NCBI GenBank assembly: GCA_045648665.1 | Contig: JAZROL010000014.1 | Location: forward strand, 1 to 63,844 | DNA length: 63,844 nt | DNA from: Candidatus Enterousia sp. | GTDB lineage: Bacteria > Pseudomonadota > Alphaproteobacteria > Rs-D84 | Direction of reading: 5' to 3' | Shown here: positions 1 to 63,844 of the stretch, piece after piece | Numbering within the stretch: position 1 is the stretch's first letter | Layout: each line of letters opens with the position of its first letter | Program-made: the position numbers and the translations under genes | Notes under the pieces: generated by a model | Told to the model about the DNA's origin: nothing | The model's database searches: none | What the model saw: the letters and a program-made list of their open reading frames with translations, nothing else

Positions 1-57
1 GATACAAATATTCGTTTCATTTTTGGTTTTTCTTTTGTTGTTGCGTCCTGGTTCCCC

Positions 58-852
58 TCACTCCGTTAACACTGGGCCGGCGATAAATTGGCCGGTTCCA
101 GCGTTGTAATAAAACTTATTTTCCACCTTGTCAAACATACATGGAACCCCCGCAGTGTCCAACACGGGGATAAAATCACGAATCTTTACACCATCTGATT
201 CAAAAGAAAACGCATGTATTCGTATTTTTGCACCACTGCTGTAACCATTCTGTTTAAACAGATATATATTTGAATTACTTATATTCAATTCGCCTGTGTC
301 TCCACCTATATCCCTAGTTGTTGTTGTTTCATCATTTGACCCTATAATAATTCCCTGTGATTGATAAAATTCATATCTAAAATGATAAGGTGTGTACATT
401 TGCGGAGCTAGAAAGGATAATGCTTGAATATTAGCACCATATGCATATATAGCTATACTATTTGGTTGCGGGGACCATGCATATTGTGAACCTCGCATAA
501 CGTAGCCTGTGCTACCAACAAATGGTGGTTGTACACTGTTGCCGGTCAATATGAACAAAACTGAAATTGTAAAATCCATCGCAAAAGGTTTAGCACGTAA
601 ATCTGCATTAAACGCGAAACCGGTATCAATATATTGTGTCCCACTGGATTCAAGATATTCAATGGGGGTATAACCACGCCATTCAACAAACGTATATCCT
701 GTTTTTTGTGGTGGGCTTGGCGGGGTGACGGTACCGCCAGATTCGCAAGTCATTGTTTGATACGTTTGATTATCAACCGTCCAATATATAGTCTGTGCTT
801 TTGCTATCACACAAAAAAGCATTAAACATAATAAAAACACAATCCGTTTCAT
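58..852 (-). CDS. Secreted family protein (264 aa): signal peptide, one Listeria/Bacteroides-type repeat, ~190-aa C-terminal domain; paralog of 50930..51652
   Basis: The track ORF 58..915 is trimmed to the ATG at 852 (MKRIVFLLCLMLFCVIAKA, a signal peptide). GYTFVEWRGYTPIEYLESSGTQYIDTG and the C-terminal FIPVLDTAGVPCMFDKVENKFYYNAGTGQFIAGP align with 50930..51652. Confidence 0.75.
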   Translation of the reverse strand: MKRIVFLLCLMLFCVIAKAQTIYWTVDNQTYQTMTCESGGTVTPPSPPQKTGYTFVEWRGYTPIEYLESSGTQYIDTGFAFNADLRAKPFAMDFTISVLFILTGNSVQPPFVGSTGYVMRGSQYAWSPQPNSIAIYAYGANIQALSFLAPQMYTPYHFRYEFYQSQGIIIGSNDETTTTRDIGGDTGELNISNSNIYLFKQNGYSSGAKIRIHAFSFESDGVKIRDFIPVLDTAGVPCMFDKVENKFYYNAGTGQFIAGPVLTE

Positions 853-1090
853 TTTGGCTTCCTCTGTTATCAAATTAAAACCGCATTGAAAACCAAGAGG
901 CGGTTGGAGGCTCAAAACAATTCAACGAGAAATTGCGCGCTTATTCAATATATTCACGCCCTCCAACCTAAAAACAGTTGGAGATTTACATACATCCTTT
1001 GCGGATACTCGTTGACAAGGGTTTTGAGTCCCATCGCAAAAATTCTTTGCGATATGGTTATTCTATCAAAAAACATATATGAATAAAAGT
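853..1090 (-). promoter_or_regulatory. Structured 5' leader (copy C) with three mutually complementary segments and a terminator-like hairpin before the start codon
   Basis: In RNA sense: CUCCAAC (983..977), GGUUGGAGG (968..960) and CCUCCAACC (910..902). The hairpin AACCGC/GCGGUU (905..879) is followed by UUAAUUU. The RBS GAGGAAG lies just before the ATG at 852. Confidence 0.4.
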
Positions 1091-1097
1091 GAAAAAT

Positions 1098-1123
1098 AAA
1101 ACGGCATATTTTTATGCCGTTTT
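1098..1123 (-). terminator. Rho-independent terminator downstream of 1127..3046
   Basis: Stem AAAACGGCAT/ATGCCGTTTT, with a U-run on the minus-sense side. Confidence 0.7.
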
Positions 1124-1126
1124 GAT

Positions 1127-3046
1127 TTATATATTTTTATATATTGTATTATATATCGTACCTAAATCAGTTTTTAACAACGCGGCTTTTACTTTGTCTG
1201 CATCATTTGTTTGATTTGCGCCGTTTAATATCTTTTCAAAATTGCGAACGAATTGTGTTGCTTGTGAATGAAATACTTTATCGGCTTTTAACAATTCGCG
1301 AATTTGTTTTTTATCGGTTGCATCAAACATTTTTACCAGCCATTTTGCGAAAATCTTGTTATCGCCGTCATGGTATTTTTTCCATACTATTTCCGGAATT
1401 TCAGCATTCGAAGCACGTGTTAAATCCACAGATTGTTCGTACAGTTTTTCAAATAATTTATCCGTTTGCGCTAAAAAATCCTTGGTGCTGATTGGTTTAA
1501 AGTTTGTTTGTGGTGCAACGCTTATTGCGTCCATTGGTGCAGATGCACGCGCAATCATCATTTGTTTATTAAGTGATTGCATAGCATCAACCGCCTTTGC
1601 ATAATCAGACATTAAATCTATCATTTGTTGACGGGATTCCCCGGCTAAATTACCAAGTTGCGTTGAAGAATTGTTTATATTATCCAAAGATTCGGCTATT
1701 GTGGTTTTCATAACGTTAATTTTATCAACCAAAGTATCAACAATTTGCGCTATGTTTTCAGACATGTCTTTGGAACCCTTTGATAAATCGGGCAGGGCGA
1801 CATAATATTTTTCAATCAATTCAGACAAAGGTTTTAATTGTTCCGTTGTTTCTGTGGACATTTTTATCAGGTTTTCAGATTGTCCGGACAACTGAACATG
1901 CGCTTTGTTCATTTCTATCAGGGTTTCACGAACCCCCACACCCATACTCTTAACAGAATTTGCAAATTCTGTGGCTGCAGATTTAGTGTTTTCAAGTGTG
2001 TTATTTGCAACCCCGGAAACATCTTGCAATTCTTTGACCACGCTGGTTGAAAAATCGTGGATTTCACCGTTAAATCTGTTTGTTAAACCGGTCAGTTCAT
2101 TTGCGACCCCACGCACAGACGTTTGTGTTGATGTTGTTGAATTATTTAAAGATTCTATGGCGGATTCCAGTTTGCGAATTTGTTTGTCTATCGATGTTTC
2201 CGCTAAACGCACAGCAGATGCGACTATGTTCGCTGTTTCGGTCAAAGTATTTGATTGTTTTATTAATTCTTTGCCTGAACGTTTAGTGAAATCAGCCAAC
2301 TTGGTCAAATAATCGTTCAACAATTTATCGTTTTGATGCATGTTTTCATAATATTCAGCAGATGATGTTTTCACATTATTAAATCCGTCTGTCACACTGG
2401 TCGATAATTCGGTCAGTTTTTGTTGCATTTTGTCCGCCGCATCTGTCACAGCATTCATATTTTCTGTATTTGTATTGAAAGCGGCCTGCATTTGTTCGCT
2501 GATTTGCTTTTCGGTATCGATGCATTGATTTATTTGTTCTGTTATTGCAGTTGCGTTTTGCGTAGTGGTATTCGCAGTATCTGTAATCTTATTCAATAAA
2601 CTTTCTATATTAGCGGAAAAGCTATCTGTCGTATGTTGAACGTCCGCCCAGCCAGATGAATCTACTATTGTCTGTAAACCAGCAATAGTATTATCCAGAC
2701 GTTGCGACATATTTGCTATTTTCTTTGTTGCATCATCCGCCAAAGCAACCAATTTATCATTTTGTTCCGATAAAACAGATTTAATTTCTTCTGTATGTGC
2801 AATTTGAGTGTTCAATTCGGTTGACATCGTTTTAAAATTAGAATCAATTTTTGCAATTTCATCTTTGAATAATATTTGCAAAACGCGCGATGCATCTTGA
2901 ATTTTTGCATGTTCAGGGTGTGTTAAAATTTCTAATAAAGAATGCATAACCCGTTGAGATTTGCGCGAAATAAAGAATATTCCGCATAATGCAATGAATA
3001 ATAACGCGCCTAAAGATATTGATATAATAAACAATGTTTGATTCAT
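1127..3046 (-). CDS. Membrane-anchored long alpha-helical/coiled-coil protein of unknown function
   Basis: A 639-aa uninterrupted ORF. It has an N-terminal TM helix (LFIISISLGALLFIALCGIFFI) and a long Q/E/K/T-rich helical region. The C-terminal block is IPEIVWKKYHDGDNKIFAKWL...FVRNFEKIL. I recall similar C-termini in alphaproteobacterial hypothetical proteins, unverified. Confidence 0.65.
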   Translation of the reverse strand: MNQTLFIISISLGALLFIALCGIFFISRKSQRVMHSLLEILTHPEHAKIQDASRVLQILFKDEIAKIDSNFKTMSTELNTQIAHTEEIKSVLSEQNDKLVALADDATKKIANMSQRLDNTIAGLQTIVDSSGWADVQHTTDSFSANIESLLNKITDTANTTTQNATAITEQINQCIDTEKQISEQMQAAFNTNTENMNAVTDAADKMQQKLTELSTSVTDGFNNVKTSSAEYYENMHQNDKLLNDYLTKLADFTKRSGKELIKQSNTLTETANIVASAVRLAETSIDKQIRKLESAIESLNNSTTSTQTSVRGVANELTGLTNRFNGEIHDFSTSVVKELQDVSGVANNTLENTKSAATEFANSVKSMGVGVRETLIEMNKAHVQLSGQSENLIKMSTETTEQLKPLSELIEKYYVALPDLSKGSKDMSENIAQIVDTLVDKINVMKTTIAESLDNINNSSTQLGNLAGESRQQMIDLMSDYAKAVDAMQSLNKQMMIARASAPMDAISVAPQTNFKPISTKDFLAQTDKLFEKLYEQSVDLTRASNAEIPEIVWKKYHDGDNKIFAKWLVKMFDATDKKQIRELLKADKVFHSQATQFVRNFEKILNGANQTNDADKVKAALLKTDLGTIYNTIYKNI

Positions 3047-3133
3047 AATTTTCTTCCCTTCACATTAAAAAATAACGTTCTTGCAGTTCAAGGAAATATA
3101 TACTAAAATCTTTCAAAGAAAGCAAGAGTATAA

Positions 3134-5767
3134 ATGTCACAAAAACAAGTTTTTTCAGAAAATCAAAATGTTGCCTCAAACCCATCTGAAAATATTTGGG
3201 TCCAGGCTAATGCTGGTACTGGAAAAACGACCGTTTTAGTACGGCGTTTGTTGCGAATTTTATTCAGAAATGCGCAAAATAATGATGATAAGATATCTGG
3301 AATTTTGTGTTTGACGTATACAAATGCCGCCGCAGGCGAAATGCGCAATCGTATTTTGGCGGAATTACGCCAATGGGCGATGTTTGATGATGATAGATTA
3401 ACCAAAGCATTGGATGGTGTGGCTGAAAATATCCCTGCAACAAAACAAGATTTAGAATATGCGCGACGTGTGTTTTATAGTTATATCGACAATCCAGAAA
3501 TGCTGAAAATAAAAACTATACACAGTTTTTGTGAAGAAATTTTACATCGTTTTCCATTGGAGGCAGGCATAAGTCCAACATGGTCTTTGGTATCTGGTTC
3601 GTCGCAAACAGTTTTGCTGCAAGATGCTTTTGAAAAAATGATTCAATCATCATTTGATAATACGGATAAAACAAAACGAATATTGGACGCTTTTTATAAA
3701 ATAATAGATATTAAATCAGAACATTTTCTGGATACTTTGCGTGATATGTTAATCGCGCATTATAAATCGTTTTTCCAGGTTGATGATGTAGAACGTTATC
3801 GTGAATACTTTATTGAAAAAACTAAAAAAATTCTTGGTATAGATAAAACACCAGATATGTCAATTAACAGGGAAAAACTGCAAAAAATCATAGATTACGC
3901 GGTTAATGAATCAAAAACTTCAAAAAAGCCGGCAAAATATATAGAAAATATTATAACTTATACCGGTTTATACATTGAAAATACTATAAATTTTGAAATT
4001 TACAAAAATATTTATTTAACCAAAGAAAATACAATTATTGCCAATATACAAAAACACCCTGTGTTTGAAGAAGAGGCAAAACGTGTGCATGATATTTGGC
4101 AATATAAATTAAACAAAAGTGTGTTTGAAAATACTTTGGCTTTGTTTGATTTATCTATGGGATTTGCAGGCACATATAAAAAGATAAAACAAGAAAGAAA
4201 TCTATTAGATTTTGAAGATTTGATTTTATATACGCAAAAATTATTTTCAAAACCAGATGTTATGGGTTGGGTTTTGTCGCAACTTGATATGTCTTTGTCA
4301 CATATACTTGTAGATGAAGCACAAGATACCAGTCCACAACAATGGAATATCTTGAAAATGTTAGCTGGTGATTTCTTTACGGATGGTGATACTGAAAATA
4401 ATCGTTCTATATTTGTTGTTGGTGATACAAAACAATCTATATATGGCTTTCAAAACGCCGATCCGCGCGCTTTTGCGGCCAGTCGCGCCGATATTGAAAA
4501 ACAAATAGAGCAAAATTATCGTTCTATCAAAGAAATTGCTTTGGATCAAAGTTTTCGTTCTGTGGAACCGATATTAAAAACAGTAGATTATTTCTTTGAT
4601 AATCCAAATGTTGTTCAAATTTCATGTTTTCATAATAATAAACATAAATGTTTTAGAACGGGCGAACCGGGTTTTGTTGAAATGCATAGTGTGTCGCAGT
4701 TTGATGCAACAGGTGATGATAAGACAAAATTGTATGTGGCCATGATAGCAGACAAAATAAATGATTTAATAAAGAACGAAAAATACGATGAAAAAGATAT
4801 AATGGTGCTGGTTCAAAAACGTCGTCCTTTTGTTGATGCTTTGTCAATGGCATTAAAGAAGCGTGGTATAAATATCGCGGGTAGTGACAGGGTAAATTTG
4901 CCGTCTTTTCCACCGATAAAAGATATGTTACATGTGTTGCGCTTCTGCGCAGATACGACAAATGATTATAGTTTATGTTGTGTATTAAAAAGTCCTTTTT
5001 ATAGATTGAAAGAAGCCGATATTTTTAATTTATGCAAAATTAAAAATAATTCAGAAAATGTCGAAAAAACACCAACAATATTTGAAATTTTGCAAACAAA
5101 TATGCCTGATATTTATAATGATTTAATCGATACGATTGAACAATCAAAAACTATGGCACCGTATTCGTTTTTTACATATTTGCTTAATAAAAATGACAAC
5201 CGAAAAAAGATAATTTCTGCGTTGGGAAATTCTGTTGTTGATCCCATAGAAGAATTCTTAACAATGTGTTTAGCGTATGAAAGAACACAACCGGGAACTT
5301 TATATGATTTTATAAAATGGTTTATAACTGGCGACAGTGAAATCAAACGTGACATGGATGCATCAAACGGTGTTAGAATAATGACTGTGCACGGCAGCAA
5401 AGGTCTTGCATCGCCGGTGGTGTTTTTAATAGATACCATGACAACGCCGAAATACGAAACTATATTGAATACGAATTATTTGCACGACAATCAAAACTAT
5501 GATTTGTGGGTATGGAAAACAGCGAATTCTAAAATAATAGAAGAAATAGCTGACAAAAATCGCCAGGACAGCATAGCAGAATATTACAGGTTGCTTTATG
5601 TTGCAATGACACGTACGCGGGATAGGTTGTATATTTATGGGTGCGAAAACGAACGTGCGCCTGATATAGCGTGGCATCCACAGTTATGGGATACGCTATC
5701 ACAAATATCAGATGCTAAAATTGATAATGATACTATACGGATTACAAATGACACAAAATTTGAATGA
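3134..5767 (+). CDS. addA: AddA-type UvrD/Rep-family helicase (helicase portion of the double-strand break repair helicase-nuclease)
   Basis: Walker A ANAGTGKTTVL, motif II LVDEAQDTSPQQ and motif VI YVAMTRTRDRLYI. The ORF stops at 5767 before any nuclease domain. Confidence 0.85.
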   Translation: MSQKQVFSENQNVASNPSENIWVQANAGTGKTTVLVRRLLRILFRNAQNNDDKISGILCLTYTNAAAGEMRNRILAELRQWAMFDDDRLTKALDGVAENIPATKQDLEYARRVFYSYIDNPEMLKIKTIHSFCEEILHRFPLEAGISPTWSLVSGSSQTVLLQDAFEKMIQSSFDNTDKTKRILDAFYKIIDIKSEHFLDTLRDMLIAHYKSFFQVDDVERYREYFIEKTKKILGIDKTPDMSINREKLQKIIDYAVNESKTSKKPAKYIENIITYTGLYIENTINFEIYKNIYLTKENTIIANIQKHPVFEEEAKRVHDIWQYKLNKSVFENTLALFDLSMGFAGTYKKIKQERNLLDFEDLILYTQKLFSKPDVMGWVLSQLDMSLSHILVDEAQDTSPQQWNILKMLAGDFFTDGDTENNRSIFVVGDTKQSIYGFQNADPRAFAASRADIEKQIEQNYRSIKEIALDQSFRSVEPILKTVDYFFDNPNVVQISCFHNNKHKCFRTGEPGFVEMHSVSQFDATGDDKTKLYVAMIADKINDLIKNEKYDEKDIMVLVQKRRPFVDALSMALKKRGINIAGSDRVNLPSFPPIKDMLHVLRFCADTTNDYSLCCVLKSPFYRLKEADIFNLCKIKNNSENVEKTPTIFEILQTNMPDIYNDLIDTIEQSKTMAPYSFFTYLLNKNDNRKKIISALGNSVVDPIEEFLTMCLAYERTQPGTLYDFIKWFITGDSEIKRDMDASNGVRIMTVHGSKGLASPVVFLIDTMTTPKYETILNTNYLHDNQNYDLWVWKTANSKIIEEIADKNRQDSIAEYYRLLYVAMTRTRDRLYIYGCENERAPDIAWHPQLWDTLSQISDAKIDNDTIRITNDTKFE

Positions 5768-6194
5768 TTTTTTAACTCAAAACACGCAAAAAAGCCATGC
5801 TGTGCAAAACGGCACGCTTGCGCATGCAAAAATGCAGGGCATAGTTATAGATAGTGATTATATTTGTGGGAATAGTGACATAATAAATATTATAAAAGAA
5901 CGCGCTGATTTGTTGCCCTTTTTTACAAAAACTGCAAAAACTGAGGTGCCAATTGCAGGCGTAATTAAAGGTTGTTTTATCAGTCGTCGTATAGACAGAT
6001 TATTAATAAATCATGATACTAAAACGATAGATTTTATTGATTACAAAACAGATATTGATAAAAACGCTTTCGCTGAAAAATATAAACACCAATTAAAAGA
6101 ATACGCAGAATTGCTACATTCTGCGTATCCGGATTATAAAATCAATGGCTATATTTTATGGTTGCACGATTGGGTGCTTGATAAAATTATTTGA
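5712..6194 (+). CDS. RecB-family PD-(D/E)XK nuclease domain. It looks like the C-terminal part of AddA in a different frame (split or frameshifted gene)
   Basis: GTLAHAKMQ and RRIDRLLINHDTKTIDFIDYKTD (D...D/E-x-K nuclease motif). It overlaps the helicase ORF by ~55 nt in another frame. The ATG at 5712 is probably not a real start. Confidence 0.6.
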   Translation: MLKLIMILYGLQMTQNLNDFLTQNTQKSHAVQNGTLAHAKMQGIVIDSDYICGNSDIINIIKERADLLPFFTKTAKTEVPIAGVIKGCFISRRIDRLLINHDTKTIDFIDYKTDIDKNAFAEKYKHQLKEYAELLHSAYPDYKINGYILWLHDWVLDKII

Positions 6195-6531
6195 TGCGTT
6201 GTTCTTGTAAAAATTTTCTAACTGTATTTTCTAACTTTGTTTGTTCGGCACGAGTCTCTAACAATTTAGTTAATTCCGGCCATTCTCGTGGTTGAACTCC
6301 TGTTAAAGATATAATTTCTTTATCGTTTCCGACAATATCAATATAGATTGCTTTTGATGTTCTGGCTTGTGTGCGAATATAAACATTTCCATGATCTTTA
6401 CCATGAATATAATAAGCGGTTGTACCAGCGAGTTTTTTATCTTCCGTTACAGGATTATGTTCTATAAAGTCTATTAAATCATCATATGTTTTTTTATTGA
6501 TTTCTAATGTTTTGTCAGGCAAATCAGACAT
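6187..6531 (-). CDS. Hypothetical protein (114 aa)
   Basis: ORF only; no recognisable motif. Confidence 0.45.
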   Translation of the reverse strand: MSDLPDKTLEINKKTYDDLIDFIEHNPVTEDKKLAGTTAYYIHGKDHGNVYIRTQARTSKAIYIDIVGNDKEIISLTGVQPREWPELTKLLETRAEQTKLENTVRKFLQEQRIK

Positions 6532-6636
6532 GTTGTTTCCCTTTGTTTTACTGCAAAACAGTTATATCACAATATTCGTTATTGTCAACATATATTTGCC
6601 TTGAATTCTCGTGTGTTTTTTGTCTATAATTCGGGC

Positions 6637-8289
6637 ATGTTAGTAAGTTTAAATATTTCAAATATAGTATTAATTGAAAAACTGAATTTACAATTCGGGA
6701 ACGGTCTTAATATTATGACCGGTGAAACCGGTGCGGGTAAAAGTATTTTGCTGGATGCGTTATCTTTGGCATTGGGCGCGCGCAGTGATACTGGTTTAAT
6801 CAGAAATGGATGCGATACGGCATCTGTGACCGTGGAATTTGATTCAATAAACAATGCTGTAAAACAGATTCTGGATGAAAACGGTATTGATTATGATGGC
6901 GGTTTGATTTTGCGTCGCACACTGTCAACAGACGGCAAAAGCAGGGCGTGGGTTAATGATATTCCCGTATCTGTTAAAGTATTAAAACAAATTGGCGATA
7001 ATCTGGTCGAAATCCACGGTCAATTTGATACACATTCTTTGTTGGATTCTGCAACACATTTGTCTGCATTGGATGAATATGCTGCCGTGACAGATGATAA
7101 ATTCACAGAAGTTTTCGCACAAACCAGAAAATCTTATAATGATTTGCATGAATCACAAAAAAGATTAAAACAATTAACTGAATTATTGGAAAAAGCCGAA
7201 AGCGAACGTGATTTTCTGGAACACAATGTTGCTGAATTGCGTAAATTAAACCCACAACCAGGCGAAGAAGAAGATTTAGCGAACAAGCGTGCCGCAATGA
7301 TGGATGCTGAAAAAAATGCGGCTATATTGACTGATGCTGTTGAGATTTTGAAAAATAATGGAAATTCACTGGATGAACAAATTTGTTCTGTGGCGCATGT
7401 TCTGGAACGTATAAAAACAGAACCAAATCCATACAGCGAACAGATTGATAAATTATATGATGCGGCATCTGTGATTGCTGAAATAGGCGAACAAATTCAT
7501 CCTGAAAACACGAATGTTGAAGATATAGATTCCATAGAAGAACGATTGTTTGCAATACGTGCCGCTGCACGTAAACATCGCTGTGGTGCTGATGATTTGC
7601 CAAACAAATTAGCAGAAATGGAAAATCAATTAAATGCGATTGATAACAGTGATGCTGAATTAAAGAAATGTAAAACCGAATTGGCTAATTTTGAGAAAGT
7701 GTTTAATGAATATGCTGGCAATTTGTCCAATATGCGAAAAGTGGCGGGTGATAACCTGCGTAAAAACATTTTGAAAGAATTACCGGATTTAAAACTGGGT
7801 TCTGCTGATTTTGTTGTTGATATGCAAAAAACAGATGCGTCAATAAATGGCACAGACGACGTTGTGTTTATGATTAAGACAAATCCTGGTATGTCTTTTG
7901 CTCCTTTGCATAAAATCGCGTCTGGGGGCGAATTATCGCGTTTTATGTTGGCATTGCGTGTCGCGCTTAATAACCCAAATAACAAAAAGACAATTGTGTT
8001 TGATGAATTGGATACTGGAATAAGTGGTGCAACTGCATCCGCGGTTGGCGAAAGATTAAATAAATTGGCAAACAATGAACAATTGTTGGTTATCACTCAT
8101 TCCGCCCAGGTCGCGGGTTTCGCGGACAAACACTTTAAAATTTCAAAACAAAGCGATAAAGATTCCACTATAACAAGTGTTGATGAAATAACCGGCGACG
8201 CGCGTATAAACGAAATTGCACGCATAATCAGTGGCGCAAAGATTACACCAGAATCAATCGCCACTGCAAAAACATTGATTAAAGATTAA
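6637..8289 (+). CDS. recN: DNA repair protein RecN
   Basis: Walker A GETGAGKSILLDAL, ABC signature SGGELSRFMLAL, Walker B IVFDELDTGISG, and a long central coiled coil. The start is moved to the ATG at 6637 (MLVSLNISN). Confidence 0.93.
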   Translation: MLVSLNISNIVLIEKLNLQFGNGLNIMTGETGAGKSILLDALSLALGARSDTGLIRNGCDTASVTVEFDSINNAVKQILDENGIDYDGGLILRRTLSTDGKSRAWVNDIPVSVKVLKQIGDNLVEIHGQFDTHSLLDSATHLSALDEYAAVTDDKFTEVFAQTRKSYNDLHESQKRLKQLTELLEKAESERDFLEHNVAELRKLNPQPGEEEDLANKRAAMMDAEKNAAILTDAVEILKNNGNSLDEQICSVAHVLERIKTEPNPYSEQIDKLYDAASVIAEIGEQIHPENTNVEDIDSIEERLFAIRAAARKHRCGADDLPNKLAEMENQLNAIDNSDAELKKCKTELANFEKVFNEYAGNLSNMRKVAGDNLRKNILKELPDLKLGSADFVVDMQKTDASINGTDDVVFMIKTNPGMSFAPLHKIASGGELSRFMLALRVALNNPNNKKTIVFDELDTGISGATASAVGERLNKLANNEQLLVITHSAQVAGFADKHFKISKQSDKDSTITSVDEITGDARINEIARIISGAKITPESIATAKTLIKD

Positions 8290-8671
8290 ACAAGTCTGTT
8301 TGTTTAGAAGATTTGTATTCACAGATATCTATCCCTGTTTTTTCTTTTAACCACTGGGCTGCTATATGTCTGTGGCAAAATTTTTCAGGTGTTTCATAAC
8401 ATAAAAGCACAATATCTTTACCAATCTTTTGTAAGTCGTTTAAAACAGTCGCAGGGTTTAATTGATTTAAAACGGTTTCATAATATTTTTGAACAAACCA
8501 ATCGTTTGACATGTTTTCATCGTGCCACTGTTTCCACCAACTATATTTTGGGGCTAATTGTTGATATCTTGTGCCATTAAAACCGTCTGGGATTTTGCCT
8601 GATATACCAACAGGTATTAAACCATTTTGTTCGTATTCTTTAAGTTTGGCCCAATATCCGGTATATATCAT
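8279..8671 (-). CDS. DUF488-like small protein
   Basis: LLCYETPEKFCHRHIAAQWL resembles the conserved C..E....CHR block of DUF488. A 4-nt overlap with the xseA stop suggests co-transcription. Confidence 0.5.
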   Translation of the reverse strand: MIYTGYWAKLKEYEQNGLIPVGISGKIPDGFNGTRYQQLAPKYSWWKQWHDENMSNDWFVQKYYETVLNQLNPATVLNDLQKIGKDIVLLCYETPEKFCHRHIAAQWLKEKTGIDICEYKSSKQTDLFNL

Positions 8672-9897
8672 AATTTTAATATTCCATCGCTAAATTCTAT
8701 GGATGCAGGGATTGTGTTTGTTGTGCTTACAATTTTGTTGTCTTTGTCGCGAACTATTGCATAACCGCGTTGCAAAACATTTTTATAAGACAAAGAATTA
8801 AGCATTTGGCCTATATGATTAATGGATTGATTTAATATGTTAAAGCGATTTTCCAGAATATTTGGAAAGCGCGATAATAATTCCAATCTTTGACGTGTGT
8901 TTTGCAATTTGTTTGTGATAATCAATCCCATAGTTTTTGCAACGTCATCCAATCTTTGTGATTGTTCCATCAATATTTGTTTGGGGCTTTTGATGTTTAT
9001 ATTTGTAATATCGCGTTTTAAATTTGCTATTTTTGTTGTAAATGCAGTATTCAAACGATGTGACAAATTATCCAATTCTTGAATCAGTGATAATTTAGTT
9101 GGCACAACCATTTCTGCCGCACCAGTCGGTGTCGGTGCGCGAACGTCGGCCGCAAAATCTATTAACATCCAATCTGGTTCATGTCCAACACCTGAAATAA
9201 GTGGTATATGACTGGCCGCGGCGGCGCGTACAACAACTTCTTCACTGAAAGGTAATAAATCTTCCAATGCACCACCACCTCGTGCCACTATGATAACATC
9301 AACATTATTCATGCGGTTGAAATATTCTATACCGGCGGCAACTTCATTTGCGGCGGTTGTGCCTTGAACGGTTGCGGGGTATAACAACACATGCACAGGG
9401 AATCTTTCGCGTAATCTGTTTTGTATGTCTTGAAATGCCGCGCCAGTAGGACTTGTGACAACACCAATTGTTTGCGGAAAACGTGGCAATGGCTTTTTGC
9501 GTGCAGAATCAAACAAACCCTCTGCCGCCAGTTTTTGTTTCCTTTCTTCCAACATTTTAAGAATCGCGCCGATTCCCGCCATTTCCATAGATGTTATAAC
9601 AATTTGATAATTACTGCGTGCAGGATAAGTTGTAAAACGCCCTGTAATAATTACTTCCATGCCTTCTTCTAACTTAAAATTGACAGGTGTTCCACGCCAA
9701 ATAATCGCGTTTATTGCCGCCCCGGCATCTTTGATAGTCATATATAAATGTCCGGACGTTGCACGTGTAATCTGGGATAATTCACCGCGAATACGAATTT
9801 CAGGGAATGCTGTTTCAACTACTTTTTTTAATAAAGCAGATGCATCACTTACAGAAAAAATCATGTCTGGTTTAACAAAAGGTTCTGGTTTTTGCAC
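8668..9897 (-). CDS. xseA: Exodeoxyribonuclease VII large subunit
   Basis: N-terminal OB-fold block IRIRGELSQITRATSGHLYMTIKD, the catalytic region VARGGGALEDLLPF, and a typical length of 409 aa. Confidence 0.92.
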   Translation of the reverse strand: MQKPEPFVKPDMIFSVSDASALLKKVVETAFPEIRIRGELSQITRATSGHLYMTIKDAGAAINAIIWRGTPVNFKLEEGMEVIITGRFTTYPARSNYQIVITSMEMAGIGAILKMLEERKQKLAAEGLFDSARKKPLPRFPQTIGVVTSPTGAAFQDIQNRLRERFPVHVLLYPATVQGTTAANEVAAGIEYFNRMNNVDVIIVARGGGALEDLLPFSEEVVVRAAAASHIPLISGVGHEPDWMLIDFAADVRAPTPTGAAEMVVPTKLSLIQELDNLSHRLNTAFTTKIANLKRDITNINIKSPKQILMEQSQRLDDVAKTMGLIITNKLQNTRQRLELLSRFPNILENRFNILNQSINHIGQMLNSLSYKNVLQRGYAIVRDKDNKIVSTTNTIPASIEFSDGILKL

Positions 9898-9899
9898 TG

Positions 9900-10394
9900 T
9901 TAATCCTTTTGTTTGTTGTTTGCAAGCAATGGCGTTAAACCTACGGCCTCTGCAAATCGGGCAGGGGAATCATCTTTTTCAAAAACTAATTTTCCGGTTT
10001 GACCCAGATTATAAGGTATTTCAAAACCATTTACGGCAAATTGATCATAGGTTAAATCCAGAACTGTATTTGATGGAACATGAAGTAAATAATGGTGTGG
10101 GCCATGCGCCCACGATTCACCAATATGTTTTATTTTCCAATCTGGTGCACCACCCATCATCAAAGCAAAATCAACGCTTGCTGCATAACAAAAACCGTCA
10201 GAATCGTATGTAAAACAAGTATAATTATCTGAAAAAGTTTTCTGTTTAACATCAGGTAATTTAAAAGAATCACGAAAACGCAAAACAAGGTTTTTGGCCC
10301 GCATGCGTGACACTTTGTCCATTTCCATCTTGTCAATGGTGGCTAACAACTTCTGCGTTGCTTTTTCATAAAATTGTTCTTTTTCTGGTAACAT
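9900..10394 (-). CDS. Hypothetical protein (164 aa)
   Basis: ORF packed tightly between tsaD and xseA; no recognisable motif. Confidence 0.5.
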   Translation of the reverse strand: MLPEKEQFYEKATQKLLATIDKMEMDKVSRMRAKNLVLRFRDSFKLPDVKQKTFSDNYTCFTYDSDGFCYAASVDFALMMGGAPDWKIKHIGESWAHGPHHYLLHVPSNTVLDLTYDQFAVNGFEIPYNLGQTGKLVFEKDDSPARFAEAVGLTPLLANNKQKD

Positions 10395-10413
10395 ACCTAG
10401 ATTATATCATATT

Positions 10414-11538
10414 CTATAATTCAGTCAATGGCCAACGTGGGCGCGGGGCAACCGGTTCGCGAACAATATTTCCAATACGATAGTTTTCTAATCCTGCCCA
10501 TGCAATCATAGCGCCGTTATCGGTGCATAAATTCATAGGTGGTGCGGCAAATAACATATCTGATTTGTTGGCCAATTTTTCCATAGCATTGCGAATAGCG
10601 CTGTTTTTAGCGACACCGCCCGCAACAACCAAAGTTTTTGGGCCGGCTTTAATTACTCGTGTGTCTTTTAATGCGTTTTCCAGACGATTTATAATGCAAT
10701 CAACAACGGCGGCCTGGAAAGAAGCACAAAAATCATTTATAAAGTTTTCATCGCGTTGTGATTCTGGTACTTTATCCAACATCATACGCGCCGCCGTTTT
10801 TACGCCAGAGAAAGAAAAATCACAACCAGGTTTATCACATAAAGGCCTTGGGAAATGGAATTTTTTAGCATTCCCATTTTGTGCGCGTTTATCTACGATT
10901 GGACCGCCTGGATAACCCAACCCTAACATTTTTGCAACTTTATCAAAAGCCTCGCCGGCACTGTCATCCAAAGTTTGTCCAATTAATTCATATTTACCAA
11001 CATTGTGAACCAATAAAATTTGACAATGCCCACCAGATGCCAACATTAACAAATAAGGAAATTCAACATCTATGTTTGTATCAGAATCACTGGCAGATGC
11101 CGCGCAAAGACGCGGGACAAGCGCATGTCCTTCCAGGTGATTAACAGCCACTAATGGTTTTTTTGTTGCGTTTGCAATTCCGGTTGCCGCCATCCAGCCC
11201 ACCAAAACCCCACCAATTAAGCCGGGACCTGCGGTTGCCGCAATAACATCTATATCTTCAATATTTTTATTGGCGCGTTGCAATGTTAATTTTATAACTT
11301 CATCAATAGCTAAAATATGCGCGCGCGCTGCCAATTCAGGAACAACACCACCGTATTTTTGATGTTCTGGGATTTGTGAATAAACAATATGTGATAAAAT
11401 GTTTCTATCACTATCAACAATTGCGGCACTGGTTTCGTCGCAAGACGATTCTATACCTAAACACAACACAGGTTTGTCCGAATGTGCATGTGTATTATTT
11501 GCGCCCATATCAGTTATAATCAATTTATCTTCTTTCAT
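10414..11538 (-). CDS. tsaD: tRNA N6-adenosine threonylcarbamoyltransferase TsaD
   Basis: LGIESSCDETSAAIV, NHLEGHAL and LASGGH. The N-terminus may be shorter (alternative Met at residue 11). Confidence 0.92.
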   Translation of the reverse strand: MKEDKLIITDMGANNTHAHSDKPVLCLGIESSCDETSAAIVDSDRNILSHIVYSQIPEHQKYGGVVPELAARAHILAIDEVIKLTLQRANKNIEDIDVIAATAGPGLIGGVLVGWMAATGIANATKKPLVAVNHLEGHALVPRLCAASASDSDTNIDVEFPYLLMLASGGHCQILLVHNVGKYELIGQTLDDSAGEAFDKVAKMLGLGYPGGPIVDKRAQNGNAKKFHFPRPLCDKPGCDFSFSGVKTAARMMLDKVPESQRDENFINDFCASFQAAVVDCIINRLENALKDTRVIKAGPKTLVVAGGVAKNSAIRNAMEKLANKSDMLFAAPPMNLCTDNGAMIAWAGLENYRIGNIVREPVAPRPRWPLTEL

Positions 11539-12239
11539 TTTATTTCTAGCAACGCTATCCCTAAATTTGTTTTATGTTTAGCAATTGTTTTAACATATTC
11601 TTGAAAATCGTTATCTATCACACGACCATAATGTCTTGATGCATGACGCAGATTTCCATTTGGAAGCAAAAAGCCCATGTGAACGACCGCTAAATCAGTT
11701 CCTATTTTATCATAAAATTTTGGATTTCCAGATATAAATAACACAATCAGTGGTTTTTCATTAGGAATGTTTTGTAAATTGGAATAGGGTATATATTCTA
11801 TATCAACCGAAACTGGTTTAAACGAAGTTTTTATATTGTGGACTTTTTTGAACCAGCTTTTTTTATCTATGACAACATGACGAACAGCGGTTTTACCGAA
11901 TTGATTGCTGACGTTTTTAACAAGATTTTTATTGTTGTTTAACCAATCTAATTCTGTAAAATGATTGCGATTAATGAAATCAATTTTGCCGTCTTTGTAT
12001 CTAATTTTATTAAGTTTTGCAATGTCTCCGCCCGCTAAAACCGTTTCTACAAATGTTGTGCAATCAAACGCATCAAATCTTATCAAAGGATCTGTGTCAG
12101 GTTGTTTCTCTTCACCAAGCGGATTAAGTACGTATTTTGTGTCGAGATATTCTTCGCCTATATAATAAGGATGCGAGCATCCAGAAATAATGATTAAAAA
12201 TACAAATAATATAAAACCCTTAATCTTCATTGGATACAT
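11535..12239 (-). CDS. Lipoprotein, DUF1460 / amidase-like family (tentative)
   Basis: Lipobox IISGC. DAFDCTTFVETVLAG resembles the conserved FDC..FVE block I associate with DUF1460. Confidence 0.5.
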   Translation of the reverse strand: MYPMKIKGFILFVFLIIISGCSHPYYIGEEYLDTKYVLNPLGEEKQPDTDPLIRFDAFDCTTFVETVLAGGDIAKLNKIRYKDGKIDFINRNHFTELDWLNNNKNLVKNVSNQFGKTAVRHVVIDKKSWFKKVHNIKTSFKPVSVDIEYIPYSNLQNIPNEKPLIVLFISGNPKFYDKIGTDLAVVHMGFLLPNGNLRHASRHYGRVIDNDFQEYVKTIAKHKTNLGIALLEIK

Positions 12240-12549
12240 TGTTTAATTTTATTCCATTATAACATAATGCAGCGCCGTCGCGGATATCCATAGTTCCAGA
12301 ATCTGGCAATTCTGCAATTTTAGTTACGCATTGAATTAATAATTCTGTGTTTTGCATATCAGGAACAATGCGTTTAAGGGTAGAAATACGTTGCTGTTCC
12401 GATAAAATCAACCATTTTTTTATACTGGAATTTTCAAATGTATAATTATGTTTTACACAAAAACCCAATACAACAAAAGCAAACAACAAAACACAAACAA
12501 TAGTGATTTTGATGACATATTTTATTTTTTGCAGTTTTGTCCTTGGCAT
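12220..12549 (-). CDS. Small membrane-anchored hypothetical protein
   Basis: 109-aa ORF with an N-terminal TM helix (ITIVCVLLFAFVVLGFCV). Confidence 0.45.
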   Translation of the reverse strand: MPRTKLQKIKYVIKITIVCVLLFAFVVLGFCVKHNYTFENSSIKKWLILSEQQRISTLKRIVPDMQNTELLIQCVTKIAELPDSGTMDIRDGAALCYNGIKLNNVSNED

Positions 12550-12554
12550 TTTTA

Positions 12555-12914
12555 TTACTCACATTTTTCAAGCCAAACATCCCAAGCATCATTTTGCAAA
12601 GGATTTTGTCCTGGTTCGTTATGATTCATCCATCCGCTGAAAACACGACCATCTGTTTTTGTATATATTTCAAGAAAAACGAAGAAATTTTCCGCATCAA
12701 ATGGATCTGTTTGTTTGCAGTTATGTGCAGTTATGCTTAATTCTTCATATTGAATTGTTTTACCAACAGTTATTGGAACAATTTGTGTTTTACCCGCGGC
12801 CTTGTTCATAATACGAACGACCGCCGTGTCTTTTTCAATATATGCAAAAGCAGGGGAACTAACAAGAAAAACCAAAGAGGCAAAAAACAAACAAAACAAT
12901 TTTGAAATGTTCAT
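12555..12914 (-). CDS. DUF2155-like periplasmic protein (alphaproteobacterial family)
   Basis: Trimmed to the ATG at 12914 (MNISKLFCLFFASLVFLVSSPAFA, a signal peptide), because the longer ORF would overlap rplS. FSGWMNHNEPGQNPLQNDAWDVWLEKC matches my recollection of the DUF2155 C-terminus. Confidence 0.65.
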   Translation of the reverse strand: MNISKLFCLFFASLVFLVSSPAFAYIEKDTAVVRIMNKAAGKTQIVPITVGKTIQYEELSITAHNCKQTDPFDAENFFVFLEIYTKTDGRVFSGWMNHNEPGQNPLQNDAWDVWLEKCE

Positions 12915-12939
12915 AATTCTCCCCTTTGGTTTAAAGATT

Positions 12940-13323
12940 TTATTTGTCGCTTGGTTTATTAGCAGACAAATCTTCAACAATACGAGCTTTCTTACCAGAC
13001 AAACCGCGTAAGAAGAACAATTTCGAACGGCGGACTTTACCGACGCGAACTTTTTCAATCTTTTCGATTGCTGGACTATATAATGGGAATTTGCGTTCTA
13101 CACCAACGCCATAAGATTCACGACGTACGGTGAAAGATGCATTGTTTCCGTTTCCACCGTCGCGTGCAATAACAACACCTTCGAACAACTGAATACGGAA
13201 TTTGTCCCCATCTTTAATTTTAACATGAACTTTAACAGTATCCCCGGCTTTGAATTCAGGAATAACTTTATTGCCTTTCAATTTAGCAACTTGTTCTTGT
13301 TCAATTTTTTTAATTATGCTCAT
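12940..13323 (-). CDS. rplS: 50S ribosomal protein L19
   Basis: The sequence ([12 protein letters not shown]...[14 protein letters not shown]...R.Q.FEGVVIA) and the operon position after trmD. Confidence 0.95.
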
Positions 13324-13324
13324 T

Positions 13325-13999
13325 TTATTTTTCCTTTATTAAGTCCGGACGACGTTCTTTTGTTATGTCATCCGATTGTTGTTTCCGCCACCGTTCGATA
13401 TTGCCATGGTGACCGGACAGCAGGACTTCTGGGACTTTGTGTCCACGCCATACTGACGGACGGGTATATAATGGCCATTCAAGCCCGCCGATTTCGAAAC
13501 TTTCGTTTTGGATGGCTTCTTCACCACCACCCAACACATTATCTAACACGCGAACGCAACTGTCAATAAAAACTTGTGCTGCAATTTCGCCGCCAGATAA
13601 CACATAATCGCCAATAGATAACTCTTCTATATCATATTCGTCGATAACCCTTTGATCAATACCTTCATACCGACCACAGAGCAGGGTTATTGTATCACAT
13701 TTTGCGTATTCGTGCACTAATTTTTGATTTAAAGTCTTTCCGCGTGGCGAAAAGAATATGATTTTACCTTTGTTTTTAACGGAATCAATAGCATTTCCAA
13801 GAACATCTGGGCGCATAACCATACCAGCACCACCACCGAATTGTTCGTCATCTACACTGCCATAATTATTGATGGCAAAATCACGAATGTTGATTGCATC
13901 ATAAGACCAAATACCTTTATCCAAAGCGCGTCCAACAACCCCTTTGTCAAGGGTTCCCGGAAACATTTCTGGAAAAACAGTTAATATGTTAAAGTGCAT
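13325..13999 (-). CDS. trmD: tRNA (guanine37-N1)-methyltransferase TrmD
   Basis: [26 protein letters not shown] and [12 protein letters not shown]. Confidence 0.95.
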
Positions 14000-14461
14000 T
14001 TATTTTACAACTATTTTTTTGTTAATGAAATCAACATCTGCGCCAATAAAAGAAACCATCTCTCCATTGTCTAATTCGATAATGTCGCCGGCACCGAAGT
14101 TTTGAAATCCGTCAACAATTCCTATTTTCTTTCCCCCACGAATAACATCAAATCCAATTAAATCAGATTGATAATATTCATTTTCTTTTAATTTTGGTAA
14201 ATCATCGCGCGACACAAAAAGTTCTGTTCCACGTAAAGATTCAGCGGCATTTCTGTCATTAATACCATCCGCTTTTGCAATAATAATATTTTGCTTTAAA
14301 ACGCGAACAAAATGAAACTGTTCGGATTCAAATTTGTCGCAAAGTATATGAAATTTTTGAAAATCATTTGGTTGTTGTGCAAAACTTTGTACACGAAATT
14401 CGCCACGAATACCCTGTGGTGCAACAATTTTTCCAATCAAGATTTTATTTTCTGTATTCAT
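14000..14461 (-). CDS. rimM: 16S rRNA processing protein RimM
   Basis: IGKIVAPQGIRGEFRV and the operon position. The start is trimmed to the ATG at 14461. Confidence 0.88.
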   Translation of the reverse strand: MNTENKILIGKIVAPQGIRGEFRVQSFAQQPNDFQKFHILCDKFESEQFHFVRVLKQNIIIAKADGINDRNAAESLRGTELFVSRDDLPKLKENEYYQSDLIGFDVIRGGKKIGIVDGFQNFGAGDIIELDNGEMVSFIGADVDFINKKIVVK

Positions 14462-14511
14462 ATCAAATGTACGATTGGTGGTTACCCACCAATCGTTTAA
14501 AAGCAAAAATA

Positions 14512-14985
14512 TTATTCAGCAACTGTTTCTTCTGCAGGTGTTTCAGCAGGAGCTTCTTCTGCTACTGGTGCAGATTCTTCTGCTGGTGCTTCTGCGGCTG
14601 CTTTTGCAGCGGCTTCTGCTGCAGCTTTTTCTTCTGCGATTTTAGCCAATTTTTCGGCTTTATCTTTCGCCTTCATTTGTGTTTTTTCAGAAGGTTGGTT
14701 TTTCTTTGTTTGATTTGGAATTGGTTTTGCAGCAACCAAACCGCAATTTACCAAGAATTTATAAACGCGATCAGATGGTTTTGCACCCTTTGCCAACCAA
14801 GATTTAACTTTTTCAATGTCCAAAATAACACGTCTTTCATCTGTGCGTGGTAACATTGGGTTGTATTTTCCAAGTGTGTCCAAAGTTGCACCTGAATTAC
14901 GTGCATTACGCGCATCTGTGACGATTACGTGATAATAAGGACGTTTTTTTGCACCATAACGTGCCAATCTAATAACTGTTGCCAT
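14512..14985 (-). CDS. rpsP: 30S ribosomal protein S16 with an A/E/P/K-rich C-terminal extension
   Basis: MATVIRLARYGAKKRPYYHVIVTDARNARN is followed by a ~70-aa low-complexity tail. Confidence 0.93.
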   Translation of the reverse strand: MATVIRLARYGAKKRPYYHVIVTDARNARNSGATLDTLGKYNPMLPRTDERRVILDIEKVKSWLAKGAKPSDRVYKFLVNCGLVAAKPIPNQTKKNQPSEKTQMKAKDKAEKLAKIAEEKAAAEAAAKAAAEAPAEESAPVAEEAPAETPAEETVAE

Positions 14986-15225
14986 AATATTTGCTCCTAG
15001 GTTTAATCAGTTTATCTTTGTTGCCCAAAAATCATACAGAAAACGGTCATCAAGAGCGAAAACTCGCCGGTTGATGTTCCTTGCGCATACCGCACACAGG
15101 GGATTCTGTAATAGCAATCTTTGGGATTTGCGAGTGTATTATGAACCAAATTATACGGAAAGTCAAATATTTATTGAAAATACTGGACTTTTAAAATCTA
15201 ATATTATATTATCCGTAACATATTT

Positions 15226-15299
15226 GCGGGTGTGGTATAATGGTAGCACGAAAGCTTCCCAAGCTTTAGACGAGGGTTCGATTCCCTTCGCCCGCACCA
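15226..15299 (+). tRNA. tRNA-Gly (anticodon CCC), CCA encoded
   Basis: Manual cloverleaf. The acceptor is GCGGGTG/CGCCCGC, the anticodon arm is AAAGC-TTCCCAA-GCTTT, and the T arm is GAGGG-TTCGATT-CCCTT. Confidence 0.9.
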
Positions 15300-15332
15300 A
15301 AAATTAAATCGACCTTGTGTCGATTTTATTTT
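15281..15332 (+). repeat. Direct repeat copy 1: tRNA-Gly 3' end plus its terminator
   Basis: ATTCCCTTCGCCCGCACCAAAAATTAAATCGACCTTGTGTCG(A)TTTTATTTT is repeated at 15450..15501 with one mismatch. Confidence 0.85.
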
Positions 15333-15333
15333 T
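15306..15333 (+). terminator. Rho-independent terminator after tRNA-Gly
   Basis: Stem AAATCGAC/GTCGATTT followed by a T-run. Confidence 0.7.
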
Positions 15334-15449
15334 GGATTGTGACGACGGAAGAGAACCCGGTAAAGAGGGTTTGACTATGAGTAAACGAAAACAAGCAGAG
15401 CGCAGTTTGAGTTCTAACGAATGCCCCGCAGGCATATATATGCCGAGGG

Positions 15450-15501
15450 ATTCCCTTCGCCCGCACCAAAAATTAAATCGACCTTGTGTCGGTTTTATTT
15501 T
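15450..15501 (+). repeat. Direct repeat copy 2: orphan tRNA-Gly 3' fragment plus terminator copy
   Basis: 52-nt match (1 mismatch) to 15281..15332. The preceding GAGGG also matches the T-stem, with the T-loop TTCG deleted. Confidence 0.85.
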
Positions 15502-15754
15502 ATCTTTGTATTTGGCTTTGAATTTTTTGAAACTTTTTTGCGATGCTATTCAATATGCTGGATGGAATTTTGGCATTACGTTGATTTAATTGTTTATGTA
15601 ATGCATTTTCTATGTAAACAATATATTCCCATTTAATTGAATTACGATGTTTTAACAAATCGTTACCCTGAGAAATAAGGAAATCAACAAGTTCTTGTTG
15701 TTTTGTTTGTTTTGGATTTTTAAAATTCAAAAACATTCTTTTTTGTTCGTTCAT
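15500..15754 (-). CDS. Small basic hypothetical protein (84 aa)
   Basis: ORF only. It ends exactly at the second att-like repeat. Confidence 0.4.
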   Translation of the reverse strand: MNEQKRMFLNFKNPKQTKQQELVDFLISQGNDLLKHRNSIKWEYIVYIENALHKQLNQRNAKIPSSILNSIAKKFQKIQSQIQR

Positions 15755-15765
15755 TTTTTCTCTTT

Positions 15766-16884
15766 TTATTTTGTTGGTATTTGCAATAATTGATTTGGAA
15801 AAATCAAATCAGGATTAACTATATTATTGCGGTCGGCGATAATAGAAAATAAAATCCCACGACGTAAAAAATTACGAGCAATAATCCACAAACAATCGCC
15901 ACGACGAACAGTGTAATAAGTATCATCTTTTCCAGTCATTTCAGGCATTATAAATTCATGTTCTATTGTCGATATAGTATTATTGTCGCCGTCATGTAAA
16001 CGAATTGTTATAGTGTATTTTTCACCACTTTTCAATTTTTCAACATCTGCACCCAATCCAAAATTTTTATAATCAGAAACACGTGCAAAACCTAAATATT
16101 TATTATTCAAAGACAAAGATACGCGTAATCTTGGCAGAGCTTTGCCTGTGACAACTATACGGCCAGTATCAAGATAATCAATTTTAGAAACAACCAAATC
16201 TCCGTCTTGCAATTTTGGTGATTGTAAAATTTTACTGCCGTTTTTAGTCATTAACAACGATACAGAATTTTCATATCCGCGTTCTGAAACATAAACAAAT
16301 ACAGAATCTTCTGATTTTACATTGTTTGTTGTATCCAACAAAGAAATTACATAATTACCCGGCGCAAATGCTTTGACTGGCGAATATACAAATTCACCAT
16401 TTTTATCGGTGTGTTCAGTTGCGATAACTTTTTTATTAACAATAATTGAAACAACTGTTTCATTTGGTGTGCGTCCTGCGATAACTATACGACCAGACTT
16501 TTCGATACGAACCAAATCAAAACTTGGTACAGATACAATCTGTTTTTCCACAGGTTTAATTACAGGGGCAGGCACTGGCGGCACAATAACTTTGACTGGT
16601 CTGTTTACTTGTCTGAACATAACAGAAATCGCAATCATAATAACAATCAAAGCACAAACAATAGGGAACCAATAAGCACGCAACACAGAATGATTTTTCT
16701 TTTTAACAACAGGTTTTGTTGTTATTTTTACAGTTTCTTTTTCCGCATGAAAAACATTAAAACGTTTAAGAAAATTGCGTGTAAATTTACGACGATTATC
16801 AAGCCATGATTGTTGTCTGTCTATCGCGCCATTTATCAATTCGTCTGTGGTACGTTTTGTTTTGCCAATATTAGTGTTTGCCAT
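15766..16884 (-). CDS. LysM domain-containing membrane-anchored protein
   Basis: C-terminal LysM (YYTVRRGDCLWIIARNF...IVNPDLIFPNQLLQIP), a TM helix (WFPIVCALIVIMIAISVMF) and Ig-like segments. The start is set at the ATG at 16884, preceded by AAGGA. Confidence 0.8.
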   Translation of the reverse strand: MANTNIGKTKRTTDELINGAIDRQQSWLDNRRKFTRNFLKRFNVFHAEKETVKITTKPVVKKKNHSVLRAYWFPIVCALIVIMIAISVMFRQVNRPVKVIVPPVPAPVIKPVEKQIVSVPSFDLVRIEKSGRIVIAGRTPNETVVSIIVNKKVIATEHTDKNGEFVYSPVKAFAPGNYVISLLDTTNNVKSEDSVFVYVSERGYENSVSLLMTKNGSKILQSPKLQDGDLVVSKIDYLDTGRIVVTGKALPRLRVSLSLNNKYLGFARVSDYKNFGLGADVEKLKSGEKYTITIRLHDGDNNTISTIEHEFIMPEMTGKDDTYYTVRRGDCLWIIARNFLRRGILFSIIADRNNIVNPDLIFPNQLLQIPTK

Positions 16885-16985
16885 TAGAAATTCCTTATGT
16901 TTTATCTTTGACAAAATTATTGCAAATTATATTTATTTGTCAAGGCGTTTGTGGTATAATCAATAAAAACAAAATAGGTGAATAA

Positions 16986-18074
16986 ATGGCAATAAAAAAA
17001 ATTGGAATTATGACAACTGGGGGCGATTGTTCCGGGTTAAACACAGTTATTCAACGCCTTGTCGATGGTTGTGTCCGTCGTAAATGGCATGTAATTGGTA
17101 TCCAGGATGGAACTGATGGCTTGTATGCTAATCCTGCAAAAACGGTCGATTTAGGAAATGAAACTTTTCAATTTGCATCGTCGCATTTGGCGGGCAGCAT
17201 ATTGGCAAACGGGCATGCGGGGATGACTAATTTTGAATCTTCTGCACGCGCCGGAAAACTTACGAATTTTAATAAACGATTAAAAAAATCAATACAAGAA
17301 TTAAATCTGGATGCTTTGGTTTTAATCGGTGGAAACGGGTCTTTGTCTTTAGCACATTTATATCGTGAAATTTATAGCGGTGTATCACTTGTTTGTATTC
17401 CAAAAACAATAGACATGGATGTGCCTTTGACCGATAAAACAATTGGTTTTGATACGGCGGTGCAACAATTGGTTTCATATTGTGACCAATTATTATTAAC
17501 TGCAAGGTCTCATCATCGTTGGTTTGTTGTCCAAAGTATGGGACGCGATTGTGGTCAGTTAGCCTTATATGCAGGTGTTGCAATTGGTGCAGATGCAATA
17601 TTAATTCCTGAAATAAAATTTGACGTTGCTAATCTGGTTAAACATATTAAGCAATCTAAACGTGATTACGGCATTATCATGGTAGCCGAAGGAATCTGTA
17701 TACGTGGACATTCTGGTGAACCTGCAACTATGATTTCACGCGCTTTGAACAATGCAAACATTCCAAATCGCACCGCATTCCCAGAACATATTCAAAGGGC
17801 AGGCGACACAGTGGCAAGCGACCGTATATTGGCCGCCGGTTTTGCAGACACTGCGTTAAAAGCAATTGAAAACAATGAAACATACGTTATGACATCTTTA
17901 CAAAATGGAGAATATAAAACGGTATCGTTAAACGATTTCTTCGCGGCTGGCAAACAACAAAAAGACCCCAAAATAATTGGTGCAATGACATCAAATCGTT
18001 ATGTAGATCCAGATGATATCTTGCTTCAAATCGCAAGTGATATGGGAATCTATATCGGTGAAAAACGGGAATAA
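16986..18074 (+). CDS. pfk: 6-phosphofructokinase (PfkA family; ATP versus PPi dependence undetermined)
   Basis: GIMTTGGDCSGLN, LIGGNGS, PKTIDMDV and SMGRDCG. Confidence 0.88.
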   Translation: MAIKKIGIMTTGGDCSGLNTVIQRLVDGCVRRKWHVIGIQDGTDGLYANPAKTVDLGNETFQFASSHLAGSILANGHAGMTNFESSARAGKLTNFNKRLKKSIQELNLDALVLIGGNGSLSLAHLYREIYSGVSLVCIPKTIDMDVPLTDKTIGFDTAVQQLVSYCDQLLLTARSHHRWFVVQSMGRDCGQLALYAGVAIGADAILIPEIKFDVANLVKHIKQSKRDYGIIMVAEGICIRGHSGEPATMISRALNNANIPNRTAFPEHIQRAGDTVASDRILAAGFADTALKAIENNETYVMTSLQNGEYKTVSLNDFFAAGKQQKDPKIIGAMTSNRYVDPDDILLQIASDMGIYIGEKRE

Positions 18075-18100
18075 AAAAACCGCCCAAACGGGCGGTTTTT
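18073..18100. terminator. Bidirectional terminator between pfk and dnaK
   Basis: A-run, then ACCGCCC-AAAC-GGGCGGT, then a T-run. Confidence 0.75.
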
Positions 18101-18119
18101 CATAAGGAAGGGGACCTTA

Positions 18120-20009
18120 TTATTTTTCAGAAAAATCTGCGTCTGTGGCGCCTTTGTCGCCAGATTCAGGTTTTGATTCTTCTGCTTTTTGTGCTTCTTG
18201 GGCGGCTTTATAAACCGCTTCACCCAATTTCATAGCCTTTTCAGTCAAAGCATCTGTTTTCGCCTTTAAAGATTCAGCGGTTGCTTCGGCTTTTGCCAAT
18301 TCATCGCTCAATTCTTTTTTAGCGTTTTCAATTGCTTCGCGTTCTTCGGCAGATATCTTATCGCTATGTTCTTTCAAAGATTTTTCAATACTGAACACTG
18401 CGGTTTCTGCTGTATTTTTTGCTTCTGCTAATTCTTTTTTCTTTTTATCAGATTCAGCATTAGCGGCGGCTTCATCGACCATACGTTTGATTTCTTCTTC
18501 CGATAGACCACCGTCTGATTTAATTGAAATCGCTTGTTCTTTGCCGGTGCCTTTATCTTTTGCAGATACATGAACGATACCATTTGCATCAATATCAAAA
18601 GATACTTCGATTTGTGGCATACCGCGTGGGGCAGGTGCAATACCTTCCAAATTAAATTGACCCAACAATTTATTATCTGCCGCCATATCGCGTTCCCCCT
18701 GGAATACACGAATTGTCACTGCAGATTGATTATCTTCTGCGGTAGAGAAAATTTGGGATTTCTTTGTCGGAATTGTTGTGTTTCTGTCAATTAATCTTGT
18801 GAACACACCACCCAATGTTTCGATACCCAAAGACAACGGTGTCACATCCAACAATAATACGTCTTTGACATCACCTTTTAATACACCACCTTGAATTGCG
18901 GCACCAAGTGCAACAACTTCGTCAGGGTTAACACCTTTGTGTGGTTCTTTGCCAAAGAATTCTTTCACTGTTTCAACAACCTTTGGCATACGTGTTTGAC
19001 CACCAACCAAAATAACTTCATTGATTTGTGATGTTGTCAAACCCGCATCTTTCAAGGCTTTTTTGCAAGGTTCGATTGTTTTTTCGATTAAATCCGCCAC
19101 CAAAGATTCCAATTTCGCACGTGTAAGTGTTGTATTGAAATGTTTTGGACCTGTGGCATCTGCTGTCAAATAAGGTAAATTGATTTCAGTTGATGTCTTT
19201 GAAGACAATTCAATTTTCGCTTTTTCAGCGGCTTCTTTCAAACGTTGCAATGCCAATTTATCGTTAGATAAATCAATGCCTGTTTGTGCTTTGAATTCTT
19301 CGATTAAATATTTCAAAACGCGCGCGTCAAAATCAGAACCACCTAATTCAGTATCGCCGTTTGTAGATTTAACTTCGAACACACCATCTACGATTTCCAA
19401 GATAGATACATCGAATGTACCACCACCAAGGTCATACACAGCGATTATACCATCTTTGTTTTTATCCAAACCATACGCCAAAGCTGCGGCGGTTGGTTCA
19501 TTAACAATACGTAATACGTTCAAACCTGCAATGCGTCCAGCATCTTTTGTGGCCTGACGTTGAGAATCATTAAAATAAGCAGGAACTGTAATAACAGCAT
19601 CAGTTATTGTTTCACCTAAATAACTTTCTGCATCTTTCTTCAATTTGGATAAAATCATAGCGGAAATTTGGGAAGGGGCATACTTTTTGCCTTCGATTTC
19701 AACCCAAGCATCACCGTTATCTCCCGCAACAATTTTATAAGGGACACGTTTTTGTATTTCTTTGACCGCTTCGCTGTCATATCTTAAACCCATCAAACGT
19801 TTAATTTCATAGATTGTATTTTCAGGATTTGTCACCGCCTGATTCTTTGCAGTAATACCAACCAATTGTTCACCATTAGCGGTCATTGCAACAACGGAAG
19901 GTGTTGTGCGTTGGCCTTCGCTGTTTTCAATAATTTTTGGATCGTTTCCGTCCATGAAAGCCATGGCGGAATTAGTTGTACCTAAATCAATACCTAATAC
20001 TTTTGACAT
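18120..20009 (-). CDS. dnaK: Chaperone DnaK (Hsp70)
   Basis: [17 protein letters not shown] and [11 protein letters not shown]. The start is set at the ATG at 20009, preceded by AAGGAG. No dnaJ is adjacent. Confidence 0.97.
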
Positions 20010-20172
20010 GTTTTTCACTCCTTAAAGTTTTATGCTTAATGCAGATATAGTTATAAAAATAATGGTTTCAAGTGCTAAAATGCAAAAAACATTGGATTGT
20101 TTTCATAATATTAAAAATATGTTGCAATACTGGATTTTTTGCCTAAGATATAATGTAATTGAGGATAAAAAC

Positions 20173-20385
20173 ATGACTAAAAAAGAACAAAACGATTTAA
20201 CGAATGAATCTTATTTAATGTGGGTCACGATAATAGTTGCTTTGATGACGGTAGGTGCTGTGCTTTGTTCGCAACACAAACAAGCGAAAGAAAAACACGA
20301 ACGTATCGAAAAAACAAACAAACATGAAGGCGCTGCTGTAAAGCAAGCCTGTCTTTTTAACAATATTATTCAAAAACAAAAATAA
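20173..20385 (+). CDS. Small membrane protein (70 aa), hypothetical
   Basis: The ATG at 20173 follows GAGGA. One TM helix (MWVTIIVALMTVGAVLC). The longer track ORF is probably an over-extension. Confidence 0.35.
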   Translation: MTKKEQNDLTNESYLMWVTIIVALMTVGAVLCSQHKQAKEKHERIEKTNKHEGAAVKQACLFNNIIQKQK

Positions 20386-20387
20386 AA

Positions 20388-20410
20388 TAAACCGCCCGTT
20401 TGGGCGGTGT
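20388..20410. terminator. Terminator hairpin ACCGCCC-GTTT-GGGCGGT
   Basis: Perfect 7-bp GC stem between convergent ORFs. Confidence 0.6.
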
Positions 20411-20411
20411 G

Positions 20412-20852
20412 TTATTTTTCTTTTGATGTTTTTTGTGTTGATTTTAAACGTGCCAATTCTTCATTATACTTTTCTTTAAGATTTTTTATTCTTTCTTCTG
20501 CCGACAAATTTCTTGTAACTTGTCTAACTATATATTTGTGTTCTTTTGATAACGGATCAATAAAATGTTGACCACCTCTACTGTAATAACGGTAATAATC
20601 GCCATTCTTTTTAACATCCTGTTGACTATTTTCAACCCATTCTTTATATTCGACAAAATCCCCAAGTTGTGCGGTTTCAAGCAAACGGCTCCATCTATGA
20701 GTATGAAACTCTCCTTTTTCTGGGGTATACAGTGTTATATCTTCCGCTGATTTTAAATTTGGATTTAAAAAAGAAGGCATGACAACAATCGCAAAATGTG
20801 TGCTCTTTTGAGACTCTGGGGTATCATTAGGGTCAAGGTACAATTCTATCAT
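20412..20852 (-). CDS. Hypothetical protein (146 aa)
   Basis: ORF only; lysine-rich C-terminal helix. Confidence 0.5.
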   Translation of the reverse strand: MIELYLDPNDTPESQKSTHFAIVVMPSFLNPNLKSAEDITLYTPEKGEFHTHRWSRLLETAQLGDFVEYKEWVENSQQDVKKNGDYYRYYSRGGQHFIDPLSKEHKYIVRQVTRNLSAEERIKNLKEKYNEELARLKSTQKTSKEK

Positions 20853-20911
20853 TTTTTATCCTTTTTGTTATTTATGGAAATAACATTACCACAAAAACCT
20901 ATATTGTCAAT

Positions 20912-20936
20912 AAAAAACCGCCCGTTTGGGCGGTTT
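20912..20936 (-). terminator. Rho-independent terminator downstream of rplY
   Basis: AAACCGCCC-AAAC-GGGCGGTTTTTT in minus sense. Confidence 0.75.
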
Positions 20937-20960
20937 AATCTTAATATCTTTAATTCGATA

Positions 20961-21575
20961 TTATTTCTTTGCAGGTGCGGCGGCAGCAGCCTGTGGTTTT
21001 GCATCTGCTTCTTCTGGCATTTTACCACCGATTGTAGCAAAGGCCAAATCTGCCATATGCAATCCCAATTTGATGCCGGCTGGCAAAACCAAATCAGAAC
21101 CATGGATTGTGTCGCCAATTGTGACATCACTTAAATCAATAGTGATTTTTTCAGGCATGTCATCAACCAAGCCAATCAAAGCGACTTTACGAACAGCAAA
21201 GTTCAAAACACCGCCCAATTTAATACCTTTTGATGTATCAACGTTGATAACTTCCACAGGAACAACAACGTGTACGGGTTCTTTAACATTGATACGTTTA
21301 AAATCAACGTGAACAACTTTGTCAGACACTGGATGATATTGAATATCCATTAACATAGCGTCTTCTTTGTTGCCTGCAACTGTAATTTCAAACAATTTTG
21401 TTCGCAAAGACGGTTGTCCCAACAACATATTGAATTCATGTCCATTTAATTCAATGGATACAGGTTCTTTCTTTTCGCCATAGATAACTGCAGGGATGTT
21501 TTGGTTCTTGCGAACTGCACGTGCGGCCCCCTTGCCAGCAACTTTGCGAATTTCAGCGTTTAATTTAATAGCCAT
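20961..21575 (-). CDS. rplY: 50S ribosomal protein L25 / general stress protein Ctc (long form)
   Basis: RKVAGKGAARAVRKNQNIPAVIYG, a two-domain length of 204 aa and an A/P/K-rich tail. Confidence 0.9.
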   Translation of the reverse strand: MAIKLNAEIRKVAGKGAARAVRKNQNIPAVIYGEKKEPVSIELNGHEFNMLLGQPSLRTKLFEITVAGNKEDAMLMDIQYHPVSDKVVHVDFKRINVKEPVHVVVPVEVINVDTSKGIKLGGVLNFAVRKVALIGLVDDMPEKITIDLSDVTIGDTIHGSDLVLPAGIKLGLHMADLAFATIGGKMPEEADAKPQAAAAAPAKK

Positions 21576-21673
21576 TTTTTATCCTTTTAATACTATTTTT
21601 ATGTGTCTACACGACCTCCAAGGGTGTCGTGCGGGGTATATTATTTATCAAAAAAACTTAAAAATCAAGTTTT

Positions 21674-22234
21674 TTATAACATACGCTGATGCATACCTAA
21701 TTTCAATTTAGCCAGTGTAATATTATGAACAATGTCATAAGAATCTGCCGCTTTTGATTTAGGTTTTATTAATAATTCGTGTCCAACCAGTGGATCAAAA
21801 GCATAAGGCGTAAGAACATTGTCCTTTGAACAAACAATGTCTATTTCTTTTTCAGTTTTTTCACCGTATACGGTGATTTTATTGTTTTTGACCACTAATA
21901 CAACGGCTATTTCGTATTCGTGTTCGTAATAATTTTTATTATATTCCCAGGTTAAATCTTCAATTTTTATACCTTTTGTATTGTTAGAAAATTGACCAAT
22001 CGAACCGAATTCAGCAGCAAATGCGCCTGTATGTGGAACCCTTGCTTCTTTCTTTACATACGGTCTGGGGTTGAGCGGATTTGTAGAAATTGCCCCTATC
22101 AAATATTTTGGTCGCATAATAACCTTGTTTGTGACTATCACATATTTATCTTTTAACAGATAATCTTTCAAATAATTATAACCCGGCACATTGACTCCTT
22201 CTTTTACAGAAGTAAATATAGACAAATAAAACAA
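21674..22234 (-). CDS. Hypothetical protein (186 aa)
   Basis: ORF only; the start is uncertain. Confidence 0.45.
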   Translation of the reverse strand: MFYLSIFTSVKEGVNVPGYNYLKDYLLKDKYVIVTNKVIMRPKYLIGAISTNPLNPRPYVKKEARVPHTGAFAAEFGSIGQFSNNTKGIKIEDLTWEYNKNYYEHEYEIAVVLVVKNNKITVYGEKTEKEIDIVCSKDNVLTPYAFDPLVGHELLIKPKSKAADSYDIVHNITLAKLKLGMHQRML

Positions 22235-22254
22235 AATGTCAAGTTTTTTTGTAA

Positions 22255-22803
22255 TTATTTTTTCTTTAATATCAAAAATCTGGCACGACCATACGTTTTG
22301 TCTTTCAATATTGTCCAGTTTTCATTTATAACTGGGTTTTGAGTGTTTTCAAATTCCCAAACCAAAATCGTTCCGGGTTTAGCAATTCTGGTTAATTTTT
22401 TTACAAACAAAAGCCCCAAACCAAAATCTGTATACGGCGGGTCTATAAATATTAAACCAGAAATCCCACCAAAACGTGGCAGTGCAGATATTGCATCTGT
22501 CATTTCAATGGTTGCGGGTTCATTCATCGCAGAAATGTTTTTCTTTATAATATCTATCGAAGATTTTGCAGAATCTGTAAAAACAACCGTTTTATTATTA
22601 AATCGCGACAAACATTCCGCACCAAATGCCCCAGAACCAGCAAACGCATCCCAAACAGATATTGGCGAATTAACGTCGATTATTTCATTTATCATATTAA
22701 ACAAAGCGCCACGCGCCATATTTTGTGTTGGACGTGCATCTGGGGGCAAAGATAGTTTCTTGCCACGATATTTACCGGAAATAATTTGCAAATTCGATTT
22801 CAT
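22255..22803 (-). CDS. rsmD: 16S rRNA (guanine966-N2)-methyltransferase RsmD
   Basis: IISGKYRGKKL, FAGSGAFGAE and FIDPPY. Confidence 0.88.
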   Translation of the reverse strand: MKSNLQIISGKYRGKKLSLPPDARPTQNMARGALFNMINEIIDVNSPISVWDAFAGSGAFGAECLSRFNNKTVVFTDSAKSSIDIIKKNISAMNEPATIEMTDAISALPRFGGISGLIFIDPPYTDFGLGLLFVKKLTRIAKPGTILVWEFENTQNPVINENWTILKDKTYGRARFLILKKK

Positions 22804-22820
22804 AGTGTAAACTTTACAAT

Positions 22821-23270
22821 ATGAATTTTATGAATCAAGCATTTTTATTAGCAAAAAAAGCCCAACAACACGGCGATGTGCCAATTGGTGCAGTGATAGT
22901 CAAAGATGGTAAAATCGTGGCACGTGGTGAAAACCGTGTTCAAAAATGTAAAAACCCAATCTTGCATGCAGAAATAGTAGCTATAAACAAAGCGTGTAAA
23001 AAATTGAATTCAAAATTTTTAGACAATTGTGATTTGTATGTGACATTGGAACCATGTGCCATGTGTGCAACAGCGATTTCTTTTGCTCGTATAAAAAATA
23101 TTTATTTTGCAGCACGTGATGAAAAGGGTGGTGGTATCACCAGTAATGCCAAAATTTTTGAATCTGACAAACACCTTTGGAAACCAAACATAATTCAAGT
23201 CAAAGAATATGCAGAAGAATCCGCAACTTTATTAAAAGATTTTTTTTCTAAATTACGCAATAGCAATTAA
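22821..23270 (+). CDS. tadA: tRNA-specific adenosine deaminase TadA
   Basis: HAEIVAI and PCAMC zinc-binding motifs; 149 aa. Confidence 0.92.
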   Translation: MNFMNQAFLLAKKAQQHGDVPIGAVIVKDGKIVARGENRVQKCKNPILHAEIVAINKACKKLNSKFLDNCDLYVTLEPCAMCATAISFARIKNIYFAARDEKGGGITSNAKIFESDKHLWKPNIIQVKEYAEESATLLKDFFSKLRNSN

Positions 23271-24731
23271 TGAATCGCCTGTCATTTCGGCTGGTTTTTC
23301 TATGCCTAATAATTTTAGCATTGTTGGTGCAACGTCTTGCAGGCCGCCGTCGTGTACAGTAAATTTTTCATTGGAAACCATTATAAAATTCACTGGATTT
23401 GTAGTGTGAGAAGTCAAAGGAACATTGTGTTCGTCATCCCACATTTGTTCTGCATTTCCATGATCTGCTATTATTAACATAGCACCATTTAATTCTAAAA
23501 CTTTTGGAACAATTACTGATAATTGTTTATCCAAACATTCCATTGCTGTGATTGCTGCATTTTCATTTCCAGTATGTCCAACCATATCACCATTTGCAAA
23601 ATTCAATAATACAACATCAAATTTAGACAATCGTGGCAAAAGAGCCTCTGTAATTTCATTCGCGGACATTTCTGGTTTCATATCAAAAGTCGCAACATCA
23701 GGGGATGGAATTAAAACTTTTTCTTCGTTTTTATAATCTATATTGCGTTCTGCATCCATAAAATAAGTCACATGATTATACTTTTCAGTTTCTGCGATAC
23801 GCAATTGTGATTTACCATTTTGTTCTAAAATATCGCCAAGTGTATTTTCGGTTTTTATATCCGGCAAAAGCGCAGGGCATAATTCGTCTAAACCTTCGCC
23901 ATATTGTGAAAAACATAAAATGTGACAGCCTGTTTCGATAACTTTGCGTATAATTTGACGTGCGCGGTCACTGCGGTAATTACAGAATAAAAATCCATCT
24001 TCAACCGTTAATGTGGTCGGTGTTATAATAGTGGGCTTTATAAATTCGTCTGTTTCACCACGTGAATATGCATCCAAAAGTGCTGTTTTTATGTCTGTGG
24101 CAACATATTCTGCGCGTCCGTGTGCTATTGCATCAAATGCGAGTTCGGTTCTGTCAGTATTATTATTGCGGTCCATTGTATAATAACGCCCGGATAATGT
24201 GCCAAAGAACACAGATTTATCATCAAAATAATCCAACAAATCAGATTGTATCATATTTATATATTTTTCTGCTGATTGTGGCGGTGTATCACGTCCATCT
24301 GCAATAAAATGAATACAAACACGTAAGCCTATTTTTGCTATATGTTTTATGGTTTTTATAGTATCTACGATATTAGCGTGTACACGCCCGTCAGACATCA
24401 ATCCAGCAACGTGAACTATTCCGCCGGATTTTTGCACGGATTTAATAAAATTATTCAACGGTTTATTAGTTTCCAGATTTTCCATTTCAAATCTGCGTAA
24501 AAATTGATTTACTATTCGTCCAGAACCAATAGTAATATGTCCAACCTCTGAATTTCCCATGATTCCTTCGGGTAGCCCCACAGCATTACCAGATGCATCC
24601 AGGCGCGAATGAGGATACTTTTTCAATAATTCATCAAAATAGGGCATATTAGCCAACGCGACCGCATTATGAGATTTAGATTTGTTAATTCCAACACCGT
24701 CTAATATACATACAACTACTGGTTTTATCAT
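23253..24731 (-). CDS. gpmI: 2,3-bisphosphoglycerate-independent phosphoglycerate mutase
   Basis: ILDGVG, GNSEVGH and ADHGNAE. The start is trimmed to the ATG at 24731 (AAGGA upstream). Confidence 0.93.
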   Translation of the reverse strand: MIKPVVVCILDGVGINKSKSHNAVALANMPYFDELLKKYPHSRLDASGNAVGLPEGIMGNSEVGHITIGSGRIVNQFLRRFEMENLETNKPLNNFIKSVQKSGGIVHVAGLMSDGRVHANIVDTIKTIKHIAKIGLRVCIHFIADGRDTPPQSAEKYINMIQSDLLDYFDDKSVFFGTLSGRYYTMDRNNNTDRTELAFDAIAHGRAEYVATDIKTALLDAYSRGETDEFIKPTIITPTTLTVEDGFLFCNYRSDRARQIIRKVIETGCHILCFSQYGEGLDELCPALLPDIKTENTLGDILEQNGKSQLRIAETEKYNHVTYFMDAERNIDYKNEEKVLIPSPDVATFDMKPEMSANEITEALLPRLSKFDVVLLNFANGDMVGHTGNENAAITAMECLDKQLSVIVPKVLELNGAMLIIADHGNAEQMWDDEHNVPLTSHTTNPVNFIMVSNEKFTVHDGGLQDVAPTMLKLLGIEKPAEMTGDSLIAIA

Positions 24732-24854
24732 TTTTAATAATCCTTTCTTTCTTGGTAAAGATGCTATCATATATGTTTTTTGATTGCAAAACAAAAAGAA
24801 AACTTGTATATATTTATGGTAAGAAATAAATCCTGAAACAAAAGGGAAAATAGT

Positions 24855-25271
24855 ATGTCACAAAAACCGGATCTAGTAGGAGCTGTTGATTGCCATATTG
24901 GGCAACGGTTGCAATTGCGCCGGGTTATGTTGGGAATGACCCAAACAGATTTGGCAAAACATTGCGGCATCAGTTTTCAACAAATTCAAAAATATGAAGC
25001 AGGCGGCAATCGTATCCCTGCATCGCGATTGTTTGATATTTCACAGGCACTGGAAACATCCGTTGCGTTTTTCTTTGAGGGCTTGCCGGGAAATTTTCCA
25101 CCGGAAACCAAAGCTATACGTTCCTCACGTGTATCCGAACAAAAAGAAAACGACCCGTTGGGGAAAAATGAATCTTTGCAATTGATAAATTTATATTGGA
25201 ATTTACCAACGGATAAACAACGTGCAATGGTTATGCAAATGTTAAAAACATTAAATGGCGAAGGGAATTAA
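24855..25271 (+). CDS. XRE-family helix-turn-helix transcriptional regulator
   Basis: HTH block LGMTQTDLAKHCGISFQQIQKYEAGGNRI. Confidence 0.8.
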   Translation: MSQKPDLVGAVDCHIGQRLQLRRVMLGMTQTDLAKHCGISFQQIQKYEAGGNRIPASRLFDISQALETSVAFFFEGLPGNFPPETKAIRSSRVSEQKENDPLGKNESLQLINLYWNLPTDKQRAMVMQMLKTLNGEGN

Positions 25272-25304
25272 ATAAATAACAAATTTTGATCTATATAAAA
25301 AACA

Positions 25305-25323
25305 AACCGCCATTATGGCGGTT
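25305..25323. terminator. Terminator hairpin CCGCCA-TTA-TGGCGG between convergent genes
   Basis: GC stem flanked by an A-run and a T-run. Confidence 0.6.
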
Positions 25324-25346
25324 GCCTTGTATTGTTATGCGACAAC

Positions 25347-27773
25347 CTAATCTTGTGGATCCACCCATTGCATATTATCTAATATGCATAAACCTTTCCA
25401 TGCTGATTCTGTAATTTCTGTAAGGCCAAAAGCTGTTCTTAAATTATTGCACCATTTCCACAAAGCGCTATCCCAACTGCATTCGCCAGCATCTTTGTTC
25501 CATGTACCACCTTCATCAGTACATGCTTGTTCTGCTATTTGATTTGCCTTAGCTTTATCGTTATCTATGCAAAAACCTTTGTCGGTCAGTTTTAATCTTT
25601 CAACGTCTGACGCAGTATTAACCGAAACCCCATAGTAGTCTTTGTAAAAGTCTTGTTTAAGCGTAGAAAATTCCGGAATTCCACCTAAATCCTCTAAACT
25701 ATACCATGAACCACCCAAGTTTTCGCATCCTATAGAAAACTGCAATTCCAATTCATCAAATATATCTTTGATAACACGATTAACTAATTTTATGTTATAC
25801 TGCGACGTTCCGTATTTTTCAGCATCTCTAATTGTATTAACATCTTCGTCGAGTGTTTGCATCAAATCCGTTGGACAAAATGTTTTTGCATATTGTACCA
25901 TTGCTGCGCGCAATTCATTTTTATCCATTGTATCGCAACCTTGTGGATATGTTTTCCCTTCTTCGTCCGTATCACATAACTTATGGGCATATTTTGTTAA
26001 TGCTGTTTCACATCCCTCGGCAACCTTTACAGAATCGACAGTGTCGACATACGCCAACAGGGATTGCAAGCCACAGGTTTTACCGTTGACCTGTTCAATC
26101 TTTTTTGTTTTATCTTCGTATTTACAACCATCCGGGTCGCCATACAATGCGGCACAAGCCATAACTTTGTCATAACACATACCACGTGCGGTCATGGCGG
26201 CTATTCCGCCGGTTGCTTGTGCTTCGGTGTCATCCATAGATTTCAAATCGCCACTTTGTTTGTCATAACATTCTTTCATTGTTGCAACGCAAGAATCTTT
26301 GACTTCTTCTATTTTTTCATCTTGCGCCTGTGCTATTTGGATAAGACCACTACGTTTGAATTCAGTCCAAACGGTATCCGCTATGTCCCGACACTTATCC
26401 AAAGCGGATGTCGCAAAAATCTTTTTCTGATCCAACCATTTGTTAAAATCAGGATTTGCCTTTAATACATCAGAATCCCCATTTAATACAATTATATTAT
26501 TTAAACCAAATAAAGCCTTGGAATATATCGGTTCGCCCGTTGATGAATTAATATACAAACCAGTGTAATCCATACATTTTTCATATTTTTCCCCGCATGC
26601 GACAGGATTACGCATAGCCTTTTCAACCTCTGTCAAGCAGGCATTAACATCCGCGGAGTTATGCGAACGATATTCTTCTAATCTGGCTTCGCGTAAATAT
26701 TTTTCAGCGGTTCTTATTGTTTCATTCAAAGATTCTTTCTTTGCATTTATATTTTTTTCATATAAATTACAATCCTGGGTAATCATAATGGAATAGGCAG
26801 AACGCGCTAAATTAAACATAGCATCACTATTACAAGAATCATGTGTAATTTCAGCACATTGTTTATTAGCGTTATCGTATAATTTTTTACCTTCCATTTC
26901 TGACAAACTCACATAAGAATCACCACCGCCGAATATAGAATCACTGCCACCACCCCAAACATCATCTAAACTACTTGAAAAGGACGACAAATCCAATATT
27001 CCAAGCGAGGAACCTTGTTGTTTTGCGATTGTCTTTTTACCAGACATAACATCCGCAATATTATCCAATAACTTTTGCGACGCAGATTTATCTTTCTTTA
27101 TTGCAGCCTCCCCAGCAGATGCGGTATACATAGCATTAACCTCTGCCGCGGTCTTGTCAACTGCATTCAAATTGTTGTCTTGGAAATCAGCCAACATTTG
27201 CAACGCAGTATCCATTGCATCAGATGTGTCACGGAAATTCTGGAATCTGTCGCTGCAAAAACATCTTCTGTAAGTATCGTTTGCACCGGCGCAAAACTGA
27301 TCCATACATGTTGCATAAGAATCACGACAGCTTGCGTATCCACCGCTAATTTTCGAAACATCACTGAATACAGCAGTCGCACGTGCGCGTGATGACCCCC
27401 GCGAAATATCGTTTGATTTTTGTGTGCTAGTTAATTGCTTTTTATCCGCGGTTCTTGCGGTCATAGTCTTTTTTCTGGCCGCAGCACGCGATACTGTTGT
27501 CGTGTTAACATTGTTCACAGAACGAATAGTTTTGGGAGAGACATGGCGTGCACTGACCACTGTACGCTTTTGCGGGTTATTCAAAGCCGTAGTCCTGGCA
27601 ATAACAGATGTAGCAGAACGACGTATAGATTCATTTGTATCACCATTTTGTGGGCGAACAACACTTTTAATAGAACCACCACGTGGGTTTGGCGCCTGAG
27701 CTGAAAAAGCAACACCCGGCAAGCACAATGCTATTATTGATATTTTTACAAACTTATTTATAAAACCCGCCAT
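25347..27773 (-). CDS. Large secreted Cys-rich protein (808 aa), unknown function
   Basis: Signal peptide (KISIIALCLPGVAFSAQA), an S/T/R-rich low-complexity region, then many Cys pairs starting with CRDSYATCMDQFCAG. This opening motif recurs in 60090..61346. Confidence 0.8.
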   Translation of the reverse strand: MAGFINKFVKISIIALCLPGVAFSAQAPNPRGGSIKSVVRPQNGDTNESIRRSATSVIARTTALNNPQKRTVVSARHVSPKTIRSVNNVNTTTVSRAAARKKTMTARTADKKQLTSTQKSNDISRGSSRARATAVFSDVSKISGGYASCRDSYATCMDQFCAGANDTYRRCFCSDRFQNFRDTSDAMDTALQMLADFQDNNLNAVDKTAAEVNAMYTASAGEAAIKKDKSASQKLLDNIADVMSGKKTIAKQQGSSLGILDLSSFSSSLDDVWGGGSDSIFGGGDSYVSLSEMEGKKLYDNANKQCAEITHDSCNSDAMFNLARSAYSIMITQDCNLYEKNINAKKESLNETIRTAEKYLREARLEEYRSHNSADVNACLTEVEKAMRNPVACGEKYEKCMDYTGLYINSSTGEPIYSKALFGLNNIIVLNGDSDVLKANPDFNKWLDQKKIFATSALDKCRDIADTVWTEFKRSGLIQIAQAQDEKIEEVKDSCVATMKECYDKQSGDLKSMDDTEAQATGGIAAMTARGMCYDKVMACAALYGDPDGCKYEDKTKKIEQVNGKTCGLQSLLAYVDTVDSVKVAEGCETALTKYAHKLCDTDEEGKTYPQGCDTMDKNELRAAMVQYAKTFCPTDLMQTLDEDVNTIRDAEKYGTSQYNIKLVNRVIKDIFDELELQFSIGCENLGGSWYSLEDLGGIPEFSTLKQDFYKDYYGVSVNTASDVERLKLTDKGFCIDNDKAKANQIAEQACTDEGGTWNKDAGECSWDSALWKWCNNLRTAFGLTEITESAWKGLCILDNMQWVDPQD

Positions 27774-27840
27774 GATATTCTCTCTTGTTTTTTTATTTAT
27801 GACGTTATTCTACCATTTTTTGCCATATCAAATCAAGTGC

Positions 27841-28443
27841 TTATTCAATACAACAATTAACCGCGTTTTTCACCCATTGTCCCAAACGTTTTACCCCGGA
27901 TATTTTTTCGTTTGTTTCAACGGATTTAACCTTCTTTTTTTCTGTTTTGGTGTCCGGCATGCATTCTTCCACTGCACCATTGTAAAATTCAGGTACAGTT
28001 TCATGAACACCATCTAAATCAATCAGGTGCATATTTAATCCCCAAAACAACGAATATAAATCATATGCCTTTGAAAACATTTCATAAGCTTCTTTCTTGC
28101 GACCCGCGCCCAAGGCTTTGGTTCCGACCTCATAAATACGCATCGATGCCGCCAACAAATGCTTAGAAATACACCAAACTTCTCCGTCTTCTGGCCCAGA
28201 CTTTTTTACAATACGTTCCATTAATTCTTTACGCATATTGCGAACTACGTTTATCAAATCGTAAAAACCAGGTTTTTGAGTTTTTGCCCCGCTGAAAAAG
28301 AAATGTTCTTCCAAAGAAACCAGATTCATCAACGCAATAGATAAATCCTGATCCGAAGACAAATCCAACGGATTAGCTTTCTTTTGTGCGTCCAATTTAG
28401 CAATCATCTCTTCCATTGATAATTTTTTGTTCGATTTTTTCAT
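27841..28443 (-). CDS. Hypothetical soluble protein (200 aa)
   Basis: ORF only. It ends in NCCIE and is tightly linked to 28474..29022. Confidence 0.55.
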   Translation of the reverse strand: MKKSNKKLSMEEMIAKLDAQKKANPLDLSSDQDLSIALMNLVSLEEHFFFSGAKTQKPGFYDLINVVRNMRKELMERIVKKSGPEDGEVWCISKHLLAASMRIYEVGTKALGAGRKKEAYEMFSKAYDLYSLFWGLNMHLIDLDGVHETVPEFYNGAVEECMPDTKTEKKKVKSVETNEKISGVKRLGQWVKNAVNCCIE

Positions 28444-28473
28444 ATTTCTACCTTTTGTCTGCGTTTCCCAATT

Positions 28474-29022
28474 TTAACATAAAACTATACCCATAGTTGG
28501 CAACCATTTGATAATTGCCCAAAATATACCAGTCATAATTAACAATCCAACGAAAGGCATAACAACTTTTTGAAAAGGGAAAAGGGCATGTCCACCATTT
28601 CTCTTTTTAATGTGCAAGTACCAAATTTCCATTACAACAAAAGTAATTGCACCAACCAAAATCCCCAACAAGAATTGGTCCATGCCCCACATACAATTAT
28701 CCCACCATTTTACGATTGGGTTGTGAGCAGGGAAAAAGTAGACCCCAGCCAATAAACCAACATAAAAAACTATATTCAAAATATACCAAAAAATGTTTTT
28801 TACACCATGTTTATGCATATAATTAGCGGTCCAGCCAATCAAAGAAACAGTCAAACCACCGGCCCAAATACCAGTTAAAACATCTTTGACCCCCAATATA
28901 CGCATCCCTTCCAATCCTGCGCCTATGGCAATGGTGCAAACAGGGCATACCGCCGCCGCAATCCCCATAAAAGCGCATAAAACGACACTGGCACACAACA
29001 AATATTTAGCAATATTTTTCAT
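28474..29022 (-). CDS. Integral membrane protein (about 5 TM helices) with an intramembrane CPVC motif
   Basis: Hydrophobic segments throughout; AAAVCPVCTIAIGAG sits in the first helix. Confidence 0.6.
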   Translation of the reverse strand: MKNIAKYLLCASVVLCAFMGIAAAVCPVCTIAIGAGLEGMRILGVKDVLTGIWAGGLTVSLIGWTANYMHKHGVKNIFWYILNIVFYVGLLAGVYFFPAHNPIVKWWDNCMWGMDQFLLGILVGAITFVVMEIWYLHIKKRNGGHALFPFQKVVMPFVGLLIMTGIFWAIIKWLPTMGIVLC

Positions 29023-29077
29023 TTATCCTTCCTTTTTATCTTTACATTTTAACACAAAACGCGAAACCAGGTCAACA

Positions 29078-29935
29078 CTATATTTCCAATTTTTCAACCC
29101 CACGCAGATGCGCAGAACGCGCGCGTGGGTTTTGTTCTGTTTCTGTGTCGTCCGGCAACATGGTTTTCAACATTTTATATTCAGTTTTCACTACAACAGG
29201 CATGCTTGGGTCACCGACAGGAGTCGTCCAATGCTTAAAGGTATTTTTGACAATTCTGTCTTCTAACGAATGAAAAGTAACACAAACACAACGTCCCCCA
29301 ACGCGCAACAAATCGTGCACAGATTCAAGCGCAGATTTAATTTGTCCCAGTTCATCGTTGACCGCTATACGTAATGCCTGGAACACAGGCGCAATATCAC
29401 GCGGATTTTTAATTAAATCGCGCAATTCAAATGTAGTCTTTGGTAATTTTTGTTTTAATATTTTTGCGAACAGATGCGATTTTTTAATGTCTCCGTATTC
29501 ATACAATATATCTGCCAATTCAGCTTCGGCTAAATTGTTTATTAAATCTGCTGCTGTAATCTTTGTGGTTGTATCCATACGCATATCAAGAGGCGCATCA
29601 AACCGAAAAGAAAAGCCACGCTCTGCATTATCTATTTGCATAGAAGATATACCTAAATCAAAAACCACATCATCAAAATCAGTTGCAGCTAGTTGTTTTA
29701 TTTCTGCAAAAGGCGCATTTATAAACTTGAATCTATCGCCATATTCATCCCGTATTTTTTTCACATCTTCAAGAACCGTATTATCCCTGTCAAAAGCAAT
29801 CACTTTTGCACCACGAGCTAAAAAAGCACGTGTGTAACCGCCCGCACCAAAAGTACAATCAACTATCGTGCGATTTGTTATATCACCCAAAGTATCAAGA
29901 ACACTTTCTAAAAGAACAGGTATATGCTTCATCAT
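29078..29935 (-). CDS. rsmH: 16S rRNA (cytosine1402-N4)-methyltransferase RsmH (MraW)
   Basis: HIPVLL, DCTFGAGGY, DLGISS and TFHSLEDR. There is a 4-nt overlap with the dnaE stop. Confidence 0.93.
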   Translation of the reverse strand: MMKHIPVLLESVLDTLGDITNRTIVDCTFGAGGYTRAFLARGAKVIAFDRDNTVLEDVKKIRDEYGDRFKFINAPFAEIKQLAATDFDDVVFDLGISSMQIDNAERGFSFRFDAPLDMRMDTTTKITAADLINNLAEAELADILYEYGDIKKSHLFAKILKQKLPKTTFELRDLIKNPRDIAPVFQALRIAVNDELGQIKSALESVHDLLRVGGRCVCVTFHSLEDRIVKNTFKHWTTPVGDPSMPVVVKTEYKMLKTMLPDDTETEQNPRARSAHLRGVEKLEI

Positions 29936-32900
29936 GATATCTCTACCTTGGTTCCCAAAGCGGTTAAATCTTTTGCTGTGGTTGCACCCAATTCCACAGT
30001 GTTTTTTAATATCAAATGTGCATTTTTCTGTGAATACAAATTTAACATAACTTGTGTATTTCCTGGACGCAAGGCACTTAAAGCTTTTTTTACATCAGGC
30101 AACACTGATTGTTTTCTAATATCTATTGTTATGCGACGTGCTATCTTTGCCACCCATTTATTCAAAGGTATAATAGAATCAACAAATATAGATAACCTGT
30201 CATCACGCAGTGACGTTTTACCAGAAATCACAACTTCTGTTTCTGTGTTTAATATTTGCGCTAATTCAATTGATGCCTCACCAAATGCAACACATTCAAC
30301 ATTGCCATAACTGTCGGAAGCATTTATAGTCAACATATCCTTTCCTGTCTTGGTACGTCTGCGCGAAAAAGAATTCACATTAACTGCAATTTGTACGTTT
30401 TTTCTATCCCCTAATGTTACCAGTGTATTGCTAGTTGGCAGGCCAACACGTTCTATTAAATGTTTATATTGATCCAAAGGATGTGCAGATATATAAAAAC
30501 CCAATGCTGACAATTCGTTTTCCAATCTTTGTGCAAAAGTCCACGGTTGTGTTTTTGGCAAATCTTTTAATAATCTGTCTTCGGTGATATCGTCTTCTGT
30601 TGTGTTAGCAAAAAGCGACAAAGAATTAGCACTTTCGCGTGATTTAGAAGCATATGCCAAAATAGCATCAGCGTTCATAAATATCAAAGCACGATTTTTC
30701 TCTAAAGAATCCAAAACACCAACCTTAGCAAAAGCTTCTAATATTCTTTTGTTTATTATCGGCGCACATCTTTTTGCAAAATCTGTTAGATTTTTGAATT
30801 TTCCATGCGCTTCGCGTTCTGCGACTATGGCGTCAGTTGCAACAGTGCCGACACCTTTTATCGCGGCCAAAGCATAAATTATCTTGCTGTCACGAACGGT
30901 AAAACTAGATTCGCTTTCGTTGATATCTGGTGCGACAATTTGTATGCCAAAATTCGATTTAGCATCATCAACAAATATTGCCAATTGATCTGTATCATTC
31001 ATATTACTGGACATAGATGCCGCTAAAAATTCCGCAGGATAATGCGCCTTGATATACGCACATTGATTAGCAACTATGGAATATGCGATAGCATGTGATT
31101 TATTAAATGCGTATTTTGCAAATTCTTTAAACTTTTCCCATAAATCTTTCGCAGTTGCTTCATCCAAAGTCCCTTCGCTTTTACAACCTTCAAGGAATTT
31201 TACTTCCAATTTTGCCAACAATTCCAGTTTCTTTTTACCCATAGCCTTACGCACAGTGTCTGATTCGCCACGCGTAAATCCAGCCAATGCACGTGTTAAC
31301 TGCATAACCTGTTCCTGATATACTATGATACCATAACTTTCTTTCAATATAGGTTCTGCACGTGGATGAACATATTCGATAGATTCTTCACCATGCATAC
31401 GCGCAATAAATTGTGGAATAAACGCGATAGGTCCCGGACGATTTAATGCGTTTAACGCTGAAATTTCAAGAAAACTGGTTGGATGCATCTTTTTCAATGT
31501 TTGTTGAACAAACGGGGCATCAAATTGGAATATGCCTTCTGTTAAACCAGATTGCCATAATTCCATTGTCTTTGCATCATCAGTTGGGATTTTGTCTAAG
31601 TCTATATTTATACCACGAGTTTTTTGAATAAGTTTTACCGCGTATTTTAACACAACCAAAGTTTCCAATCCCAAAAAGTCAAATTTTATTAATCCAGCAG
31701 ATTCCAAATAATGGCCATCAAACTGACACGAAGGCAAAGGATTCGCAGGATCACGATATACCGGGGCAATTTGAGTTGTTGGTCTGTCGCCTATAACAAC
31801 GCCGCATGCATGTTGACCTAAATTTCTAATTGAACCTTCCAAATCCTCCGCAACAGAAACAACCTTTTTCATATCTGGATCTGAATCCAAAATTTCTTGT
31901 ATTTCATGCGACGATTCTACCGCTTCTTTCAAAGTTTTCGCATCTTGTGGTATTAATTTTGATAATCTGTCAGATTTTGAATAAGGCATACCATACACAC
32001 GCCCGATATCACGAATTGCACCACGTGCCTGCAAACTGCCAAAAGTTATAATTCTGCACACTGAATCACGACCATATTTTTCACCAACGTAATCCAATAC
32101 ACGCTCTATACCGGTTGGTTCAAAATCAACGTCAAAATCAGGCATTGAAATACGGTCAGGATTCAAGAATCTTTCAAACAACAATCCATATTTCAAAGGA
32201 TTTACGTGTGTTATACCCAGTGCCCATGCAACAATAGAACCGGCACCTGAACCACGTCCAGGTCCGGTCAAAATATCATTATTACGGCACCAATTAATAT
32301 AATCTGCGACTATTAAAAAATACCCTGGGAACCCCATTCCAATAATGACACCTAATTCATATTCAGCCTGTTCAAAATAGGGTGCTGTATCGGTAATATT
32401 ATGTTGTTTTAAACGTTCTTTTAAACCATTCATTGTCGCATCTCGCAACATTTGACATTCTGTTTCTAAATCATCACCAAAACGAGGCAACAATGGTTTT
32501 TCGTGAACGTTAACAAAAAAAGCACATCTTTTTGCAATATTCACCGTGTTTTCTATCGCTTCCGGTAAATCAGAAAATAATTCAGTCATTTCTTCCGCGG
32601 ATTTGAAATATTGTTCGGACGATTCACGTGGTCTGTCTGGATCTATCACCTTTGTTTGACCCAATACGCACCCCAGTGCATCGGTTGCTTCATAATCATC
32701 ACGCATTGCGAAACAAACATCATTTGTCGCAACAATTGGGATATTCAAATCACGCGCAATTTGCAAAAACACAGGTTCTGTTTTTATTTCTGCCTCTAAT
32801 CCATGTCTTTGAATTTCCATATAAAAATTATCGCCAAAAACATCTAGAAACTGTTGTGCTAAATTAAAAGCAGTATTGTTTTGATTATTTAATATCGCCA

Positions 32901-33363
32901 TGCCTATTGCACCAGTGTGCGCACCGGACAAACATATTAAATTATCTTTGTGCGATTTTAATTCGGCCATTGTGATATACGGCCCAAGATGGTGATTATC
33001 CTGACGCATATACATCACACGACTCAATTCGCAAAGATTAAGATATCCTGCGTGATTTTTAGCCAATAAAACAATTTTAGACAAAGACGATTGTCGTAAT
33101 ATTTTTGGATCTGCATTATGATGATTCAAAGATAATTCAACACCAATAATAGGTTGCAACTTATTAGATGGCATAACATCTGAAAATTCAGCGCAAGCAG
33201 ACATCATATTTGTGTCTGTCAAAGCACACGCAAACATATTATTATCATGACATAATTCTACGATCCCCTTCTGTATTCCTAATTTCTTATTAGCTGCCAG
33301 CGACAGGGTGCTGGCCCCAACAGAAATTTTTGAATGAACACGAAGATGTACAAAACCTGACAC
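29932..33363 (-). CDS. dnaE: DNA polymerase III alpha subunit
   Basis: PHP domain FVHLRVHS, GPGRGSGAGS and PDFDVDF; 1143 aa; GTG start. Confidence 0.97.
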   Translation of the reverse strand: MSGFVHLRVHSKISVGASTLSLAANKKLGIQKGIVELCHDNNMFACALTDTNMMSACAEFSDVMPSNKLQPIIGVELSLNHHNADPKILRQSSLSKIVLLAKNHAGYLNLCELSRVMYMRQDNHHLGPYITMAELKSHKDNLICLSGAHTGAIGMAILNNQNNTAFNLAQQFLDVFGDNFYMEIQRHGLEAEIKTEPVFLQIARDLNIPIVATNDVCFAMRDDYEATDALGCVLGQTKVIDPDRPRESSEQYFKSAEEMTELFSDLPEAIENTVNIAKRCAFFVNVHEKPLLPRFGDDLETECQMLRDATMNGLKERLKQHNITDTAPYFEQAEYELGVIIGMGFPGYFLIVADYINWCRNNDILTGPGRGSGAGSIVAWALGITHVNPLKYGLLFERFLNPDRISMPDFDVDFEPTGIERVLDYVGEKYGRDSVCRIITFGSLQARGAIRDIGRVYGMPYSKSDRLSKLIPQDAKTLKEAVESSHEIQEILDSDPDMKKVVSVAEDLEGSIRNLGQHACGVVIGDRPTTQIAPVYRDPANPLPSCQFDGHYLESAGLIKFDFLGLETLVVLKYAVKLIQKTRGINIDLDKIPTDDAKTMELWQSGLTEGIFQFDAPFVQQTLKKMHPTSFLEISALNALNRPGPIAFIPQFIARMHGEESIEYVHPRAEPILKESYGIIVYQEQVMQLTRALAGFTRGESDTVRKAMGKKKLELLAKLEVKFLEGCKSEGTLDEATAKDLWEKFKEFAKYAFNKSHAIAYSIVANQCAYIKAHYPAEFLAASMSSNMNDTDQLAIFVDDAKSNFGIQIVAPDINESESSFTVRDSKIIYALAAIKGVGTVATDAIVAEREAHGKFKNLTDFAKRCAPIINKRILEAFAKVGVLDSLEKNRALIFMNADAILAYASKSRESANSLSLFANTTEDDITEDRLLKDLPKTQPWTFAQRLENELSALGFYISAHPLDQYKHLIERVGLPTSNTLVTLGDRKNVQIAVNVNSFSRRRTKTGKDMLTINASDSYGNVECVAFGEASIELAQILNTETEVVISGKTSLRDDRLSIFVDSIIPLNKWVAKIARRITIDIRKQSVLPDVKKALSALRPGNTQVMLNLYSQKNAHLILKNTVELGATTAKDLTALGTKVEIS

Positions 33364-33399
33364 GATTATTTTTCCTTACCTTTGATAAATCATATCAAA

Positions 33400-36030
33400 T
33401 TACTGCAATTTGCCATGACAATGTTTATATTTTAACCCAGATCCACACGGACAAAGCGCATTACGACTGATTTTCATATTTGACATATTTGTCGCATTTT
33501 GATTTTGATTTAATTCGGAATCATGTTGTGCCTGTTGTTGTGCGGTGGCACCAACATCTTCACGTGTTAATTCCATGCGACAAACATAAGCCACAGACAT
33601 TACCTTGAAATTTTGAATTGTGTTTTTGAATAATTCCAGTGCTTCGTTTTTATATTCATACAAAGGATTCTTTTGTGCGTATCCGCGCAAACCGATAGAA
33701 CCCTGCAAATAATCCATTTGTTGCAGATGACGTTTCCAAACAGCATCCAAAGCACCCAACATCATCTGACGTTGTGCCATTTGCATCAATTCAGAACCGT
33801 ATTTTTCACATTGTTGGTTATATCTGTGCATTGCGAGATTAAGCAACGTTTCATAAGCTTTGCGTTCAGATATAGTTTCATCCTTTTTCCAATTATCAAT
33901 ATCTGTTATATCCAATGCAAATATACGCATCATATCATTATGGATACCTTCTGTATTCCAATCCATAGGATGCGCTTTTTCAGGAATATTTTTTTCACAG
34001 ATCAATTCAACAACATCACCAATCAATTCCGTAGCAAAAGAAGTTAAATCTTTTGATGTCATCAAATCATCACGTTGCTTATACACAACAACGCGTTGTT
34101 CATTCATAACGTCATCATATTTTAACAATTCTTTACGCGCTTCAAAATATCTGGCCTCTACACGTTTTTGTGCTTTTTCAAGAGCTTTTGTTATCCATGG
34201 GTGCGTTATTGCTTCGCCTGGTTTTAATCCAAGAGTTGTCAACATATTCTGTAATCTGGCGGCACCAAATATACGCATTAAATCATCGTCCAGTGCTAAA
34301 AAGAATTTTGAATCACCCGGATCACCCTGACGTCCAGAACGACCGCGCAACTGATTATCAATACGACGTGATTCATGGCGCTCCGTTCCAATCACATAAA
34401 GACCACCTGCATCCAAAACAATTTGTTTGTTTTTTTCAATTGTATCAATAATTTCTTGTTTTTTCTTTTCAAAATCAGATGCGTTTTCGTCCAAATCCGC
34501 AATCAAATCTTCCGCATTTCCACCAAGTTTAATATCTGTCCCACGCCCCGCCATATTGGTTGCAATTGTAACAGCCCCCGGCGCGCCGGCTTGTGAAACA
34601 ATTTTGGCTTCGGATTCATGATGTTTTGCATTCAGTACGGCTGGATTTATACCAAGTTTTTCACGAACAATACCAGCAAGTTCTTCTGATTTTTCAATAG
34701 AAACCGTTCCAACTAACACAGGCTGTTTACGATCCATACATTCTTTAATTTGTTTTACAATCGCATCATATTTTTCTTCTTTGTTACGATAAATTTCATC
34801 ATGATGATCGACACGCGCCACAGGCTTGTTTGTAGGGATAGAAACTACGCGTAATTTATAAATTTCTTCGAATTCTGCGGCTTCTGTCATTGCTGTTCCG
34901 GTCATGCCAGCCAAAGTAGGGTACATTCTAAATAAATTTTGATAAGAAATACTGGAAACAGTTTGATTTTCAGGTTGCACATCTACGTGTTCTTTTGCTT
35001 CTATCGCCTGGTGTAAACCCTTACCAAAACGACGACCACTCATAACACGACCAGTAAATTCATCGACAATTAAAACCTCTCCGTTACGTACTACATAGTT
35101 CACATTTTTAACATACAAATGATGTGCCAACAAAGACTGTTGAATATGCATAACAACCACGGCATTTTCAGCGGCATACAAATTATCGCCAACTAAAATT
35201 TCAGCTTGTTTCAATAAATTAGTGGCATGATCTATACCGGATTCCGTTAAAGTCACATGTCTGTCTTTTTCGTCTATCTTATAATCATCGGGAACCAGTT
35301 GCGCCACAACCGCATCAACTTTGTTGTATAATTCACTGGTATCTTCAGATGGTCCAGAAATGATAAGTGGAGTCCGTGCTTCATCAATCAAAATACTGTC
35401 CACTTCGTCAACAATTGCATAAAAGAACGGACGCAAAACCTGTTGTTCTTTTGTGAATTTCATATTATCGCGCAAATAATCAAATCCTAATTCAGAATTA
35501 GTCACATAAGTAATATCACAATTATAAGCCGCACGTCTGTCATCATCAGACATATCGTGTTGAATTATACCAATAGTCATACCTAAAAATCTGTAAACCT
35601 GGCCCATCCAGCCTGCATCACGAGATGCCAAATAATCATTTACGGTTATCAAATGCGCGCCTTTGCCCTGTAAAGCCTTTAAATACAAAGCCAAAGTAGC
35701 AACCAATGTTTTACCTTCACCGGTTTTCATTTCGGCAATTTGACCATGCCCCAAAACCATACCACCAATCAATTGTACATCAAAATGGCGTAAACCTATG
35801 GAACGACGGGCTGCTTCACGAACCGCCGCGAAAACATCAGGCAAAATATCTTTTTCAGATTCACCATTTTTCAGTCTTTCACGGAAAACAGTGGTTAAAT
35901 TATGCATTTCTTCATCAGAAAGCGCTGAATATTTAGGTTCCAAAGCATTTATTGCTTTTACTGTTTTATCATAAGATTTGACAATTCTATCGTTTGCAGA
36001 ACCAATTAATAATTTTAATACATTTTTCAT
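33400..36030 (-). CDS. secA: Preprotein translocase ATPase SecA
   Basis: MKTGEGKTL, DEVDSILIDEARTPLIISG and the C-terminal zinc finger CPCGSGLKYKHCHG. Confidence 0.97.
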   Translation of the reverse strand: MKNVLKLLIGSANDRIVKSYDKTVKAINALEPKYSALSDEEMHNLTTVFRERLKNGESEKDILPDVFAAVREAARRSIGLRHFDVQLIGGMVLGHGQIAEMKTGEGKTLVATLALYLKALQGKGAHLITVNDYLASRDAGWMGQVYRFLGMTIGIIQHDMSDDDRRAAYNCDITYVTNSELGFDYLRDNMKFTKEQQVLRPFFYAIVDEVDSILIDEARTPLIISGPSEDTSELYNKVDAVVAQLVPDDYKIDEKDRHVTLTESGIDHATNLLKQAEILVGDNLYAAENAVVVMHIQQSLLAHHLYVKNVNYVVRNGEVLIVDEFTGRVMSGRRFGKGLHQAIEAKEHVDVQPENQTVSSISYQNLFRMYPTLAGMTGTAMTEAAEFEEIYKLRVVSIPTNKPVARVDHHDEIYRNKEEKYDAIVKQIKECMDRKQPVLVGTVSIEKSEELAGIVREKLGINPAVLNAKHHESEAKIVSQAGAPGAVTIATNMAGRGTDIKLGGNAEDLIADLDENASDFEKKKQEIIDTIEKNKQIVLDAGGLYVIGTERHESRRIDNQLRGRSGRQGDPGDSKFFLALDDDLMRIFGAARLQNMLTTLGLKPGEAITHPWITKALEKAQKRVEARYFEARKELLKYDDVMNEQRVVVYKQRDDLMTSKDLTSFATELIGDVVELICEKNIPEKAHPMDWNTEGIHNDMMRIFALDITDIDNWKKDETISERKAYETLLNLAMHRYNQQCEKYGSELMQMAQRQMMLGALDAVWKRHLQQMDYLQGSIGLRGYAQKNPLYEYKNEALELFKNTIQNFKVMSVAYVCRMELTREDVGATAQQQAQHDSELNQNQNATNMSNMKISRNALCPCGSGLKYKHCHGKLQ

Positions 36031-36172
36031 TTTATTTTTTCCTTACCATTTCTTCTGTATGTGCCATATTGTTTATATTTTATAGCAATTTTGCCCCCTG
36101 GGTCAAGACACTTTATTTATATAATTCATATTTTTAATAAAACAAGGATTTGTGTAGTATTTTATACCAAAA

Positions 36173-39100
36173 TTATTGCAAAACCGATGCATCGAATGCG
36201 TTAAACTTAACACCACGTCTTAATACTCTCATCTTCTTGGTTGATGTTTCGTTTATTGGCATGTTTGAATCCTTCGTCAAACCAAGATAATATTTCTTGT
36301 TGCCTATCTGGAATGTTAATGATGGTAATCCACGCCCGGATATCTTTGTTTCAGATAAACATAACTTATCCGCGTCATCTTCACCAAAGCGTAAATATTT
36401 ATCAGTGCTACATACAAATGGTACATATTCCCATTTTGCATAATATGTTAACGGTCCGGTCGTGCCACCAGGTATAGCCAGCGTTTTTTGACAATCACCG
36501 GTCAATTCTTCATTATCACACCATCCAACAAAGGCGTATCTGTTTCGTCTTGGTTCAACAGTTGTGATATTTTGATCTTCGTCTGAATATACATATTGCT
36601 TTGGTTCAATATCATCAATTTCTCCTTCGCCATCATAATATCTTATACGATAATTCAAAGGTGTCCACTGTGCATATAAAGTTATTTCATGTTCATTTGT
36701 CAGGTTAAATACACCAGATAAATCCGCCACAAATTCCCTTCCGTTGTCCGGCATCATGCCTTCTTCATATTCAAATTTAACACCAGTTCCATTTGCTTCC
36801 GTATTCCAAGAATCAAAAGCGTAACCAGTTCTTCTTGGTCGTCCCTGGGTTCTAGGGGGACGCACAATGTATGTTTCTATACATTCTTCACCTTCTGTAC
36901 AAACAACATCATCCGGTATCTTGTCTGTTGTATTATAACCATTTGCATTATCGTCAAAATGTATAGTTATTTGTCTTGCAAATTGTGCATATAAATCAAT
37001 GTCACCTGTAAATTCAGATTGTTCTGTCACTGCGGTTCCATCAGCGGTGAACCATCCTGTGAATTTATATCCGTCTTTCGTTACATCTGGTAATTCTAAT
37101 TCATTCAATCCATATTTATCAGCAGTGGATTCCGTGTAATTTACATTTTGTGTCGTCGTATCTTCACCATTATGATATGTCACAATAGCATAACAAGATT
37201 CATGTGTATCATTATCGCCTTTTACAGAATGTGGATACACATCACCACAACCATCACACATAACCTGTGGAAAATCGCTTTGTGTGCTTAACCAATCAGG
37301 TATATAGTGTGTGTACATATTTGCTGGACATGATTTTGCAATTTGAGTGTTGTAGAACATATAATCTGTTACGTTGTTTATATTATCAGTATTCGTCAAA
37401 TCTGCACTAAAGAACCCATACGGTATATAATCTGGTTCATCAGGGTTATCAATCACCGCCGGACTAAATTTTTTCAGATTGGTACATCCAAAAAAAGTTG
37501 TGGAAAAAGCAGATGTATCAACATCACCGGTGATGTTACTAAATAAGTTAGCTGGTATTTCTGTTAAACCAGTACAGCCAGCAAATGTGCCTAAAAACAT
37601 CATATTTTTCACACTAGAAATACCATTAAATAAATTATCAGGTATGATTTTTAAGTTGCTACAACTTTCAAATGTGTTTTCAAATATTGAGTCTGCCACG
37701 CCAGAAATGCCTTTAAATAAGTCTTCTGGCAATGATGCCAATCCGCTACAACCACTGAATGTGCTTTCAAACATATAATCTGTTGCGCCAAAAACATCTT
37801 TAAATAATGTTGAATTACCGTTTTCATCAATTGGCAGAGATGTTAATCCTGTACACCCCATGAATGTTTTTATAAACTGTGGTTGTTGAGATGGATCATT
37901 TGAACCATTATTTAATGTCGGGAATATCGCACTCAATGAACCGGATATAGAAGCAATCTTTGGTGCATTGTTATTATTGTATATTGGATTAGAAAAACGT
38001 ATAGCGGTCATATTAGGCGAATCATTATACTCATCTGCTAAACCTGCATATTTGATTTCATGTTCTCCAGCAGATGCAAATTGGCACGTATATTGTATAA
38101 GATACGACGGTAATTTTTCTATTTTTCCAACTCTTTTACCGGAAGCAGGAATGCGAATAAATGTATAACCACCATTATAAAGGTGGGTTTCACCAAATAT
38201 TCCCCCCTCGCCACAATCTATATAAAATTCACCACTAGCACTAATCCATGTAGAGAATGTTCCACCGTCATTAACTGTATTTACAATAAACTTCGCAGGG
38301 ATACAGTGTTTTATACCATTATCATCTGTGTATTCTATGTTGTTTTCATCACATGTGTATTGTGCGTATAATGTAATATCTCTCGCAATGCTTGTGTCTA
38401 CAGATTCTACACGATTGCCTTCTTCGTCTTGCCATTCCGTAAATCTGCCACCTTCGTATCCTGGTGTTGGTAAATCGGTTATTATCCCCATATTCACTGT
38501 ATATGGTCTTGGTGATTGGACCAATGCATTTAATGTTCCACCGTTTAATTCATAATATATGTTATATGTTATTGGTGTATATGCACACTGATCCGCATGC
38601 CGTTTATCATACCAATCGTATCCAGTATGTGTATATCCGTTCCTTTCTTCACAATCTTTATAACAATCGTTTATTGAATCCGATCCAATTTCTGCATTTG
38701 TATAAGGAGCAGGGCATATATCCTTACCACAATCTTCAGTTGCAGAATATATGCACCGCGCACCACCACAATATTTACCCGCTTCATCACATGATGTACA
38801 CTCTGTTGTACCCGCCTGTAAATATGTCCCGCGTTCACAATCTATCGGTGCAAGTTCCCAACTCGCGTATACAGTGATATTTGCAACACCTGATGCAACC
38901 CTGTTCCGTACATTAAACCCAGTATATATAGAACCATTCTCTTTCCAACCATTAAAGTTGTAACCACTGCGATTTACTTTTGGATAAACTTTAACCCCAC
39001 CCGTGTTCTTGTTGCTTTCAATTGTATATGTTTTATCTTCAGCAAGTATTTGATTTATTATTTCTTGTGGCAATTCTTCACCGTTGGTATCCAGGTATGT

Positions 39101-42100
39101 GATTGTGTATGTCTTAATCTTCCATTTCGCAGTAAATGTTTTACCGCTTTCATATTCCCAAACAAATGTTTCACCAGCATCCCTGTTATTACCACTGTCA
39201 TCAACCCAGCCATCAAAATCATAACCTATTCTAGTACACCCAGTGTTTCCCGCCACTGTAAATGCTTGACCATATGTCGCAGTAGCCAACGGTACCACGC
39301 CAGTACCAGTACCACAACTATATTTTACGATATATGTATCAGTGGTAAATTGTGCATATAATACCTGTTCGCCATTCCATCCATCTTGTACCACTCTAAA
39401 TGGATATTGACATCCTTGGTTGCTCTCACACCACCCTGCAAACACATGGTGTGGTTTAGAATAATCAGCTAAACGTTTCCCATATTCTTCAACAGTATAC
39501 GTATTCGGCTTTAAATTATCCAATATATCGTCGCCATCTTTATAAACTATGGCATATGTGTTCGCATTATATATACATTGATTGTTGTTATAATAATTCT
39601 TACCACTGATATAAGTGTAATCTTGTCCTCTTTCTTCACAATCTTTATAACAATCATTTATTGAATCTGAACCAATTTCCGCATTTGTATAAGGAGCAGG
39701 GCATATGTCTTTACCACAATCTTCAGTTGCAGAATATATGCAACGCGCACCACCACAATATTTACCCGCTTCATCACATGGTATACACTCTGTTGTACCT
39801 GCCTTTAAATATGTCCCGACCACACAATCTATTGGTGCAGGTTCCCAATTCGCATACACAATGATATCATGACCCAAAGTGGAATCAACTACCTTAAAAC
39901 CTACTACTTCATTACCACCACCGTTCGACGCAGTCCTCCACCCCTTAAACTCATACCCCTGTTTAGCTATACTCGTCGGATATTCTATCTTTCTTCCTTT
40001 GTCTTCTACGCTAAACTGTTTTACCGCATTTCCAATCTCTGGCAAATCACTGCCATCCATATCTTTGTATATCACTTTATATTTAATAGGTTCAAAATGC
40101 CCTATGTATGTTATATCTTTCGTGCAATTACCATCTAATATACCTGGTTTGCTTAATACAGGACACGTTCCGCCAGATATGCACCAACCCTTAAACTCAT
40201 AATACGGTCTTTCAGGATTATTTAATTCTGTTCTTTGGGTTTCTATGTCACACGCTACAGGATTATCAGCACCTGTTATCTTGTTCCCAGATTCATCTAT
40301 ATATTTTACCTGATAACCCTGTTTGCCCCATATAGCATATAAGGTCACATCGCTTTCAAAGTTGCGTGTTATATATTCGTTATATTCTGCTTCTGTATCT
40401 GCACTGTTCGTTGACCATCCTTTAAATGTATAACCTTCATTGCTTATCTCACCAGATCCTCCTATGTAACATGGTAATGCATCATATGTACATCTTACAC
40501 TTCCCTTGTCCCCAACACCTCCATTAGCATTAAATGTTACATCATATCCTATCGGTGCCCATTGTGCATATAAATGCGCATCGTTATTAAACGCAGTATC
40601 ATTCGTCACCAAATTGCCGTTTGCATCAGCCCAATTTTGGAATATATATCCAGTATATTCTGGTGCTGGCAATTCCAATTTGTAATTATCAACAGTCGTA
40701 TTGTTATCACCATAATGTATGTTCTCTGTAATAGGTGTTGCACCATTGTTTAGATGATAAATCACAGTCGCATAACATTGTTCTGGCGCTGGATTTTCAG
40801 CAACATCAGCATGTTTGTATATCTTGCCACAGGTAGTAGGAACCGGAGCCAGATCTTTCCATACAGCGTATAATTCTATATCTCGATGGGCGTTTCCATA
40901 AACCCCTGTATATTCGTGATTATCACGTTTATCTATCCAACGAACGAACTCTTTTCCAGGTTTAAAATTTTTACTATTCATATAATCCACATCAGGATAT
41001 CTCTTGAAATTTCCGCCTGTGTTTTCAATAGTATAATATGTGTATTTTTCATCTATACCGGATATTATTTCATCTTTGTCTGGGCCATCCCCACCATAGA
41101 AGTATGTTATGCTATATTTTTTCAAATCATAATTTGCAATATATTTGCGTGGACCTTCGCAGGCGCTTATTTCTACGTTTTTGTTTGGTGTATCACAAGA
41201 TTCACCAGCTAAACACCAGCCTGTAAATTCATATCCTGTCCAAACAGGATTATTCAACGTTATACCCTGGGTGTCCATTGAACATTCAATCGGGTTTGTT
41301 TCACCAGATTCCAATACGCCTGCGCCTAAATTATATTCTATGCGGTATTGTACAGGGGTCCATTTTGCATAGAAAGATTGTGTATCAATTGTCCCGGCCG
41401 GTATAGTTATTGTTTTCGAACATTCACCGGTTAATTCAGCATTATTGCACCATCCATCAAAACTATAATGTTCTTTCTGTGGTTCAGACGGTGTAATTTC
41501 ATTTGCCTGACTATCAGAATAACTATATGTATTTGGCGTAATTTGTGGATCTTCACCATCAATATTCAGTAAATTTTCCCCATCATAATATCTTATACGA
41601 TAATTCAAAGGTGCCCACTGTGCATATAAATAAGAATCAGTCAATCCATCGGTTTTGCTTATATAACGATCGAACCAGTTACCATCCCAATTTTGTGCGG
41701 ATGTCATATCTGGATTATAATATTTCGTTCCACCATCACGTTGATTAAAATATCCCAAAAATACATAGGCTGTACGGGTCGGTGGAAGTAATTCTTCGCC
41801 GTTTATATTAACCGTCGGCATATCGTTATTTTCGTCTGGTTCAAAGATGGTCGTATTAAGCGTATCATCGTTAGCGGAATAATTTTGATAAAGTTTAATC
41901 ACCGGTGCACATGAAACTTTTTGTCCAGGAACAGTTTCTGCATTTGGATAATTCCATGCTTCTTCAAGACCAGTTATATATTGTGCGGTTCCCGCCGGAC
42001 AAGACAAAGCAACACTAGTGTTATTAAATACATTGTACATAGCATAGTTTTGATGTTGTGGGATTGTTGGCTCGTTCCCGAAGAATTTAGGTGGAATATA

Positions 42101-45100
42101 CGACGTTGTCACATTATCGCCCCAATCAAAAGTATCCAATTTTTTATCGCCATTAAAAGTGCTATAAAATTCTTCTGGGCTTGAAATGTTATCTATCCAA
42201 GAAAACAAATCTGCTGGGACAGTGGTTAAATTGGTGCAATCTGCAAATGTTCCGTTAAAACATCTTTGGCCGACATAAATATTATCTGTTTCAATATCAA
42301 ACAATTTGTGTGGTAAGGATGTTAATCCTGTGCAACCACGGAATGTGTTTTCAAAGCCTGCGTTACAATGTGGTGATTCTTTGAATAAACCAGAAGGCAA
42401 TGATTTTAACCCTGTGCAACCATAAAATGTGTTAGCAAAAGTATATGAACCACTTCCAACATTAGCAAATAAATCTTGTGGTAAAGATTTTAATCCGGTG
42501 CAATCACGGAATGTGAGGTAAAACAGAAGACTTGCGCTACCTGAAATATCCTTAAACAATGTTGATTTACCATTTTCATCAACTGGCAGAGATGTTAAAC
42601 CACTGCACCCATGGAATGTGCCGTAAAACATCAATTGTGCGCTACCGTGTATTCCATCAAATAATTCAGCTGGTAAAGATGTTAATTTGTCGCTGTTTAT
42701 AAACGTGTCACAAAATTGTGGTTGTTTCGATAAAACATCAGAACCATCATTTAATGTTGGGAAAATATCGCCCAATGAACCAGATATTGATGCAATCTTT
42801 GGTCCAGAAAATTTTATGGCGGAACGACAATTAATAAGGTAAATATATCCGCTTATTTCTGTTCGTTCTGGATTGTATCCATTTGCATCCCCGGCATATC
42901 TAATAGTGTGTTCTGTCCCAGATTCCCAAGAACATATACCAGAAACGGAATTTGTATTTTGTTTGTCTATTTTGCCGACACGTTCGCCACTGTCGTTAAA
43001 ATTACCACCCGCACCACAATCTATATAAAATGTACCGCTTGCACCGATAGTGGTTGAAAAAGTTCCGCCGTCATCAACAGTATTTACAATGAATTCAGGT
43101 TGTTGACATTCTATATTTCCATTTCCATCAACATATCGTATGTCGTTAGGGTTTTGACACTGATACTGTGCGCGCAAAATTATGTTTCCTGTTGATCCAG
43201 TCGGTATGTTTGGTATAGAAGAACAATCCCCGCCATCCCATTCACATGACCAGCCGCTGAATACATATTCATTATTCACAGGATTGCTTATGGTTATATT
43301 TGGTGATTCAATAGTATAAGTGCCCGGATGATTTGCGCCATTTGGCCATGGATTATCCCCCAACAAATGTTCATATGTGATAGTATATGTTTCCAATTCC
43401 CATTGTGCATAATATGTCAATGGTTCCATTGCGCCGGCCGGTATTGTTATAGTATTTTTATTATTCCCATTCGTGCAATATTGTTGTGAATTATAAGTAG
43501 TGCACCAACCGGTAAACACATGTCCCCGATTAGTTGGTTGAATTTGTTGCGGAACTCTTTGTGCTTGTTCATTTGCGTTGTACGAATAATTAGCGGTTCC
43601 AAGTGTAGTATCACCGTTTTTAAATGTTATTTTCAGTGTGTCTGTTTCGCAACGCATGTTTTCACCAAGCGAACCAAACAATGCAGTACGAATGTCCGTA
43701 CTTTGTTGGGTAAAGCCTGCGCAGGTGTCCGCGCACGCACGTACGCAAGCGGCCCCGTAGTCGGCGTAGAACACCCAATTACCCGCGACAGCAATGTTGT
43801 TTCCACCCAATAACGAATAACCGTCCATTTTGCACCAGCAATATTGTCCATCCGTACTTCCCGCGGTTAAAGCCCCGGATTCCTTGATGTTGCCATTGTT
43901 CATTCCATAGCCCCACGGATTTGTTCCCTCCGTTGATGTACATGTTGATTTTCCATGAACAACCGTTCCATCTGGCCAAGCAATTGACCAATCACCATTG
44001 TTCATTCCTATATGGCTTCCTTGACCATTGTCACCACTATTGGAACCGCTGTCACCATTTAATGCGCGATATTTGATGTCTTGATTGTTGTTCCATATTA
44101 CTGTTTGGGTCACATAGTTTGATAACACACCATTTGTGTTATTTGAATAATATCCGGTATCGCAATTCAAAGAAGTTATCGCGCACGCGCCAATTCTATC
44201 CAGGAAAAATCCATCACGACTATCCGTTATATCAACAGTTCCAAAATCCGCATATTCTCTATATGATGCTTCACCATTGGTTGAATTACCGTATGTTGCC
44301 GTTCCATGTCCACCGGTATACGGGTTTAATAATGCACAAGATACATTTCCGGTGTTATAACACATTTCACCATTTGTTGCGCCAGCATCGGAATATGGGA
44401 AATTTCCATCATAGTCCAAACAATCGAAACATTCTTCGTCTTCCATATATGTCCCTGCCGGACATCCTGTTTGTTCCCACTGTGCGGTATAAGTTAAATC
44501 ACCAGTGGCGCCGGCCGGTATATCTATCGTATCCTTTTGTGCACCTTCTGTGCAATAAGTAATGTCTTCATAAGTTGTACACCAGCCAGTAAATGCATGA
44601 TCGTCTTTTGTTGGTTCTATAGAAACGTCCAGTGTTTGTGAATTTACGCTGTATGTATAAGTACTATTTCCAACCGTATCATTTTCATTTTTGAGTGTAA
44701 TATTATATGTTTGCAAAGAACATTCGCGCATATCACCCAAAGCCCCAAAAGCACCAGTTCTGGTATTGGCGGCTTGTTCAATAGCAACAACGCAATCCAT
44801 GGCGCAATTCTCGGCACATTCATCCGCGCTTTGATAGTATGTTTCATTTTCATTCCACCAGTTGCCAGATGTACTGATATTATTTCCACCACGCAGTGAA
44901 TATCCGGTCATTTTACACCAACAATAATTACCTTTTTTTGCGCCGGGTGTATAATTAGCAGGCGACACAGCATACAAATCTCTTACTACGCGTAACGCCG
45001 TTTCATCCAAAGAATATTCCCCAGAAAGATACTTTTCAAAAGCTGTTTGCATCAAAACAATTTGTTCAGCGGTGGCACCAGCGGCTGCAAGCCCAGCAAG

Positions 45101-47386
45101 AAACTCTTCTGGCGTCATTTGTCCTTGTGTCACTGCATCACCATAAGTGTCAATATAACCGGCAGGATACTCGCTTTGACAAGATGATGTTCCATAAACC
45201 GCGGTTCCGTCCAGCCATTCTGCGCGCCATTCATTTGATTGCAGACTATTAAACACAGATGGCAAATCAGGCGAAGAGCAATCTGTGCTTATATAATTCA
45301 TATTTGCCCCACCACCATCTTTGTAAGAATCATGTGCAAAACGACAATAATCAGAATTCTTTGAATACCCAATAAACGCATTTTCAAATATATAATCAGA
45401 CAAGACACCCTTTGACCCGGTCAGTTCATACCCGGTATCGCAAGCCAATGTATATTCACATGCATTTACACTGTCCATCGTGCACATATTATCAGTATGT
45501 TCATCCAGCCATGTTTCAGGATAAACACCTAAATAATCTTTACATGTTACATTTGCATTTGTATATGTTGCCGTTCCATGTCCCATTAAATACGGATTTT
45601 TATCACCGCAAGCGACGGTTTTCGTATTATAACAATACGCAGAATCAGTTATTCCCGCGGCAGAATATGGATATGCAGACGGACACGATTTGCATTCTCC
45701 ATTTTCCAGATATTCACCCGCCTGACAAGAAATTGAAACCCAACGCGCGTATAAAGTTATATCACCACTTAATTCAAAATCGTCTAAATCAGTCACTTTA
45801 TCACCGGAAAAATCGTTCGAAGTATACCAACCCTCTAATTCGAAACCGTCTTTTGTCAGGTCTTGTGGTAATAATTCTTCTGGCACATTATAACCATCAT
45901 CATCGGAATAATCGTCGCCATAATAAATTCTTTCTGGTTCCACAGTTGTTTCATTATTAGTGACGAAATTCACAGTGGCATAGCATCCGTATTCATCGGT
46001 ATTTGCTCCTTCATCAGAATGTGAATACACATTACCACAATAATCGCACATAACCTGTGGGAAATCACTTTGTTCGCCCAACCATTCAGGGATATAATGA
46101 GTATACATATTTACCGGACATGATGTTGCAATTTGGGTATTGTTGAACATAGAAGATGTTGCGTCTATGTTATCAGTATTCGTTAAATCTGCATTAAAGA
46201 ATCCATATGGTATATAATCCGGCTCATCTGGATTCGTCACAACCCCATTATGAGAAAACTTTTTCAAATTTGTACAAGCTACAAAAGTAGCGTTAAATGC
46301 CGATCCTTCAACATTACCAGAAATACCACCAAATAAATTGTCCGGTATCGATGTTAATCCTGAACAAATAGCGAATGTGCCAACAAACATCTCGTTTGCC
46401 GCACTAGAAACACCTTTGAACAAGTCCGCTGGCAATGATTCTAATCCGGTACAATCGGCGAATGTTTCACCAAACATATGTTCTGCATTTCCATAGACAC
46501 CTTTGAACAATGTTGAATTACCATTTTCATCGGTTGGCAGCGATGTTAATCCACTACAACCAACGAAAGTGCCCATAAACATACTTTCAGCCGCACCAGA
46601 AATACCTTTAAACAAGTCTGCAGGCAGCGATGTTAATCTATTACAATCACGGAATGTGTCAAGGAACCGAGGTTGTTTTGATAAATCATTTGAACCATCA
46701 TTTAATGTTTTGAATATAGAACCCAACGAACCTTCTATCGTCGATATTTTACCAGAATTGTTTGAATTTCTATAAACATCGTAAAACATGATAGCAGCAC
46801 TATATATTTCATCAATAGTTCTATACCCATTTGCCAAACCAGCATATTTAATAGTGTGTGCATTACCGTTTTCCCAATCGCATTTGTATTCATACATATC
46901 TGTGTTTTGTTTGTCTATAAATATAACCCTTTCGCCAGTATTTGTACTTTGATACGGGCGGTTGATAATTATTGATAAGTTTCCACCTTCGCCACAATCA
47001 ATGTAAAATTCACCACTCGCACTGATCCAGGTTGAAAACGTTCTTTCGTCATTGGCCGTATTCACAGTAAATTTCGGACAAATCAATTTTAATGTTAAAT
47101 CTGAATCTGATGTGATTGTGTCACCAGGAAAATATCGTGTATCGTTACTATTATCCCACCACCAACAACTCTCATCCGCCAAAACAGGATTTGTCACGGA
47201 ATTACATAATTGCGCAGATGTTGTATATGTTTGCGTTCCATTTGTTCCACATTGTGTGACGGGCTGATTGTTTTCATCAACGTATGTAATTGTTTCTGCA
47301 AAAACACTTTGTGACACACCAAACACCACACACAACGCAAAGAGCATTGCTTTTACAAAACGTTGAAAACCGCGTATTATCGGCAT
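36173..47386 (-). CDS. Giant secreted/surface repeat protein (3737 aa). It has >20 Listeria/Bacteroides-type repeats, three copies of a ~360-aa module ending in BspA-like Cys-containing LRRs, and eukaryote-like C..G.Y.....C..C repeats
   Basis: An 11.2-kb uninterrupted ORF in an AT-rich genome. The signal peptide is MLFALCVVFGVSQSVFAE. Recurrent motifs include G(Y/F).F.GW...(L)YA.W, F..C.GLTSLP..LF.GISG, and CQAGEYLENGECKSC / CPAGTYMEDEECFDC. Confidence 0.9.
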   Translation of the reverse strand: MPIIRGFQRFVKAMLFALCVVFGVSQSVFAETITYVDENNQPVTQCGTNGTQTYTTSAQLCNSVTNPVLADESCWWWDNSNDTRYFPGDTITSDSDLTLKLICPKFTVNTANDERTFSTWISASGEFYIDCGEGGNLSIIINRPYQSTNTGERVIFIDKQNTDMYEYKCDWENGNAHTIKYAGLANGYRTIDEIYSAAIMFYDVYRNSNNSGKISTIEGSLGSIFKTLNDGSNDLSKQPRFLDTFRDCNRLTSLPADLFKGISGAAESMFMGTFVGCSGLTSLPTDENGNSTLFKGVYGNAEHMFGETFADCTGLESLPADLFKGVSSAANEMFVGTFAICSGLTSIPDNLFGGISGNVEGSAFNATFVACTNLKKFSHNGVVTNPDEPDYIPYGFFNADLTNTDNIDATSSMFNNTQIATSCPVNMYTHYIPEWLGEQSDFPQVMCDYCGNVYSHSDEGANTDEYGCYATVNFVTNNETTVEPERIYYGDDYSDDDGYNVPEELLPQDLTKDGFELEGWYTSNDFSGDKVTDLDDFELSGDITLYARWVSISCQAGEYLENGECKSCPSAYPYSAAGITDSAYCYNTKTVACGDKNPYLMGHGTATYTNANVTCKDYLGVYPETWLDEHTDNMCTMDSVNACEYTLACDTGYELTGSKGVLSDYIFENAFIGYSKNSDYCRFAHDSYKDGGGANMNYISTDCSSPDLPSVFNSLQSNEWRAEWLDGTAVYGTSSCQSEYPAGYIDTYGDAVTQGQMTPEEFLAGLAAAGATAEQIVLMQTAFEKYLSGEYSLDETALRVVRDLYAVSPANYTPGAKKGNYCWCKMTGYSLRGGNNISTSGNWWNENETYYQSADECAENCAMDCVVAIEQAANTRTGAFGALGDMRECSLQTYNITLKNENDTVGNSTYTYSVNSQTLDVSIEPTKDDHAFTGWCTTYEDITYCTEGAQKDTIDIPAGATGDLTYTAQWEQTGCPAGTYMEDEECFDCLDYDGNFPYSDAGATNGEMCYNTGNVSCALLNPYTGGHGTATYGNSTNGEASYREYADFGTVDITDSRDGFFLDRIGACAITSLNCDTGYYSNNTNGVLSNYVTQTVIWNNNQDIKYRALNGDSGSNSGDNGQGSHIGMNNGDWSIAWPDGTVVHGKSTCTSTEGTNPWGYGMNNGNIKESGALTAGSTDGQYCWCKMDGYSLLGGNNIAVAGNWVFYADYGAACVRACADTCAGFTQQSTDIRTALFGSLGENMRCETDTLKITFKNGDTTLGTANYSYNANEQAQRVPQQIQPTNRGHVFTGWCTTYNSQQYCTNGNNKNTITIPAGAMEPLTYYAQWELETYTITYEHLLGDNPWPNGANHPGTYTIESPNITISNPVNNEYVFSGWSCEWDGGDCSSIPNIPTGSTGNIILRAQYQCQNPNDIRYVDGNGNIECQQPEFIVNTVDDGGTFSTTIGASGTFYIDCGAGGNFNDSGERVGKIDKQNTNSVSGICSWESGTEHTIRYAGDANGYNPERTEISGYIYLINCRSAIKFSGPKIASISGSLGDIFPTLNDGSDVLSKQPQFCDTFINSDKLTSLPAELFDGIHGSAQLMFYGTFHGCSGLTSLPVDENGKSTLFKDISGSASLLFYLTFRDCTGLKSLPQDLFANVGSGSYTFANTFYGCTGLKSLPSGLFKESPHCNAGFENTFRGCTGLTSLPHKLFDIETDNIYVGQRCFNGTFADCTNLTTVPADLFSWIDNISSPEEFYSTFNGDKKLDTFDWGDNVTTSYIPPKFFGNEPTIPQHQNYAMYNVFNNTSVALSCPAGTAQYITGLEEAWNYPNAETVPGQKVSCAPVIKLYQNYSANDDTLNTTIFEPDENNDMPTVNINGEELLPPTRTAYVFLGYFNQRDGGTKYYNPDMTSAQNWDGNWFDRYISKTDGLTDSYLYAQWAPLNYRIRYYDGENLLNIDGEDPQITPNTYSYSDSQANEITPSEPQKEHYSFDGWCNNAELTGECSKTITIPAGTIDTQSFYAKWTPVQYRIEYNLGAGVLESGETNPIECSMDTQGITLNNPVWTGYEFTGWCLAGESCDTPNKNVEISACEGPRKYIANYDLKKYSITYFYGGDGPDKDEIISGIDEKYTYYTIENTGGNFKRYPDVDYMNSKNFKPGKEFVRWIDKRDNHEYTGVYGNAHRDIELYAVWKDLAPVPTTCGKIYKHADVAENPAPEQCYATVIYHLNNGATPITENIHYGDNNTTVDNYKLELPAPEYTGYIFQNWADANGNLVTNDTAFNNDAHLYAQWAPIGYDVTFNANGGVGDKGSVRCTYDALPCYIGGSGEISNEGYTFKGWSTNSADTEAEYNEYITRNFESDVTLYAIWGKQGYQVKYIDESGNKITGADNPVACDIETQRTELNNPERPYYEFKGWCISGGTCPVLSKPGILDGNCTKDITYIGHFEPIKYKVIYKDMDGSDLPEIGNAVKQFSVEDKGRKIEYPTSIAKQGYEFKGWRTASNGGGNEVVGFKVVDSTLGHDIIVYANWEPAPIDCVVGTYLKAGTTECIPCDEAGKYCGGARCIYSATEDCGKDICPAPYTNAEIGSDSINDCYKDCEERGQDYTYISGKNYYNNNQCIYNANTYAIVYKDGDDILDNLKPNTYTVEEYGKRLADYSKPHHVFAGWCESNQGCQYPFRVVQDGWNGEQVLYAQFTTDTYIVKYSCGTGTGVVPLATATYGQAFTVAGNTGCTRIGYDFDGWVDDSGNNRDAGETFVWEYESGKTFTAKWKIKTYTITYLDTNGEELPQEIINQILAEDKTYTIESNKNTGGVKVYPKVNRSGYNFNGWKENGSIYTGFNVRNRVASGVANITVYASWELAPIDCERGTYLQAGTTECTSCDEAGKYCGGARCIYSATEDCGKDICPAPYTNAEIGSDSINDCYKDCEERNGYTHTGYDWYDKRHADQCAYTPITYNIYYELNGGTLNALVQSPRPYTVNMGIITDLPTPGYEGGRFTEWQDEEGNRVESVDTSIARDITLYAQYTCDENNIEYTDDNGIKHCIPAKFIVNTVNDGGTFSTWISASGEFYIDCGEGGIFGETHLYNGGYTFIRIPASGKRVGKIEKLPSYLIQYTCQFASAGEHEIKYAGLADEYNDSPNMTAIRFSNPIYNNNNAPKIASISGSLSAIFPTLNNGSNDPSQQPQFIKTFMGCTGLTSLPIDENGNSTLFKDVFGATDYMFESTFSGCSGLASLPEDLFKGISGVADSIFENTFESCSNLKIIPDNLFNGISSVKNMMFLGTFAGCTGLTEIPANLFSNITGDVDTSAFSTTFFGCTNLKKFSPAVIDNPDEPDYIPYGFFSADLTNTDNINNVTDYMFYNTQIAKSCPANMYTHYIPDWLSTQSDFPQVMCDGCGDVYPHSVKGDNDTHESCYAIVTYHNGEDTTTQNVNYTESTADKYGLNELELPDVTKDGYKFTGWFTADGTAVTEQSEFTGDIDLYAQFARQITIHFDDNANGYNTTDKIPDDVVCTEGEECIETYIVRPPRTQGRPRRTGYAFDSWNTEANGTGVKFEYEEGMMPDNGREFVADLSGVFNLTNEHEITLYAQWTPLNYRIRYYDGEGEIDDIEPKQYVYSDEDQNITTVEPRRNRYAFVGWCDNEELTGDCQKTLAIPGGTTGPLTYYAKWEYVPFVCSTDKYLRFGEDDADKLCLSETKISGRGLPSLTFQIGNKKYYLGLTKDSNMPINETSTKKMRVLRRGVKFNAFDASVLQ

Positions 47387-47497
47387 TTGTGTGATTTTGT
47401 CCTTCCTTTGTTATGGTTAGTGTAGAAAAAATGTCCGCAACCTGTAAAGTAAAAAATATATATAATATAAATTATTATTTTCTTGACGGTTTTTATT

Positions 47498-47570
47498 AGG
47501 TTCCTCGCCCAGGGCGGGGTGGTCGCGGCCTCACTTTGTGTGGACGGAACGGGGAGGGTTAGATAATCCC
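47498..47570 (+). repeat. GC-rich palindromic repeat element, copy E1
   Basis: AGGTTCCTCGCCCAGGGCGGGG...GACGGAACGGGGAGGGTTAGA is similar to 63611..63697. The core hairpin is CCTCGCC-CAG-GGCGGGG (47503..47519). Confidence 0.6.
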
Positions 47571-47598
47571 AGAAAACATAAATTCTAGAAAATATTTT

Positions 47599-48513
47599 TT
47601 AATCGTTTTTTGCCATTGGATGTGCGTGATTATACGCGTCCATAATTTCGGACATGTTTACTTTTGTGTAAAGTTGTGTTGTTGAAAGTGATGAATGACC
47701 TAATAATTCCTGTAAACTGCGTAAATCTGCACCGCCAGCTAACAATGCCGTGGCAAATGTATGCCGCAGGGCATGTGGTGTCACATAATCCGGTAATTGC
47801 AAATAATGGCGCAGGTTTTCAATGACTTTTTCCGCCATTCTGGATGACATAGGCAGACCGCGCACACTGCGAAACAGCGGATCATCAGCGCGATTGCCGT
47901 ATGGATTTACCGCAATATATTTTTGAATTGCCGTATTCACCGCCGGCAAAACGGGCACTATTCGTTCTTTGTTTCCTTTACCCACAATGCGCAAAGAGCA
48001 GGGCGCATTTTCAACATCTGCGTTTTTTAAAGATAGTGCCTCTGATATACGTAATCCACACCCAAAAATAAGTACCACCAAAGCCCAATCTCGTGCGGCA
48101 ATCCATGGCTGGTTATTGTCTATATTGCGAATTGCATCGTGCATATCTGAAACGTCGGTTGTTTCAATCGCTTTTGATAGTTTTCGTGGCACTTTTGGTG
48201 AAGAAATCAGCCCTATGGCATCATTTTGAATGTTTTTATGTCGTGCCAACCATTTGTAAAATGTTCGTAACGATGACAAAGCCCGCGCAGTTGATTTGTG
48301 GGTTAAATCACGGCGCGCGCGATCTGCCATCCACGAACGAAAAGTAAAAGTATCTGCATTAGCTAAATCGGCCAGGGTCATTTCGCCATTATTAAAACGC
48401 GCATAAAAGTTAACAAAATCCGACACATCGGTTTCATAGGCCGTGCCGGTGTGCGTTGAATAATTTTTCGTATTCAATAAATAATTTATAAAATCCGCAA
48501 TAACTTCGTTCAT
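47599..48513 (-). CDS. xerC: Tyrosine recombinase XerC/XerD family
   Basis: N-terminal SAM-like domain, then ARDWALVVLIFGCGLRISE, HALRHTFAT and LLGHSSLSTTQLYT. C versus D cannot be decided by eye. Confidence 0.85.
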   Translation of the reverse strand: MNEVIADFINYLLNTKNYSTHTGTAYETDVSDFVNFYARFNNGEMTLADLANADTFTFRSWMADRARRDLTHKSTARALSSLRTFYKWLARHKNIQNDAIGLISSPKVPRKLSKAIETTDVSDMHDAIRNIDNNQPWIAARDWALVVLIFGCGLRISEALSLKNADVENAPCSLRIVGKGNKERIVPVLPAVNTAIQKYIAVNPYGNRADDPLFRSVRGLPMSSRMAEKVIENLRHYLQLPDYVTPHALRHTFATALLAGGADLRSLQELLGHSSLSTTQLYTKVNMSEIMDAYNHAHPMAKND

Positions 48514-49247
48514 TTTATTTCAAAAGTCGCAGATACTGAAACTGTAATCTCAGAATCCTTGCTGACTATACTTCCACCGGTGTCCATTGCCGCACCTTCG
48601 GCCGTAACTGCTTTTGCCGACATTAAACGATAATTAGCTGTTGGACGTTCATTATATGAAACATTTCCGTATGAAACAGACAACAATTTTCCGGCTTTAC
48701 GTTTGTCCCCCGCAACCAAAGCGTTTGCGCGTTCGCGCGCATTTTCAACTGCTGTGGATAAACATTTTTCCAATGCCGGTTTCATTGTTTCGGTACTGGT
48801 AAACATACGCAGGTTTTCTGTGTACACATTTGGTTGCCCCGCGAATTTATTTAATATTTTTTCGATTTCTTCTTGGCTTTGCGAAGATACTTCCACACTT
48901 ATGCGGGTTTCAATGCCCAGGTTTTCTGATTTTTGCAACTGATGATTCCATTCTGTTTTTTCATAGGAATCAAATTCAGTAGTTTGCATTTTAACATCTT
49001 GCGTTTTAAGAAAATCCGTAATCTTTGCCATTTTTTCGGTCGCCATACGCATAGATTTCGCAGCGTTTTTATCTAAAGTCGTTACGCGCAGGGTTATGGC
49101 AGTTCTGTCTTTTGCAACAGATGTCAAACATTCACCAGTCACATTTATTTTTGAAATTTCTTTTGGTTTTTCAAATGCACCAAACAATATATCTAACAGT
49201 GCAGCGGCACCAACAATCCCCGCGGTTATAGTAAGTGTTTTTTTCAT
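48510..49247 (-). CDS. SIMPL/DUF541 periplasmic protein
   Basis: Signal peptide. The overall pattern and the C-terminal ITVSVSATFEIK are typical of 26-kDa periplasmic immunogenic protein homologs. Confidence 0.7.
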   Translation of the reverse strand: MKKTLTITAGIVGAAALLDILFGAFEKPKEISKINVTGECLTSVAKDRTAITLRVTTLDKNAAKSMRMATEKMAKITDFLKTQDVKMQTTEFDSYEKTEWNHQLQKSENLGIETRISVEVSSQSQEEIEKILNKFAGQPNVYTENLRMFTSTETMKPALEKCLSTAVENARERANALVAGDKRKAGKLLSVSYGNVSYNERPTANYRLMSAKAVTAEGAAMDTGGSIVSKDSEITVSVSATFEIK

Positions 49248-49271
49248 GTTTCTCTCTCCTGTTTTTCTAAA

Positions 49272-50264
49272 TTATCCTAACATTGCTTTTTTAATGCGTA
49301 ATATGGTTTTATCAGCCACTTTACCGGCACGCGTTGCCCCGTCTTGTAATGCTTTTTCTATCTCGTCAGGGTTATTCATTAACCGTTCATATTCTGCACG
49401 CGGTTTGGATAATACGGTATTAATTTTTTCAAATAATATAGTTTTAGCGGTTCCATATCCCATGCCTCCAGCAATGAATTTTTCGCGTAATTCTGCGATT
49501 TCTTTTTCATCTGCAAAATGTTTATACAATTGGAATATAGTCGATTCATCTGGATTTTTAGATTCTTCTGGGGTTTTAGAATCCGTTATAATCCGCATAA
49601 TTTTTTTCTTTAATTCGTTTTCAGGTGCAAAAAGTGGAATAGTATTATCATAAGATTTGCTCATTTTTCGGCCGTCAAGCCCCGGTATAATACCGGCATC
49701 TGTACCGATAACTGGTTCTGGTAATTTGAAAACTTCACCATAAATATTATTGAAATACCCTGCAATATCACCTGCAAATTCAACATGTTGCTTTTGATCT
49801 TTGCCAACCGGAACAATATCGGCATTGTAAAGCAAGATATCCGCCGCCATCAGCACAGGATACGTATACAATCCCATGTTGACCCCTGCATCAATATCAA
49901 CGCCATTTTCAGTGTTTTTTTCAACAATTGCTTTATAAGAATGTGCGCGATTCATTAACCCCTTTGGCGTGACATTCATTAAAAAATTAGATAATTTATA
50001 CACCCCATCTATATCAGATTGACGGAATAAAATAGTATTTTCAAGATTTAAACCCATCGCAATCATTAATGCCGCGATTTCATAAGTATGTTTTTTTAAT
50101 TCTTTGGCATCATGCATACTGTTCAAAGCGTGCAAATCCGCAATAAACATGAAAGTTTTGTGTGTTTGTGACATATCAATCAACGGTTTCAAGGCGCCAA
50201 TATAATTTCCAATATGTGGCGTTCCAGTTGGTTTTATGCCTGTTAAAACAATTTTATCATCCAT
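49272..50264 (-). CDS. trpS: Tryptophan--tRNA ligase
   Basis: HIGH-type motif TGTPHIGNY, KMSKS, and 330 aa. Confidence 0.95.
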   Translation of the reverse strand: MDDKIVLTGIKPTGTPHIGNYIGALKPLIDMSQTHKTFMFIADLHALNSMHDAKELKKHTYEIAALMIAMGLNLENTILFRQSDIDGVYKLSNFLMNVTPKGLMNRAHSYKAIVEKNTENGVDIDAGVNMGLYTYPVLMAADILLYNADIVPVGKDQKQHVEFAGDIAGYFNNIYGEVFKLPEPVIGTDAGIIPGLDGRKMSKSYDNTIPLFAPENELKKKIMRIITDSKTPEESKNPDESTIFQLYKHFADEKEIAELREKFIAGGMGYGTAKTILFEKINTVLSKPRAEYERLMNNPDEIEKALQDGATRAGKVADKTILRIKKAMLG

Positions 50265-50349
50265 AATAAAAACCTTTTAAATTTCAGTGTATAATAGCAC
50301 TTTTTTATTAAAATTTCAATAGAATAGGGCAAAATTTCCAAAGAATAAA

Positions 50350-50372
50350 GTTCCCCGCCTGGGGCAAGGAAC
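50350..50372. repeat. GC-rich palindromic repeat, short copy E3; probably also the terminator for 50375..50908
   Basis: GTTCCCCGCCTGGGGCAAGGAAC shares GTTCCCCGCCTGGGGC with 63612..63627. Confidence 0.55.
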
Positions 50373-50374
50373 TA

Positions 50375-50908
50375 TTATTGTGCTGGTGTCGTTCTTAATC
50401 TCCACCCGCTGAAGATGTAACCTGTTCTGGTTGGGTTTGTGGCGGGTAATGTTATTGGTTGATCGTATGTACATTGATTTGTTTCATACACTGTATCGCC
50501 AACACTATACCAATTGATGTTGATTGTATTTGGATCAAATACAGGGATAAGATTTGCAACATTATTATCGTTCGCATTTAAAAAATTTTTAGAACAAGTA
50601 TATTGTGTTGATGCGGTTATGGGTTTAGCTTCCAAACCTTGCGATTGTGTTTCGTTAAATTTAAATTGACCACCCGGGCAATTATACCCAGTTGGGCAAG
50701 AACGACACCCCAAAGTATTTGCAGGTAAAAACTGACCAGACGAACAAGTATAAACAGTTGGTTCGTATACTGGCAAAAGGTTGGCGATATCATTATTCGT
50801 TATAAAATTATCCAATTCACAACCGTCGACAAAAGTTTGATCTATGAATGTGGCATAGGCATTATTTGTTAAAAAGAACAATAAAAATATAAATATTTTT
50901 TTGTTCAT
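50375..50908 (-). CDS. Secreted family protein (177 aa): Cys-rich N-terminal part plus one Listeria/Bacteroides-type repeat ending in GWRLRTTPAQ
   Basis: Signal peptide MNKKIFIFLLFFLTNNAYA, then CSSGQFLPANTLGCRSCPTGYNCPGGQF. The C-terminal ITLPATNPTRTGYIFSGWRLRTTPAQ is nearly identical to the end of 55113..58469. Confidence 0.8.
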   Translation of the reverse strand: MNKKIFIFLLFFLTNNAYATFIDQTFVDGCELDNFITNNDIANLLPVYEPTVYTCSSGQFLPANTLGCRSCPTGYNCPGGQFKFNETQSQGLEAKPITASTQYTCSKNFLNANDNNVANLIPVFDPNTININWYSVGDTVYETNQCTYDQPITLPATNPTRTGYIFSGWRLRTTPAQ

Positions 50909-50929
50909 ATTTTTTACCTTTTTATGTTT

Positions 50930-51652
50930 TTATTCGTTATTAATTGCGGGGCCAGCCGTGAAATCGCCAGTGCCTGAGTTATAATAAAATTTATATTCTA
51001 TACTATCGTACAAACATGCGATTCCGTTGCTGTCGATAACCGGTATAAAATCATGAACCAAAACATCGTTTTCATAAATTTGGAAATAATAAACTCTCAT
51101 ATATGCAGGGCTACTACCATTTTTAGAAAATATATACATGTTTTCAGCGGGGTAAGAGGCTCCGTTAGCACTTCCGCTGTAATAAACACCGTTTGTGTAA
51201 ATAGATATTGTTGATTGTTTTGTTTCTATTTCTGTTATAGAATTAATATCAGTTGGGGCAACAAGCTGATTGTTGTTACCATGAAAGAAACGATATCTAT
51301 TAGAATAATTATCAAGCCCAAGACCGGAGCTTCCAAAAAAACTACCTGCTTTTGTGTTTATATATATCTTTGTTTTTATGTTCGCATTTGCTGTTGCTTT
51401 ATACCCCGTATCAATCCATTGGCCTCCTGTGCTTTCGATATATTCAAGTGGTGTGTATTTATCAACATAGCCTTTGAAAGTATAGCCGCTTTTTTGTGGA
51501 ATATTATTCGGTAAAACAACGTCGCCACCAACAGTGCAAGTTGTGGTTTGATTTATTGTCCCGTCCGTATTTAACCAATTTATTGTTATTGTTTCCGCAA
51601 ACGCAATTGTGCAAATACATATCACAGATAAAAAAATTAAAAAACGTTTCAT
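50930..51652 (-). CDS. Secreted family protein (240 aa), paralog of 58..852
   Basis: Trimmed to the ATG at 51652 (MKRFLIFLSVICICTIAFA). SGYTFKGYVDKYTPLEYIESTGGQWIDTG and FIPVIDSNGIACLYDSIEYKFYYNSGTGDFTAGP align with 58..852. Confidence 0.8.
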   Translation of the reverse strand: MKRFLIFLSVICICTIAFAETITINWLNTDGTINQTTTCTVGGDVVLPNNIPQKSGYTFKGYVDKYTPLEYIESTGGQWIDTGYKATANANIKTKIYINTKAGSFFGSSGLGLDNYSNRYRFFHGNNNQLVAPTDINSITEIETKQSTISIYTNGVYYSGSANGASYPAENMYIFSKNGSSPAYMRVYYFQIYENDVLVHDFIPVIDSNGIACLYDSIEYKFYYNSGTGDFTAGPAINNE

Positions 51653-51900
51653 CCCTTTCCCCTCTTTTTTGAACGACACTAAAATTACACCGCCAAGAAA
51701 TCAGGCGGTCGGGGGATTACCAAATCAATACGCTGTGATTCTGCGGCTTTCGGGTTAACCCTGTTGTATAACACACAGTCCCCCGATCTTTTTCAATCAG
51801 GGATTTTGGCGCAACTGCACCGTACGTATCAGGCTTGGTATAGCCCCGAACCCGTCTTCCTGGGGTTCGTTGCGATTTTAACAAAATTTTTATACTTAAG
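51653..51900 (-). promoter_or_regulatory. Promoter plus conserved structured 5' leader, copy A
   Basis: A -35/-10-like TTGCCT...TAAAAT lies near 51870..51895. Blocks CGGGTTCGGGGCT, AAAATCCCTGA, TCGGGGGACTGTGTGT, AGGGTTAACCC and TCCCCCGACCGCCTGATTT..GGCGGTG are shared with 54809..55112. Confidence 0.55.
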
Positions 51901-51907
51901 GCAAGAG

Positions 51908-51928
51908 AAAAACAAAAAATCCCCCAAA
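51908..51928 (-). terminator. Rho-independent terminator downstream of rpsD
   Basis: AATCCCCC-TTTTT-GGGGGATT followed by a T-run in minus sense. Confidence 0.8.
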
Positions 51929-51963
51929 AAGGGGGATTGAATAAACTTTCCCGTATTTTTTTA

Positions 51964-52596
51964 TTAACGAGAATAAAATTCAACGACCAATTCAGGTTGC
52001 ATTTGAACAGGATATGGAACATCTGCAAATGCAGGAACGCGTGTGAATGTTGCTGTGAAATTCGCGCTGTCCACTGTGATATAATCTGGGAAGTTACGAT
52101 CGCCAGCTTCCAATGCCAATACAACCAAAGGCATTTGTTTTGCTTTTTCGCTTACCGTGATAACATCACCAGGATTTACACGATAAGAAGCGATTTTTAC
52201 GCGTTTGCCATTAACATAAATATGACCATGGCTGACCAATTGACGTGCTGAAAACACTGTTGGTGCCAATTTAGAACGATAAACAACAGCATCCAAACGG
52301 CGTTCCAACAAACCAATCAAATTATCAGGTGTGTCGCCCTTCATATTGTCCGCTTCCGCATAATATTTGTGGAATTTCTTTTCGCCAATATTACCATAAT
52401 AACCCTTTAATGTTTGTTTTGCGCGCATCTGTTTTGCGTAATCAGATGAAGAAGCCCCACGGGAAGTTGGCCCATGTTGACCCGGTTTATATTTGCGTTT
52501 GTTAAATGGAGATTTAGCCTGGCCCCAAAGGTTAACACCCAATGAACGACCAATTTTTAATTTACGTGTGCTACGTTTTGCACCAGCTCTTGCCAT
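51964..52596 (-). CDS. rpsD: 30S ribosomal protein S4
   Basis: LKIGRSLGVNLWGQAKSP...KPGQHG and the S4 domain RLDAVVYRSKLAPTVFSARQLVSHGHIYVNGKRV. The start is trimmed to the ATG at 52596. Confidence 0.95.
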   Translation of the reverse strand: MARAGAKRSTRKLKIGRSLGVNLWGQAKSPFNKRKYKPGQHGPTSRGASSSDYAKQMRAKQTLKGYYGNIGEKKFHKYYAEADNMKGDTPDNLIGLLERRLDAVVYRSKLAPTVFSARQLVSHGHIYVNGKRVKIASYRVNPGDVITVSEKAKQMPLVVLALEAGDRNFPDYITVDSANFTATFTRVPAFADVPYPVQMQPELVVEFYSR

Positions 52597-53015
52597 AATA
52601 TTTTTCCTTTTAGTTTTTGGTTTTTCTTGTGCCGAACATTTCACAGAATCCTTATTTCAAATGGGACCAAAAGACACCATTGATTATTCAGTTCTGGTTA
52701 TCCAGCGCGCGTATTTTAAACTGTTTTTTTAAAAAAAGCAAGCGTTTTAACCGATTATCTTGTGTTTAAACGCTACTAAGCGAATATTCAACATGCTTTT
52801 TTTATAATGTCTTGATTTTTTGCTAAAAAAATAATACTATTTACGATGTGAAAAGGGATTCAGGATATTTTGGCTGAATCTTGTCCCAAAATGTTCGATT
52901 GGGACTGCAAATCAGGTCGCACACCCCAATGATTCACTACGAATAAAGATATTTTTCTTTATTAGCAATGAATTTGCCGGGTGTGCAAAGGTTAAATATT
53001 AAAAAAGGATTTTTA

Positions 53016-54773
53016 ATGGTAAAAGTTAAAGAACATAAAAATATTGCCGATAAACCGGCGCACGAAAGCGATAAAAACGACGATAAAATATACTTTATGG
53101 CATTGGGCGGTTTGGAACACGTTGGCCAAAATATGTATATTTATAAATATCGTGGCAAATATTTGATTGTCGATTGTGGAATGGGATTTTTAGAAGAAGA
53201 AATCGGGGCAGGCGACGTTCAATATTGCGATACAACGTGGCTGGAAAAGCACAAAAAAGATGTGATTGCCTTTGTTATAACACATGGACACGAAGACCAT
53301 ATTGGTGCGCTTAAATTCATTTGGCCAAAGTTCAAAAAGCCTATATATTGTACGCGTTTTCCGGCGGAAATTTTACGTCGTACTTTTGCAGGGCTTGAAA
53401 TGGATTTCAATCCAGATAAAGATATTATCGAATTTGATCATCATGGCGCAATATTAAATTTGGATCCATTCGAAGTCGAAACTTTCCATGTTTCTCACTC
53501 TATACCCGAAGCGCAAATGTTGATAATCAAAACCCCTGCGGGTAAAATTTTACATACGGGCGATTGGACTTTTAATGATGGAAACCCAATAGAAGAACCA
53601 ACAAATTATGCGCGTTTGGCGGAAATAGGATCCGATCCGAAACTGTTGGCGTGCGTCTGTGATTCTACATCTGCGGAAAGACAAACCCCACAAACAACGG
53701 AAGAACAAGTTCGTGAAACTTTGACCGAGATTATGAAAAAAGCTCCAGGACGTGTCTTGGTGACCGGATATTCAAGAAGTCTGGCGCGTATAAAGATGTT
53801 TGCAGAGGCTGCGCGTGCCGCTGGTCGTGTTGCGTGCATCAAAGAACGCAGCAATCCAAATCCGGTGCCTTACGTTGGATTGCCAGAATTTCGCGAAATT
53901 GGTATAGAAGATGGCTATCTTGGCAAAGACGATGTTTATACTTTTGATGAAATCAAGGATTTGCCGGCTGAAAAACAAGCGATATATTTGACAGGTTCCC
54001 AGGGTGAAAAATTCGCAATGTTAACACGCCTTTGCAATGGGCATGTGAAAGAATTGAAATTGATGCCTACGGACACAGTTGTTTTCAGTGCGATTATTAT
54101 TCCGGGGCGCGAACAAGATGTTTCTGCGCTTTACAATAAATTGGCGCGCATGGGAATAAAGACGTACACTATATTTGATACGGATAATTTGCATGCGTCT
54201 GGACATGCGGGACGTCCTGAATTCGAAAGATTTTATGATATGGTTCATCCTCAGGTTTCAATCCCAATGCATGGGGAATATATATCCGAAATGTTAAACG
54301 GTAAAATGGCCATGGAACGTGGTGGTGCTAAACACATGATGGTTGTCCACAATGGCGATGTAATCGCTTTGAAAGACGGTACAGAACCATACGTATGTGA
54401 ATCTATCCCAACCGGCTTTATAGTTATGGAGGGTGAAACAGAACGCAGCACTGATGATCCTGTATATAAAACCCGTAAAAAGATAGCGTCAAATGGTGCG
54501 ATATTCGTTACTTTGCCGATTGATAAACGTGGTTTCTTAAAAGGAATTCCAGAGGTCTCCAGCGTTGGCATTTTTGAAACAGATGATACTGGATTTATGA
54601 AACGCCAAATTCAAATGGAAATCACTAAAGCGATTGACGATTTGACCAAAACAGAACGCAAAAATCACGATAATTTATACAGGGCGGTTCAAACTGCATC
54701 TAATAAAGTCGTTCGTGCGGCATTGGGGGCGGATAAAAAACCGCAATACAGTGTCCATTTTGTGTTGAAATAA
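53016..54773 (+). CDS. rnj: Ribonuclease J
   Basis: Metallo-beta-lactamase motif ITHGHEDHIGAL, a beta-CASP region and the HASGHA motif. The start is trimmed to the ATG at 53016. Confidence 0.9.
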   Translation: MVKVKEHKNIADKPAHESDKNDDKIYFMALGGLEHVGQNMYIYKYRGKYLIVDCGMGFLEEEIGAGDVQYCDTTWLEKHKKDVIAFVITHGHEDHIGALKFIWPKFKKPIYCTRFPAEILRRTFAGLEMDFNPDKDIIEFDHHGAILNLDPFEVETFHVSHSIPEAQMLIIKTPAGKILHTGDWTFNDGNPIEEPTNYARLAEIGSDPKLLACVCDSTSAERQTPQTTEEQVRETLTEIMKKAPGRVLVTGYSRSLARIKMFAEAARAAGRVACIKERSNPNPVPYVGLPEFREIGIEDGYLGKDDVYTFDEIKDLPAEKQAIYLTGSQGEKFAMLTRLCNGHVKELKLMPTDTVVFSAIIIPGREQDVSALYNKLARMGIKTYTIFDTDNLHASGHAGRPEFERFYDMVHPQVSIPMHGEYISEMLNGKMAMERGGAKHMMVVHNGDVIALKDGTEPYVCESIPTGFIVMEGETERSTDDPVYKTRKKIASNGAIFVTLPIDKRGFLKGIPEVSSVGIFETDDTGFMKRQIQMEITKAIDDLTKTERKNHDNLYRAVQTASNKVVRAALGADKKPQYSVHFVLK

Positions 54774-54780
54774 TTGATAA

Positions 54781-54808
54781 AGCCCCGTTTTGGGGCTTCT
54801 TTTTTTTC
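54781..54808 (+). terminator. Rho-independent terminator after rnj
   Basis: AGCCCC-GTTTT-GGGGCT followed by T10. Confidence 0.85.
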
Positions 54809-55112
54809 TCTTGCTCTGTAAATAATTTTTTTGCTAGGATAAACTTGAGCCTGAATAAAATCGGGTTCGGGGCTTTAGAAGGCCCAGTCAATTCGGTGCG
54901 AAAAGCATCGTCAAAATCCCTGACTGTTTAGAAGTGTCGGGGGGCTGTGTGTCATAGAATAGGGTTAACCCAAAAACCACGGAATCATTAATTGACTGAT
55001 TTTCTAACTCCCCGACCGCCTGATTTTTCTCGGCGGTGATTAGTTGTTGCGGGCCCAGGTGTGCGAAGTACAGCCGGGACAGGTTGAAAAAAAAGAGGGA
55101 AAGGAAACAACA
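54809..55112 (+). promoter_or_regulatory. Promoter plus conserved structured 5' leader, copy B
   Basis: TTGCTC (54811..16), 18 nt, then TAGGAT (54835..40). The same conserved blocks as copy A are present. The terminator-like hairpin ACCGCC/GGCGGT lies at 55015..55037. The RBS GAGGGAAAGGA precedes the GTG at 55113. Confidence 0.55.
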
Positions 55113-58100
55113 GTGAAACGTATTTTGCAAAAAATCTTATTTGCATTTGCAATCGTCACGACTGCGTTGTTTTCCACCGATTCGTTCGCCGAATGTCCGA
55201 CATATTCTTCTGTTGCTAACAGTAATGGTGTATACACATATAATGGTGTCACTGTGATTGAAAAAGGTGGCGCGTCTTACGATGGAAACTGTATAAATGG
55301 TATAGCAATTGTCGCAAATGGTGATATTTCTGATTTAACAAATGGTAATGTTTCGGTGCTGTATTGTTTATATAATCCGCAAACTGGTAATTATGATTAC
55401 GCATGTACTGCACGTGCGGAAGTATGCGATGCGAACGAATTAGCCACTATATCGAGTGGCACGACATTATCGTTAGTTCAAACATTTGCGACAATGATGG
55501 GATGGACAGCATCTGATTTAGCAAGCCCAGAAAATTTATTTGTTTATACGCCGGCCACCACACCATTGTATCAACGTTGCAGTGCGTCATCTGTATGTCC
55601 GGCTCATTCATCTACTTTGCCTTCTGGGCCAATGGCTGAATTGGTTGGAACTGGATACGATTTTAATAATGATGGCGAAATAACATCAAATGAATGTTTT
55701 ACCGCACGTGTATATGGCCAGATGGGTATGATTGTTGCAGAGTATGGGGCGAATAACCTGATTTCAGAATTCCCAGAATTTTCGGATTTAATATCATTAG
55801 TATCATCACAAAATACATTTGATAGTGCAAATTCGATAAACCAGATTGATACGCCAGTTGGTGCGGCAATATGTTTTTATAATTCCGCAACCGGCAATTA
55901 TGATGGTGCATGTTCCCCGGCCATAATGGGATGTAATGATAATTTCCTTGGTATGTTTTCAAACAGTTATCTGGGGCCAATGACTTTGTTGACTGCATTG
56001 GCACAGGAAAACGAAGTGAGTATATCTGCATTGGGGCCAACAAACCAAACTGTTTATCCATATACAGGTTCCACGATTCAGGCCGTTGATACATGCGATC
56101 GAACCTGTCCAGTTGGATATTATTGGACGGATTGGATGGATGGATGTTGGCAGATACAATCACAATACGACTGTGAAAATGCTGGATATTATTGGTATAA
56201 CGACACCTGTATTGGCCGGGAAGAGTATGAACAAACCTCACAAACCGAATGTGAATCTGCTGGCAATCATTGGGATAATGGAAATTTGACATGCATCCCG
56301 GCTGCACAATATGCCTGTGAATCCGATGGTGATCATTGGGATAACGAAGGTTCGACGTGTATCCGGGCTGCACAATATGCCTGTGAATCTGCTGGCGATG
56401 TTTGGTATAACGAAGAATGTATGTCCCAGGAACAATATGCCTGTGAATCTGCTGGTGATGTTTGGTATAACAACACATGTATGGGTACGGAACAATATGC
56501 CTGTGAATCCGCCGGTGATCATTGGGATAACGAAGGTTCGACGTGTATCCCCGCTGCACAATATGCCTGTGAATCTGCTGGTGATGTTTGGTATAACAAC
56601 ACATGTATGTCCCAGGAACAATATACCTGTGAATCTGCTGGCGATTATTGGGATAACGAAGGTTCGACGTGTATCCCGGCTGCACAATACAATTGCGAAG
56701 TCGCTGGTGGTGAGTGGGATGGTGTAGATTGTACACTTTATCACCCACAACAAGAATGCGAAGACGCTGGTAATATTTGGTATAACGAAGAATGTATGTC
56801 CCAGGAACAATATACCTGTGAATCTGCTGGCGATTATTGGGATAACGAAGGTTCGACGTGTATCCCGGCTGCACAATACAATTGCGAAGTCGCTGGTGGT
56901 GAGTGGGATGGTGTAGATTGTACATTTGATGATCCAGATGACCCACAAGAAGAATGTGAATCTGCTGGTGATGTTTGGTATAACGAAGAATGTATGACCC
57001 AGGAACAATATGCTTGTGAATCGGACGGTAATATCTGGTACACCGATTCAAGTACCAGTACCACAACGTGTGTTGATTCAAAATTTACATTAACAACAAC
57101 ATCAACAAACTCATTTCAATTTAAAATATCCGCCGCCGGAACATTTTATGTGGATTGTGGTAATGGCGGAACGTTGACATCTAGTTATTCAGGGCAAATC
57201 GGTGTTGATGGCAAAACAATTACACATGGTGCCCGTGTGGCAGAAGATGTTTATACGTGTTCATACGGAACATCGTCAACACATACAATCTTGTTTGCTG
57301 GAACTGCGACAGGATACAGCGCTTCGGGTTACAGTGCCGCGATACGGTTCAGTATAAGCGATTCTTTACCAGATACAAATGCACAAAAGATTTCGTCTAT
57401 TTCTGGGTCGTTGGGTGCAATATTTAGAACGGTTGCAAATCCACCAAGTGGTATGAATGGCCAACCAAGTTTTTATTATTTATTCCGCGGAGCATCAAAT
57501 ATGACAGGTTCAATACCAGCAAACCTTTTTGCTGGAGTATCAGGAGCGCCAACAAATAGAATGTTTATGTGTTCGTTTGAAGGTTGTAGTGGATTAACCG
57601 GTTCTATCCCTACAAACTTGTTCAGTGGTATATCCGGTGCCCCGGCACAAGAAATGTTTAGAGGTACTTTTTATAATTGCAGTGGATTAACTGGTTCAAT
57701 ACCAGCAACCTTGTTTAGCGGTATATCTGGAGCACCTGCATTAAGGGCGTTTGGTAGCACCTTCCTTGGATGTAGTGGATTAACCGGTTCAATACCGGCA
57801 ACATTGTTCAGCGGTGTGTCTGGTGCTCCAGCGGACATGTTATTTTCTGGTGCGTTCTCCGGGTGCAGCGGATTAACAGGTTCAATACCGGCAACATTGT
57901 TCAGCGGTATATCAGGTGCCCCGGCATATGCTATGTTTGATCATACATTTTATGATTGCAGTGGATTAACTGGTTCGATACCGGCAACATTGTTCAGCGG
58001 TATATCTGGTTCGCCAGCTGAAAATATGTTTTATGGTACATTCGATGGTTGCAGTAATTTAAGTGGTTATGTTCCACCAACTTTATTTGCGGGTATTTCT

Positions 58101-58469
58101 ACATCGTCAACCGCCACTAATCAAATGTCTTATGTATTTAATAATACAGAATTGGCAACATCTTGCCCTGCGGATACCTATCAGTACACAACCGGATTCG
58201 AATCGTATTTTAGTGGAAAGGTATCTTGTACACCATGTCCAATCGGTACAACTTCATCGGCTGGTTCAACCAGTGTTGAACAATGCAATGGTAAAGTAGT
58301 AATAAATTTATATTGGTATTTGGATGAGAATGCAACAACGCCGTTAACTGTACAACCTGCTGCACAACAGTGTACTTATGGTGAAAAAATAACTTTGCCA
58401 GACACCAACCCAACAAAACCAGGTTATATCTTTACCGGCTGGCAGTTGCGTACAACCCCAGTGCAATAA
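55113..58469 (+). CDS. Large secreted family protein (1118 aa): N-terminal region, 14 tandem Cys-pair repeats, a BspA-like LRR module, and a terminal Listeria/Bacteroides-type repeat ending in GWQLRTTPVQ
   Basis: The start is set at the GTG at 55113 (KRILQKILFAFAIVTTALFSTDSFA, a signal peptide). Repeats of (Q)Y.CE.AG..W......C are present. The module KFTLTTTSTNSFQFKISAAGTFYVDCGNGG...GCSGLTGSIPATLFSGISGAP is homologous to the giant-gene modules. Confidence 0.88.
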   Translation: MKRILQKILFAFAIVTTALFSTDSFAECPTYSSVANSNGVYTYNGVTVIEKGGASYDGNCINGIAIVANGDISDLTNGNVSVLYCLYNPQTGNYDYACTARAEVCDANELATISSGTTLSLVQTFATMMGWTASDLASPENLFVYTPATTPLYQRCSASSVCPAHSSTLPSGPMAELVGTGYDFNNDGEITSNECFTARVYGQMGMIVAEYGANNLISEFPEFSDLISLVSSQNTFDSANSINQIDTPVGAAICFYNSATGNYDGACSPAIMGCNDNFLGMFSNSYLGPMTLLTALAQENEVSISALGPTNQTVYPYTGSTIQAVDTCDRTCPVGYYWTDWMDGCWQIQSQYDCENAGYYWYNDTCIGREEYEQTSQTECESAGNHWDNGNLTCIPAAQYACESDGDHWDNEGSTCIRAAQYACESAGDVWYNEECMSQEQYACESAGDVWYNNTCMGTEQYACESAGDHWDNEGSTCIPAAQYACESAGDVWYNNTCMSQEQYTCESAGDYWDNEGSTCIPAAQYNCEVAGGEWDGVDCTLYHPQQECEDAGNIWYNEECMSQEQYTCESAGDYWDNEGSTCIPAAQYNCEVAGGEWDGVDCTFDDPDDPQEECESAGDVWYNEECMTQEQYACESDGNIWYTDSSTSTTTCVDSKFTLTTTSTNSFQFKISAAGTFYVDCGNGGTLTSSYSGQIGVDGKTITHGARVAEDVYTCSYGTSSTHTILFAGTATGYSASGYSAAIRFSISDSLPDTNAQKISSISGSLGAIFRTVANPPSGMNGQPSFYYLFRGASNMTGSIPANLFAGVSGAPTNRMFMCSFEGCSGLTGSIPTNLFSGISGAPAQEMFRGTFYNCSGLTGSIPATLFSGISGAPALRAFGSTFLGCSGLTGSIPATLFSGVSGAPADMLFSGAFSGCSGLTGSIPATLFSGISGAPAYAMFDHTFYDCSGLTGSIPATLFSGISGSPAENMFYGTFDGCSNLSGYVPPTLFAGISTSSTATNQMSYVFNNTELATSCPADTYQYTTGFESYFSGKVSCTPCPIGTTSSAGSTSVEQCNGKVVINLYWYLDENATTPLTVQPAAQQCTYGEKITLPDTNPTKPGYIFTGWQLRTTPVQ
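56160..57072 (+). repeat. In-frame tandem array of ~14 units (about 54-78 bp each) encoding Cys-pair repeats. It contains a perfect 133-bp duplication (56603..56735 = 56792..56924)
   Basis: Direct reading of the DNA and the translated sequence. Confidence 0.9.
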
Positions 58470-58652
58470 TAGGTTCTCCCTCATCATAGGGGAGAAACTG
58501 ATTCTCTGGAAACGCTGCGGTGAAAAGTCCGTCTTCGCTGTTCTTAATATCGAAGATAAAGTATAAATCTATGATAAATATATTTTGTTAAATACAAGTG
58601 CTACGCCGAGACACTCGATTTTCAGCCCTTGCTACGCTGCGGTGAAAATTAG

Positions 58653-58672
58653 TGGCACACCCAGCAGGAGTC
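58653..58672 (-). repeat. Orphan fragment of the tRNA-Arg 3' end
   Basis: TGGCACACCCAGCAGGAGTC versus TGGCGCACCCAGCAGGAGTC at 58808..58827 (19/20). ACCTGC follows after a 13-nt insertion. Confidence 0.7.
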
Positions 58673-58767
58673 CCTCGGTATAAATACCTGCGGGGCAATC
58701 GTGACGATTTTGGTGCATTATCATTTCTAAAATCTACTGCTTGTCGTGGTTCGCCTCCTGGGGAGCC

Positions 58768-58798
58768 AAAATAAATTAAAAATCGGCAAAAACCGATT
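58768..58798 (-). terminator. Rho-independent terminator downstream of tRNA-Arg
   Basis: AATCGG-TTTTTG-CCGATT followed by TTTTAATTTATTT in minus sense. Confidence 0.65.
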
Positions 58799-58807
58799 AT
58801 TAATTTA

Positions 58808-58884
58808 TGGCGCACCCAGCAGGAGTCGAACCTGCAATCTTTGCCTTCGGAGGGCAACGCATTATCCAGTTGTGCTATGGGTGC
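58808..58884 (-). tRNA. tRNA-Arg (anticodon CCG), CCA encoded
   Basis: Manual cloverleaf. The acceptor is GCACCCA/TGGGTGC, the anticodon arm is TTGCC-CTCCGAA-GGCAA, and the T arm is GCAGG-TTCGACT-CCTGC; 77 nt. Confidence 0.9.
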
Positions 58885-58904
58885 TTGATTGTTCGCATTA
58901 TAAA

Positions 58905-59973
58905 CTATTTTGCCAACATTGCCAACATAAAATCGTCTAAATCCCCGTCCAGAACGGCGTTTGAATCCGTTTTTTCTACGTTGGTACGAACGTCTTTGAT
59001 TAACTGATATGGATAAAGAACATAGTTTCTTATCTGGCTGCCCCATTCAATTTTTTTCTGGGCGGCTTTGGCGGCGTCTTCTTCCGTGGCACGTTTTTGC
59101 ATTTCCAATTCATACAATTTAGAACGCAACATTTTCATAGCCATTTCTTTGTTTTGAATTTGACTGCGTTCGTTTTGACATGTGACAACTGTGTTCGTTG
59201 GAATATGCGTTATACGGACGGCGGAATCAGTTTTGTTGACATGTTGTCCGCCCGCGCCAGATGCACGATAAGTATCAATTCGTAAATCTTTTTCGTTGAT
59301 TTCTATTTCTATGGAATCATCAACGTCAGGCCATACATCCACAGATGCAAAACTGGTTTGGCGTTTCCCGTTCGCGTTAAAAGGCGATATGCGAACCAAT
59401 CTGTGTACACCAATTTCGTTTTTCAACCAACCAAAAGCGCGTTCGCCAACAATCCTGAAAGTGATACTTTTTATGCCTGCAACGTCGCCAGGGTGTTCTT
59501 CGACTGTTTCAATAGTAAAACCATGTCTTTCGCACCAACGAGTGTACATGCGTGATAACATTTGCGCCCAATCTTGTGCTTCTGTGCCACCGGCGCCGGA
59601 TTGTATAAATAAAAACGCGCCGTTGTTATCCATTGGGTCGCTGAATAAAGTTATAAATTTAGCCCTATGCGCATCATTTGCCAGTTTTTCAATGGCAGAT
59701 TGGACGTCGTAATCTTCCGGTGATAATTCATATAATTCGGCCAAATTTTTATATTCTGTTTCTAAAGCGGTTAATGCGGATAATTGTTTTTCCAGATTTG
59801 ATTTTTTTTGCAATATTCCGCGTGCATAGTCCGGATTGTCCCATAAATCAGGTTGATTAGAAATAGCGGATAATTTATCTATTTCTAATTGTATTTTAGC
59901 GGGGTCAAAGAAACCCCCTTACGGCGGAAATGTCGTCATATATTTGTGCTAAAACGTCATTGTTTATAATCAT
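58905..59973 (-). CDS. prfB: Peptide chain release factor 2, with a programmed +1 frameshift at CTT TGA C (59910..59904)
   Basis: Frame 0 reads ATG(59973) MIINNDVLAQIYDDISAVRGFL then TGA. An SD-like AGGGGG lies 3 nt upstream of CTT. The +1 frame continues DPAKIQLEIDKL...MQKKSNLEKQ. The SPF (RISPFNANGKRQTSF) and GGQ (SGAGGQHVN) motifs are present. Confidence 0.93.
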
Positions 59974-60089
59974 AATGGAAAATATATCAAATATTTAACC
60001 CAAATCAACTTTTTTGTATTTTGTTGTGAAAGTTTTATTGCGTTTCTTTTCTCAATATGATAAAATGACATGCAAAGAGAGGGAATTCC

Positions 60090-61346
60090 ATGAATAAGTT
60101 TTTAATAGCGTTTGGATGTGTTGGGACATTGCTGATTTCTAATTCTGCAATGGCTTTGTCTGCTGGGACAACTGCTACGAATAATGGGCGCGCAACGATT
60201 TATACTAATTCAGTTGGTGCATCAACAGGTGGATTGCGCGGACAACAGGCAAACGCAAATGCTTATATTCAAAATCAAAGAAATACATATTTTTTAGTAA
60301 CTCAACCGGATGTCGATACTGCGTGTCGTCAAAAGATTTACAATTGTTTGTCTGATTATTGTGGTGATGTTGCGATTGTTCCGGGAAAAACATCGGGACG
60401 TTGTATGTCTTCTGCGGGAAATCTGGAAAGCGAATTGTATAACTATGCCTTATTATGTTTACAGAAAGATACATCTATATTATTGCCGCAATATAACACA
60501 ATAACTAAAAATGGTTCTGGTGGTATGAACACTGCTGCGCGTTTGTGTCCTTCTTATGTGCAACAGGAGGTAATGTCTTATTTGTCTATGGCAAATATGG
60601 CGGATAAATTGACGCGTTCCCATTCTGATTTGTGTGTTCAGCGTCGTCGCGAACTAGAGGCGGCAATGGCTTGTCATTCTGTCGCATTGGCGTACGGTAA
60701 TGAAACAAACAGTATGTTAGTGTCGCAATTAACTGATTATTGTGGTGCTGGTGTTGCTGGCGGAAGTGCTGAAATGGTAACTCGTTTTGCTAATGCTGGG
60801 AATGTTGGTGCAAATATTTGGGGATGGGCTGAAAAAATAATCAGTCTGGATTTAAATTCCAAGGGTGCGAATTGGGAATCTGCAGTTGATGCAGTGTTGG
60901 CCAGTTATACAAATCGTATGAATTTAGCATGTGGCGATGATATGAAATTAAATACTACACCACACGCAACAACAACAAATGAAACACCTAATTTGCAAAA
61001 AGCAGTTGGTGTTTTGGCAAATGTAGCGTTCCCAGAACCAACAACCCAACAAGATAATCCATATAATGAACAAGCAATTACTATGGAAATAACATCGCGT
61101 TCGGAAATATACGATTATAATACTGCAAATCAGGTTGTTCAGGCGGGGCTGGCTAATAGTCCGTTGACACAAAATTCGTTTTTAACCAGTACTCAAATGG
61201 ATAATATGCAAAAAGCATACAGATTGGGAACAAAAGTTTTTGTTATTCGTGATAGTACGCGTTGTTATATAGTGCCTGTGGCCACATTAACTCAAACTGA
61301 GACATCGCTGATATCGCAATCTTTTGCAAGTTGCATATATCGTTAA
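60090..61346 (+). CDS. Secreted Cys-containing protein (418 aa), unknown function; shares its opening Cys motif with 25347..27773
   Basis: Signal peptide MNKFLIAFGCVGTLLISNSAMA; CRQKIYNCLSDYCGD compares with CRDSYATCMDQFCAG. Confidence 0.75.
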   Translation: MNKFLIAFGCVGTLLISNSAMALSAGTTATNNGRATIYTNSVGASTGGLRGQQANANAYIQNQRNTYFLVTQPDVDTACRQKIYNCLSDYCGDVAIVPGKTSGRCMSSAGNLESELYNYALLCLQKDTSILLPQYNTITKNGSGGMNTAARLCPSYVQQEVMSYLSMANMADKLTRSHSDLCVQRRRELEAAMACHSVALAYGNETNSMLVSQLTDYCGAGVAGGSAEMVTRFANAGNVGANIWGWAEKIISLDLNSKGANWESAVDAVLASYTNRMNLACGDDMKLNTTPHATTTNETPNLQKAVGVLANVAFPEPTTQQDNPYNEQAITMEITSRSEIYDYNTANQVVQAGLANSPLTQNSFLTSTQMDNMQKAYRLGTKVFVIRDSTRCYIVPVATLTQTETSLISQSFASCIYR

Positions 61347-61356
61347 AAAATCAAAG

Positions 61357-61379
61357 AACCGCCGTTTGGCGGTTTTTTT
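61357..61379 (+). terminator. Rho-independent terminator
   Basis: AACCGCC-GTTT-GGCGGTT followed by T7. Confidence 0.8.
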
Positions 61380-61427
61380 ATATACTATTTCTTGAAAGCA
61401 GGGTGTTTTTTTGATACAATTATCACT

Positions 61428-62585
61428 ATGAAATTATCCAGAAGGCAATTTTTAAAAACAGTTGGTTTTTCAGCGTCAATTGTCGTATTGTCGCCGCGTG
61501 TCGCATTATGTGCACCTAATAATTTGAAAAATCTGCGAACAGGATTGCAACCCGGTGGAAAAACGCGTTTAGTCATAGAAACTACTGCACGTCCTTCTTA
61601 TTTTTTGTCGTACGGTGAAAAACAATTGATTGTGAATCTGTCTAACGCGACCGGAAGGAAAGATGTTGAAACAAAATTGGCCAGTGGAACATTGGTTAAG
61701 CGCCTGACACAAATCCAAGACGGAACACGGTTGCAGATTGTCGCGACTTTGTCCGGGGAAATAGATGCAATTGATAAAAATCAAGTTATGATTTTAGATC
61801 CTAACGGTGATAATGATTATCGTTTGGTCATAGACTTCGCTGCGGGCAGTGGAAAAGGTACAGCAAAAACCACAAATAATACACAAAATAAACAGACGAC
61901 AAAGACACAACAACGCATAATTGTAATAGATGCAGGTCATGGTGGAAAAGACCCAGGATGTATAGGGCGTGGCGGAACCCAAGAAAAAACAGTTGTTTTA
62001 TCTGTTGCTAAAAAATTAAAAAATAAGTTAGATGCAAGTGGTTATAAAACATTTTTGACGCGTTCTAATGATACCTATTTAAAATTGGCAGAACGTGCAG
62101 AAATCGCGGAAAAGAAACATGCTGATTTATTTATATCTTTGCACGCTAACGCTAACCCAAGTCGTGATATGAAGGGTTTTTCAATTTATACATTATCTGA
62201 ACAGGCATCGGACGAAGAGGCACAAAAATTGGCTGAATCTGAAAATGCAGCGGACAAGATAGATGTTAACGGTTTTGAAAAGTTTTCAAAAGATATTCGC
62301 GTTGCGCTGTCATCGCTTCAACAACGTGCGGTTGCCGAATTAAGTGAAGAATATGCCAATGGTTGTGCAAAAAGTTTTAACAAAGCATCCATAGAACAAC
62401 AAAAAGGCCCATCGGTTCGTCATGCGCCTTTTGCGGTTTTGCGTTCGACTGTGCCAGGGGCTTTAATTGAATTGGGGCATTTAACAAACAAAAATGAAGA
62501 AAAATTGTTAAAATCAGATGCGCATCAAAACAAATTGGTTGATGCAATTGTAAAATCTGTAAACGGTTATGATTTTGACGTTTAA
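61428..62585 (+). CDS. amiC: N-acetylmuramoyl-L-alanine amidase (AmiC-like) with a Tat signal and an AMIN domain
   Basis: Twin-arginine SRRQFLKTVG, the AMIN-like KTRLVIETTARPSYF, and Amidase_3 motifs IDAGHGGKDPG and SLHANA. The start is trimmed to the ATG at 61428. Confidence 0.88.
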   Translation: MKLSRRQFLKTVGFSASIVVLSPRVALCAPNNLKNLRTGLQPGGKTRLVIETTARPSYFLSYGEKQLIVNLSNATGRKDVETKLASGTLVKRLTQIQDGTRLQIVATLSGEIDAIDKNQVMILDPNGDNDYRLVIDFAAGSGKGTAKTTNNTQNKQTTKTQQRIIVIDAGHGGKDPGCIGRGGTQEKTVVLSVAKKLKNKLDASGYKTFLTRSNDTYLKLAERAEIAEKKHADLFISLHANANPSRDMKGFSIYTLSEQASDEEAQKLAESENAADKIDVNGFEKFSKDIRVALSSLQQRAVAELSEEYANGCAKSFNKASIEQQKGPSVRHAPFAVLRSTVPGALIELGHLTNKNEEKLLKSDAHQNKLVDAIVKSVNGYDFDV

Positions 62586-62594
62586 TATGAAATA

Positions 62595-63302
62595 TTAACG
62601 CACTTTCAGTAAACTTATAATTTGTTTTTGCGTATGCAGCATACTGTTTTCCATATATTCAGTATACGCGCGACGATTTTCGTCTATTCGTGCATGCAAA
62701 GCATTCATGTACTCTACAGAATCCGTCTTTTTGCTAAATATAATAGGGCGATATCCATTTTGTATTAAAAACCAGTTCATAACAAATCGCGCCAATCGTT
62801 TGTTAAAATCATTGAAAGGCTGTGTCATGATAATATCAAAGTGCGTATCAAAAGCACGTGTTAACACTGGAAATTTTTTATCGTTCAAATGGTATATAAT
62901 CTGGTCCATTTTGTAATAAATGCTTTCTGCAGATGGCGCAAATTCACCCAAAACGCGTGCCATAGATAACCTAAATCCCGGTTGAACATCTGTATTCTGC
63001 AAAAGCATATTATGTAAACCTGTTATTTGGAATAAATCAATCGGTGTATTTTTGTTTTCCAAAATAAAATCATAGGCCAAGCCTAAATTTGTTAAATTAG
63101 ACCACTGAACAAAACTTCTTCGGTTAACAGGGGGCAAGTTTTTCAGTTGTGGTTGCGATAAAATCAAAGGTTCCACAGATGTGATTTCATGGCGTAACAT
63201 GTTTATACTATCAATGTTTTTAGCGGAATGACGCATCAAAACATCAATCGTCTTGCGATTCAATTCGATTTTTTCTTTATTAGTTAATTCGTGTTTTGCC
63301 AT
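62595..63302 (-). CDS. Fic/DOC-family protein with a degenerate active-site motif
   Basis: QPFNDFNKRLAR stands in place of HPFx(D/E)GN(G/K)RxxR. The start is trimmed to the ATG at 63302 (AAGG upstream). Confidence 0.7.
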   Translation of the reverse strand: MAKHELTNKEKIELNRKTIDVLMRHSAKNIDSINMLRHEITSVEPLILSQPQLKNLPPVNRRSFVQWSNLTNLGLAYDFILENKNTPIDLFQITGLHNMLLQNTDVQPGFRLSMARVLGEFAPSAESIYYKMDQIIYHLNDKKFPVLTRAFDTHFDIIMTQPFNDFNKRLARFVMNWFLIQNGYRPIIFSKKTDSVEYMNALHARIDENRRAYTEYMENSMLHTQKQIISLLKVR

Positions 63303-63459
63303 GTCTTGCCTTTTTATAAAATATAACACAAAAACATAGTTTGTCAATATATAAAGCGGATAATTTTTTTTTACTTGCAATATATATTCGAATTTTACTA
63401 AGATTGAAATAACAAGAAAAAGAAAAAGGAAGGCTAAATGGCTGAAACCCGCAGATTTC

Positions 63460-63495
<36 letters not shown>

Positions 63496-63610
63496 TAAAG
63501 GCTTTCCCGAGATTTTAAATCGCGCAACGCGCGATTTACATAAAATAATAAACGACCATGCGCGCAATCGCGCCTGGTCGTTTTCGTACCCCGTCGTACT
63601 GGGATGAACC

Positions 63611-63697
63611 AGGTTCCCCGCCTGGGGCGGGGCGAAGTCTCGGCGTAGTCGAAGGCGGAGACGGATGGCGCCGAAGGCGACGGGATAGGGTTGAAAA
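63611..63697 (+). repeat. GC-rich palindromic repeat element, copy E2, inside the leader of the 63723 ORF
   Basis: AGGTTCCCCGCCTGGGGCGGGG...GACGGGATAGGGTTGAAAAC. The core hairpin is CCCCGCC-TGG-GGCGGGG (63616..63632). It is similar to 47498..47570. Confidence 0.6.
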
Positions 63698-63722
63698 CAA
63701 CAACAAATAGAAAGGAGAACCC

Positions 63723-63844
63723 ATGAAAAAACTATTGCCAATATCCATGCTTGCGATGGTAACGGTGTGTCCTGCATTTGCGGATATCGATAACGAATCG
63801 ATGTGCGTGGTCGGCACTTTGAACGAATCGTCAAATAATGGTAA
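63723..63844 (+). CDS. 5' end of a signal-peptide protein gene, truncated by the window edge
   Basis: The ATG follows AAAGGAGAACCC. MKKLLPISMLAMVTVCPAFADIDNESMCVVG is a signal peptide. It is not in the ORF track because it is short and truncated. Confidence 0.55.
   Translation, partial: MKKLLPISMLAMVTVCPAFADIDNESMCVVGTLNESSNNG

Follow-up and report, generated by a model that had tools for sequence, protein, structure and literature searches.

The leaders in front of the genes studied here share a structured RNA whose core is a divergent relative of sRNA-Xcc1 (RF02221), and each copy is probably a cis-acting, bistable transcription attenuator in which helix P1 of a three-way junction serves as the antiterminator. 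In the window, that is, the whole 63,844-nt stretch of Candidatus Enterousia DNA that was analysed, leaders A and B have 77% mean column identity over about 230 nt when aligned. A sequence-only reading of the window had described a conserved promoter and leader common to these two copies, and every invariant block that it listed is present. The complementarity of segments seg1, seg2 and seg3 and the ACCGCC/GGCGGU hairpin were likewise found where it had placed them, and the third leader, C, does keep the logic of seg1, seg2, seg3 and terminator in a different sequence (Table 1). The promoter assigned to copy B from its sequence is putative, and would place the transcription start site near 54847. 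An extended -10 (TGnTAnAAT) stands about 7 nt 5' of hairpin Ha across 40 related leaders.

Table 1. Features of leader copies A, B and C (positions in the window; RNA motifs written 5' to 3')
Copy	Feature	Position	Strand	Remarks
A	Leader	51653-51904	-	upstream of gene 50930-51652
A	Promoter TTGCCT, 18-nt spacer, TAAAAT preceded by TG (putative)	51875-51904	-	promoter scan; block kept in B
A	Upstream domain	51796-51868	-	
A	Ha	51848-51868	-	
A	Hb	51832-51847	-	loop UACCAA (51835-51840) pairs with J3/1
A	Hc	51808-51821	-	
A	seg1	51796-51803	-	
A	Three-way junction	51708-51787	-	RF02221 match, 40.1 bits; R1 and R2 hits
A	P1 5' arm	51779-51787	-	
A	P2	51741-51778	-	
A	P3	51723-51740	-	
A	J3/1	51717-51722	-	
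A	seg3	51708-51716	-	
A	Terminator-like hairpin	51689-51709	-	then UAAUUUUA, Shine-Dalgarno GAGGGG, ATG
A	Start codon ATG of gene 50930-51652	51650-51652	-	
B	Leader	54811-55112	+	upstream of gene 55113-58469
B	-35 TTGCTC (putative)	54811-54816	+	sequence; promoter block also kept in A
B	Extended -10 TGcTAGGAT (putative)	54832-54840	+	18-nt spacer from -35; sequence
B	Ha GAGCCUG/CGGGUUC	54847-54868	+	sequence, alignment A10
B	Hb GGGGCUUUAGAAGGCCC	54869-54885	+	loop UUAGAA, 54875-54880
B	Hb loop UUAGAA : J3/1 UUCUAA	54875-54880 : 55002-55007	+	long-range helix, covariation
B	Hc GGUGC-GAAAA-GCAUC	54895-54909	+	sequence
B	seg1 UCCCUGAC	54917-54924	+	complement of P1 5' arm
B	Three-way junction	54936-55016	+	RF02221 match, 41.4 bits; covariation in A6 and A9
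B	P1 5' arm	54936-54944	+	
B	P2	54945-54982	+	
B	P3	54983-55001	+	
B	J3/1	55002-55007	+	
B	P1 3' arm (seg3)	55008-55016	+	
B	Terminator-like hairpin ACCGCC (55015-55020)/GGCGGU (55032-55037)	55015-55049	+	weak U-rich tail
B	G-rich Shine-Dalgarno region and GTG start (55113)	55094-55115	+	
C	Leader, second sequence type	853-1094	-	architecture as A/B, sequence different
C	Promoter (putative)	~1060-1094	-	
C	Ha	1033-1053	-	
C	Hb	1019-1032	-	loop CUCAAAA(C) pairs with J3/1 (G)UUUUGAG
C	Hc	992-1008	-	
C	seg1	977-984	-	
C	P1 5' arm	960-968	-	
C	P2	~936-959	-	
C	P3	918-935	-	
C	J3/1	911-917	-	
C	seg3	902-910	-	
C	Terminator	879-905	-	then UUUAAU
C	Start codon ATG	850-852	-	

Covariance models built from the window copies found the element in 61 of 80 related loci, on the same strand as the gene and mostly ending about 35 nt 5' of the start codon. 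The loci that carry it belong to gut and rumen Alphaproteobacteria (Candidatus Enterousia, order Rs-D84), and it was found in none of the six non-proteobacterial loci with the same protein domain. At least 23 copies lie within one genome of about 1 Mb, each just upstream of a gene; Enterousia-like genomes are smaller than 1 Mb (PMC12306168). Orientation and distance to the start codon are fixed across copies, most of which leave no room for a promoter between terminator and start codon. Model R1, built from A and B alone, matches dozens of loci in other genomes, where the proteins are only 32-54% identical, and the similarity revealed by this search is not limited to recent duplicates. Copy C scores 21.6 bits with R1 and 28.3 bits with R2. 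The regulated genes, which had been thought to encode large surface proteins specifically, mostly code for secreted proteins that are about 250 aa long and carry a signal peptide. The gene behind copy B encodes a 1118-aa secreted protein, with a signal peptide in the translation and Pfam matches to Flg_new and Ephrin_rec_like. Taking these leaders together with the sRNA-Xcc1 loci, the genes 3' of the elements are functionally mixed (secreted proteins, ant, symE) and have no metabolic theme, and this heterogeneity argues against a metabolite ligand.

Helices P1, P2 and P3, the terminator hairpin, the seg1:seg2 hairpin and a long-range helix are all backed by covariation. P1, P2 and P3 covary across 51-76 distinct homologues (alignments A6 and A9). 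In the alignment derived from R1, 94.7% of cells pair, compensatory change is seen in 20 of 22 pairs, and the covariation score is 0.51, where shuffles give 0.18 and slid controls no more than 0.10; judged on the sequences, the similarity of the leaders is far beyond chance. Hairpin Ha is 95% paired, with compensatory change in seven of eight pairs (alignment A10, of which copy C is the reference row), and its arms differ compatibly between A and B. The equivalent of Hc is 85% paired in A10 and has compensatory changes; A and B themselves, between which covariation of Hc had been claimed, show one-sided changes only. The terminator stem covaries across the family, with G-C to A-U swaps.

The long-range helix joins the Hb loop to J3/1, the stretch between P3 and the 3' arm of P1. 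Pairing in this helix reaches 87% and its covariation score 0.558, versus 0.177 for shuffles, and a per-leader search found the complementarity in about 64 of 75 Enterousia leaders. This helix explains the conserved GGGGCU block. It was newly found here and is absent from the sequence-only reading. The Hb-loop and J3/1 sequences differ among paralogues of one genome, and such locus-specific pairing is what is expected for cis action.

Segment seg2 has two partners. Its pairing with seg3 is helix P1 of the three-way junction, and its pairing with seg1 (95.3% paired in A10) covaries with the P1 alleles, the three segments covarying together. Seg1 repeats seg3 in weakened form, G.U pairs standing in for the G-C pairs of seg3, and its duplex with the P1 5' arm has a mean of -11.9 kcal/mol, compared with -7.0 for shuffled upstream sequence. 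A terminator hairpin was present in all 50 copies in which it was sought; on average it has 8 bp and -10.4 kcal/mol, and 5.9 of the 9 nt after it are U. In 47 copies it overlaps P1, by 2-4 nt and not by the 1-2 nt claimed before; in copy B the hairpin has -10.6 kcal/mol and positions 55015-55016 in common with P1. Copies A and B have the weakest terminators of the family (loops of 9-11 nt, 4-5 U in the next 9 nt), which a simple terminator scan did not call. P1 and the alternative fold are isoenergetic, with a mean ddG of -0.07 kcal/mol and P1 favoured in 26 of 51 leaders. In the minimum-free-energy folds of 74 whole leaders seg1:seg2 occurs 70 times, the terminator 65 times, each time alongside seg1:seg2, and P1 four times, and P1 never occurs together with the terminator. 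These predicted folds and the covariation suggest that an alternative structure that excludes the terminator is conserved. The attenuator architecture that had been proposed is strongly upheld by the terminators, the covariation of the three segments, the isoenergetic folds and the spread beyond recent duplicates; what had been said about RNA family and genes is not.

In the mechanism that we propose, the element would be a 5' leader of about 200-270 nt belonging to a gene, or an operon of two genes, that is transcribed on its own and codes for secreted proteins. In the OFF fold seg1 would act as an anti-antiterminator, pairing with the P1 5' arm in the local hairpin seg1:seg2. The Hb loop and 5' strand would base-pair with J3/1 and with the 5' end of seg3, and the (G/A)ACCGCC...GGCGGU(U) hairpin with its U-tract would be complete, so that polymerase would stop 15-30 nt before the ribosome-binding site. 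In the ON fold seg2:seg3 would close P1 of the sRNA-Xcc1-type junction, which would take 2-4 nt of the base of the terminator stem, leave the terminator incomplete and allow the gene to be transcribed. The balance may be shifted by some input: a small ligand or a protein that binds at the P2 loop and the conserved junction, or the kinetics of folding. As a hypothesis, the leader could be a riboswitch. Some observations count against an attenuator: A and B have weak terminators, the overlap with P1 is short, bona fide sRNA-Xcc1 loci have no U-tract after the post-P1 hairpin, and the discrete, abundant junction RNA of 88-89 nt fits a processed or trans-acting RNA equally well.

The proposed mechanism resembles known systems in part. 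In ON-type riboswitches with a three-way-junction aptamer, such as the pbuE adenine riboswitch, the P1 3' strand is also the 5' base of the terminator. As in these, P1 formation would prevent termination; unlike them, the Enterousia leader has two additions, seg1 and the long-range pairing with an upstream hairpin, its terminator overlap is only 2-4 nt, and no riboswitch family in Rfam matches the leaders. Attenuators of the trp type, which depend on a leader peptide, form mutually exclusive pairings 1:2, 2:3 (antiterminator) and 3:4 (terminator). The topology of three exclusive pairings is the same, but in Enterousia the 2:3 helix encloses two further hairpins and the upstream region is filled by covarying hairpins, with no conserved leader ORF. 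A candidate ORF after a Shine-Dalgarno-like sequence and ending near seg1 was found in six of 74 leaders, and none is conserved. The prophage RNAs C4 and IsrK (RF01695, RF01394) are likewise structured RNAs in the leaders of antirepressor-type operons, with short terminated and readthrough forms and an upstream loop complementary to a downstream site in the same transcript; the IsrK mechanism has been described (PMC4825925). Neither family matches the window in sequence or structure, and since the upstream hairpins of Enterousia have no terminator, a separate short RNA is not expected, in contrast to C4 and IsrK.

The core had not been recognised as a known RNA family. An Rfam search shows it to be a sub-threshold but full-length match to RF02221: B, A and C score 41.4, 40.1 and 30.8 bits, all below the gathering score of 53, and each of the three alignments spans the whole model (positions 1-87 of 87). 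For comparison, phage and plasmid reference loci, seven in all, reach 68.8-86.1 bits. Conversely, model R2, derived from Enterousia copies, matches the member in phage Aaphi23 (L092:1483-1594, 36.8 bits, E = 2.5e-6); the Stx-phage copy in L093 was not reported by this search. Both RNAs have the same three-way junction of P1, P2 and P3, in which P1 is G+C-rich and 9 bp long and P2 appears to share an AUACAAnA/GAAnA internal loop; an RCC tail and a small hairpin follow 3' of P1. Both lie 35-50 nt 5' of a same-strand gene, and an upstream hairpin loop complementary to J3/1 is found in seven of seven accepted members. The gene-proximal context and the upstream-loop:J3/1 feature are proposed here and lie outside the Rfam definition. 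The unpaired sequence of P2 is AUACAAUA ... GAAUAA in RF02221; A/B have AUACAACA/AUAGAAUA and GAAAG/AAAAA; the second Enterousia sequence type has a P2 shorter than that of sRNA-Xcc1, with GAAUAUA...GAAUAAG.

The two also differ. In Enterousia the post-P1 hairpin has a U-tract, which gives it the form of an intrinsic terminator, whereas sRNA-Xcc1 loci of gamma-, beta- and deltaproteobacteria and phages have the hairpin with no U-tract, so that termination there is not family-wide. Only the Enterousia leader has seg1, an anti-P1 segment 3-12 nt 5' of P1, and its Ha and Hc stand where the proteobacterial and phage versions have a conserved CCCGUCAG-loop hairpin with U7 run. Its hosts are Rs-D84 and its genes chromosomal ones for secreted proteins, in place of mobile-element genes (ant, symE). 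sRNA-Xcc1 occurs in Stx phages, Xanthomonas integrons, Xylella islands and other mobile elements. The literature treats it as a virulence-linked, trans-acting sRNA whose mechanism is unexplained. It is a stable, discrete 88-nt RNA with RACE-mapped ends in Xanthomonas (PMC2996969) and has about the abundance of CsrB, with low ribosome coverage, in EHEC (PMC5331693); in both, the junction accumulates as an 88-89-nt RNA (PMC2996969, PMC5331693). The upstream hairpin and pre-gene position common to the seven bona fide loci suggest that RF02221 is probably only part of a larger leader. We therefore put forward, tentatively and as a possibility that we would not yet favour, that sRNA-Xcc1 is not a free-standing trans-acting sRNA but the 3' domain of a widespread cis-regulatory leader of about 150-250 nt, comprising the upstream hairpin with its loop:J3/1 pairing, the three-way junction and the hairpin overlapping P1. 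Such a leader may be a conformational switch for a ligand or factor that gates antirepressor and toxin genes of prophages and integrons, and Enterousia may have recruited it, adding an intrinsic terminator, to gate dozens of secreted-protein genes, about 3% of the genome.

The Xanthomonas and EHEC RNAs also speak for a different and, in our view, unlikely reading, namely that the junction is a separate trans-acting sRNA like the C4 and IsrK immunity RNAs, freed by termination or processing, with the gene expressed only by incidental readthrough. RNase P might release it at the base of P1, given the RCC tail 3' of the helix. In Stx phage P13374 sRNA-Xcc1 shares a region with isrK and C4, and in the phage versions a terminator-like hairpin with the U7 run comes after Hb and could free a short RNA whose loop matches J3/1. 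In Enterousia, however, Hc has no U-tract, the Hb-loop/J3/1 pairing is specific to each locus among paralogues, and the many copies of a single genome each precede a gene and mostly have no room for a promoter of their own. Release of the junction as an sRNA and attenuation in cis are not mutually exclusive. Translational control is to our minds just as improbable. Here a free, C-rich, anti-Shine-Dalgarno-like seg3 or seg1 would pair with the G-rich ribosome-binding site, and the post-P1 hairpin would be a spacer, as might suit the phage relatives that have no U-tract after it. Seg2 does resemble a Shine-Dalgarno sequence (GGAGG or GGGGAG), seg1 and seg3 contain CUCC or CCUCC, and the downstream sites are GGGGGA, GGAGG or GGGAGG; this complementarity is uninformative, because any G-rich site pairs with CCUCC. 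The ribosome-binding site and seg3 showed no covariation, and the U-rich tract that follows the hairpin in nearly all Enterousia copies would be needless for a spacer.

A constitutive structure that does not switch, for instance a 5' structure that stabilises the mRNA, a processing site, or an insulator that reduces expression by a constant proportion, would suit the lack of a common metabolic theme among the regulated genes and of a known effector. We consider this slightly less probable still, as seg2 has two covarying partners, seg1 is systematically weakened and the two folds are isoenergetic across 51 leaders. A DNA-level feature (mobile repeat, operator or recombination site), despite the many copies per genome and the high sequence conservation of P1 and the CCGCC block, is effectively refuted by strand-specific covariation, with compensatory changes at 20-22 helix positions and frequent G.U pairs on one strand only, which indicate selection on the RNA strand and not on DNA, as well as by the fixed orientation and distance to the start codon, and no terminal repeats or transposase genes were seen.

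The shared gene-proximal position and the covarying upstream-loop:J3/1 helix make a cis role of sRNA-Xcc1 directly testable. The leader is bistable, its three alternative helices covary and about 75 variants of it occur naturally, which makes it a good candidate for work on orphan riboswitches and RNA switches. In Enterousia-like bacteria the leader is probably the main control of the surface and secreted repertoire.

The leader is a real, well-conserved structured RNA: an sRNA-Xcc1-type three-way junction (Rfam family RF02221) extended by a terminator and an anti-P1 segment. At gathering thresholds Rfam finds only two tRNAs in the whole window. The gathering score of RF02221 is 53 and the relation is visible only at relaxed thresholds, where the cores of the three leader copies, A, B and C, match this family over the full model, positions 1-87 of 87. 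The pairing of seg2 with seg3 described in the sequence-only reading is helix P1 of the junction, seg2 being its 5' arm and seg3 its 3' arm; P2 ends in the GGGUUAACCC hairpin, AAUCA/UGAUU is P3, and unpaired residues, for example AUACAAnA, also agree with the RF02221 consensus. The suggestion that the RNA belongs to an unknown family was therefore not borne out. The invariant blocks listed in that reading are all present in an alignment of A and B over the promoter block and ~230 nt of leader (77% mean column identity), and leader C indeed has the same segment logic in a different sequence. The folding stability of all three exceeds that of their own shuffles (z -3.0 to -3.8). No copies beyond these turned up when the entire window was searched with filters off, and the 3737-aa ORF, which looks like a giant surface protein, has none, which indicates that the element is not general to the surface-protein genes of this genome. 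The terminators of rpsD and of the RNase J gene abut the promoters of A and B, so that each of these leaders opens an insulated transcription unit. Weak Rfam matches to RNAI and Plastid-ycf2 elsewhere in the window are probably due to chance.

Coordinates of the leaders and associated features (window positions unless a comparison locus, L001-L098, is named)
Feature	Position	Strand	Remarks
Leader A	51653-51904	-	
Leader B	54811-55112	+	
Leader C	853-1094	-	
Core of A against RF02221	51699-51788		40.1 bits
Core of B against RF02221	54936-55024		41.4 bits
Core of C against RF02221	894-968		30.8 bits
RCC after P1	55016-55020; 51704-51708; 898-902; L092-L098		
rpsD terminator	51918-51938	-	canonical, strong; ends directly before leader A promoter
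RNase J gene terminator	54780-54798	+	canonical, strong; ends directly before leader B promoter
Second gene	50375-50908	-	
Second gene, other loci	L001:1928-2695; L003:10770-11528; L010:10729-11466		
G+C-rich repeat insertions	L049:5875-6000; L067:5900-5958; L035; L069; L071; L003		
3737-aa ORF	36173-47386	-	
RNAI match	18071-18168	-	33.4 bits, E = 0.024
Plastid-ycf2 match	58810-58884	+	34.1 bits; antisense to tRNA gene
CCCGUCAG-loop hairpin, examples	L093:1420-1480; L092:1405-1450		
isrK, C4 and sRNA-Xcc1 of Stx phage P13374	L093:463-650, 1486-1569	one strand	61.8, 77.4 and 79.6 bits; within 1.1 kb
'antB2' CDS of P13374	L093:1451-1597		overlaps RNA

The products of the genes after A and C have a signal peptide and an InlB B-repeat (Flg_new). 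Homologues of the copy A protein, 32-54% identical, are found in gut and rumen Alphaproteobacteria, assigned to Candidatus Enterousia or Rs-D84 where named; Enterousia-like organisms have genomes of <1 Mb (PMC12306168). Two covariance models were built from leader copies, R1, trained on A and B alone, and R2, which spans seg1, the junction and the terminator. In nearly all of the loci with a copy A homologue R1 finds the element on the strand of the gene, mostly ending ~35 nt before the start codon, while R2 gives 79 matches, in 61 of 80 genome loci. The MAG RUG12675 has at least 23 copies. Matches in so many loci, with proteins this divergent, refute a similarity limited to recent duplicates. 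Six Firmicutes/Kiritimatiellia loci that have the C-terminal domain of the protein gave no R2 match, so the RNA tracks lineage and not protein domain. The R1 alignment (51 distinct sequences) has 94.7% of cells paired, with compensatory change in 20 of 22 pairs and a covariation score of 0.51 (shuffles 0.18, slid controls no more than 0.10); in the R2 alignment (76 distinct sequences) 93.6% are paired and 22 of 25 pairs have compensatory change. The helices thus covary across relatives, in keeping with the compensatory changes first seen among the three copies. P1 has two main alleles, GUCGGGGrG/CUCCCCGAC in A and B and GGUUGGAGG/CCUCCAACC in C. On these comparisons, the helices and the position before a gene can be regarded as established.

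All downstream products have a signal peptide; most belong to a ~250-aa family, and several are unrelated secreted proteins. Usually a second gene begins 0-5 nt after the leader-controlled one and has no, or a weak (Flg_new), Pfam match; the regulated unit is thus typically a two-gene operon. Genes in Firmicutes and Kiritimatiellia (L072, L075, L077, L081, L082, L089) that lack the leader RNA also encode the C-terminal domain, with the motif DFIPV..D..G..C[ML][YF]D...FYYN.GTG.F..G. In some loci stretches of 100-280 nt made up of G+C-rich repeats, for example GCCGTTCTGGCTGTTCTTGG twice, are inserted between terminator and start codon; they resemble small REP-like insertions.

Directly 3' of P1, all 50 copies examined have a hairpin (G/A)ACCGCC-loop-GGCGGU(U), with means of 8 bp, -10.4 kcal/mol and 5.9 U among the 9 nt that follow. 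The stem covaries (e.g. CCGUC/GACGG, CCACC/GGUGG), with a G-C to A-U swap in 10-16 sequences. The terminators of A and B are the weakest versions, and a simple terminator scan calls neither. Most copies have a G-rich ribosome-binding site and then the start codon 15-30 nt past the terminator, a spacing too short to accommodate a promoter. The base of the terminator overlaps the P1 3' arm in 47 of the 50 copies, by up to 4 nt in copy C and its sequence type, counting flanking A-U pairs. The P1 5' arm also has a second partner, seg1, which lies 3-12 nt upstream of P1 and changes in step with the P1 allele. Duplexes of seg1 with this arm have a mean of -11.9 kcal/mol (-7.0 when the upstream sequence is shuffled), and an alignment of 40 full leaders has seg1:seg2 95.3% paired. 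Seg1 has G.U where seg3 has G-C and can thus be seen as a weaker copy of seg3. When P1 was forced and compared with seg3 left free, the energies came out nearly equal, the mean ddG being -0.07 kcal/mol, with P1 favoured in 26 of 51 leaders. Minimum free energy folds of 74 whole leaders, begun at the inferred transcription start, contain seg1:seg2 in 70, the terminator in 65 and P1 in only 4, and never P1 together with the terminator, which are thus predicted to be mutually exclusive. Both calculations point to a switch.

Upstream, an extended -10 (TGnTAnAAT) is followed by the hairpins Ha, Hb and Hc; some leaders of the A/B type have a further, optional hairpin, Hd. Ha is 95% paired, with compensatory change in 7 of 8 pairs. 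In the conserved long-range pairing the Hb loop is complementary to J3/1, which is the junction strand that immediately precedes seg3. Loop and strand vary among paralogues: UACCAA/UUGGUA in A, UUAGAA/UUCUAA in B, CUCAAAAC/GUUUUGAG in C, and UUAAGAAC/GUUCUUAA, UUCAUAAC/GUUAUGAA, CUAGAAAC/GUUUCUAG and UAACGAC/GUCGUUA in related leaders. In the majority register this helix is 87% paired, with double changes in 71 cells and a covariation score of 0.558 (0.177 for shuffles, at most 0.19 for slid controls). A possible 4-bp GGGG extension into seg3 showed no covariation. The helix would be nested in the OFF fold (seg1:seg2 plus terminator), closing a multi-branch loop there, and would become a pseudoknot once P1 has formed in the ON fold. 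A pairing of the 5' block CGGGUUCGGGG with seg3 and the terminator arm, seen in first folds, was rejected, GGGUUC being the 3' arm of Ha.

Seven accepted sRNA-Xcc1 loci (L092-L098), from the phages Aaphi23 (L092), P13374 (an Stx phage, L093), Pmp3 and Mcat16 and from Neisseria, Aeromonas and Nitratidesulfovibrio records, score 68.8-86.1 bits against RF02221. They share with the Enterousia leaders a gene-proximal position on the same strand: in every annotated case a CDS (ant, 'antitermination' or hypothetical) begins 35-50 nt past the end of the element, on its strand. They also share the pairing of an upstream hairpin loop with J3/1, found in all seven (UCGAAA/UUUCGA, CUCAAAA(C)/(G)UUUUGAG, UAAGAA/UUCUUA, CUUGAACA/UGUUCAAG). 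The small hairpin after P1, however, lacks a U-tract in 7 of 7 accepted loci, whereas the Enterousia leaders have a U-rich tail. Between upstream hairpin and junction the accepted loci have a conserved hairpin with loop CCCGUCAG, then a run of U6-7 and AUGYCC, which looks like an intrinsic terminator flanked by alternative GCGG/CCGC pairing. Neither of the two main Enterousia leader types has this hairpin; a similar feature is seen in a third alphaproteobacterial type (L080, L086, L088, L091). The sRNA-Xcc1 element has been found upstream of symE in Xanthomonas integron cassettes (10.1101/2025.06.18.660453) and of an ORF6N-domain gene in APSE phages. In a limited literature search we found no proposal of a cis-regulatory role or upstream pairing for it.

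In P13374, isrK, C4 and sRNA-Xcc1 lie on either side of a 'regulatory protein' gene, with an 'antitermination' gene after them; the CDS annotated as 'antB2' is probably spurious. IsrJ of Gifsy-1 was considered as an equivalent of sRNA-Xcc1 and dropped, as no support was found. C4 RNA is processed by RNase P. All members of the sRNA-Xcc1 family have RCC after P1 (ACCC, GCCC, ACCA or CGCC), which is reminiscent of a tRNA acceptor stem at its 3' end. In Xanthomonas, RACE places the 5' end of the RNA at the first base of P1 (PMC2996969). Together these two features suggest that sRNA-Xcc1-type RNAs may possibly be processed by RNase P.

The most economical reading of the leader is a cis-acting attenuator. 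Of the attenuator envisaged in the sequence-only reading the architecture, that is, the helices, the two partners of seg2 and the terminator, is supported, though not the novelty of the family. Seg1:seg2 and the Hb/J3/1 helix would hold the P1 strands apart and the terminator would form; formation of P1 would capture the base of the terminator stem and give readthrough. We infer that termination really takes place, that the switch works in this direction and that an effector exists. One rival reading is a processed or trans-acting sRNA; the RNA is a stable 88-nt species in Xanthomonas (PMC2996969) and a very abundant 89-nt one with low ribosome occupancy in EHEC (PMC5331693). Translational control and a non-switching structural element are further rivals to attenuation. 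A leader peptide is ruled out, with a candidate ORF in just 6 of 74 leaders and none conserved. A DNA-level repeat is rejected because the covariation is strand-specific, the common G.U intermediates indicating selection on this RNA strand. The heterogeneity of the regulated genes speaks against a metabolite as ligand of the attenuator; a protein or a global signal might instead be bound by the conserved P2 loop and junction, or the switch might be kinetic. The kind of RNA is already known; what is new is this form of it, with terminator and anti-P1 segment, and the host lineage and gene context in which the sRNA-Xcc1-type junction is found.
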